Source: Camelus ferus (lineage: Eukaryota). Taken from it: DNA of 64,000 nt. The notes beneath the pieces were generated by a model. That model was not told the DNA's origin. It saw only the letters and a program-made list of their open reading frames with translations, and ran no database searches. A program made the position numbers and the translations under genes. The DNA lies in assembly GCF_009834535.1 (NCBI RefSeq), contig NC_045727.1, forward strand, positions 10,664,001 through 10,728,000, read 5' to 3'. Position 1 is the first letter of the stretch; each line of letters opens with the position of its first letter. Positions 1-64,000 of the stretch are shown piece after piece.

Positions 1-269
1 CTGCATAAACAAACTGCATTACTTCTTTAACTTGCTGACCCAAGCAAAAACCTCTTTCTTATGTCAAATCTTCACAAGTAAGTGATTCTTTGTCGAAAAA
101 GGGTTATAAACAGCCCACTCTGGTCACTTCTTAGGTCCTATACCTACGCGGCCTCCGTTCGCACTGAATTAAATTTGTTTTCCTCATGTTAACCTGTCTT
201 CTGTCAATCTGATTATTAGACCAACAAAAAGAACCTAGAAGAGTAGAGAAAAATTTTTCCTCCCCTACA
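1..269 (+). mobile_element. 3' part of an ERV1-like solo LTR, truncated by the window edge
   Basis: TATA-like ttataaa near 104, poly(A)-like aattaaa near 168, and the terminus GAACCTAGAAGAGTAGAGAAAAATTTTTCCTCCCCTACA typical of ERV1 LTR ends. It abuts L1 sequence. Family not assigned. Confidence 0.65.
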
Positions 270-800
270 AATTCTTCTAGAAAACCGAAGGCAGGAACAC
301 TTCCTAACTCATCCATGAGGCCAGCATTACCCTGATAGCAAAACCAAAGACAGTCATGAGGAAACTACAGACCAACACAGGCACAGGCACAGGCACAAGA
401 ATTTGTTAAAAAATTTCAAAATCAATGACACCTAAGCTTCTACCTTAAGAAACTAGAAAAAAAGCAATGTCCAAATTATACAGGAAAAAAGGAAATAATG
501 AAGAACAGAAATAAACTAAACAGAAAAACAAAAATCAGTGAAGCCAAAACTAGTTCTTTAAGCTGAACAATCAAATTGATAAGCCCCTGGCCAAACTGGT
601 CCAGAAAAAGAGACACAAATGACCAACAGCAGGAATGAAAAGAGAGGGTATCACGGCCGACGCTAAGGTATTGAAAGGATAAAGGAATATTATGAACAAC
701 TGTGCCAGTAAATTCAACAACACAGATGAAACGGACAGATTCCTGACACACACTGCTGACGCTCACTCAAGAAAAGTTAACCAGAATGAAAACAAAACAG
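270..800 (+). mobile_element. Old LINE-1 ORF2 fragments (two pieces) with a short (GGCACA)n repeat near 377-398
   Basis: L1 ORF2 motifs gaggccagcattaccctgat and gaatattatgaacaactgtgccagtaaattcaacaacacagatgaaacggacagattcct; A-rich and full of stops. Confidence 0.8.
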
Positions 801-2566
801 GCCATCAAAATGGCCACATCATGAGACACATAATTTTAAGCATGGGTATTATTTTCCCATCATATAATTACCATCACATTACAGTTCAGAAAGCTCAAAC
901 TGCTTCAAATTGTTTCTAATTTCCTAACCCAGATTTGTGATTCTCCTAGTGATGGTCTAGAAGCCCAGAAATTCAGCTTCTGGTTGTGTTTCTAGTAAAT
1001 GACAGACAAGGGCCAAGTCATAGCTGATTCTCTAATTCTTATTCCAGCCAAACTTCAGTACTGAGCCAGAAAAAATTACCCTGCAAGGCAGGGACAAATT
1101 CTCCAGAAGGTACTCAGCTTTGTGATGAGGCTCTAGGATGCACAAACCAGGATTTAAACAAAATTTCTGCTGCTGGGATTCCCATTAACTTCATCTTGAG
1201 ACACAAACCCTTCCAACAAAGGGAAAGCATTTGTAATGGCCAACAGTCTCTAAGAGGCCAGAGTCATTTCTCTTTGGTTATACTCACACCAACTCATCAC
1301 CCCCTCAACAGGTGTTTCCTAATTATTTGGTTAAACTAAGTATTGTGAATTTCAGCACTTCAACTTGAGAAGACCCTGGCACACCAGCAAACAATGGCTG
1401 CACAGCTCTTCTGAAAGTATTAATCATGATATTTTTCATACTTAAGACAAAGCCTTTGCTAAAAATAACAGCTCCTACAAATGATGAAATGCACAAATTT
1501 CTCCTCATCTTGAAGTTTTCTTTTATCTGTCAGGTAACAGAAGACACCTTTCCTTTATACTTAGAATAATTCACATTTACAAAAAAACAAAAAACTTTTG
1601 AGCAGTTTGATTTCATGCTGTGCAATGACCAATAAGAGAAGCCTCAAAACCAACTTCTGCAAAGGGAGAATGCAGCAGCTAGTGAGTTATTTCATCACCT
1701 ACTTTATTCATAGTCTGGAAACTACCACGGTGATCAGAAGAGGACACGGGAGCTGAGGGGACATCAATCTCAGTTAACAGGGAACAAGGGAGACATGCAC
1801 TGGACCATGCAAAGTCCTGACGGGGGTTATTCCAGCCTCTCAACGTAAAGCGGATTCTTGGGCACCACTGGTTTTAGACGTGCATAATGACAGAGGTGTT
1901 GATGGGGTTTCATTCATATGTAAACCAGTAACATAATTAATTCAACAATCACCTAGATACCTATGAACTGAGAACGTTAAAATGAATAAATTAAAGCCAG
2001 AAGCCTACCCTGCCGTGGGAAAACAGGAATTCTCATATACGCGTTGCTGATGTAAAGAAATTTGACATCCCATATACACCCACCCCAGTGAGAAACAGTG
2101 CATGCACACTCCTCACTGACACTCTAGGTGTGAGTGGCTGGAAAACATCCACATATTCAGCGACTGAAAGCCGAACTCAGCCACACCCTGGAATACTCCG
2201 CAGCAGTAAACTAGGATCAGCTCTTTGCCGCTAATGCAGAGGGACGGGGGCTGTTTGCACAATGAAAAAACGAGGCAAGAGAAAGGGGAGACGTACACAA
2301 ACCTACTCTTGTGTGCTTGGTTTTGCTTAAAAAAAAGAAAACAAAAACAAACAACCCTTCTAATGGATGAAGCGAGATTTTTTTGGCATATGCCGTCTTA
2401 TATCGTTATTATTTCAAGGTCTATTCTTGTAAGTGCCCTCATGAGCTCATAGCAAAGACAAACTAGAGTTTAAGTGCAACCCTTGGCGTTACCTTCGGAA
2501 GGAAGAGTCTGTGGAGTGTGTCCATCGCCAGCCCCGACCCACATGCTCTGGAGATGAACTCGCCAC

Positions 2567-2689
2567 CCGGGCCTGACCCCCGGGCCCCTGTGCCATCCCG
2601 TCCTGTCCACTGGGCCCCACCGCCCGTCCAGGCCTGACCCCTGGTCCCCTGTGCCCGTCCCGCCCGGTCCTCTGGGCCCTACCGCCCGT
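2567..2689. repeat. Two-copy imperfect tandem duplication with a 61-62 bp unit
   Basis: 2567-2627 ccgggcctgacccccgggcccctgtgcc...ccgcccgt versus 2628-2689 ccaggcctgacccctggtcccctgtgcc...ccgcccgt. Confidence 0.9.
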
Positions 2690-2691
2690 AC

Positions 2692-2694
2692 CAT
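2692..2694 (-). CDS. TUBA3: Exon 1 (ATG only) of a second alpha-tubulin-3-like gene; the rest is presumably left of the window
   Basis: The minus strand reads ...gaccaccATG|gtacgg, the same ATG|GTACGG junction as the intact TUBA3 at 38453-38461, and the upstream promoter is homologous. Exon 2 (RECISIHV) is not found in 1-2690, so intactness is unknown. Confidence 0.7.
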
Positions 2695-2749
2695 GGTGGT
2701 CACCGCCGAGCCGCTCGCTGTGCTCCCAACTCCTCTTTGTCCGACACCA

Positions 2750-3160
2750 CGCGCGCAACTGCCGGCCCGCCGCACTGCACGCCGTGTCCTGATTGGTTCG
2801 CAGGCTGAGCAACTGCCATTGGCCCCGACAGCCTCGAGGGCAGGCCCCAGGCCAGGACCCTAATGGCAATTGGCCTGTTCCTTGACCAGCGAATTCTCTT
2901 TTGATTGGTCGTCACTTTGGGCGGGAAGTGGCGACGGGAAGGTCTCGTATTGCGGTGGCAGGAAGCCGCGGGCTGGCGCCTGCTGAGTGACCACAAAGGG
3001 AGGCCGGGTAATTTATCTGTAAAATGCGGTCCCTTTGTGTTGCTGCACGGGGTGTAGGAAGTGACAGGGCTCATCACCGACAGGGCTTTGCAGACTTGGC
3101 TGGAGCAGACACGTGCAAGGGCTCCTCAGTTAGCAACCTGCGCTGACGTCATTACCCCGC
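2750..3160 (-). promoter_or_regulatory. CpG-island promoter of the left TUBA3-like copy
   Basis: CCAAT boxes (ATTGG on +) at 2792-2796, 2818-2822, 2869-2873 and 2904-2908; E2F-type TTCCCGCC at 2920-2927; MYB-type CAACTGCC at 2756-2763 and 2810-2817; E-box CACGTG at 3110-3115; CRE TGACGTCA at 3144-3151. Confidence 0.8.
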
Positions 3161-5810
3161 CTCCTGCCAGAGCACGAGGTACCGGCCACGAGGTAGGTTC
3201 CGGGAAGGAGGCGCTGCGAAGCTGGGGAAAGTTCCGCCTTCCAGGGGGCGGGGCTTCTGCATGGGTCCGAAAATATCGCGAGTTTTCCAAGCAGCAAAGC
3301 TGGGTGGGTGGGCTGGATGGGGCAGGGCAGGCGGGGGACAGCGAGGTTGCAGCGCGGAGGGCAGTTGACCGCGGCCGGACCAGGGGCTTGGCTTTCCCGG
3401 GTGGGTGGAGCCAACCGGCAGCAAGGCGGGCTGACTCGGCCGTTTAGGGGGAGGATGGGGCAGGAGATTCCACAGGTGGTCACTGCAGGAGGCCAGAGAA
3501 TTACCAACCTGCTCACACACCTTGGCGAAAGGACACAGAATTTCCAAGGTTCCTGGAGGGGTGACTGATAACCTCAATTCACCACCCTCCCAGGATGCCC
3601 CCCATTCCTGCTGCTGATACGTGGGAGAGTCGTGTTTACCCGACCCAAGAAACGAGCCTTTTCTTGGCTGTTCTAAGCACAACCCAAATACACTGGAATT
3701 TTCATGGAGAAGACAGGACCAAAGAGGAGTTAATTAAAGAAAATACAAATAAATATAAATTATGAATTACTATAAAGTAAAATTAAAAACATAGATGCAA
3801 AATCCAGATTTCCTACCCTGCCTACCACTGCTAGGTCTTGGAGGCATGGGATGGTGTTCACAGCAGCAGTTCAGATGGTCTGGGCTCGAGCAACACCCCC
3901 TACCACCGCCATGGATTCCATGGGGCTAACTCTTCAGCTCCCCACTCCTCCCTTGCTCAGGCAGATTTCAGAGAATGTGGTCAGGAAGTTAGAAGGGTCG
4001 AGCAGCTAACTAGGGTTTCCAGGGAGTGATTTTGGAAAACCAGAAGCCCTCCTCTTCCAGGGAGGCCCACCACGATGGGTGCAAGGAACTAGGGCCAGCC
4101 TTGGCCAGAGAAGGTGATGGGAAATGGGAGAGAGGGAACCTCTGGTAAGGGCTAGAGCAGGTGGGGACAGATGTGACTGCCATGGCCAGGGCTGGGGGAC
4201 AAGAGAAGGAAGAGCTGGGAAACTGGTCCACGGTGACAAGTGATGGGGAATTTGGGAGAGGTAATATGGGGCAAGATGCTGGTGGACTTTGAAGGGTGGA
4301 GTCTGAGCTAAATTTGGCCCTGGGGAGAAGAGCAGATTGGGGAGAGGAGTGTCCAGCAAGGGGACAAGAGAGGACAGAAGCTGCAGGAGACAGGAAAAAG
4401 TGGAGGGAAAGATCACAATGACTTGGGAGAAATGTAAGATTTCTTTTGCCTTCCTTCCCCCCACCACAAAGCTCCCAGAAACTGGGGAAGGCCTGGACTA
4501 ACTGAAATAAATAAGCTGATCTGAGCAATGTCATTTGGATGCTAACAGAAATGAAAGTTCCGGGAGGCAGAAGGATGTAGGGTCAACTGGATCACATGTG
4601 GCATGTCATCTGAGTGACTGAGAGGAGTCAGAGGAGTAATGCCTTAACTTGAGTCCAGCAATGCAAAAGGGGCCAGTCTGGGGAGAAACAGTGGTCTCTC
4701 AACTTCTTAACCTTCCTCTATTTACCAGGCTTCACCTGTCTCTGGCCACTCAACTCTTCCTGTCTCTGGGGTTCTTTCTTGCAAACACTTTGGTGCTTTA
4801 TCTTTTATTTTTATAACAATTTTATTCATATAACATAATATTCACCAGCTTAAAATGTACACTTCCATGGTTTTTGGTATATCCACAGAATTGTGCGACC
4901 ATCACCACTGTTTAACTTCAGAACATTTTGATCACCCCAGGAAGAATCCCTGCACCCATTAGCAGTCACCTCCCATTGCCCTCCCCTCTCCCCAATCCCC
5001 TGGAAACCATTAATCTGCTCTTTGTCTCTATAGATGTGCCTGAAATCATACAATATGTAATCTTCTGTAACTGGCTTCTTTCACCTAGCATAATATTTTC
5101 AAGATTTATCTATGTTTCTCACCACTTTATTTATTCTCGTAGATAAATAATAGTCCATTGTATGGGTATTTCATATTTAACCCATCTTCAGTTGGTGAAT
5201 ATTTGGATTGTTTCTGCTTTTTGGCCATTATGAGTAACGCTGCTGTGATAATTCATGTACAAGTTTTTGTCTTGATAGATGTTTTCATTTCTTAGGTATA
5301 TACTTAGGAACAGAATGGCTGGATCATACAGTAACTTCCTGTTTCACATTTTAAGGAACTGCCAAATGGTTTTCCAAAGCAGCCGCACCCACCAGCAGTG
5401 TAAGGGAGTTCCAATGACTCCACATTATCTTTAACACGTGTTGTTACCTGACTTTTTGCCTATAGCTGTCCTAGAGGTGCATTGCACTGTGCTTTTGATT
5501 TGCATTTCCCTAATGACTAGTGATGTTAAGAATCCTTCCGTGTGGTTACTGGACATTTGTATATCCTCTTTGAAGAACTGTCTGTTAAGATCCTTTGTGC
5601 ATTTTTGTTGTTGAGTTGTGAGAGCTCTTTATATATTCTGGATACAATCCCCTTAGCAAATACATGATTTGCAAAATTTTCCACTCTGGATTATCTTTCA
5701 CTTTTTTGGTGGTATCCTTTGAAGCATAAAAGTTTTTAATTTCAATGAACTCACATTCATCTATATATTTCTTAGTTTGCTTGAACATTTTGGTAGCATA
5801 TTTATGAAAC

Positions 5811-6236
5811 TGTTACCCAAAAACTGGGTTCGCCTCTTGGTGGGTATCTAACCAAAAGACACAATGAAGTCAAAGAGCAGGAGAAGAAAGGATTTATTAC
5901 TCACAGCAAATAAGGAGAACACTAGGGATATTTCCCAAAACACCAGGGATATCTCCCCGAACAGCAAAATTGGGGAAGATTTAAGCTAAGGATGTATGCA
6001 TATTTATGGAGGAGCTTGGGTGGTGTATGCATATCCATGAAAGAGCTTGAGAGCAGAGGAGAATTCAACATAGAATTGGGGCATAGTTTGACAGAGTCCA
6101 GACTCTAGTTGATTGAAGTCACAGAAGTCAGCAAAGGTCCACATTAGCATTCTTTGGATTCCAGTTAGTCTGGTTATGTCGAGAAAGTTATGTCTGGTTC
6201 TCTTCCTTTGAGGACCCTATACACTATCTGCCTACA
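5811..6236 (-). mobile_element. Solo ERV LTR inserted in L1
   Basis: TG...CA ends (tgttacc...cctaca) and AATAAA on the minus strand near 5893. It interrupts the L1 motif aagaaac|cattgcc with a near-duplicated aaac/gaac flank. Confidence 0.65.
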
Positions 6237-6293
6237 GAACCATTGCCCATGCACAGTCATAAAGAGTTACTCCTATGTTTTCTTGTAAGAGTT

Positions 6294-6833
6294 TGTTGAG
6301 AGTTTATTTAAACTACTCGATAATGTTGCTATATCAGCACCCACTTTGTGTGGCCAAGTGGCCTGCAGGGATCTTCAGCTGATAATTCACTCCTCCCAAG
6401 AGTGCATGCCCTAGATGACAGCCTGCAGGTCACAGGTAATGTAAGTTGTTGACATGAATCCCTCAACTGCCCTTATGATAAGCATTCTCCCTGACCTCCC
6501 AGGCCAGCCCCTTGAGTGATCCTTAGATAAGCTTACCAAAACCCCATTCTCATTGTTCTGAATTGACCAATCCAGACTCAGCCAGGGAACTCCAAAGCAC
6601 TCCACCTGCAGACCCTAAAAAAGGCATGTCTCCCAGGTCCTGTCATGTTCTCTGCCCACACAATGCCTTAACCGCCTGTGGCCCCTCAAGGTGTGCTGTG
6701 TACCTCCTCTGGGATCTGTGAATAACAAACTTCTCTACTTCAATTCCTTCATGGTCTCTTGTTGAAGAGCGGCTCACCATCCAATACCCTCAGGGCTCCA
6801 CTTAACAAATGTTAATTCAGCCATGTCACAACA
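6294..6833 (+). mobile_element. Second, unrelated solo ERV LTR inserted in the same L1
   Basis: Inverted termini TGTTG...CAACA, flanks gagtt/gcgtt (5-bp TSD with one mismatch), and internal CCAAT, TATA-like and aataacaaa motifs in LTR order. Confidence 0.7.
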
Positions 6834-7034
6834 GCGTTCTATCGGTCCAGCTCTTACATTGAGGTCTTTGATTCATTTTGAGCTAATTTTTGTCTGTGGT
6901 ATGATGTAAGGGTCCAACTTCATTCATTTATTTGCATGAGGATATTCATCTGTTTCAACACGGTTTCTTGAAAAGACTATTCTTTCCCTCATTGAATTAT
7001 TTTGGCACTCTTGTCAAAAATCGATTTGCTATCA

Positions 7035-8150
7035 GCACAATGAGAAGACAAACCACAGACAGACTAGGAGGCATATCTGCAAAAGATACATCTGATAAAG
7101 GATTATTATCCAAAATATACAAAGAACCCTTAAAAGTCAACACTNNNNNNNNNNNNNNNNNNNNNNNNNNNNNNNNNNNNNNNNNNNNNNNNNNNNNNNN
7201 NNNNNNNNNNNNNNNNNNNNNNNNNNNNNNNNNNNNNNNNNNNNNNNNNNNNNNNNNNNNNNNNNNNNNNNNNNNNNNNNNNNNNNNNNTACCACTACAT
7301 ACGTCTTAGAATGGCGAAAATCNNNNNNNNNNNNNNNNNNNNNNNNNNNNNNNNNNNNNNNNNNNNNNNNNNNNNNNNNNNNNNNNNNNNNNNNNNNNNN
7401 NNNNNNNNNNNNNNNNNNNNNNNNNNNNNNNNNNNNNNNNNNNNNNNNNNNNNNNNNNNNNNNNNNNNNNNNNNNNNNNNNNNNNNNTGAATTGAAAATT
7501 TATCTCCACACAAAAACCTGCACATGGATGTTTATAGCAGCTTTATTCATAATTGCCAAAACTTGGAAGCAACCAAGACATCCTTCAGTAGGACGGATAA
7601 ATAAACTGTTGTACATNNNNNNNNNNNNNNNNNNNNNNNNNNNNNNNNNNNNNNNNNNNNNNNNNNNNNNNNNNNNNNNNNNNNNNNNNNNNNNNNNNNN
7701 NNNNNNNNNNNNNNNNNNNNNNNNNNNNNNNNNNNNNNNNNNNNNNNNNNNNNNNNNNNNNNNNNNNNNNNNNNNNNNNNNNNNNNNNNNNNNNNNNNNN
7801 NNNNNNNNNNNNNNNNNNNNNNNNNNNNNNNNNNNNNNNNNNNNNNNNNNNNNNNNNNNNNNNNNNNNNNNNNNNNNNNNNNNNNNNNNNNNNNNNNNNN
7901 NNNNNTTATACATTCATCGAAACCTATAGTGTGTACATCACCAAGAGAGAACCCTAATGTAAATGACTTTAGGTGATAATGATGTGTCAATATAGGTTCA
8001 TTGACTATAGCAAATGTACTATTTGGGCAGATGTTGATAATGGAGGAGGGTGTGCTTGTGTAGGGGGTGGGGGTATATGGGAACTCCACCTTTTGTTTAA
8101 TTTTCCTGTGAACTTAAAACTGCTCTAAAAAACAAAATCTATTTTTAAAA
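7035..8150 (+). mobile_element. LINE-1 3' end on the plus strand, nested inside the minus-strand L1
   Basis: Sense L1 motifs gatacatctgataaaggattattatccaaaatatacaaagaac, atgtttatagcagctttattcataattgccaaaacttggaagcaacc and the 3' end ctgtgaacttaaaactgctctaaaaaa. Confidence 0.8.
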
Positions 8151-8800
8151 AATTAATTGGCAAAATATTGGCCATAAATTTAATTGGTCACAAATTTACA
8201 TTGGGTACAAATTTTTAAAAATTAACTGGCCATGTTTTTGGACTCTCAGCTCTGTTTCACTGATCTGTAAGTTCTTATTTCAGTAATACACTGTCTTGAT
8301 TGCTGTAGCTTTGTAGTCATTTAGACATCAGGATGTGTGAGTCCTCCAGCTTTGTTCTTTTCCAAAATTGTTTTGGCTGTTCTGGGTCCCTAGCATTCCA
8401 CTGACAATTTCTGCAAAACAGGCAGTTGGGATTTTGATAAGGACTGAATGGAAACTGCAATTTAGGGAGTACTGCCACATTTACCATATTAAGAATTCCA
8501 GTCCATGAACATGGGATGTCTTTCCTGAATTTATTTCAATGATGTTTGGTAGTGTTCTGTGTACAAGTCTTGCATTTCTTTAGTGAAATGTATTCTAAGT
8601 ATGTTTACAAATAAATTTATTCTTTTTGATTCTATGTAAGCAAAACTGTTTTCTTAATTNNNNNNNNNNNNNNNNNNNNNNNNNNNNNNNNNNNNNNNNN
8701 NNNNNNNNNNNNNNNNNNNNNNNNNNNNNNNNNNNNNNNNNNNNNNNNNNNNNNNNNNNNNNNNNNNNNNNNNNNNNNNNNNNNNNNNNNNNNNNNNNNN
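7145..8800. other. Four assembly N gaps (~7145-7289, 7323-7487, 7617-7905, 8660-8800) inside L1 sequence
   Basis: Runs of N in the sequence. Confidence 0.95.
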
Positions 8801-9002
8801 CTAGAATTCATTTTACTTCTTCCTGCCTAGATTCCTTTTATTTCATTTTCTCACTTACTTGCCATGGCTAGAACCTCCAGGAAAATGCTGAATGCAAGTG
8901 GTGAGAGTGGGCATCCTTACATTCCCGATCAGAGGGGAATGCCCATTGGTGTAGCAGCCAACAGGTTTTTTGTAGATGGTCTTTACCGAGATGAGGACAG
9001 TT

Positions 9003-9088
9003 CCTTCTCCTCTTCCTCCTCCTCCTCCTCCTCCTTCCCCTTCTTCTTCTTCTTCTTCCTCTTCTCCTCCTCCTCCTCCTTCTTCTTT
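9003..9088. repeat. Compound (CCT)n/(CTT)n microsatellite
   Basis: Read directly from the sequence; it abuts the tail of a SINE. Confidence 0.95.
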
Positions 9089-9089
9089 T

Positions 9090-9185
9090 TGACTTACTTA
9101 TTTATTTGATGGAGGTACTGGGGATTGAACCCAGGACCTTGTGCATGCTAAGCGTGCACTCTACCACTTGAGCTATACCCTCCCC
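9090..9185 (-). mobile_element. tRNA-derived SINE (camelid Vic-1-like)
   Basis: ggaggtactggggattgaacccaggaccttgtgcatgctaagcgtgcactctaccacttgagctataccctcccc is the antisense of an A-box/B-box head followed by an A-rich tail. Confidence 0.85.
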
Positions 9186-9789
9186 TCTTCTTTTGTTTTT
9201 TGATGCTTTCTCTTCCCTGCATCTTTGTGGTGCTGCTGTGTGGAACAGCCTTGCTTGGGTTGGGGGAAAGCCCAGCCTTACCCCTGGAAGCTTACAGTTC
9301 ACATGTCCATCATGCTTGGCCTCAAATATCCTTTGGGTGTTGCTGCCTGTGATGAGAGCACTTCTCTGGGTAGATAAACAGTCAGTGCCCTGAAACCCTG
9401 CATACCAGCTCTCACGGGGTCATTGGTGAGGCCTGAGAAGGACATTCTGTTACAAAACTGCCCAAGACTCTTGCTTTGAAATGCATTTTTCTGGATTTCT
9501 GTGTAGGCATTTCAGAACAAGGAACATCTGCTTAGTTACGTTTAGGCCACACAAGAGCAGGGGAAGGTGTCTTCCCTGCAGGAAGTGAGAGCCCATCTGA
9601 GCATCTCCTCAAGACAACAGGTACAACTCAAATCCGGCTTCAAAACCTGACATAAGAATAGAACTTTAAAAGTTAACCATGTCTTCAGTTATTGTGTGCC
9701 AGGGTAAAGCAAGAATCACAGTAGAAGATTAGAGATAAAAGTTAGGGAGTTCTAGGTCCCAAATAATTACCAACTATTAAAATTCCAGC

Positions 9790-9900
9790 AGGGAGGGAAT
9801 AGCTCAGCGTAGAGCGCATGCTTAGCACACACGAGGTCCTGGGTTCAATCCCCAGTCCCTCCATTTAAATAAATAGTTAAATTTTTAAAAATATTTTAAG
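9790..9900 (+). mobile_element. tRNA-derived SINE (same family)
   Basis: gggagggaatagctcagcgtagagcg...gggttcaatccccag with an AT-rich tail; candidate TSD aaattcca at 9780-9787 and 9901-9908. Confidence 0.85.
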
Positions 9901-11239
9901 AAATTCCAAAGCTTTGCTTCTCTACTTGGTACCCTGTCACATGTTTCTCATCTATACAGGGGCTGATTAATACGCTCTTATAACTCTTCCCGGATACCCA
10001 GGACCTGCTGAAAATCCTCTCAGTATAACATGATTTAAGATAAAACTGTCACCATGTCTATACAAGAAAAACACTTTTTAATGCTGGATTTTTGCTTCCT
10101 CTCAGGACTATCATGGTTTTCTAGTTTATGTTCTTTGCCTAAAGGGAATAGAAGAAATCACCCAGGAAAACTCTGGGAAATGTCTGGATCAAAAAAGCTC
10201 AATGAGTCTGGTTCCCTGCCTAGTCCAATGTTATTTTGAGAATAAAAGTGGGGTGGAAAAAAAGAGACAGTATCAGCCAAATAACAGAAGGGAGCGAGGG
10301 GGCTGGATAAGGCAGTGTTCCCAGCGGCACCTTCTTGCCAGGGGGTGGTCCACCAGCCTGCCGTGAACCTACTGAACCAGACAGGCTGGAGGTGCCCTTA
10401 AAATCCTATTCCACAAACCACATATAAACCTGCAAACAGGTGGGAAGTTCTGGGGGAAGAGGATACCTGTTTTGATTTTGCTTTGCTTGGATGGATGGTC
10501 ATCATCTTGCCGTGACAAGGGCACACCCCATCATACACACCTTTTCACTTTCAAAGCAGTGGAAAGAGCTGGGCAAAGAGCCCCGGTCCCAGGAAGAAAC
10601 CAGCCTGGTCACGTGATGGGCCACAGGGCTGGCCTGTGGTGCGGGGACTGGCATGAAGTGGTGCTCAGTACACTGTGCCTCTCACTGACAGCCACGAACT
10701 GGGGGGCTGCTGTGAGGTCCCCCACGGTCTGAGGGGCCCTAGGGGTGCCCAGAGCTGGTGGGCTGTGGGTTGGTCCCAGGATACTGCTTCCTCTTTTTAG
10801 GAAACTGTGCATAGCTAGAGGCTAGGAACAGCCAGCCTGAGTTCTGCCAATTCATAGGACATTCCTGAGAGTCGTGCACTCCCCCGCCAACCTATGAGGT
10901 GTCTTACTGTGCGGGGGATGTCAGGATTGCCCAGGGCCACTCAGGCAGACCTGTACTCTCAGCTTACCAGGGCCTGCCTGACTCCAGCGCCCCCACACCC
11001 TCAGTGCTGGGGATTCCTGGATGGTGTCCCGCTTGGTGAGGGATAAACGAGGGAGTCTGCAGCAATGGAATGCGGATGGGATCCAAACCAATCCCCGCAA
11101 ACCTGCACCTCAACCTCCACCAGCTTCGGAGGCCACCCTAGTGGCCTGGGCTTCCTCATCTGTGAACTGGGCACAGGGATAGGGCGTCCCCAGAACCTGG
11201 CGAGTTAGGAGTGAGTAGGCTACCTGGATGTTCGTGACA

Positions 11240-11520
11240 GCGAGGTGGGGCCCTGCGCTGGGTCTGGCGCCCGGGGGGTAGGGCGGGCTCTGCGTGCAGA
11301 CGACACCGGCAGGCGGCAGGCGGCAGGCGGCAGGCGGGGCGGGCTCAGCGCACAGAGCAGCAGCAGCAGCGGCAGCAGCAGCAGCGGAGACAGCAGGTGG
11401 GTCGCAGGGTCCTGTGCAGACGACTCGGGAGGAGGCAAAAGCTCAGGTGCCTGGGGACGGGGCGCGGTGAAACTGGCTCCGGGGGTAGCAGGGGCGTACG
11501 GCGGGGCCCGGGCACAGCTC
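11240..11520 (+). promoter_or_regulatory. SLC7A4: SLC7A4 CpG-rich promoter and non-coding exon 1 (donor after 11396)
   Basis: CpG cluster, GC boxes, donor cag|GTGGGT at 11397, and a matching acceptor ctctcctccag| before 11980, upstream of the ATG. Confidence 0.7.
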
Positions 11521-12028
11521 TGAGCCTGAGGTTTCTGAGCCAGACCCAGGGTGCCCCCGCTTGCGGCCAGCGCTCGGTTACTCCAGCCCTGCGGGGTGGG
11601 GGAGGGGAAGGTGACCATGATGTCTGAGGCCAGGTGGCCGCCTGGGCTACGCCCAGGACCGCAGCTCCACTCCTGTTCCGGGTCCTGGAGGCCTGGCCCA
11701 GCTCCCAGGAAGCCTCCGGTTTCCACCTGGCTCTGGGTTCCCAGCCGCGCTCCCTGGGGCTGCCCCCTCCTCACCCTCAGGGCTACCCCCTCAAACACAC
11801 CCAAATTCGCTCCACCAGGCTCCCTGCCCTGCCCTGCAAGCATCTCTGGGACCTCCTGCCCAGCCCTGTCCCAGCCCAGCCCTCCAGCATGCCAGCGTTC
11901 AAGGGCGCTCAGGTCCCCTGGGTGGGGTCCAAGGAAGGACTGAAGCTGGTCAGTGACCCAGCCTGTCACTCTCCTCCAGCCCTGGTAGGTGCTGGCAGCT
12001 GGCTCCGTGCTTCTCCCAACTGCCCACC

Positions 12029-14659
12029 ATGGCCTTGGGGCTGCCCAGCGCTGCTGGCCTGGCCCGCCTCTGCCAGAGGGTGAATCGGCTGAAGCGGCTG
12101 GAGGACACCACCATGGAGACATCACTGCGGCGCTGCCTGTCCACACTGGACCTGACCCTGCTGGGAGTGGGGGCCACAGTGGGCTCGGGCCTCTATGTGC
12201 TCACAGGCACTGTGGCCAAAGAGATAACCGGCCCGGCGGTAGTCGTGGCCTTCGGAGTGGCCGCTGTGGCCTCCCTGCTGGCGGCCCTGTGCTACGCGGA
12301 GTTCGGGGCCCGCGTGCACCGCACAGGCTCTGCCTACCTGTTCACCTATGTGTCCATGGGTGAGCTGTGGGCCTTCCTCATCGGCTGGAACTTGGTGCTT
12401 GAGTATGTGATTGGTGGTGCCGCCGTGGCCCGTGCCTGGAGCGGCTACCTGGATGCCATGTTCGACCACCAAATCCGCAACTTCACTGAGGCTCACATAG
12501 GCGTCTGGCAGGTGCCCTTCCTGGCCAGATACCCAGACATCCTGGCTGCCAGCATCCTGCTCCTGGCCTCCGTCTTCGTCTCCTGTGGAGCCCAAGTCTC
12601 CTCCTGGCTCAACCACACCTTCTCTGGCATCAGCATGCTCGTCATCCTCTTTGTCATCATCCTGGGCTTCATCCTGGCCCGCCCACACAACTGGGGAGAG
12701 CAGGAGGGCGGCTTTGCGCCCTTCGGCTTCTCTGGCATCATGGCCGGCACTGCTACCTGCTTCTATGCCTTCGTGGGCTTTGACGTCATCTCTGCCTCCA
12801 GCGAGGAGGCCCGGAACCCGAAGCGTGCCGTGCCCCTGGCCATCGCCATCTCGCTTGGCCTGGCAGCCAGCGCCTACATCCTGGTGTCCACTGTGCTCAC
12901 CCTCATGATGCCCTGGCACAGCCTGGACCCCGACTCTGCGCTAGCCGACGCCTTCTACCAGCGGGGCTACCGGTGGGCCGGCTTCGTTGTGGCGACTGGC
13001 TCCATCTGCGGTAAGTGGAGCCCTGCCCTGGCCCCCAGGGAGCACACCTCCATCTGGGCCTTAGTTTTACGAGTTGTATAATGGGTTCAGGAAGGTGCTA
13101 ATTATGAGACTGTCCCCCCAGGCTTGTTGGGAGGGACCTGGCTGCCCCACCCTCATCGTCCGTTCTGCGCATGTGCGTCCAGGTCTCTCTTGGACAGCAT
13201 GACTCAGCCCTCACCAGATTCCCAGTGGCCTGCGACCTAAACTGAGGGGTCCCATTCCTGGGTTGGGGGAGTGACAATCCCGACTCCACAGTCACTCAGG
13301 CTCACTCTGAGAACCCAGACAAACTCGTGCCCCTGCTCCCAAGGTGGGAGTGGCCCCGGGGGTCTGTCTGCCATGCTGACCAGCCCCCACCCTCTGCCGC
13401 AGCCATGAACACAGTCCTGCTCAGTAACCTTTTTTCCCTGCCGCGCATCATCTACGCCATGGCCGTCGACGGGCTCTTCTTCCAGGCGTTTGCCTATGTC
13501 CACCCCAGGACACAGGTGCCCTTGGTGGGCATCCTGGTGTTTGGGGTTCTCACGGCTTCTGTGGCGCTGCTGCTGGACCTTGAGGCGTTGGTCCAGTTCC
13601 TGTCCATCGGCACACTGCTGGCCTACACCTTCGTGGCCATCAGTGTTATTGTGCTACGATTCCAGAAGGTCTCTCTGTCCAGTTCCCCAAGCCCAGCCAG
13701 CCCTCGTCCCGCGCCCAAGGAGTACAACTCCTTCTCAGACCGTATAGAGCTGGTGGGCATTGAGCAGGCCCTGGCCCCTGAGCCTGGGCAGCTCCGGCCA
13801 GTCCTGAGGCCCTACCTGGGCTTCCTGGATAGGTGTGGCCCTGGAGCTGCTGTGACTTGGGCCATCTGCATCCTGGTGGCCTCAGCCATCACCCTGGGTG
13901 GCTTGCTGATCTTCGGGGACTCAGCCCTGCACCTCCCTCGCTGGGGCTACATCCTGCTACTCCTGCTCTGCAGTGTCATGTTTCTGCTCAGTGTCCTTGT
14001 CCTGGGGGCCTACCAGCAGCAGTGCCAGCAGGACACTTTCCAGGTACTCCCCACCCCCACCCCCCACTTGCTGTCAGCCCACCAGATCCTCCCACCCCCC
14101 GCCCACCTGGTCCTCTGCCACAGCGGAACGAGCCATGGCTCCCGTCTCTGGGAGGCAGCAGGCACAGCCCCCTCCACCTGCAGTCGGGCCCTGGTCTCCA
14201 GGATCTCCAGAGGCGGAGAAAGTCTCTGAGGTCTCGGGAGAAGCCCCAGCCCAGCCCTGCCCTTGTGCCTCAGATCCCCCTGGTGCCGCTGACTCCAGCG
14301 CTGAGCGTCCTCCTCAACATCTGCCTCATGCTGAAGCTGAGCTACCTGACCTGGGTGCGCTTCTCCATCTGGCTGCTCATCGGTGAGTGGGGCCTGGGCT
14401 GGGCTCTGGGCAGCCCGGAGGAGGGCGAGCCCCGGGACCTGCCGCTCATGCTCCCCCGCCCATTGCAGGGCTCACCGTGTATTTCTGTTATGGCATCTGG
14501 CACAGCAAGGAGAACCGGCGGGAGCCTCCAGGGCTGACCGCCACACGCTACGTGGTTTTCCCCAGCGGCAGCCTGGAGGGGACAGTGCAAGCCGTGCAGC
14601 TCCCCAGCGAGGCGCCAGCCCAGGAGCCCGGCCACGCCGAGCAGCCCTCCAGTCCATGA
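12029..14659 (+). CDS. SLC7A4: Cationic amino acid transporter 4 (640 aa); exons 12029-13010, 13403-14043, 14274-14382, 14469-14659
   Basis: Translation matches CAT-4 (RRCLSTLDLTLLGVG...YAEFGARV...GFDVI...LKLSYLTWVRF). All splice sites are GT/AG, phases are consistent, and the total is 1923 nt. Confidence 0.97.
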
Positions 14660-17179
14660 GGAAGGCTGAGGACCTGCCCACCCTTGCCCACCTCCTTGGG
14701 AGGCCTGCCTTCTCTCCAGGGTGGCTCCAGTTTGTGGGCCTGGCCACGCAAGGGGGTCCTTGGGACCTCTGGACTGAAGGGACTGAGCTTCACATCTTTG
14801 GAAATGGGAGTGGCCAGCGCTGGTGCGGTGGACTCTTTGCCCAGTGCCTTCCAGTTTATGACCAACTCCAGCTACCTGGGCAAGTGGGGTGGGCCGGTGG
14901 GGTAGAGTCCCCAGCCTCAGGGATCTACAGTAATAACTGCCCGTGGCCTGCCAGCATCCATTGTTCCTTGTGGCGCCGAGCCCTCACCTGCCTCCAGGAA
15001 CCACTTGTCCCCAGTGCACAGCAAAGACACAGAGCTCTGCAAGGCAGTGGAGGGGGTGTGCAGCCCTGGGACAGCCCTGAGTCGGGGACATTCAGGCCAG
15101 TGCCCTCTGCCCAGCTCAGAGGAAGCTACACTTCCCAGCAGTAGGCACCAGGCACAGAGGGGTCCAAGACTGGGGCAGAGTCAGACTCCCCTCCCCAGGC
15201 TCCTCACCACAGGACGGGTGGACCCAGAAAGTCAAGCCTGGGCCCCCAGGATGCTGCCTAGAAAGGGCAGAGGAATTTTGGGGTCCCCTTGGTTTCCCCG
15301 GGGCTTCCAGAAAGCGTGTTACGTGCCCGAGTCCTGCCCAGGGAGGCAGAGAGACACTCACACGGGCATGCAGCCACCTGGCCCACACCCTGGGGTGCAC
15401 ACCCACTTGTAGACTGAGGCAACAGCTGTTTCCAAACTCAGACTTGTGGCAGCTCTCCAGCGGTCATGGCTGGTGCTCCCAGCTCTCCATCTTTGCCCCA
15501 TCCCCAAGGGCTTTGGGTAAAGGCTCCAGTGGTACCTGCGTGGGGATGGGTACGTAAGAGCCTGGGCCTGCTCCAAATTCCTTCCAGCCCACCTGGTCCG
15601 AGGGGGTCCCCAGGCTCACCCTGGCCCGCCCCGCTGGTCCCCCCGGTGATGCTTTCACCACCACAGACACCTCCAGCTCACGTTCCTGCCCGGAAGGACC
15701 ACGCGGGAAGCTGCTGGCTTTGGCAGACTTTACTCCTTCACTGTATAGCCATCACATCAGCTTTCTCTGGGCCCCTGTCCATGTGACCCCACCCCAGGGA
15801 CGCAGGGATCCAGAGGCGGCAGAGACCCCAAGGCTTTGCTGAGGCTCCAGGTGCCAGATGGTTCCAGATGCTAGCCCAGCCTGAGCCCCAGCCTGGCCCT
15901 CCCCATTCGGCCCACGTCACTGCACCAGCAAGCAGCCAGCACGCCTGCTCACCAGGGCCCATGAGAAAGCAGCCCCTCACCTCCCAGGGGCCTCCCCCAA
16001 ATCCCTGCCGCTGACTTGGGGCCAAGACCCCTACAGCCTGTCCCTCCCTCGACTGTGGGCACCCCCTGCGGCGTGGGGAGCTCCCAGCAGGCAGGAGTCA
16101 GACCCCCATGAGGATTCCAGAGCCAGAACCAGGCCAGCCTCTGGGGGCCTCTGTGATTTGTTTGGGACTTTCCCTTCAGCCCAGATGGCTGGACTCCACC
16201 TGAAGTGAAGGACAGGGTCTCCTTCAAGCTGTTGCCTCAGGCTGGTTCTTAGGTGTGACCTCGGGCAGCAGTGAATTCCAGACACACTCCTCCCCACCCC
16301 AACAGGTTCCAGGAGGCTGGGCTGGGTGTCACCCAGGGGGCCCAGAGAAGGTCCTAGAGCCTCCAGTACTGCCGACTTAGCTCCTCCATCCTCTCCTCCC
16401 AATCCCAGCCCTCCACAGGCCAAGGGCTGTCCCCAGAAGGGGCTGGTGCACAGAAAATGAGTGGGTGCCTGTGCCCTTGCCTGGGGGCCCGAGGGGGTTG
16501 GGTTATCTGGCCTCACTTGCATTCCATGGATGAGGCCCCACACTGGGTGGGGCCCTGCCCCAGGCAGCCCAGCACCAGCACAGTGGAGGCAACCCTCTTA
16601 TCAGGCCTCTGTCTACTCTGCCTTGGACTCGGGCAGCACAGACCCTGGAGCAGCGCAGCTAAGAGTGTGGGGGCTCTACCTGCGATGGGGGCGCTGCCAG
16701 GGGAGAGGGCTGGGGTCTGCACAGACAGTGGGAGGGTCTGTTCTGACCACTGGTGAGTGGGCTGAGGCTGGGAGCACTGGTGACAGAGCCTGGGAGAGAG
16801 TTCTCCAGACACAGACACAGCAGGAGCCCCTCAGGACTAATGCCCTGTGACATGCTCTGCTGCAGGTCCCTGTGCAAAACTGGCTTCTGTATCTCCCCAG
16901 GCAGCACCCTACCAAGGCCTGAGTCAGGGGAGGGATGGTCCGCCTGGGAGTTGAAGGATGGAATTCTCCACCCCCTCGCCCCCCGTGCTGGGGCTCCATC
17001 CACGGGGTTCCCCAGGCAAGGCCCCCACCTTTCCCAGCCCAGACCCCCAACAGCAGGGAACAGCTACTAGCCTCAGGAAGGGCTGGCGAGTGGGGGCCAG
17101 TGAGTGGAGACAGGGCCAGGGTCCCGGTGTCCAGCTCCCAGTAGCAGCCGTGGCCATCGGGACAGATGCTGGGTCCTCC

Positions 17180-20100
17180 CTAAGGCCCCTGGGCAGCCGG
17201 GCACGGGGGTGTGGATGCCTGCTCTGTCTGCTCGGGGCTGGTGGTCACCTTTGGAGCCTTTGCCTGCAGGTGAGAACAGCAGATCAGAGCTCTAGCCTGT
17301 ACCCTCCAGAAGTGTAGCGAAGCCCAGGGGCCAGGTCGGCCCACAGCTCACCTCCTCATACTTGGTCTTCCAGTAGAAAGGAGCTTCTCCATCCACGTAC
17401 AGCAGCAGTAGGTCACAGAGGAAGGTGATCTGGGAGAGGAGAGGCAGGACTGACCTGTGTCCTGGCCCCCAACCTGCCCACCCCTCCTGCCACATCCCCA
17501 GCCCTCACCCCAAGGGCTGACCTCAGGCACCAGGGGCCCATGCTCACCAAACCAGAGGGAGCCCACGTTAGGCAGACTCACCACACCCAGCCAAGCTGCT
17601 CCTGTGCCCAGAGTGATGGTCGTAGGAATGAGCGCGAACTTCCCTGCCTGAGAGATCTGGGTGAGCCTCAGCCAGGACCATCACCACCACCTCCCCTCCA
17701 CCCCTGTCCACCCCTGCCACCTACCCGCCCCGTGACGAGGATGTCGAAACGGATCCCGTAGAGTTTGAGCAGACTCCGGGCCTCCACGCCCGAGGCCTCC
17801 CACCAGTGAGTGGCTGTCCTGGGTATAGGAGAGAGCCTGGTGGCCTGCTCTGCCTGCTCCGGGGCCAGGCTGGCCCTCCCAAGCCTCCATCTGACTCATC
17901 CACTGACTCCATGAACCCCTCAGCCCCATCCCTGGGTCTCAGCCCTGTGTTGTCACTGCAGATACAGCAAAGGAGCAAGCTGGGACCCGCCTCTCAGGAG
18001 CTCCCTGCCTGTGGAGGGGACAGGGGCAGAAAGGTCCCTAAACAGACACTGGCCGTGGGGGTGGGGGAGGTGGGGGGCAGACCCAGGGCTATGAGGGTCT
18101 GGGGAGGGATCTCACTCCTCCCCCGTGGACCTGGGAAGGTTTGCTGCAAGGGAGACTCTCAGGATGGTTTTCCAGCAGTCAGGGAGGTGTTCTTGACAGA
18201 GAAAGTAGGGCCGGTAAGGACACAGGGGTATGGGGAACAGACCCTGGGTGGGGGGCCAGTCCCTAATCATCACAAAGGGCAGGAGATCAGGGAAGCCAGG
18301 CCAGGCCAGGTCCAGGGAGAAAAGTCAAAGGCATCATCTCCAGACCTGGCGGCTGTGTGAGCACAGGTGCGTGTGTGTGTGTGTGCGTGCCTGTGTGTGC
18401 ACGCCTGTGTGTGCACGCACGTGACAAGGTGACATGAGGTGGTAGAAGGACAGGATTCCAGGGGTGGGGGGGTCTGTTTAGGAGACTCAAAGACATGACA
18501 AGAAACACCATGCAAGATCCCTGAGCGGCAACCTACATGTCCAGTGACAGATGACGATAAAGAAGATGTGGTGCGTGTATACAATGGAATACTACTCAGC
18601 CATTTGGCAAAAATGAAATAATGCCATTTGCAGCAACATGGATGAACCTGGAGATGATCCTAAGTGAAGTAAGTCAGGTAGAGAAAGACAAATATCATAT
18701 GATTTCACTTATATGGGGAATCTAAAATATGACAAATAACTTACAAAACAGATACTCACAGACAGAGAAAACAAACTGTGGGAGTCTGGGGTTAGCAGAC
18801 ATGAATTACTGTATACAAAACAGACAAACAATGAAGTCCTACTGGGTCGCACAGGGAACTACATTCAACATCCTATAATAAACTATACTGGAAAGAATAT
18901 GAAAAAGAATGTGTATAATAACATATTTATATGTATAACTGAATCACTATGCTGTACGCCAGAAATGACACAATGTTGTAAACCAACTACACTTAGAAAA
19001 AAAGATCCTTGAGTGAATCCTGGATTGGAAAATAAAAAGATTTAGGACTATTACTGGCACAGCTGGGGAGGGAAATTTAAACATTAGATTCATCTTTCCA
19101 ATGTTACATTTCCTGAGTGTGACAATAGGACAGCAGTCCCTTGGGAAAGGTCCCCACTCTCAGGATAGCCCTGAGAGGGGCGAGTGTCCACCGGATGTCT
19201 GCCATTTACTTTCAAATGGTTCAGTTTGAAATCTATCTAAATGTACCTGCTCGCTCTAGAGGGAGAGAGAGAGCAAATGCAGCAATGTGGTAAAAACAAA
19301 AACAAAAGCAAACCCTACTCAACCCAGGTGCCACTGTACGGGTGTTCACAATACTGAACTCTGACATTGTCTATAGATTTTTAAAAATTTTTTGATAAAG
19401 CTTTAAGGGAAAATTAAAAAAAGAAAGCCTCCTGTGTGGTGGAAGGGGGAGGGACGAGGGGCTGGGGGGTGGTTCTAGGAGCAGCCAGGGGTGTGGGGTG
19501 TGTGTGTGTGGGGAGGGCTCAGGTGGGAGGCTGGGCGGAGCCTGTGCTGGGGGACCTGGAGCTGAGAAAACCCCGTCCTGCCCCTGGGCCCTCCACCCAC
19601 ACACAGGAGGCGTCCGGAGTTCTGGGAGGGTGGTCTGTCCTGACCGCCACAGAAGGACAGGTGGAGGAGGACCAGCTGAGGCGCAGGTGGGCAGTGGGGG
19701 CCGCACCTGAAGTTGTAGCTCCTCTCCTGCAGCTGGAAGGAGTAGTGGGGCCGGCAGTCAGAGCCCCCAGCGTCCAGGTCACAATCCCAGCGGACTTGGA
19801 TGCCCACGGCACCACCCTGTACACAGCACAGCATTGCTCCACCGGCTCGTGGGCCCAGAACGCTGTCCCAGCCCTCCTGGAACCCTGTCCCGACCCATGG
19901 ACCCACCAGCAGTGCCAGGTCCTCAAAGACCCCTCCAGCCGCGGCCACAAGGTCCCCGATGCGGAACACCGGGCAGGAGGGGCTGGAGCTTGGGTCGTAG
20001 CGGCAGCGCTTGAAATAGGTGGGGTCCTGGGTCTCCAAGGCATTGGACCTGAGACAGGTGGGCAGGGGTCAGGCCAGGCAGGGGACAAAGAGGGTCTTTG

Positions 20101-23100
20101 GCCAGTCCGGACACCCCCACCTTACTTGGAGAAGTTAAATTTGTGGAAGGTGATGGTGTTTTTGATGAACAGCGTGAAGTTCTCGGCCTGGACCAGTAGG
20201 GGCTTCCTGCAGGGAAGGAGGGGGGGGGCAGGCTCTGAGGTCCTGGGGCCCCGTCCTGGGGGTGGGGGTGGCGGGTTGGAGGGGAGAGACTTACGTGGGC
20301 ACAGTGCCGCTCTCTACCGGGCACCAGCCCCGGATCTCACAGGTCCTGTGGGTCCCGTTGAACACCACACACTGGCCCGTCTTTATGCCTTGAAAACACA
20401 GGCAAACTCCAGGCCCCCAAACCTCCCCGGGCCTGGGGAGGGGGTGGAGGGGACTGTTGACAAAAAGGAGAGGCACAGAGGCACCAGAAGGCCCGCATGG
20501 AGAGTCACCCAGGGCCCCAGTTACCGTGGCTGTGCGTCCCTGCCTCCCCTTCAGGACAGTCCTCGTCGGCCCAGCAGCTGGCCAGCGGGATGGAGGGGTG
20601 CTGGGATGAAAAAGCAGAGTTGCCAAGGGCCCTGTGGTCCACAGGCACTCGACCCTCCTCGCCTTTGCCCCCCAGGGATCACTGAGTTTGAGGCACATGA
20701 GAAAGCTGAAGGGTGCAAATAAAATAGGGCAGGGGAGCAGCCCTGGCTGGACGGGTGAGCAGGTGCTATATTCCAAGGCCGAGCATCGTCCCCTCCCTGC
20801 CTGTTCTTTCGTAAAACAGGGACCTTGGTGCCTGCACACAGCCACGGAGTTCTGGGATCAGCCAGAAGGGGAAGGTGCTAAGCTTCCCAAGGGTCCCATG
20901 CCCCAGGAGGTAGGTACAGGCTCACAGACGCAGTTCCATAGTCCTGTCCCGGGCTGACATGGATGCCGCTGCCCTGGCTCAGGGGCAGCAGGGAGACCAC
21001 AGCGTCCGGCACTAAGAAGGGCTCAGTGACTCTGAGCCAAAAGTGGTGAGTGGGCAGAGGACACTGTGGGGTCACCTGCTCTCCCTTGCTGTCCCTACCC
21101 GTGTCCTGAGTCTGCCCCTCCTCTCTGCCCTGGCTGGGCCACCATCTCCTTCAACCAGATCCCACAGTGACCACCATGGGGCCCCACCTCTGCCTCATCC
21201 ACCTCCATCCAGCAGCCTGAATGGTCCCTCCTGAGGCGCAAATGATGACCCTGGAGGTGCCTCATCCCATAAGCTCGGAGCCTCTGCCCAGGCAGCCGCC
21301 TCTGCCCGGATGTCCTCAAGATCCCAACTGAGCCTGGAGTCCAGCAGGAAACCCTTCAGATGCCCATCCCTGGGGCTCCCAGCTGTGGCCTCTGCCCCCA
21401 ACACAGAACCTGCCACCATGGCCGGGCCAACTGTGCAGGAGCTTGTCGACGTGGAGGGTGGTTTTGCAGCCCTGGAGGAGGCTTGGCGAGTGTTCTCTGA
21501 AGTCTGTGATGCTACACGGAGCACAGTGCACGTGCCGAGAGGGTGGAGACGACCAGGACTCCAGAGGAGCTGGTCTTGGGAAGAAGGGTTTTCAGATCTG
21601 ATGAATTACTTCCCCGCCCTGAAGTTTTGAGGGGAGAGCCAGAAGCTGGGACACCAGGAAAAGAGGAACCACACAGATTCCAGAAAAGTACAGAACCATG
21701 GCCCCAGCAAAACTGCAGGACAGTCCAGAAACTGAACAATAAGTAAATGTCTTCTGAGCATTTAGAAAGGGAAGGACATTGTGTGTGTTTGTGGAGTGCA
21801 CGTGCCTCAGATCCTTTGAGGACGGGGAGACGAGGGACATAAAACCCCCAGTAACTGGTGGGACCAGCGACCAGGAATCAGGGGTAGGTGACCACACTGT
21901 TACTCTCCAGCCCAGCAAATGATTATGTTTTAGCCTTGATGAAAGAAAGATGCCACCAGAGAGGAAGGCTTCCAAAGCTATGTCCTGGGTCCCAAATGTT
22001 CAAACAAAATTCACAGCCGGGGAACTATACACTTAATGGTTAAGATGGGAAATTTTATGTTACTTGTTTTTTTATCACAATAAAAATGTGCTGAATCCAT
22101 GCTGAATCCCTGGGACTTTCCTAGACAAGGGGGAAAGGTGAGATTTCAGGGAGAGGATCTGCATTTCTGGATGAGAAATGGACAAGGATATAGTGGGGGA
22201 TGCTGGCTTGACCACAGCTGTCATGAAAAATACCCAGACATCGTAAGTGACCCTGAACTCAGCACAAACACGAATGTGCTCTTTGCCCACAAAAACGGAA
22301 GTTGCCTTGGGACACCTGAATGGAGGCCATGTGTAGAGAAGGGAGGTGATCTTCCAGCCTGCCTCCTGCTACTAGAACTGACCTGAGCATTGTGCCCAGT
22401 TCTGGGTGATACTCTGACAATCTGCAGAGACCCCAGAGGGGTCCTAGATGGGGAGGGACCTAGACACCTCGTTGGGGACAGTGGTGGAAGACTCTGGAAG
22501 AAGGCTGCTCAGAGATCCGGAGTCCTGTCACTCACAGGCTGGGCGGCTTTGGGCATGTGAGTCTCCCTTGCTGAGCCTCTGTTTTCTCATCTTAAATGGG
22601 GTCATTTAAGTAGATCCTATTGGGCAGGGTACTTGGGATGACTATGTGAGATGATTCGCGGAAAGGTTTTCTCCCAGAGCCTGGGATAAAGTCGCACTTA
22701 CTGACGAGCCCTCAGTCACCTGGGAAGGAGAAGAGGGGATATGGCTAGTGACCCAGGGCTGGCGGAGGAACTAGGGACCCACTGGGAAGCCCTCAGGCAG
22801 CCTTACCTCTGGGCATCTGCCCTGAACCTGTTCCGGCGTCACAAGGAAATTAGTCACCAAGAAGAACACGTTCTCTCCCTGGAAGGCAAGTGTCAGGGTT
22901 GGTCCCTGCTCCCCTCCCCAACTGGGAGAGGCCTGAAGCTGGAAGCCTGGCTTGTGAGGGAAGGGTCCCATCGAGTCATCAACCCTGTGCCCCAGGAGGA
23001 TGGGAGGCACAAACAGGAGCCTGGCTGGGCTTCTGGCCATTTCTGAGCCCATGTCTGCCTCTTTGAGAAAAGCTTATTTCTCACGTTCACTCTTACTTGT

Positions 23101-24898
23101 TCCACCACTGAAGTTCAGAGCCGAGTTGGACTGGGCACCCACCCAGGCTAGTAGGGAGGTGGACCCCTCACTGTACCCATGGCCAGGGGAGCCAGAGGTG
23201 AGCACGGTCTGGGCAAAGGATGGCGGGCGTCTGTGTGGTGTGCATGAGAGCTCAGTGAGCTTGAGGGAAGCACATCCAGGAAGAGGAGGCGAGGGCTGGG
23301 CCAAGGGCAGTGGGGGTGGCAGTGGCCAGGATCTCAAGGGGCTAGGTGGTCCCCATCGTGGAGAGGGAGCCTTCCAAGTGTCAAAGGCAGGGGCTGGCAG
23401 GCTCAGCCTGGCTGCCCTGTGGAGGGCACCTGGGGACTCTCCAGAAGACCACAGCCCCATCCAGGTACAGTGAGGGCAGAAGAGCAAACTGTCAGGAAAT
23501 GGAATGATCAGGAGGGAGGGACAGGAGGGCGTCAGGCTGGGTCCGGCTTCAGCGCTGGTGGACATCATCGGATAACAAGAGGCCACGTGGAGAGAGGAAC
23601 ATGATTTCTCTCTGGACGTGGTAGGGTGCACTCAGGAGGTGGCTGTGCTCAGGGCAAGTGGTCACCAGGGTTACAATTTGGGCATCAGCATGACAGAGGA
23701 GGAAACTGAGGCTGGGGACAGTGTGGGTGGAGGGAGAAGGGGTTGGAAATACAGCGTGGGAGGGCCAGAGAAGGAGCATCTGACAGTGGTGTTCCAGCTC
23801 CAAAAGCTCTAGGTGCCGGCCCCCACACCCCTCCCACCCCATACTCAAGCTCAAGCCTTGAGATGATTCTCTCATGTTCAGAGCAGACTTGGTAAATACA
23901 TCCCTCTAGCCCGGCTTCCCGACCCATCCTCTCATCCACCTGGAAACCTCTTACATGCCCGAAAGCCTGGTCCAGACCCCACTCCTCTGTAAGGCCCTTC
24001 CCGAGCCTGGCCCTGTGACAGCACCACGCCTCCCCCAGCCTCACACACCTCTCTCCCACACTGCAAGGGTGCTATTAGAGGTGTCAGCACATAGCAGCCT
24101 CACCGAGGCACTTACCTGTGGTGGCTTCACGAAATCAGCCACGTCCCACAGCCGATTCCCCAGGTCCCTGATCTGGGTCACGGAAACCCCTTTGAGCTTG
24201 GTGATGACAGAAGTCTGGGGGTCCAGGTCCTGCTCCTGGTAGCCTTTTTTGGTGAGGAGGGCCCACCTGGGAAGGAGGTGATGGGCAGTGCTGTGTGTCC
24301 CCGGCACACAGCAGATCTGGTCCCCACATGCTCAGACTCTCTCCCCACACCCTATAGGCTCCCAGCCTGGTGATCAGGGGCTCTACCTCATCTCCATGCA
24401 TCGGAGAGCCAGTGGGGAGGGAGACCTCATGGGGGTCTCCCGTCAGGCGCCCATAGACTTGGAGATGTCCACCACCACCTCCTTCACCAGCCAATCTCCT
24501 CCTCCTTCCCTGTCTAGATCCTGCTCCCTCCTTAAAGCTAGAACTGGTGGTCTCTACCCGGGCCTTGGTGCTCCAGCTCTCATGAGAGTCAGGGACTACC
24601 TCCTGCCCGATCTGGGGCTTCCTGCTCTGTGCCAAGCCCACCAAGGGGCTGGGAACAAGTCTCCACTACCACCAGCCCAGCCCCTGAAGAATCAAACCCT
24701 CACCCCAGCCCAGCAGGACCAGCCATGCTCCCTCCGGCCAGCATGCTGGGAGCCGTTCTCTTACCCCACCACGTAGACCACGACCCCCAGCTGCAGCAGC
24801 CTCTGCAGGGCGCCCACCCGCCAGTTCCGGGTCATCACATACTTCTCCGTTTTATAATCCAGAAGCCCCCAGCCCACTGCGGTCCCAGCGAAGCCCAT
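17180..24898 (-). CDS. P2RX6: P2X purinoceptor 6 (393 aa); exons 24898-24765, 24266-24116, 22878-22807, 20600-20525, 20388-20295, 20206-20126, 20048-19907, 19816-19707, 17818-17725, 17647-17582, 17429-17352, 17263-17180
   Basis: [35 protein letters not shown] and GIRFDILV motifs; 12 exons with canonical sites and consistent phase; total 1182 nt. Confidence 0.96.
18362..18425. repeat. Imperfect (GT/GC)n microsatellite in P2RX6 intron 8
   Basis: gtgcgtgtgtgtgtgtgtgcgtgcctgtgtgtgcacg... Confidence 0.85.
18540..19420 (+). mobile_element. LINE-1 3' UTR fragments (younger 18540-19000, older 19000-19420) in P2RX6 intron 8
   Basis: ataaagaagatgtggtgcgtgtatacaatggaatactactcagcc...gcagcaacatggatgaacctggag...gtataactgaatcactatgctgtac are typical L1 3' end motifs. 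Confidence 0.8.
22520..22700 (+). mobile_element. MIR SINE fragment
   Basis: Core resembling ctgagcctctgttttctcatcttaaatgggg...tgtgagatgatt. Similar MIR cores lie near 26310-26410, 27440-27510 and 35130-35400. Confidence 0.6.
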
Positions 24899-24929
24899 GC
24901 TCCCAGCTCCTGCTGGCGCCTGGGGTGCA

Positions 24930-25779
24930 TGAGTCAGCACAGCAGCTGCAGCCACAGCTGAACAGGAGGTAAAGCAGGCGCCAAGCCAGGTCAAGCCAGC
25001 CACTATTAAAGGGACACTTCCACCTAGGGCAGGCCTCCACTTCCCAGCCCTGGGATCAGGCCCAACCCCCAGCTGCTCTGGGCCTCCCACCCACTGCAGC
25101 CTCCCTCCACCCGGTCCTGGGCACGCAGAGAGGAGCAGTCTCTGTCCCTTGCCCTCTGGCCTCACTCCTTGGGGTGATGACAGGTGGGTTAGGTACTGTG
25201 TGGGCAGCACGGGGCCAGCAGGAGAGGATAAGGAAAGCTTCAGGAAGAAGTGACCTCTGAGCTGACATTTGCAGATCCTGAAGTTCAACGAGCAGAGTTG
25301 GGGAGGAATGTTCTTGGTGGAGGGAGCAACATTTGCGATGCTAGAGCATGAGAGAAAACTGGGACCCACAGAGTGAGAGCGTGACTAGCTCGCGAGAGGA
25401 GGGGGCGGGGCCCTGCATGGCCCCAAGGCCTTCTGTGCTATGCCCTCGACGAGCTGCTCCACCTGCAGGCTCTGGAGTGGAAAGGGGGCGATGCTGGAGC
25501 CTCCTGGGGCGGCGAAGAGACAAGTCAGTCGGTCCTGGCTGCTCACGGGTCTAGGTCAGCCCAGGCCGGCGGCGGTATCCGCAGCAACCAACAACTCGGA
25601 GTTGCCAGGGCGACTGCTGCGGGAGGCGTCTTATTGGCCGCAGCGGGCGCCTGTTCGCCGGACGCCACCTCCGATTGGTCAACGGGCCGGAGGGTCCGCC
25701 CACATTCCCGGCGCCAGGCTCTCCGTGCAGCGCCGCGCAGTCCCGCTTTGGTGTGCGCGACTGCCAAGCGGGAGTAACC
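24930..25779. promoter_or_regulatory. Divergent P2RX6/LRRC74B promoter region with CpG island
   Basis: The two start codons are 881 bp apart, head to head. X-box-like GTTGCCAGGGCGAC at 25601-25614 and GTATCCGCAGCAAC at 25575-25588; CCAAT boxes near 25633 and 25675. Confidence 0.75.
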
Positions 25780-28700
25780 ATGAGGACTCCCTGCGAGGGG
25801 CCTGGAGAGGAGGAGCAGGAGGAAGGGGCGGTGGCAAACACTGGGCGTCCTGAAGGGGTGCCAGAGGCCCAGGAGGGTTCGGACTCGGATTTGGACTCCG
25901 ACCTGGAGACGGAAGGTGCTTCCGGGCGGGGAGGCTGGCTGGGGCCGAGTGGGCAGGGGACCCGGTCCAGCAGGAGCGCATCCCTCTGTTGGATACCCTC
26001 GGGGCAGCCAGTGGCCGTTCCAGCCCCTTGCCCTCCGCTCAATGCTCCTGGCGGCATCAAGAGTTCCACCATTACAACAGGATTCCAGAATGTTACCATG
26101 CAAAAATCTTGCCAGTGTAAGATGGGCTGTCCCACCCTAAAATGGAATGAATCAGGGCTGGGTTTTCCCAACCGTCAGGAAAAACTAAGCTAAGCAATGC
26201 ATAGAACTTAGAATTAGTTCAGTCTCCTCCCCCATAAAATGTTCACAAAGCATGTGTGTTCTACAGTCCAGTAGAAGACAGTTCACATTTTGGGGTTGGA
26301 CAGGAAGGGTAGAGCCAGGATTAGTGACTATAAGCTGTGTGACATTGGGGGAAAGATCTGCCTTCTCTGAGGCTCGATGTCCTCATCTGTATTTGGGGGC
26401 AATAGTCCCTACTAGCACAGGCTGGGCAGTGACAGAGGCAGGGGAGGTGGCTGTGCTGGGGAGGAGTCTACAATGGTCCCCTCTCTCCTTTCAGGCACCC
26501 ATGGGCTTCAAGAATGGGTCAAGGACACCCTCTATCTGAGGTCTTGCCGGGCCCACGGCGTCGTGCCTGCCTCCTGCTTTCTGCGCCAAGGGAGCACCCC
26601 AGAGCTCAACCTGCAGCACCGTGGCCTGGGGCCCCAGGTACCCCTAGAGGGACCCTGGGGCCAGGGTTGGAGGACAGGGACTCAGGAGGCAGCAGTCATG
26701 GGCGTGGTCCCTTCTTGAGCCCATCCCACACACACCCCGGGTTTGCTCTGTGCCAGGCATGTCCCAGCCCCCATATCTGGGTGACAGGTGGTATCAGGGC
26801 TATGACAGAGTTCAGTATAAGGGCTGGAGAGCCTGCAGGGAGCCTCTAACCTTCTGGGGAGTCAGGGAGGGATCCAGGAGGTGAGATGTGGGTGAAGCCT
26901 AGAAAAAGCTGGTGTCACTGGGCATGTGGGAAGGGAAAGGCCTTCCATCTGGAGGGCACTGAGTGGGCCGAGCCCTGGAAACAGAGCCAGGGTAGTGGCA
27001 GCTGTGTCTGGGGCCTTCAGCCCTGGGAAGAGCCGGGCTCCTCAGGCCCCTCTCTGTCCCAGGGGGCCCGGGCTCTGGCTTCTGCACTGACCTCCAACCC
27101 CTACATCAAGCGGCTGGACCTTCGGGACAATGGGCTCTGTGGGCCCGGTGCAGAGGCCCTGGCAGGTGCTCTGAGCAAAAGCAGCAGCATCTGTGGTAGG
27201 TGCTGAGCCTGGGACAGGAGGGCAGGCTGCCCCACACTGAGCCTTCTCACCCGGGGGCCTCCTCCCTGGGTGGGGAGGGAGGGGTGGAGTTAGACCCACC
27301 CCCTGTGCTGGACCCCCGACTCCCGCAGACGGTGGCCTCCCAGTGCCTGAATGCAGGGTGGGAGAGTGCTTCTGCACAGAGGGGCAGGGATGGGCAGTGA
27401 GGGAGGAGGAAGGGCTGGACCTAAATGCCACCTCTGCCACGGAAGCGCGGGTGACGCTGGGCAAGGAGCTCAACCTCACTGAGCCTCAGCTTCCAATCTG
27501 TTAAATAACCCCAGTCATCAATGCCACTTAGCCCTTGGGGATGTGGGGGACACATCTCAGTAGTGTCTGCTCACATAAAAGCTCCCTGCACAGACACCGG
27601 GACACTGCCTGTCTCTGGAAATGGGGCAGCGGGGGCTTCCCTGGGAGGGTTATGTTGCTGCCAGGCAAGACTCATCAGCAGGGGGCTGCATGTATGTATG
27701 TCACAGACATCCTCCACGACACTAGGATGAGGTGGTTTTAGCTCTTTGACAAAGCTTGTGGATACATGGGGTGGGCATGGGGGTCTGGGAGGCTGCCTGG
27801 GGCCTGAGGGGACCCAGCCAGTGGGTGGCAGGCAGAGTCACCATGCTGCTGAGGACAGCAAAGCTGTCCTGCTGCAAAGCTCTCTCTGCTGCTGTGGGCC
27901 TGGAAGGTTCAGGGGACGGAGGAGGGTGGCACCTGGCTGTGTATCCCACTCACTGAGGAGTGTGCTGGCCCCCAGATGTGGACCTGTCAGAGAACCAGCT
28001 GGGAGCAGTGGGAGCCCAGGCTGTCTGCTCCGCCCTGGTGGTGAACCCAGCCATGCAGAAGGTACAGCTGGCAGGGAACGACCTGGAGGAGCAGGCGGCC
28101 CAGTACCTTGCTGAACTCCTGGTGGCCCACACAGGCCTGAAATCCCTGGACCTGAGCTACAACCAGCTGAATGACCAAGCAGGTAACATCTGGCCACTGA
28201 CCAGGGCCAGGATGGTGGCACTTACGTGAGTGGAGGTTGGCAGGACCACTCAGAGCATCAGTGCTCTGGCTTCTGCTCCCTAGGGATCCAGCCATGAACA
28301 AAGCAAATTCCCTGACCTCAAGGAACACACATTAACAAGCTAACTCTCCATCATCATTGGTGCTACACTAGAAACAAATAGGGCATGATTCTAGAGAAGA
28401 ATGGGAACCCTCAGCTTCAGAGGTGACAGGGGAGGACTCTGGGAGGAGGTGACATTTAAACTGAATGTGCAGAGGGGAAGGAATCAACCATGAAAAGACC
28501 AGAGGGAGAGCATTTCAAACAGAGGAATGATTTCCCAGACAGTGTGACTGTGCTACTGAGAGATGGGCCAGGCTGTGGGGTGGAGAGGCAACAAGGCCTT
28601 AGGACTACAAATCATGGCAAAAGGCATGAAGATTTTATTCCAAGTGCTGTAGAGGACATCAATGGGATTCCTTGATCTCACCACTTTCTCTTATGCCCCC

Positions 28701-31700
28701 AGGGTCTTTGCATGGGATGTCTGCTTTACCAGGAACAAGCAGTTCTATCTGCCTGTCCTCAACTACCCTAATCAATTATAAGAATCACCTGGGACCCTGG
28801 GTTAGGAATACAAATTCCACGGCCCTGGACCTACTGAACCTCTGAATCCTCTTGGGGGGTGCCTGTGTATCTGGATTTTAACAGATGCCCCCAGGAGACT
28901 TGTCTGATCCAGAAAGTTCGGGAATCACTGCTCTCTCTGCTTAGAGCAGTGGGGTGGCACCAGCCTTGGCTTGTAAGAATTAGCCCTGGAGTTTAACTGC
29001 CAGAGAACCAGTCTGCCTTGTAAGAAAATCGTTGTGGGAAGTCAATGAAAGTAAAAGAAAAGCTCACTTCAGACTTTCAACTAATTACTAGGTCAGGGGG
29101 CCAGCTCCAGGGGCAGCGAGAATGCAGGGGGCTGGAAGGCTGCACAGTAGGGTTGGGGTTTGGCCTGGAAAAGGACAGACTCAGCAGGACCATTTTGTTT
29201 CCCCAAGGGGGGCTCTGTGGGTGGGCCCGACTCCCTTAGAGGTGAAGGAGCTTGGGTCTCAGTCTCCCCACCTGACCCAAGGCGGGGGTAGCACCTACCT
29301 CATAGTTTGGCCGCAAGAGTCACGAAGAACGAGCTACAAGAGCCGGATTCATGGGTAGAACCTTCTCACCCCTGAGCTGTTCAGCAGAGAGGCTTCCCTT
29401 CAAAGTGGCGGACCGCCACCCTCTTCTCTCAGCTCTGAAAGTGTCTGAGAACCGGCGTGTGTTAGACCCAGTGCCTGGAGCCGCGTCCCAGCAAGTCCTC
29501 ACTGCCCCGCGGGGAGCTCTCCAAGGTGCTGACACTGCCGTGCACTGTGCGTGTCTTCAAACCAGCCTCGGTAGGCCTGTGCTCGGTGCCGGTACCACGG
29601 AGAGGGGTCAGATTCAGATCCCCGAGAGAGACTCCCAGCTAGGGAGGTCTCATGCCCAGAACCTGGAAGGATGGAAGCACAGTGGACATGGGGTCCAAGG
29701 AGGTCCCACCCAGCCCAGCCAGGCAAGCAAGGCTTCCTGGATGGGGGTGAGGAGCTCTCAGCCACGTGAAGAAGGGGGTCAACTGTCCCACCCGGGGTCG
29801 GGGTGGGGGTGGGGGGCAGCTGGAGGCTGAGAACCGGGAGCAGGTCTGAACGTTGAGAGTGGATAGCGGGGCTTCTGCCTATCTTACAGGTAAAACATCT
29901 CTCAGGGTTTCTAACCCACACAGCCCACTCTTTCCTGTTCACCACCACCTCCTCTGCACTGGCCTTATCACCTCTTGCCTAGACTGTGGCATAAACCTTC
30001 CAGCTAGTCCCCTGGCCTCTTGTCTCTGCCCTATCTGAATCTTCTCTCTTGTTTTGTTTTAAATGGAGGTACTGGGGATTGAAGCCAGGACCTTGTGCAT
30101 GCTAAGCATTAACTCTTCCACTGAGCTACGCCCTCCACCCACTCTGTCTCTTAAAGAATCTTTCGAGTGCCCATCAAGCCTACCTCTTTTCACCAGCCTT
30201 CCCCACCCGCACCAGCACCAGGTCTCATGCACTTTCTCAAGTCTTGTGTTCCCCATCCGCTCTTTCCTGGGCCCACTCTCCATGGTGGCTGCACACGGGC
30301 GTGGTGAGTCCCTCAGTCTTCAAGGTTCTCTACACTTTCCTGACCACCCCCTCTACTGGCAGGGTTAGCCCCAACTCTGTTCCCACATCTCCCTGTTTGC
30401 AGTCTACAATAGCTCACATCCCATTAATTTGTATTTATAGCTTCTCTGTTAAATGTGACTTCCTTGTGAGCAGGGCAGGCCCACGTTGGGCTCAACTCCC
30501 TGACCCCCGTGCACAGCAGAGACCCTGGCCCACAGCAAACATTGGCGTCATTTTTTGAATCTTGGTGTTTCTTAAGGAGAGATGCTTGGACCAGCCCTGG
30601 CGGAAAACACAGGACTCACTGAGCTTAACATAAGCTGGAATCACCTGAGAGGCCCAGGAGCCTTAGCCTTTGCCAGGGGACTGGAGGTATGAGGCCCCTG
30701 CCCAGTTAGCCCCTCCCGCCTGTCCTTTGGGGGCAGGTCTCCCAGGAGCCAGCCCCCCATCTTTGCAGCTTTTCAGAAATGAGCCTTGGATCTTTTCTGC
30801 AGAGCTTGGGTGACTTTCATTTTCCTGGGTCCATTTAATGATGACAATGTCTGGTATCCTGTACCTGTCCTCACATCCTCAGTGAGGGGTCCACACTTAA
30901 TGTCACACAGCTCCCCAGACACTCAACTGGAGGTACACCACGCAGGATGGTGATGCACACTTGCTACTGGGCATACGCAGCTGCTTCCCTGAGATGACAG
31001 CCCTGCACCCCGGGATCCCAGCACACACCCTCGAACCCCCACCTGCTCACCTGGGTCCTGTGGTTCGTGGGCCTCAGGAGTGGATGGGAGGGGTGTCTGA
31101 GATGCTTCCGGTGCCAGCTGCCTCTGTGGGACCCTCCTCAGGGAATGGCAGCTGCTGCCTTGCTCTCCCACAGGGCTGACCTGGGGTCTTGCCCCTGACG
31201 TGGCAGGTCAGGCTCTGTCTCCCCAGGGCACCTACGAGCTCTGCTCTTCTCCCCATCACAGTCCCCAAGACAGGTTAATCAAACAGCCTCGAGATCTGTG
31301 ACCTTAAGAGGCCCGTGGCCGAGAACCCAGTCCAAGGCTCATTTACATCCTCATCCTCCCTCTGTGCTGTGCTTCTGGCCTTTCAGCTCCACCGCTTACC
31401 CTCGTCCAAGCCCCAGGGCTCTTCCCTGGAACCTCTGTCCTCTCCCGCTCTCAGCCCATGCTCTTTGCTCCTCATGCATTTCCACAAGCCCTGTGTTCCC
31501 CAGGCCCCCCCAGCATCCTGGGCTCAGAGGCCGTGGCCCTGGCTCCCTCCACCATCACCTGTGGTCCCACAGCTTCGCTCCTTTGCATCCCAGGCAAACA
31601 TCTTCCTGAGGGTCCTGGACATCTCGTACAATGGCTGCGGAGATACCGGAGCCTCTGCGCTGGGGGGAGCTCTCAAGACCAACAACATGCTGGAGGAGCT

Positions 31701-34700
31701 CATCATGAGGTGAGAGCACTGGGGCCCGCGCCCCAGCCTCCGGGCCCATGGCCACCCAGGGACCCGTGCCCATCTTGCTGCTGCTACCCCCCCGTGGCGC
31801 CCCGACCTGCCCCGAGCACTCAGGGTGGGCTGCGGCCATGGTCTGGGCATGCCCAGCTCTGTCCTTCTCACTCCAGTTCATCGTTTGTACATTGAGACTC
31901 ATAATTCCTGCCGTGTGGGCTGGGGGCTGGGAAGTGCAAACTTGTAAAGCATCTTCAGTGGAGCCTGGTGTGGATGGACGCTTCACACAAGTGGTCCTCC
32001 CTTCAGAGGGAATGGTCTGCCTGCTCAGCACACGGCTGCGGAGGGCCCGCCCTGTGTGACCTGCTGGGGTCTCCGTGTGTGAGCTGCCCCTCCAGGCCGA
32101 GGCCTCTGCGGGAAACTGGAACAGGGACCCTAAGCCCAGAGGGAAGAAAAACAGTAGAGGCCAAGCAAGTCACAAGCCACCATGGCTGAGCCCCACGCCT
32201 GGGTTGTCTGAGTGAGCGGAGCCTGCCCACCAGGGCGAGAACATCTGCTCAGTCCTGCCCACTTTTCCTCCCCATGTAAGGAGCCACCGCCAGAGGAGGC
32301 CACAAGAGATGCTGCAAGTCAGGGCTGAGCTGGGGTCTAAGGAGTTAGAGGGAAGTGGGGCTGGCCCTGGAGACTGGAGTCTGGGCCAAGCAGGAGCAGG
32401 AGGAGGAGGTGGGGAGGGAACTGGGTGGTGGGACGTGGGAGCAATCTGTGGGGCTGCTCGCAGTGTGGCTCAAGGCACATGCCTTTCTGTTGCAGCAACA
32501 ACCGCATCTCTGCCGCAGGAGCCCTGAGCCTGGGCCTGGGCCTGCGGGTCAACCGGACATTGAGAATTCTTGTGGTGAGTGCAAGGCCTGCCTGTGCCCA
32601 TCCACAGATCCCTCCCACACCATGGCTCCTCACCCCAGTGGCTACAAGTGCATGGGTTCTGGAGCCCAGATGGGGGAGTGGGCCCCTGGCTTCCTCTTGC
32701 GACTACTTCTCCCCCTTGTCATCCACTCGCCCATCTCTGGCCTAGCCCACGACCTCCTTCAGACTCCTTCCCCCCATCCTTCCCTCCCAGGGCATCACCA
32801 GCCTCTGGGCCATCCCTCCTGCTCAGCCCACTGGAGCCATGCTCTGCTGAAGATGGCCAGGGCCACTCGGCTTCCCTTCACCTTCCCCCTGCTCTTCCTC
32901 TGGCCCTGCTGGGAAGAAGAGCCGGCCCAGGTGTGCTGATGGCCAGGCTCACACCTACCTGGGGCCCTGTGTGTGCAGCAGGGGTTCCCTTCCTCCAGGG
33001 CTGCCAGTAGGGAGGAAGCAGCTGAGCAGCCTGAGAGCAGAAGACAGAAAAGGGAGAGTGGAGCCCTGTGCCAGCAGCGTGAGCTCAGCGGACAGTACCA
33101 CCAGCTCCAGGGGGCATCTGGCCCTGCCTGGCCCTCAACTGGGATAGGGGCCCCCTGAAGGACCCCCTTCCCTAGCCTGAGGCTCACTCCTCTCCTGACC
33201 ACCTATCTAGAGCCCAGACCCCTCTCTTGAGCTCTGGGTCCCCCAGCAACCTGCTAAAGAGTCCCCCAGACGGAAATAGGCCCTCGGATTCTGGGAGGTG
33301 AAACTGAACACACCTTCCTCCTCCAAGGGCTGCCTCTAGATGGGGGCCCCTTCCCATCAAGTCAGAAGCTGGGGCCTGTGTTTGCCCCTCCCTGTCCCTC
33401 CACTCTCTCCCTCCTTCATCTCACCTCCTGTAGAGCACCCAGACTGCCTGCTCCTCCTCACTTTCTGTCCACACGCTGCTTTCCCTTCTCTGATCCTGTT
33501 TTCCCACCTGCTACAGGTGATCTTTCTAAACCAGAAACGTGCCCCTGCTTTAAACCTATCGGCGGCTCCCCTCTGGATGAATCCAAGCTTAGTGCGTCAT
33601 TCCCAGCACGTGAGCTCTGGGCCCCACCAGCCCCACGCTCCCTGCCGCCTCGATGCTCATCACTTTCAGCCCCAGCTGCCCGCCATCCTCCCGCCTCACC
33701 ATGCAGTTTCTCAGCCCTCCTTGGCTCCTGCAGCTCCCCTTGCTGAAATGCCCAGCTCCACCCACGTCACCTGTAAAGCACAGAGCAGGTGTTTTAGCCC
33801 CCGCCCACCCTTTACTTCCCAGGAAGAGTTGGTGCACTTCTCATATTGCACTTTTATACTTCCTTTCCTCTCCTCCCCACAATGGTGAGCTCTCTAAGGG
33901 TAGGGTGTGTCTTGTGTGTCCAGATTATTGGTTCCCGGCACAGAGTGAGGGTTCAGCCAGTGTCCACCCCTTTCCTCTCTTCCCCAGCTCGCAACCTCAC
34001 CCAGGGCATTGCATCCGTCCAAGGGAGGGGCCTTCTGGGCTGAGAGCGCGGGACCACCTCTACGGCACAGCATCAGAGATGAGGAACAGCCCCCCCTCTT
34101 CCCTCTCCCATTTGCTCCTGCCTCTCTGGGCTCAGGCTTTCTCACCTGTGTGTGCTTCCTAGGTGTCCAGGAATCCCATGCGAAGTGAAGGCTGCTTCGG
34201 TGTGCTCAAGTCTGTCCAGGCTAATCCCTTCTCTGCCCTAGAATTGCTGGATTTCTCTGTAAGAGCCTCTCAGAAACCTCATCTCTGATCCTCCCACAGC
34301 CCTGGGAGGTATCCTTTTCTCCATTTCAGAGGAAGAAAGTGGGGATTAGAGAAAGAGTGCCCAGCGTGGATACCTGGTGTGGCCTTGTTCTAGTTCCACT
34401 CGGGCCTGAATGTAGGTCATGACGCCACTCCAACCACACTCCCACCCCTAAGCGGGGTGCCGCGGTGGTCCCCCTCGGACCCCTGCTTGGGTTCTTCACT
34501 GGCTGAGAGGGCACAATGCTCACTGTTCACTGATGTTTGGATTTGCAGGTTCGGCCCGTGCAAGGCGGCATCCTCCCCGCCTGGCCAGTGCTGCCTGCAG
34601 GTATCCAGTGCTGGAAGGTTCACTTGGGTGGCTGGTGGGAGATTAGGACCCCTTTTCCATTCAATTTTTCTTTTTGATATGGAAAAAAGTTACTTAAACA

Positions 34701-36056
34701 TTAAACAGTTAAACATTAAGGAGAGAATCCCTAGATACGAACTTTGACGACTCTAATCACGAATCACGCCTCATTCTACCTGATTTATTTCAGCCGAGGC
34801 TTGAGTCAAAGCCTTTCCAGAAATGTTTTCACAGTTCCAGTCCTTCAGGTTTGGGACAACTGATGTCAGACATCCTTAGTGTTGCCTTCTACCTGCCTAG
34901 TCTCTACAACTCCAAAGCCAGAGACTAGCTTGCCTCGACCATGTTCCTTCTGCTCTGAGAATTCCGGTCAGCAATGGATTCTACCACTTTAAAAAAAAAA
35001 CATAATGATACAAGAAGTCTTCTAGCAAAAATACACGCTCATTCAACATCATGTGTGGTTATTATCGGAAGCTTTTCTTATCATGGAATTGCCATAGTGT
35101 TTGGAAATAGAGAGGCCTGGGGCCAAATCCTGAGTCCACCAATGTGGGATCTTGGATTCTGAATTAGAGACCAACACTGGTCTATGAGCAATGCTCTATA
35201 TTCCTGTTCCTTAACTGCTATTGTTAGTCCAATCTGAGTAGTATAGATTTTATCTTGGTTTTAAGGGAGGCACTTTGGAATCTTTCCAGTTCACAGAAGC
35301 CCTTCCCAGGACGCAGCTGTGTCTTTGCATGAAGCGGGGCTACTATCTACCGCCCAGGGCCATTGTGAAGTTAGGATGAGGTGACAGACCCGATGGAGAT
35401 CCTTGTGCAGGGAAAGACTGGTGCTCAGGGAAAAAGACTCTTCTCCCCAAAACTCTGTTTTCACTTTTTAAATTGTGAAATATTTATGCCGAAAACCGCA
35501 CATAGATTTAGGGTGGATCTGCACAAACAGCATACGTCTGTGTAACCAGCCCCCAGATCAAGAACTAGAACAGGCCCCCAGCAGCCCTCCTTGACACTCC
35601 CCCTTCTGTTTTTTAAAAACTATTTTATAGTTGTTATTGTATTAATTATTTTATTTTGGTGGAGGAGAGGGGTAATCAGGTTTATTTATATTTGGAGGAG
35701 GCACTGGGGATTGAACCCAGGACCTTGTGCATGCTAAGCATGTGCTCTACCACTTGAGCTGTACCCTCCCCCTCCTTCTCTGTTTAATAGTTCGGGTTGT
35801 GGTGACTTTGCCACGCACAGGAGAGAAGCCACCCTAAAGAGACCTTGTGTGTGTTGATGAAATAGTCCAGTTCTCAGAAAGTAATAATGTACCACCTTGT
35901 AATGGGGTCTCTCCTCAGGATATCCAGGTGAACAGAGAATTTAAGGACCTCGCCAGCTCGTTGAAGGTAATTCTTCCAGGGCTTTGCATAAAGACTGTGG
36001 CCTGCAAAGTAGAGTATGAAAAAGAACTGCTGTCTGTCTCCCGAAGCGCTAAATGA
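25780..36056 (+). CDS. LRRC74B: Leucine-rich repeat-containing protein 74B (385 aa); exons 25780-25915, 26495-26637, 27063-27195, 27976-28182, 30577-30686, 31594-31709, 32496-32574, 34163-34258, 35919-36056
   Basis: SDLDSDLETEG, DTLYLRSCRAH, RI-type LRRs (KRLDLRDNGL, LKSLDLSYNQL, LTELNISWNHL) and DIQVNREF; canonical splice sites, consistent phase, total 1158 nt. Confidence 0.94.
28250..28680 (-). mobile_element. LINE-2 fragment
   Basis: gaggaggtgacatttaaactgaatgtgcagagggg...gagcatttcaaacagagg are L2-type motifs. Further L2-like pieces lie near 29880-30500, 33480-33980 and 59150-59550. Confidence 0.55.
28750..28930 (+). mobile_element. MER5-like (hAT-Charlie) DNA transposon fossil
   Basis: agaatcacctggg...aaattccacggccctggacctactgaacc...tttaacagatgcccccaggagac...aaagttcgggaatcactg follows the MER5 layout. 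Confidence 0.6.
30050..30137 (-). mobile_element. tRNA-derived SINE (same family) in LRRC74B intron 4
   Basis: atggaggtactggggattgaagccaggaccttgtgcatgctaagc...ccactgagctac. Confidence 0.85.
35625..35772 (-). mobile_element. tRNA-derived SINE, long variant with a 3' extension
   Basis: SINE head at 35695-35772 plus ggggtaatcaggtttatttat, whose reverse complement matches the extension in the 63455 copy. Confidence 0.85.
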
Positions 36057-36599
36057 CTGTGAAGTGTGGTTTCCTCATCTCCCAGTGGCCACTTCAACTT
36101 CAAGATGTCTTTTAACACTTGAGTCTGCACCGAGTACCCATGTCAACCAGGTGGGAATTCCTACTGAGCCAGCCTGCGTAGTAACTCCACACCTGTGCTA
36201 ATCCGGGCCTTCCTATGCTCTTACTCATTCATGTAAAACAAACTTGTATTATACGCTGCACATTGAGCTGGGCACGGGGTCAAAGATGCCCAGTCAAGTC
36301 CCTGCCATGGAGACCTCAGGACACAATTAAAATATAAGGTGGTGTGCAACTGTCACTCCCAAAGTCAACTAAAAAGAATGCAAACTGATACAACTATTTA
36401 TGGAAGGCAATTTGTCATTCTGCACTCAGAGCCCTAAAACAGACTGTCCTTTGATGCAAAGTTCTGATTAATCTTCTCTACAGCAGAGATGCAAAAATAA
36501 ATTGATGTCCAAATATGCACAAGAAAATGCTGCTTACAATATTAAAACTGGAAATAACCAAATGCCCCAAAACAGAGGATTAATTAAGATTTGAAACTC

Positions 36600-37530
36600 T
36601 GCCAACATTAAAGATCAAGTGTTCAAAGGACATTCAACAATTAGCAAAAATGCACACAATTTATGGCATGAAAGGAGAAAACCAGGATAAAAAAATTACA
36701 TATTTGTCTGGCAGTTCCTCAAAAGGTTAAACATGGAATTGACCATATGACCCAGCAAGTCCACTCCTAGAGAAACAAAATCAAGTGTCCACACAAATAC
36801 TTGTACACATATGTCCATAGCAGCGTTATTCATATTATCTACAAAATGCAAATACCTACCAAGTGATGAATGGATAAATAGAATGAGGTATATCCAAACC
36901 ATGGAATAGTATTTGACAATAAAAAGGAATGAATTGGGTGATGGAAATGTTTTAAAATCAATAATGGTAATGCTTGCACAACTCTGCAAATATACTAAGA
37001 GTAACTGAATTGTATACTTTAAACAGGTGAGTTGTATGGTAAAATTGTTTAACAGAAATAGGGATGAAGTTCTGACACGTGCTACCACAGGAATGAACCT
37101 TGGAAACACTGTGAGCAGTGAATGAAGCCAGTCATAAGGACCACATATTGTATGATTCCATTCACGAGATGTTCAGAATTGGCAAATACAGAGACAAAAT
37201 GTCCGTGAGAGATTGCCTCCAGCTGGGAGATGGGAGGGGCTGGAGATTGACAGCTAAAGGCTGTGGGTTTCTTTGGTGGATAAAAATGTTCTAAAATGGA
37301 CTGTTGTGGTGGTTGCACAACTCTGTGAATATAGGAAAAAAAATCACTGGATTGTACACCACTTTAAATGGGTGATGTATACGTGAATTATATCTCAAGA
37401 AAACTTATCAAAAAATCATATTATTTGGCTCAAAATGTGTTTAAAAATGTATCAATGTATACACTAGGAGAAAAATGAAAAAGATCACCCTCCCCACACA
37501 CATATTAACAATGACCATCTCTAGGAGGTG
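36600..37530 (+). mobile_element. Old LINE-1 (L1MB/MC-like) 3' UTR between LRRC74B and TUBA3
   Basis: tctggcagttcctcaaaaggttaaacatggaattgaccatatgacccagcaagtccactcctag...atgaaccttggaaacactgtgagcagtgaatgaagccagtcataagg. Confidence 0.8.
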
Positions 37531-38452
37531 GGCTTACGGATTTTTACTTTCATTCCTTTATATTTTTCTGCATTTTTCACACTTCCTACTCTAAGTATGT
37601 GTCGCTTTTATACTCGGAAAGATATACAGTATTTAAGAACACGGTGGAATAGGTGGCATGGCGTGGTCGCAGCCCTGGCCAGGACGGGGGCGCTGCACAC
37701 TGAATCGCGCTCCTCCGACGAGGCTCAGCCACAGTGACCGCACGGAAAGCCAGGACATAATCAGGGTCGCAGAGGCCCTGAAGGTGGGGCCCCGGCCCCG
37801 CAGGATTAGCGCCCTCGGAAGCGCGGGCTCGGTCAGCCGAGTGAACCCGGAAGGGGCCGACCCTCCGAGGGGACGGTCACCTCCAGAGACCAGGGTCCCA
37901 GCCTCGAAGAGCCCTTCCCGCCGCTGCACCCCCTCCCCGCGCCCCTAGAAGCCAAGGAAAGCCAGCCCGGCCATCCTCACGGGATGGTCCGCCCTCCACA
38001 GTGGGCACTGCGCGTCCCAGCCCTGGGATGGGGCCGGGGCTCCGCCCTACCCAGCTCCCTGTAGCGGGCGGTGTAAACCAGGCGGCCGAGCCCGCGAAGA
38101 CCCGATAGGGAGCGGGGTCCCGGGCCAGCAGCACTAGGTGGTGAGCGCCCTGCGGCCGCGCTGACCTGAGGGCAGGGGTTGCGCGGGAGCTCCCGGCTGC
38201 ACTCCACTCTGCGCGACCCACGACCTCGCAGCCTTCCCGCCAAGCCCACATCCAATCAGAACGCACCACTCTCCGCGGGTCGCGCGTCGGCCAATCGGGA
38301 GTGGGGTTCTGGGCCTCGGCCCACCCCACGGCATCCGGGACCAATGGTCGCCGGCGGCGAGTGGGCGGAGCGCGCGGCGAGCCGGCGGCGGCGGCGGCAG
38401 TTAAGCATTAGCAGCGGTTGAGGTTGGAGCGGCGGCGGCGACTGAACTCACC

Positions 38453-43863
<5,411 letters not shown>

Positions 43864-43925
43864 CCGTGAGGCATGGCTGGCGGCCCCGTACCCCGCGACT
43901 ATAACGTTACAGAATGTATTTACCT

Positions 43926-43931
43926 ATTAAA
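43926..43931 (+). terminator. TUBA3: TUBA3 poly(A) signal ATTAAA
   Basis: 62 nt after the stop codon and followed by U/GU-rich sequence. Confidence 0.7.
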
Positions 43932-44099
43932 GTTTCTGTTTGGCACCGTCTGGTCCTGTGCTGCACTTCGCCCTCACTCCCATCCCGATACCAGCCTTCT
44001 CCGAGCGGGTTTCTAGGGAAAACACACTTTTCCGCCGACAGAGAAAACGAAGCTCGTCCGTGTTGAGCTGCGGCCTCGCTCCCGGAGTACGGCTCGGCC

Positions 44100-44718
44100 G
44101 GGAACCAGAGAAGCTGTCATGTCTGACGTCCTCAGCGCTCCTCGGAGTCGCGAAGCGGTCTGGACCGGGTCGGCACCGCGTCCACGCTGTCTGGGGAAGG
44201 GAGCGCAAAGGAGGTTGGGCGGCCCCGACCCGCTCTGGAGCCGCTGCCCCAAAGTCGGCCTCCCGGCACTTCCCCACCCGCCCCAGCCGGCGCACCTACC
44301 CTTGCTGAAGTTACGCTTGCGGGCTTCGCTGGGCCTCCGCCTCACAGAGCCAGGGTCGTTTCCGACGCAGGCGCTTACGTCCCGGGCGGCCAGCGAGCGT
44401 CCAGCCGCCGCGCGGCGCTGACTCGTTCCTTCCGGGGCGCGGCCCGCCCCTCCGGCGAGGTCAGCTCGCTTCCGTGTCTCTATGGTCCCGACTTCCGCCG
44501 CGAGTCACACCTCGCGAGATTTCGGCCGTGCAGCAATGGCGAGACCGTGAGTGTCGCTTATAGAGTCGGGAGAACGTGCTGGGACGGGGCTCGGGCGAGA
44601 TCGGGCCGGAGGAGATCCGCTAGGCCGGGGCCGCCTGGAGCGGGGTGTTGGCGGGGGGGGGCGAGCGCCCTTTGGGCCCGGACAGCCGCCCGCGACCGAT
44701 CTCCCGCCTCTTCCCTAG
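44100..44718 (+). promoter_or_regulatory. THAP7: THAP7 CpG-island promoter and putative non-coding exon 1 (donor after 44546)
   Basis: CTTCCG ETS cores, BANP-like CCTCGCGAGA at 44510-44519, donor acc|GTGAGT at 44547, and acceptor cttccctag| directly before the ATG. Confidence 0.7.
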
Positions 44719-46677
44719 ATGCCGCGTCACTGCTCCGCCGCCGGCTGCTGCACACGGGACACGCGCGAGACGCGCAACCGCGGCATCTCTTTCCACAGGT
44801 CAGCGCGCTTGCGCGCCGGCGCTCGCAGGGTCACGTGCGCATGCGTCTGTCCGGCCCGCCGCGAGGAGCCACGACTGCGCACGCGCCTCGGCGCCAAGCG
44901 AGACAGTGGGAGGGTCGCGGTGCTTGAGGGGTGCTTGCTGGGGGCGGTCAGCTGTCCCCGGGCCCGCTGCCCCGACTCCTACCTGTCCGATGTCGCCGAG
45001 CAAGTCCCTTTCGCTCTTGAGTCCTCAGTTTCCGCATCTATGCGCGTGCAGGGTACTCGCGTCGTCTAGGGGAGGCATGAGCATTGCCGGCCCTTCCGGT
45101 CCAGGACCTTGGGCGGCGCGAGCCCGGGGCCTCAGGTACGCCGAAGCTGACGGGCTTCTGGCCCCGCAGACTTCCGAAGAAGGACAACCCGAGGCGAGGC
45201 TTGTGGTTGGCCAACTGCCAGAGGCTGGACCCCAGCGGCCAGGGCTTGTGGGACCCGGCATCCGAGTACATCTATTTCTGCTCCAAACACTTCGAGGAGA
45301 ACTGCTTTGAGCTGGTGGGAATCAGGTGAGCTTCATGGCAGCCGGCTGTGAGGAGAGGGGGCGGGCATCGGGGCAGTTGCCGGCTATAGAGAGGTTCCTG
45401 GAGCGGCAGCCCTGGTTCTCCCCAGCTCGGAGCTTCAGTGTCCACTCACGACAGAGGAGGGGAGTGGGCTCCACCCCTCAGGATCACTGTGCTAGTGGGT
45501 GCTCCCCAGAACCCTGCAGGTGCACAAATGAAATCATGTGTCTTGGCTCTGGTGGAGACTTTGCATACACTCACTCTGAAGAGTCCTGCAGGGAAGAGAT
45601 TGGTGCATCTCTTAACTTGGTATTCCCCAGACTCACGGTTTGCCCTGTGCCTCCCCAGCTCCCACTGAGCTAGTTGGGGATGGGTTCAGGACCCTGTTGG
45701 CTCCAAACCCCTGCAGGTGGACCTGGGGCAGCAGCACTTTTTCCCACCTCATACAGACTGCTTTCCCCCACAGTGGGTATCACAGGCTGAAGGAGGGAGC
45801 AGTTCCCACCATATTCGAGTCTTTTTCCAAGTTGCGTCGAACGACCAAGACCAAGGGGCACAGTTACTCCTCTGGTCCCCCGGATGTTAGCCGGCTCCGG
45901 CGATGCAGGAAACGGTATGTGCTGTGCCTGGGGGCTGCCCCACCCCACCTCAGGTCTGAGGGATGGGCTTTAAGGGGTCTGCCAGCAGCCTTGCTGGACA
46001 GGGTTCTGAGCATGTAGAATGGCTTCAGGGGTGGGGGTCAGCTGGGCTGGTGGAGTGGGGTCATGTACTCCCTAAGCTGGCCTGGCTTGTCAGTCTGTCT
46101 GTCTTCCCTCAGCTGCTCGGAGGGCCGAGGGCCCACAACTCCATTTTCTCCGCCTCCCCCTGCTGACGTCACCTGCTTCCCGGTGGAAGAGGCCTCGGCC
46201 CCTGCGGCTTTGCCTGCCTCCCCCTCTGGGAGGCTGGAGCCTGGCCTCAGCAGCCCCTTCTCAGACCTACTAGGACCCCTGGGTGCCCAGGCAGACGAAG
46301 CAGGCTGCAGCACCCAGCCCTCACCCGAGCGGGAGCCAGAGCGGCAGCCATCCCCTCTAGAGCCACGACCCGTCTCCCCCTCGGCCTACATGCTGCGCCT
46401 CCCACCGCCCGCTGGAGCCTACATCCAGAGTGAGCACAGCTACCAGGTGGGCAGCGCCTTGCTCTGGAAGCGGCGGGCTGAGGCTGCACTGGATGCCCTG
46501 GACAAGGCCCAGCGCCAGCTGCAGGCCTGCAAGCGGCGGGAGCAGCGGCTGAGGCTGCGGCTGACCAAGCTGCAGCAGGAGCGGGCACGGGAGAAGCGGG
46601 CGCAGGCGGATGCCCGCCAGACTCTGAAGGACCATGTGCAGGACTTCGCCATGCAGCTGAGCAGCAGCATGGTTTGA
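44719..46677 (+). CDS. THAP7: THAP domain-containing protein 7 (313 aa); exons 44719-44798, 45170-45325, 45774-45914, 46113-46677
   Basis: MPRHCSAAGC...FCSKHF...AVPTIF C2CH THAP zinc finger, EHSY HCF-binding motif and a C-terminal coiled coil; total 942 nt in frame. Confidence 0.97.
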
Positions 46678-46777
46678 GCGAGGGGCTGCCCGCCAGGGCT
46701 CTGGCCTCCTTCTGCATCAGAATCCACCTGGAGAGGGACCTGATCTGAGCTTGTCCACTGGACCTGCCAGATGCCAT

Positions 46778-46783
46778 AATAAA
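46778..46783 (+). terminator. THAP7: THAP7 poly(A) signal AATAAA
   Basis: Canonical hexamer 100 nt after the stop codon. Confidence 0.8.
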
Positions 46784-47548
46784 GTGGATTCTAGAAAGAG
46801 ACCCTGCTTTCTGGCTCTATTGGGGACTAGAACCCTTCTCACTGGTCCTAGGCCCTTTCCCCTAGAGGAATCAGACCTTGGAGTCCAGGTTTGGCTGTGA
46901 AGAGCAGGAAGCCCAGCTCTTGGCCACAACTCCCCAGGCATCTCTGTGCCACAGAGGGTTCTCTGAGAGACATGTGCTGTGCATGGAGGTCAAGGGCAAG
47001 GCCGGACACCCTTTCCTGGGTTCCGAAACAGCCTGGCCTCAGCCTGCTGGCCTCTTTGAAAACACTTAGAAAACCCAGGCTAGACTCAGGTCCTTTTCAG
47101 GGACATAACAGGCTTCTGTCCCCAGACCCAGTATGCCCAGCAGTCAGACCTGGCAGTCAGAGCCCCAGCTGCTGGGCAGCCCCCTACTCACAACCAGGCC
47201 TGTCTCATCCGAAAAACGGCTGAGAACGTTGATCACTGACCTGGGGCTGCTGTGCTGGGCAGGTAGTGCGGGTTCCACAGTGACCTTCCTGGTCCCTGGA
47301 GGTCTGGGGTGAACGTGTGGGGAGCAGAGGAATAGGCACATGGGCAGCAGTCCTGGCCTCAACCTGTGTCCTCACTTTCCTTCACTTCAGCTGGAACGTG
47401 GACAGCCTCCCTGCACCTGTGATCTGTAGCTTAGCCACACCTGTTCCCTGCTACAGGGCCTCGGCCCCAAGAGCACAGCTGATTTCTTTCCAGTTCTGGA
47501 AGTGTTTCCACTGTGTCATGAAATTTGCTTGGCCCTTGGAGTGCAACT

Positions 47549-47554
47549 TTTATT
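47549..47554 (-). terminator. LZTR1: Candidate distal LZTR1 poly(A) signal AATAAA (proximal ATTAAA at 48190-48195)
   Basis: tttatt and tttaat on the + strand, downstream of the LZTR1 stop codon. Confidence 0.55.
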
Positions 47555-48799
47555 CACATTGTGCCTGGGAGAGTCAAATGGCACTCAATAGGAGGCAGAT
47601 GCGGATAGCAGAGGGTCCAGGTGGTTCCCAAGCCTGCAAGCCAGTGGAGGCACATCTTGCCCCACCCTTTCCTCGTTTTCTGGCGGCCTGCAGGCAGGCT
47701 TCCCTTGCCCAAGGGTCTACCTGCTCATGGTCCCCAGGGCTCTTAGCAAGGCCTGAGGAGTGGCAGGTGCCACAGTTGTGCAGGCTCAACTGGAGGCCGA
47801 GAAGAGAGTTCATGTTTTCCCAAAGTGGCATTGTGTAAGCCAGGCCCGAACGGTTCAGGGAAGGAGTCGGCTTGTCCTCAAGAGTCCTAGCCCAGACAGG
47901 AGCCTACAGTGGAGTGTGCAAGCAGGGTTCACCACAGGGGCCAGGAGAGCCCCCTGGGAGTGGAACAGCACCATGCCAGCCTGTATTGTTCCCACCAGCC
48001 CTTCCCCTGCATGACTGGGCCACCCTGGGTGGGGGCAGGGGCGAGGGGCTACAGGCACAGAGAACCAGGCAAGACTGCTGATCCCAGCACCCAGGCCCCC
48101 AGCCAGGCCTAGGCTCTGGGAGGACAGAGGGCCACAACCCACCAGTGGGGACTGCACGGTGAGCTCTGTGTAGGTAGCATTGCTGTGGCTTTAATAGAGG
48201 CAAGCCTGTGACAATAAATACTTAGGGACAGGCGGGGACTGGGGGTGCATCTCTTCTGTCTTCCTGGTGCAGCCTGGGGCCCTGATGCACACACAGGCAG
48301 ATGGGATCCTGCAGGGCCTGCAGATACCCAGCCCAGTCCTGAGTGACACTTCATGGGTGGGGAGCTGACCTCAGGGCCCTTCACCCCAAAATTCATCTTC
48401 AGTCAGACTCCATCTGCCCATCAGTGTTGCCCATGCACAAGTTCCAGGTGGCAGGAGGTCCCCTTGGGTCCCTACCAGGTGGGGGACACAAAGCCGGCTC
48501 CCTGTTGGGCTCATCTCTCCCCCACCAGGCCCTGGCCAGGATCCGTCCTGCTGGGTCCTCTTTGCTGATCCCTGGCTCCCCACCCCCACCCCAGAGAGGG
48601 TGCCATTCTGGGGGCCTCCTTCCCTCTCTGCTTCCTGTGGGACCAGTGTCTTCAGCAGTAAGGTGGGACATTTGCAGCTCCCTGTCTCATGTACCCCTCA
48701 GCTCTCTGTGGGGGCCCTGGGCACCCACAGGCCTGAGTGTCGCCAGAAGTCTCCGCGGTGGCGTGGGTGGGATGGGTGAGGCCAGTACCATGTGGGCCC

Positions 48800-61450
<12,651 letters not shown>

Positions 61451-61875
61451 TCAGGATTCTCAGTTCTACTCTAGCAGCGCATCAGCTGCTTCACTGGCGA
61501 AATGGGCTTTCAGGAAGCCCAGGCTGCCATCAGGCTGGGTCTGTCTCGGACCCAGCTCCTCAGCCCTAAGTGGGCCAATGCCCCCCCAAACGGCCAAGCG
61601 ACAGCTGCCTCTGACCTCTGAAGAAGCACTTCCTGTCTCAAGCCCTTCTCTCGTGCTGTCCCCTCTACCTGGAGTGCCCTTCCTTCAAAATCCAGATCCA
61701 AGACATTGGTCTGAAGAGCCTTCCCTAACCCCGAGGACAGAGTCAGTTGCTACTGGGCACTCACAGGTGTGACACTGAGTTCTGTGGTCCTGCCTATCTC
61801 CCCATCATCTGCTTTCTCCCTGGTGAGAGTTTGCCCAGTTACAGTGGAAGTCACACAGACTGCAAATGTGTGCTT

Positions 61876-61881
61876 TTTAAT
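61876..61881 (-). terminator. AIFM3: Candidate AIFM3 poly(A) signal ATTAAA
   Basis: tttaat on the + strand, about 310 nt past the stop codon in an AT-rich patch. Confidence 0.5.
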
Positions 61882-62188
61882 TTTAAGATAATGTCTAATA
61901 TGTTGCAGGGTCCTACAGGGGACCAGTCCCAATAGAGGGAGAAGAGGCAGGGCTGGTCCCGGCTCCACCGCCAGCCATCAGTGGCACTGGGTGCCTTGGG
62001 TCGTGAGCATCTCCTGGAGGCCTCGGAGGCCTCTCTGGAGGTGAGCCAGGCAGCAGAAGGCAAGCACCGGGAGGGCTCAGGTTCTGCCCTGGAGGATCCT
62101 GGGAAACTGGAGATTGGCACATGCCCCCGGGGCTTGGGCTCTGTCCCTGGCGCCCCAGCGTGCCTGCCCAAGTCTGCTGCATGCGAGC

Positions 62189-63928
62189 TCAGGATCCTTT
62201 TCCTGTGAGCCAGGACATGTCTCCGGTCCTGCAGGAATGAGGGAGGAGGAGTGAGGACTGGAGGGAGCAGGCTCCCCTGCTGGGCAGCATGAGCAGCTGG
62301 CCCTTGAAGAGAGCAGGGAGCTGTTGGAGGCCCTGGTGCCCAGCAGGGATGTGTACTTGGGCAGAGAGGGAAAGACCACACAGTGCAGACTCTGGGCTGA
62401 GGTGGGAAAGGCTCAGAACGGTCAACAGGAAGGAGAGGACACGTACTTGCTGTGCAGCACAAACAGCCTTTGCGAAGGCAAGAGGGAGAGACAGAGAAGG
62501 CCAGGGAGAGAGCGTGTCATTCATCATGTCCCAGCCTGAGGCCCACTCTTGTCCCATGGCCTCCAGGCTTTCCCAGCCTTGGGGTCTCTATGTAGGCAGG
62601 TCGAGTCCACAGGGTGCTTCCCGTTGGCTCCATGCCAGGATGAGGGTAGTGGCTGGTGTCCAGTGTCCCTCAGACCTGAACAACCGCCCCACGATTCTGT
62701 GCAGGGTGTCCCCAGGGACACCACTAGCTGCATTTCCTCATGGTTGTTTCAATCACGTCCAGTGTGGTGTCCAGGCCCAATGACTGCACAAGTACTGGGC
62801 CTGGACCCTTCCCCACAGCACTGGTCCTGCTGTGCAAAACAGCTTCTGTCCCTTCTAGCCCCCTGGAGCACAAATAACTGGCCCACCCCCGAACCACAAC
62901 CCTTTCCCTGTTCCATGCCATACCCCTATAGCCCTGGGAGCCACAGACCTATGGGGACCCAGGGGAGGGGGGTGCAGGGGAGGGCCCTTCAGGGCTGTGG
63001 GGGCAGTTGGCTGCCAAGACCTCGGGGGACTTCTTCCCCCTCCCCAAGGTCTCCAGTGCCCACACTCACTCCACCTCCCGCTTCCGGATGGTGCGGCCTG
63101 AGGCCAGCACCTCAGCCACCTTAGACACGATGGGATCGTAGTTCATGCTGGCCACCGAGATCACCTCGTCGCCTCTGCAGGGAGAGGTGCCAAGCCTGAG
63201 GACTGTCCAGCAGCAGGCCCCATCCTTGGAGACCCTGACACACTCACGTCCACCTGGGACCCAGGGAGTCTCTCACCAGGGACAGCACCCCCTGCTGCAC
63301 ATTGAACCCCTCGGCCCAGCACAGCTTTCTGCTTCTGCGGGACCCCAAAGAGGATCCAGCCTTCCTCCCCAGTTGGGGTCTGGGCTGGGATCTGTTCTCG
63401 GATCTCTGCTCTCTACCTGTGTCACTTTCCTCGGTGTAAAAGTGGGTTGTCGTTGGGGGAAAGTACGGCTCAGTGGTAGAGAGCGTGCTTAGCATGCACG
63501 AGGTCCTGGTTCAATCCCCAGTACCTCCATTAAAAATAAAAAAATAAATAAACCTAATTACCTCCCCCCCTAAAAATTACAAAGTAATACTAATAAATAA
63601 AAGTAGGATGTTGACACCCACCTCCAAGAGCTGTCCTGAAGATAAAGCGTCCTTCAACATGGGGCGGGGCGGCTGTCACACCCTGTCCCCGCGGGCTTCT
63701 GCCTAGCGGCCTCCCTTTGCCACTCAGCCCACCTCCCACCGTCCAGAGAACCAGGTAAGCCCCTTCCTCTGGAGCAGAGCTTCTCCGGACCGTCCCCCTT
63801 CCCGACTGAGTGCCCGCTGCTTCGCGCCCGTGCTCCACCCCGTTGCTCTCACTTGGTGTAAAAAGCCACGAACTTCAGCTCGTCCAGGTCCCCTTGGATG
63901 ATGACGTCGTCGAAGCCTTCTCCGTACC
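62189..63928 (-). CDS. AIFM3: Apoptosis-inducing factor 3, last four coding exons: 63928-63853, 63174-63070, 62467-62447, 62228-62189 (5' part is outside the window)
   Basis: GYGEGFDDVIIQGDLDELKFVAFYTK / GDEVISVASMNYDPIVSKVAEVLASGRTIRKREVE / LFVLHSK / TGDMSWLTGKGS*, including the 21-nt microexon. Confidence 0.95.
63455..63600 (+). mobile_element. tRNA-derived SINE, long variant, in an AIFM3 intron
   Basis: gggggaaagtacggctcagtggtagagagcgtgcttagcatgcacgaggtcctggttcaatccccagtacctcc plus an A-tail and extension; degenerate TSD taaaagtgggttgtcg / taaaagtaggatgttg. Confidence 0.85.
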
Positions 63929-64000
63929 CTGCGGGCCAGGCGGAGGGGACGGGGCTTCACGGGTCCATGCCCAGTGTCCCTCTAACTCTGCCCTGGACCC

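What the first reader, a model, noticed from the sequence alone, without database searches (positions are those of the whole stretch)
2690..2930. Hidden second TUBA3 gene: an inverted paralog visible only as a promoter plus a 3-nt exon
Seen: the minus strand has ccaccATG|gtacgg, matching the junction of the intact TUBA3 (ctcaccATG|gtacgg at 38453). The upstream 240 bp align block by block with 38230-38455 (ttcccgcc...ccaatca; ggccaat; ggg.ccaatgg; ggcagtt). Known: alpha-tubulin exon 1 encodes only Met, so ORF finders miss it. Human 22q11.21 carries the pseudogenes TUBA3FP and TUBA3GP in this neighbourhood. Inference: this genome has two divergently oriented TUBA3 genes flanking SLC7A4-P2RX6-LRRC74B, possibly the ancestral functional pair, with exon 2 pushed out of the window by L1/LTR insertions in intron 1.
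Basis: partly seen in the sequence, partly recalled or inferred. Interest (0 to 1): 0.8.

Follow-up and report, generated by a model that had tools for sequence, protein, structure and literature searches.

The report
First exon of second TUBA3 gene
The stretch is the promoter and tiny first exon (just the ATG) of a second, inverted testis-type alpha-tubulin gene whose other exons lie about 4.4 kb beyond the window's left edge; the gene pair is real but already annotated in cattle, so the finding is correct and ordinary.

Summary
On the minus strand, CACCATG|GTACGG (2698-2686) is identical to the exon 1 junction of the intact TUBA3 (38449-38461). The 240 bp upstream share the same ordered motifs: CTTCCCGCC, three CCAAT boxes at matching spacing, and GGCAGTT. 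Alignment without the junction gives z=10 (0 of 500 shuffles).

No tubulin exon lies in 1-2690. A dromedary locus overlaps window 876-1 (0.7% substitutions) and continues into tubulin exons 2-5, then MZT2 and SMPD4. Intron 1 is therefore about 7.1 kb. Reindeer has the same layout, with the ATG|GT kept.

The left gene body is 99% identical to the right copy, introns included, in a mosaic that points to gene conversion. Its 8 coding differences are all synonymous. The promoters are only about 55% identical. The left promoter sits in a preserved CpG island.

The cattle annotation already lists THAP7, TUBA3E, LRRC74B, P2RX6, SLC7A4, TUBA3C, MZT2B, SMPD4. By neighbours, the left copy matches human TUBA3E (2q21.1) at least as well as TUBA3GP.

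Transcription in camel could not be shown, and L1/LTR content of intron 1 was not confirmed.

The parts
2692..2694 (-). ATG, the only coding bases of exon 1 of the left (MZT2-side) TUBA3 gene. The GT donor follows at 2691-2690.
   Evidence: CACCATGGTACGG is identical to the right copy at 38449-38461. It is conserved as CACCATG|GTAGG in reindeer. A marmoset RefSeq 450-aa TUBA3 model starts at an identical ...CTCACC|ATG|GTAAGG structure.
2695..2765 (-). Putative 5' UTR. The transcription start is not mapped. It includes the conserved block GGCAGTTGCGCGCGTGGTGTCGG (2763-2741).
   Evidence: Alignment A3: the block is shared by camel left, reindeer left and cat promoters. The extent is inferred, with no RNA evidence.
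2766..2930 (-). Core promoter: CTTCCCGCC (2928-2920) and four CCAAT boxes (2908-2904, 2873-2869, 2822-2818, 2796-2792). There is no TATA box.
   Evidence: Homology to the right-copy promoter gives z=10.1 and to the cat promoter z=18.
2450..3500 (.). CpG island around the left promoter.
   Evidence: GC is 0.59-0.68 and CpG observed/expected is 0.58-0.83, against 0.0-0.2 in the flanks (800-1700 and 3800-4900).
1..2691 (-). First 2.7 kb of intron 1 of the left gene. The whole intron is about 7.1 kb and continues beyond the window's left edge.
   Evidence: No tubulin exon lies here. L003 1-888 matches window 876-1, and exon 2 is about 4.4 kb further on. The stretch is collinear with reindeer intron 1.
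2570..2689 (-). A 31-nt minisatellite, G-rich on the transcribed strand, that starts right after the exon 1 donor.
   Evidence: 3.6 copies in the window. Reindeer has 14.7 copies at the same place.
38229..38455 (+). Paralogous promoter and ATG exon 1 of the right (THAP7-side) TUBA3 gene.
   Evidence: It is orthologous to the cat THAP7-side promoter.
40266..43938 (+). Right-copy segment, from the end of intron 1 through exons 2-5 and into the 3' flank, that is 99% identical to the left gene body of the dromedary. Exons are 40327-40548, 40886-41035, 41335-42018, and exon 5 ending at 43860, with 43562-43709 masked.

Best explanation
Window 2692-2930 on the minus strand is the CCAAT-box, CpG-island promoter, the 5' UTR and the ATG-only first exon of the MZT2-proximal TUBA3 paralog. 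Cattle annotates this gene as TUBA3C, and by its neighbours it is the counterpart of human TUBA3E.

Transcription would start near 2765 and run leftwards. The ATG would be spliced from the GT at 2691 across an intron of about 7.1 kb to exon 2, which lies about 4.4 kb beyond the window's start. The product would be an alpha-tubulin identical to that of the right-hand gene, at least over exons 2-4 and the tail.

The two genes are an old inverted duplicate pair. Their bodies, from about 60 nt before exon 2 to about 80 nt after the stop, are kept nearly identical by gene conversion. Their promoters and first introns have diverged.

Shown directly: the homology of promoter and junction, the gene body and neighbours in dromedary and reindeer, the synonymous-only differences, and the CpG island. 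Inferred: the transcription start, use of this exon in camel, and the intactness of the gene body in this very genome.
For: - Junction and motif chain: with statistics.
- Only one set of tubulin exons 2-5 is in the window.
- Dromedary L003 1-888 equals window 876-1, with 6 substitutions in 876 nt. A tubulin body follows at 5241-8901, then MZT2(-) and SMPD4(+).
- Reindeer L001 is collinear with window 9537-1, keeps CACCATG|GT at 9529, and has exon 2 at 16704.
- Left-copy exons 2-4 carry 8 nucleotide differences, all synonymous, with no stops and splice sites kept. Seven of these lie in a 148-nt tract that is 10% diverged.
- The CpG island is preserved.
- A marmoset RefSeq model shows the ATG-only exon 1.
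- Cattle gene order is THAP7, TUBA3E, LRRC74B, P2RX6, SLC7A4, TUBA3C, MZT2B, SMPD4 (PMC12607924).
- The MZT2-side gene is also present and annotated in felids.
Against: - There is no RNA evidence. The runs that hold 2560-2960 also hold the intergenic 3300-4700, so they carry the genome broadly. The one successful read-laying showed no joint.
- The gene body was seen in a sister assembly or species, not in this genome.
- Camel-reindeer identity of the promoter (0.67-0.74) is no higher than that of the flanks, so there is no footprint at 150-bp resolution.
- Gene conversion from the right copy could keep a dead left copy looking intact.
- The non-RefSeq gene models in dromedary and reindeer do not use this exon.
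- The part of exon 5 that corresponds to the masked stretch was deliberately not read.
Confidence: 0.82

Rival explanations
1. Relic promoter. The ATG exon and promoter are a decaying remnant. The left gene body is either a pseudogene kept intact-looking by gene conversion from the right copy, or it is driven from another start inside intron 1.
For: - No transcription was shown.
- The promoter is no more conserved than its flanks between camel and reindeer.
- Felid RefSeq models of 415 aa start inside exon 2.
- Ab initio models in dromedary and reindeer start inside intron 1.
Against: - The CpG island is retained at observed/expected 0.6-0.83 while the flanks are at 0-0.2.
- The ATG, the GT donor, three of four CCAAT boxes and the GGCAGTTG block are kept in reindeer. 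The left promoter keeps ancestral blocks that the camel right copy has lost.
- All 7 exon differences in the unconverted, 10%-diverged tract are synonymous.
- Cattle annotates the gene as protein-coding.
Confidence: 0.13
2. Promoter of a non-tubulin transcript, such as a long non-coding RNA or a read-through into SMPD4. It would reuse a tubulin-derived first exon.
For: SMPD4 lies on the same strand about 20 kb downstream.
Against: An intact tubulin body with a kept exon 2 acceptor lies between the exon and SMPD4. MZT2 is on the opposite strand.
Confidence: 0.03
3. Chance resemblance between two GC-rich CCAAT-box CpG islands.
For: Strict-scoring local alignment of the promoters alone is marginal: z=3.5, with a score of 29 against 28 for the best GC-rich control.
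Against: - A 13-nt identical junction gives z=7.5.
- Soft scoring gives z=10 and z=18.
- The motif order and spacing match.
- A tubulin gene body lies downstream in two relatives.
Confidence: 0.02

Closest known systems
Cattle TUBA3C, the MZT2B-adjacent gene, paired with cattle TUBA3E, the THAP7-adjacent gene, on BTA17 (gene list in PMC12607924, Table 4)
   Same: The gene order matches what the window plus L003 shows: LZTR1, THAP7, TUBA3, LRRC74B, P2RX6, SLC7A4, TUBA3, MZT2B, SMPD4.
   Different: No cattle sequence was compared here. The gene names come from an annotation pipeline and do not imply orthology to human TUBA3C.
Human TUBA3E at 2q21.1, next to MZT2B and SMPD4
   Same: It has the same neighbours, tubulin-MZT2-SMPD4 (human list in PMC13654587; camel, reindeer and cat loci).
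   Different: In human this block is on chromosome 2, separated from the 22q11 genes. No human sequence was compared. The only primate promoters seen (marmoset, without neighbours in the locus) are of the right-hand type, not the left-hand type.
Human pseudogenes TUBA3FP and TUBA3GP at 22q11.21
   Same: TUBA3FP sits between THAP7 and P2RX6 (PMC13488206), which is the position of the window's right copy.
   Different: The camel copies look functional, with no disablements in the parts read. The human order of P2RX6, SLC7A4 and LRRC74B differs from camel and cattle, and human has an extra P2RX6P. The position of TUBA3GP could not be checked in the papers held.
Canonical vertebrate alpha-tubulin gene structure, in which exon 1 is the 5' UTR plus the ATG only
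   Same: ATG followed directly by GT, and exon 2 starting with Arg-Glu-Cys. A marmoset RefSeq 450-aa model shows the same ...CACC|ATG|GTAAGG.
   Different: Intron 1 is about 7.1 kb here, against 1.87 kb in the right copy and 1.68 kb in marmoset.

Membership tests
TUBA3-class alpha-tubulin gene (5' end) | Exon 1 ends with the initiator ATG, followed at once by a GT donor in a CACCATG context | tested here: met
   The 13-mer is identical to the right copy and is conserved in reindeer. A marmoset RefSeq model has the same structure.
TUBA3-class alpha-tubulin gene (5' end) | Tubulin exons 2-5 downstream on the same strand | tested here: met
   They are absent from the window. They are present in the dromedary continuation L003 5241-8901 and in the reindeer ortholog L001 16693-20497. 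This genome's own flank could not be read.
TUBA3-class alpha-tubulin gene (5' end) | Open reading frame and splice sites intact | tested here: met
   Dromedary left-copy exons 2-4 have no stops, encode a protein identical to the right copy, and keep their splice sites. The last 150 coding nt plus the 3' flank are 100% identical. The 148 nt equivalent to the masked stretch were not read; they have the same length by coordinates.
TUBA3-class alpha-tubulin gene (5' end) | Promoter homologous to other TUBA3 promoters | tested here: met
   z=10.1 against the camel right copy and z=18 against cat. Shared blocks are seen in alignment A3.
TUBA3-class alpha-tubulin gene (5' end) | Transcribed, with exon 1 spliced to exon 2 | tested here: inconclusive
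The RNA runs that hold the stretch also hold the intergenic 3300-4700.
Unprocessed tubulin pseudogene (TUBA3FP/TUBA3GP-like) | Disabling mutations in the coding exons | tested here: not met
   There are none in exons 2-4 or in the unmasked part of exon 5 of the dromedary left copy. All 8 differences are synonymous.
Unprocessed tubulin pseudogene (TUBA3FP/TUBA3GP-like) | Decayed promoter that has lost its CpGs | tested here: not met
   CpG observed/expected is 0.58-0.83 over 2450-3500, against 0-0.2 in the flanks.

The most novel reading that the evidence does not exclude
The camel pair may be a clean case of coding-sequence homogenisation combined with regulatory independence. Gene conversion keeps 3.7 kb of gene body, introns included, at 0.2-1% divergence in a mosaic of tracts. 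The promoters (about 55% identical), the first introns (7.1 versus 1.9 kb) and a G-rich minisatellite at the start of the left intron have stayed distinct since before the camel-ruminant split. This suggests the two genes supply the same protein under different control. The near-identical inverted repeats could also flip the LRRC74B-P2RX6-SLC7A4 block by recombination between them, and that block has a different order in human.
Probability: 0.3. Interest if true: 0.4.

Novelty: already known. Interest (0 to 1): 0.2.

Why it matters
It shows that a reader of bare sequence can detect a gene from a 3-nt coding exon and its promoter, and it fixes the gene model at a window edge.

Biologically it adds little. 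The TUBA3 pair around LRRC74B-P2RX6-SLC7A4 is already annotated in cattle, and the MZT2-side and THAP7-side genes are annotated in cats.

Three points are of modest interest:
- The gene bodies are homogenised while the promoters have diverged.
- The left copy sits next to MZT2-SMPD4, which ties the 22q11-like block to the human 2q21.1 block. This suggests that human TUBA3E, rather than only TUBA3GP, descends from this gene.
- This neighbourhood has been duplicated again and again in several mammals.

Tried and rejected
- **Read laying on 2460-3120:** it gave only three contig pieces: an intron piece at 2460-2689 and promoter pieces at 2776-3062. There was no joint.
- **Depth as evidence of transcription:** I first read the depth of the X1 contig as evidence of transcription. 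I dropped this because the same study's runs also hold the intergenic 3300-4700 at 0.46-0.84, and their contig sets are genome-sized.
- **Upstream matches as part of the duplication:** I first took the collinear inverted matches 4871-5364 versus 36709-37340 as part of the duplication, perhaps a P2RX6 tail. I rejected this. The stretch is an L1-like repeat, and each copy matches an unrelated copy in L004 better than they match each other.
- **L1/LTR content of intron 1:** no Pfam hit was found in its ORFs, and no similar copies turned up in about 130 kb of other sequence. The claim is neither shown nor excluded.
- **Strict-scoring promoter alignment:** it was marginal.
- **Rfam on 1-6000:** nothing was found.
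- **Red deer locus L005:** it is scrambled and full of gaps, so it was not used.
- **Earlier notes of this scan:** they had nothing on MZT2 or SMPD4.
- **Masked stretch:** the part of L003 equivalent to the masked 43562-43709 was masked in my scripts and never read.

Full report
**The observation**

The minus strand of the window reads ...GGTGACCACCATG|GTACGGGCGG. The ATG is at 2694-2692 and the GT donor at 2691-2690. The plus strand reads ...GAACTCACCATG|GTACGGCCGG, with the ATG at 38453-38455. The 13-mer CACCATGGTACGG is identical in both places.

Upstream, the same motifs occur in the same order and at similar spacing:
- CTTCCCGCC at 2928-2920 versus 38233-38241.
- CCAAT boxes at 2908, 2873 and 2822 versus 38252, 38291 and 38341. 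The left copy has a fourth box at 2796.
- GGCAGTT at 2763 versus 38396.

The statistics depend on the scoring. The junction plus or minus 30 nt gives z=7.5. The promoters without the junction are marginal under strict scoring: z=3.5, no better than GC-rich controls. Under scoring suited to old divergence they are clear: z=10.1, 0 of 500 shuffles. The left promoter also matches the cat TUBA3 promoter at z=18. DNA runs of two species labels hold 0.90-1.00 of the words.

**The intact gene, and what the window lacks**

The right-hand gene has exon 2 at 40327-40548, exon 3 at 40886-41035, exon 4 at 41335-42018, and exon 5 ending at 43860 with the TUBA3-type tail. Positions 43562-43709 of exon 5 are masked. 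A tblastn search with these exons finds no other tubulin exon anywhere in the window, including 1-2690 on the minus strand. The claim therefore had to be settled outside the window.

**What lies to the left**

That led me to the camel tubulin models among the homologs of exon 4.

*Dromedary (L003).* This locus (CM016658.2) overlaps the window: L003 1-888 equals window 876-1, with 6 substitutions and one microsatellite indel. It continues into a tubulin gene body at L003 5241-8901, then a 1000-N gap and an identical second body at 9902-13505, then MZT2 on the opposite strand and SMPD4 on the same strand. The two bodies agree at all 29 sites where they differ from the window's right copy. I read them as assembly redundancy around the gap, that is, one gene. 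Exon 2 of the left gene thus lies about 4.4 kb beyond the window's start, and intron 1 is about 7.1 kb.

*Reindeer (L001).* This locus is collinear with window 9537-1 at 70-82% identity. It keeps GGTGACCACCATG|GTAGG at 9529, has exon 2 at 16704, and is followed by MZT2 and SMPD4. The long first intron is therefore old.

I found no Pfam hits in the intron's ORFs and no similar copies in the small amount of other sequence at hand.

**Is the left gene alive?**

Evidence that it is:
- In the dromedary, exons 2-4 of the left copy have no stops, keep their splice sites, and encode the same protein as the right copy. All 8 nucleotide differences are synonymous.
- Seven of those differences lie in a 148-nt tract (40455-40602) that is 10% diverged. 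This points to purifying selection and not only to copying from the right gene.
- The last 150 coding bases and the 3' flank are identical.
- The left promoter lies in a CpG island (2450-3500, observed/expected 0.58-0.83), while the flanks have decayed to 0-0.2.
- The left promoter keeps blocks shared with reindeer and cat that the camel right copy has lost: the fourth CCAAT box and GGCAGTTG..GCGTGG..GTCGG.

Evidence against, or missing:
- Camel-reindeer identity over the promoter (0.67-0.74) is no higher than in the flanks.
- I have no RNA evidence.
- The reproductive-tract RNA runs that hold the stretch also hold the intergenic 3300-4700, so they carry the genome broadly.

**Relation of the two copies**

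The left (dromedary) and right (window) gene bodies are a mosaic:

| Window positions | Divergence |
|---|---|
| 40266-40326 | 9.8% |
| 40327-40454 | 0.8% |
| 40455-40602 | 10.1% |
| 40603-40830 | 0.9% |
| 40831-43561 | 0.18% |
| 43710-43938 | 0% |

The baseline between the two assemblies in orthologous intron sequence is 0.7%. No similarity is detectable in the rest of intron 1. Promoter identity is 0.70 for left camel versus left reindeer, 0.67 for right camel versus cat, and 0.53-0.56 for left versus right. This is the pattern of an old inverted duplication with ongoing gene conversion limited to the gene body.

In cats, the MZT2-side copies carry a right-type promoter that is 100% identical to the THAP7-side one, along with about 6 kb of upstream sequence. 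Homogenisation there reaches further.

**An error I corrected**

The collinear upstream matches are an L1-like repeat and are not evidence for the duplication.

**Comparison with what is known**

- The window's order is TUBA3-left(-), SLC7A4(+) at 12-15 kb, P2RX6(-) at 17.3-24.3 kb, an LRR gene(+) from 26.8 kb, TUBA3-right(+), then THAP7 and LZTR1 by collinearity with cat.
- The cattle annotation lists exactly this: LZTR1, THAP7, TUBA3E, LRRC74B, P2RX6, SLC7A4, TUBA3C, MZT2B, SMPD4 (PMC12607924).
- Human 2q21.1 has SMPD4, MZT2B, TUBA3E (PMC13654587).
- Human 22q11.21 has THAP7, TUBA3FP, P2RX6, SLC7A4, P2RX6P, LRRC74B (PMC13488206).

So the right copy sits where human has TUBA3FP. By its neighbours, the left copy is the counterpart of human TUBA3E at least as much as of TUBA3GP.

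A marmoset RefSeq model of 450 aa starts at ...CTCACC|ATG|GTAAGG, with exon 2 1.68 kb downstream.

**Verdict**

The gene is already annotated in relatives, so this is a correct but ordinary gene-structure call. The conversion mosaic together with diverged promoters is the only mildly interesting aspect.

The parts of L003 that correspond to the masked stretch were masked in my scripts and not read.

Noticed in passing
window 2570-2689; L001 9544-9988: A 31-nt minisatellite, G-rich on the transcribed strand, starts directly after the exon 1 donor of the left gene. The window has 3.6 copies and reindeer has 14.7 copies at the same place. The right copy has no such array.
   Followed up: partly
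L003 5241-8901 and 9902-13505: The dromedary assembly GCA_000803125.3 shows two tandem TUBA3 bodies on either side of a 1000-N gap. They are identical at all 29 informative sites, which points to redundant contig ends. Its gene models of 546 and 482 aa do not use the conserved ATG exon.
   Followed up: partly
L006-L011 (felid loci): Cat-family assemblies carry three TUBA3 genes: one next to THAP7-LZTR1, with MED15 upstream in one assembly, and two TUBA3-MZT2-SMPD4 modules about 100 kb apart in opposite orientation. Promoters and about 6 kb of upstream sequence are near-identical among them.
   Followed up: partly
L012, L013 (marmoset): Two TUBA3 genes encoding the same 450-aa protein lie about 130 kb apart in inverted orientation on one chromosome. 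No other gene is called within 10 kb of either.
   Followed up: no
window 12000-34000: The order TUBA3, LRR gene, P2RX6, SLC7A4, TUBA3 in camel and cattle differs from the human order TUBA3FP, P2RX6, SLC7A4, P2RX6P, LRRC74B. The block between the tubulin copies has been rearranged, and P2RX6 partly duplicated, in one of the lineages.
   Followed up: no
window 976-1650: This part of the left gene's intron 1 is 76-85% identical between camel and reindeer, more than the promoter itself at 67-74%. It could be a conserved intronic element or an old repeat.
   Followed up: no
window 36696-37340 and 4871-5364: L1-like fragments lie upstream of both TUBA3 promoters in the same relative orientation. 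Each matches an unrelated copy in L004 better than they match each other.
   Followed up: yes
window 43562-43709: Part of the last exon of the right TUBA3 gene is masked with N. It was left as it is.
   Followed up: no

Follow-up and report, generated by a model that had tools for sequence, protein, structure and literature searches.

Among germline genes controlled by E2F6, mouse Tuba3a is the closest described system to the locus analyzed here. E2F6 binds and represses Tuba3a through a TCCCGC site and excludes E2F1, which occupies the promoter once E2F6 is absent; in E2f6-null embryos, Tuba3a methylation is almost completely lost, and in ES cells, loss of E2f6 alone derepresses the gene (PMC8195999). 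E2F6 also directs methylation of the promoter via this TCCCGC site (PMC8195999). The same study (Dahlet et al. 2021), which cites Pohlers 2005 and Kehoe 2008, places Tuba3a in an "E-box-lacking" class that is unresponsive to MGA knock-down, and also reports that E-boxes are enriched genome-wide in E2F6 peaks (PMC8195999). Slc25a31 and Tex12 resemble it in having an E2F6 site in the CpG-island promoter of a germline gene, and differ in having a functional promoter E-box through which MGA/MAX joins E2F6. Two further systems are relevant. Promoters with several NF-Y-bound CCAAT boxes include those of G2/M genes; co-occupancy of NF-Y with E2F1/4/6 and spaced CCAAT arrays are documented, and across the genome no CCAAT-E2F distance is favored (Dolfini et al. 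2016, PMC4889920). The pachytene promoters of A-MYB (MYBL1) have YAAC(T/G)G-type words near the start.

Here, we compare these systems with two promoters in a 64,000-nucleotide stretch of camel DNA (the window). An original prediction held that both share an E2F6 site, three NF-Y boxes, a MYB site, and nearby E-boxes, together silenced in somatic cells by E2F6 and MGA/MAX and activated by A-MYB. The two promoters are homologous, their motifs and spacings are conserved, both are CpG islands, and the coding sequence is intact and constrained. We consider it probable that they are the core promoters of two inverted TUBA3 genes, descended from one ancestral promoter, gated by E2F6, and driven by NF-Y and E2F. 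For protein-DNA contacts and expression in camel, we infer the pattern by orthology with mouse Tuba3a.

Layout of the two TUBA3 promoters

The left promoter (MZT2 side) is on the minus strand and the right promoter (THAP7 side) on the plus strand; their elements are given in Table 1. On re-reading both stretches, all of the predicted motif coordinates hold, as do the CCAAT spacings (35/51 bp in the left copy, 39/50 bp in the right). The layout is common to both copies far beyond chance: a gapped triple-CCAAT pattern has exactly two matches in the 64-kb window, both of them the TUBA3 promoters, versus 0.03 expected, and 0 of 100 shuffles reached two. The E2F-type word TTCCCGCC is not in numerical excess (three matches versus 2.06 expected in 64 kb), and all three matches lie in these two promoters, including an extra right-side copy that the prediction had missed. 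Both modules are closed by CACCATGGTACGG, which is the entire coding exon 1 plus splice donor. Sequence between the motifs has diverged, as had been proposed: the promoters align at ~51%, and window 1-3600 gave no blastn match anywhere else in the window.

Further elements became apparent. The left promoter has a fourth CCAAT box that was absent from the predicted list, and the right promoter is without one. A second left GGCAGTTG, also missing from the prediction, directly abuts CCAAT box 3. In the right promoter, a second MYB-like word, CGGTTG, lies inside the conserved GCAGCGGTTGAGGT; it is common to the right type, cats, marmoset, and L004 (GCA_009828535.3) and absent from the left type. 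The CCAAT boxes of both copies have NF-Y-type flanks (RRCCAATSR), a single orientation, and gaps of 26-51 bp (the criterion being at least 24 bp). Each promoter is a CpG island although the window as a whole is CpG-poor, a state expected of sequence that escapes methylation in the germ line.

Table 1. Elements of the left and right TUBA3 promoters and genes, in window positions (minus-strand features are written from their 5' end; fractions count the other promoters scanned that have a counterpart).
Feature	Sequence	Position	Strand	Remark
Left E2F/E2F6-type site	TTCCCGCC	2927..2920	-	19 bp 5' of CCAAT box 1; 231 bp before ATG
Left CCAAT box 1	GACCAATCA	2908..2904	-	6/6
Left CCAAT box 2	GGCCAATTG	2873..2869	-	35 bp from box 1; 5/6
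Left CCAAT box 3	GGCCAATGG	2822..2818	-	51 bp from box 2; 4/6
Left second copy of the MYB-type/initiator word	GGCAGTTG	2817..2810	-	
Left CCAAT box 4	AACCAATCA	2796..2792	-	26 bp past box 3; also in reindeer, cats, marmoset
Left MYB-type CMGTTR element or initiator	GGCAGTTG	2763..2756	-	67 bp before ATG
Left coding exon 1 and GT donor		2696..2692	-	exon is ATG only, 2696..2694; context CACC-ATG-GTACGG
Left CpG island		2601..3400	.	CpG observed/expected 0.63-0.90 vs 0.37 whole window
Left E-box	CACGTG	3110-3115	.	419 bp upstream of left ATG
Right extra E2F-type word	TTCCCGCC	37915-37922		
Right E2F/E2F6-type site	TTCCCGCC	38234-38241	+	18 bp 5' of CCAAT box 1; 219 bp before ATG
Right CCAAT box 1	TCCAATCAG	38252..38256	+	
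Right CCAAT box 2	GGCCAATCG	38291..38295	+	39 bp from box 1
Right CCAAT box 3	GACCAATGG	38341..38345	+	50 bp from box 2
Right CMGTTR element or initiator	GGCAGTTA	38396..38403	+	57 bp before ATG
Right second MYB-like word	CGGTTG	38415..38420	+	inside GCAGCGGTTGAGGT
Right coding exon 1 (ATG) and GT donor		38453..38457	+	context CACC-ATG-GTACGG
Right CpG island		37601..38800	.	CpG observed/expected 0.72-1.10 vs 0.37 whole window
Right E-boxes	CACGTG	38637 and 38849	+	+184 and +396 from ATG, inside intron 1
Right TUBA3 exons 2-5		40327-40548, 40886-41035, 41335-~42015, ~43567-43863	+	

Gene structure and selection on the left copy

In window 1-2690, a search for tubulin exon 2 found none, and the only left coding exon in the window is the 3-nt exon 1. 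We followed the left locus onto a dromedary contig (L001), reached by a protein search that returned two dromedary tubulin models. This contig is the reverse complement of window 1-7144 at 99.4% identity and extends past the window's left edge; it includes the left promoter, an intron 1 of ~7.1 kb, TUBA3 exons 2-5, and then MZT2. As read from this contig, the left element is a second TUBA3 gene, with exons 2-5 beyond the left edge of the window. The gene order is MZT2, TUBA3 (left, minus strand), SLC7A4, P2RX6, an LRR gene, TUBA3 (right, plus strand), THAP7, and LZTR1. In the right gene, the canonical protein is matched exactly by codons 2-75, 76-125, 126-352, and 401-450, the part read; an N mask (43562-43709) covers codons 353-400 and the intron-4 acceptor.

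Counting introns, the two gene bodies have 99% identity (window 40295-43938 versus L001 12620-16258). The homologous tract begins ~35-70 bp before exon 2 and stops a few bases past ATTAAA, and the promoter, exon 1, and intron 1, which lie outside it, share nothing at the level of blast similarity. Differences between the gene bodies number 33, of which 19 are in the first ~300 bp (40306-40602) and six in 40830-43561. Because those six amount to less than the 0.6% inter-assembly divergence, conversion is recent or ongoing. Given such homogenization (concerted evolution), an intact left reading frame alone is weak evidence. In exon 2, the least homogenized part, the copies differ by eight synonymous and no nonsynonymous changes, an outcome with a chance of ~2 in 100,000, taking about three quarters of random coding changes as protein-altering (our own estimate). 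Reindeer carries, beside MZT2, a left-type promoter (72.9% identical to camel) with the ATG|GT exon and a 7.1-kb intron, so this structure has been retained since the camel/ruminant split. The proposal that the left copy is still under selection thus gains support from exon 2 and the reindeer orthologue, evidence beyond the interval for which it was made; we regard the left copy as a complete gene apparently under purifying selection. Like reindeer, camels have a second functional-looking TUBA3 beside MZT2, with a very different promoter sequence and the same layout.

Three observations concern neighboring sequence and other copies. After a 1000-N gap, the left gene body is repeated in L001 16259-20862 at 99.97% identity (17259-20862 equals 12655-16258), for which a scaffolding artefact is a likelier source than a third gene. 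Cats (L006-L011) have one THAP7-side TUBA3 and at least three MZT2-side copies with promoters ~96-100% identical; in contrast to camel and reindeer, homogenization or recent duplication in cats appears to take in the promoter. Between P2RX6 and the right TUBA3, window 31315-31713 encodes an LRR ORF (Pfam LRR_6, E = 1.3e-4, just under the curated cut-off). We take this ORF to resemble LRRC74B, in which case its position would differ from what we presume to be the human order.

A cross-species footprint of short words

We compared TUBA3 promoters from hamster (L003), L004, reindeer (L005), cats (L006-L011, sampled at both THAP7-side and MZT2-side loci), and marmoset (L014/15), giving a footprint of seven promoters in six lineages. 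Two loci were left out for want of a usable promoter (bison L002, where the contig ends at exon 2, and red deer L012, which has gaps), and panda L013 was rejected as a different tubulin locus. The E2F-type word TTCCCGCC is in all seven promoters, always 18-19 bp from CCAAT box 1. Across species, the gaps are 35-40 bp between boxes 1 and 2, 50-51 bp between boxes 2 and 3, and 25-26 bp between boxes 3 and 4.

An alignment-free scan anchored on box 1 asked which camel-promoter 5- to 7-mers recur at the same place in the six other promoters. The E2F word CTTCCCGCC and the anchor itself (CCAATCAG, box 1) were found in all six, box 2 in five, and both CCAATGG (box 3) and ACCAATC (box 4) in four. The GGCAGTT element (CGGCAGTT) and GGGCCT, between boxes 2 and 3, recurred in three to four of six; GCGGTTGAG and the ATG/donor word CATGGTA recurred in three. 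Block-shuffled controls yielded essentially no such words (null ~0); at the widest tolerance (±25 bp), GC-rich low-complexity words (GCGGCGG) before GGCAGTT passed as well. The idea of a natural phylogenetic footprint is therefore borne out for the E2F site, the CCAAT boxes, GGCAGTT, and the ATG/donor. For the NF-Y component, predicted as three boxes, the CCAAT array is kept as a group and the strict triplet is not: in reindeer, boxes 2 and 3 are lost, having become CCGAT and CCAAC; hamster has lost its boxes 3 and 4; and L004, like camel right, has lost box 4.

By overall sequence, the left type (camel and reindeer) stands apart as a long-branch clade with ~50% identity to each of the other promoters, and the camel right promoter groups with cats, hamster, and primate-type sequences. 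With the left type only ~50% identical elsewhere, the spacers are saturated and the words kept. Camel left and reindeer agree at every letter of the E2F site, of boxes 1 and 4, and of GGCAGTTG and CACCATGGTA. Identity over the whole promoter (72.9%) is not above that of alignable intron 1 (76.5%), so constraint is limited to short words. Within camels, window 2400-3400 and dromedary L001 differ by six substitutions, none in motifs; only ~0.3 would be expected there, so this comparison has no power. Around the E2F site and box 1, the hamster and camel right promoters match at every letter, which makes the camel E2F site the orthologue of the rodent site.

L004 (9712-9790) carries a tandem duplication of the E2F-CCAAT1 unit, with a mutated E2F word (TTCCTGCC) in the upstream copy. 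The bird "TBA3" loci (L016-L019, between HLTF and HPS3) have an inverted GGCGGGAA, one CCAATCAGAGG, and a CCAACGG, and a search of these loci for the CCAAT triple found none; since their orthology is doubtful and their layout differs, we set them aside as TUBA3 comparisons. In two of them (L016 18932-19060; L018 8881-9010), the inverted GGCGGGAA lies ~86 bp before AGCCAATCAGAGG, followed by AGCCAACGG, which hints that an E2F + CCAAT promoter may predate mammals.

Proposed E2F6 gating of an NF-Y/E2F promoter and alternative readings

Silencing of mouse Tuba3 by E2F6, on which the prediction drew, is published for Tuba3a through its TCCCGC site (PMC8195999), and reading the camel site as an E2F6 site and the grouped CCAAT boxes as NF-Y-type appears supported. 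The camel genes resemble mouse Tuba3a in gene family (orthologous), in the visible protein (identical), in having a CpG-island promoter with a TCCCGC-type E2F6 site near the start, and in that an E-box is not a conserved element; they differ in that camel keeps two promoter types of very different sequence. Like NF-Y multi-CCAAT promoters, the TUBA3 promoters are TATA-less CpG islands with several same-sense CCAAT boxes that have NF-Y-type flanks and lie at least 25 bp apart, and with an E2F-family partner. Unlike in those promoters, the TUBA3 array is preceded by its E2F site and lacks a CDE/CHR element downstream, the expected output is germline rather than cell-cycle, and the E2F-CCAAT distance is fixed at 18-19 bp in six lineages. 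Given that no distance preference is seen genome-wide, this fixed distance is a locus-specific feature.

In the reading that we prefer, the ancestral promoter would have had, in order, the TTCCCGCC E2F site, then 18-19 bp on, three or four same-sense NF-Y-type CCAAT boxes, a CMGTTR word ~55-60 bp past box 3, and a leader of ~60 bp ending in ATG|GT. NF-Y on the CCAAT array, together with an activating E2F, would make this CpG-island promoter intrinsically active with ubiquitous factors. In the embryo and somatic tissue, E2F6 would take the E2F site, keep E2F1 off, and seed lasting DNA methylation; in germ cells, the island would be unmethylated and the gene on. Tissue specificity would then come mainly from the repressor gate rather than from a germ-cell activator, with E-boxes as bystanders. 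Activation of Tuba3a by E2F6 loss alone implies activators of broad availability; NF-Y with an activating E2F answers to this better than a requirement for A-MYB would. The conserved layout likewise points to ubiquitous NF-Y, and not to a germ-cell factor, as the source of the activity that E2F6 would gate. The result is otherwise largely what orthology with mouse Tuba3a would predict, E2F6 control being already established in mouse; what is added here is the conserved spacing definition and the contrast between left and right paralogues. It provides a sequence-only definition of the TUBA3 promoter parts that have persisted through the divergence of the mammalian orders compared (the E2F site, how far it lies from CCAAT box 1, and the order and spacing of the boxes, without the E-boxes), which sharpens reporter and ChIP work on a model E2F6 target.

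The activator arm of the prediction turns on the GGCAGTT word, which had been read as a MYB site. Its CMGTTR form occurs in camel left and right, reindeer, cats, and marmoset (four of six lineages), and CAGTTR is kept exactly in five of eight aligned promoters. These YAAC(T/G)G-type words near the presumed start recall A-MYB pachytene promoters, from which TUBA3 differs in that the word is not kept in hamster or L004 and coincides in position with a likely initiator. It is quite possible, if still short of probable, that the word is an initiator (transcription start) or 5'-leader element instead, which would make a pachytene activator unnecessary. GGCAGT fits BBCABW, which we take to be the loose human initiator consensus. 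It lies 55-59 bp past box 3 and 33 bp past box 4, where NF-Y promoters usually start; with the start at GGCAGTT, box 3 would be at -55 to -59 and box 4 at about -33 (the NF-Y norm being about -60 to -100). In L004, TAGTTG keeps TA there and breaks the MYB word, and hamster has no MYB word at this place. Derepression of Tuba3a in ES cells by E2f6 loss alone, with E2F1 then binding, means that no germ-cell activator is required (PMC8195999), and a literature search of partial coverage found no link between A-MYB/Mybl1 and Tuba3 regulation. Against an initiator, marmoset has CCGTTG, twice, keeping the MYB core (YAACGG) and losing the initiator A; 20-25 bp farther downstream, the right type, cats, and primates all conserve the second word, CGGTTG; and there is the exact CAGTTR of most aligned promoters. 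On these sequence grounds, a true MYB site is a somewhat doubtful reading of the word.

The prediction's E-box/MGA arm fares worse. Dual PRC1.6 targeting by E2F6 and MGA/MAX E-boxes, as at Slc25a31 or Tex12, has in its favor the CACGTG words within 600 bp of both camel start codons and of reindeer's, and the genome-wide E-box enrichment in E2F6 peaks. We nevertheless find it very improbable: the left E-box is upstream of the ATG and the right ones are intronic, at non-homologous positions; the flanks of the camel-left and reindeer words are unrelated; a ±600-bp interval around the ATG is free of CACGTG in cats, hamster, marmoset, and L004; and a 6-mer occurs by chance about once per few promoters in 1.2 kb of GC-rich DNA. 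Mouse Tuba3a itself has no E-box and does not respond to MGA knock-down (PMC8195999). Judged by position and flanks, the E-boxes are not part of the conserved TUBA3 module, and TUBA3 promoters differ from Slc25a31 and Tex12 in having no E-box at a conserved position. A rather unlikely but more far-reaching view is that the fixed E2F-CCAAT-array-MYB composite is itself the functional unit of an "E2F6-only" germline class, with gaps of ~38, 50, and 26 bp. NF-Y would keep the site accessible, in the embryo to E2F6 and in spermatocytes to an activating E2F and A-MYB. If true, this would explain how E2F6 outcompetes E2F1 without E-box help, and the camel left/right pair, with spacers saturated and gene bodies homogenized, would be a natural minimal definition of the unit. 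In literature searches of partial coverage, we found no mention of the fixed-spacing CCAAT array or of the CMGTTR word for Tuba3a, and nothing relevant on E2F6 with NF-Y at germline genes.

Improbable, too, is that the left promoter is a relic, its gene body overwritten from the right copy and its motifs slowly decaying or serving, for example, a divergent transcript. Near-identical gene bodies, introns included, mean that intactness alone proves little; left intron 1 is unusually long (~7.1 kb); and the left island reaches upstream to 3400, with a CRE and GC boxes. Weighing against decay are the eight synonymous and zero nonsynonymous changes in exon 2, the same promoter type, exon, and intron beside MZT2 in reindeer, the words that stay letter-perfect between camel left and reindeer while spacers are saturated, and the retained CpG content of the left promoter; ORFs upstream of it have no Pfam match. 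We therefore keep to two E2F6-gated, NF-Y/E2F-driven TUBA3 promoters as the probable reading.

Other features of the left locus

RNA-labelled runs (X1-X4) cover 0.86-0.91 of the left promoter and were rejected as expression evidence: X1, X2, and X4 contain 0.98 of the sampled words of an intergenic control, so the runs carry camel genomic DNA and are uninformative on transcription. These three are RNA-Seq libraries labelled "reproductive system metagenome" with much host genomic DNA, unfit for use as expression evidence.

The upstream half of the left CpG island includes a perfect CRE (TGACGTCA, 3144-3151), which was not found in the other promoters scanned, and GC boxes (3240-3252). Intron 1 of the left gene opens, directly behind exon 1, with a GC-rich unit of 62 bp that is repeated twice (2570-2689). 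Its reindeer orthologue has many more copies, up to +371, with GGGCGG at alternating intervals of ~31 and ~49 bp, i.e., every ~80 bp. The ORFs upstream of the left promoter that are without a Pfam match lie at 3061-3682. Farther upstream, a block at ~3448-3682, which is 750-990 bp before the left ATG, shares 79% identity with reindeer across 239 bp, exceeding the identity of the promoter itself; it may be an enhancer or an unannotated exon.
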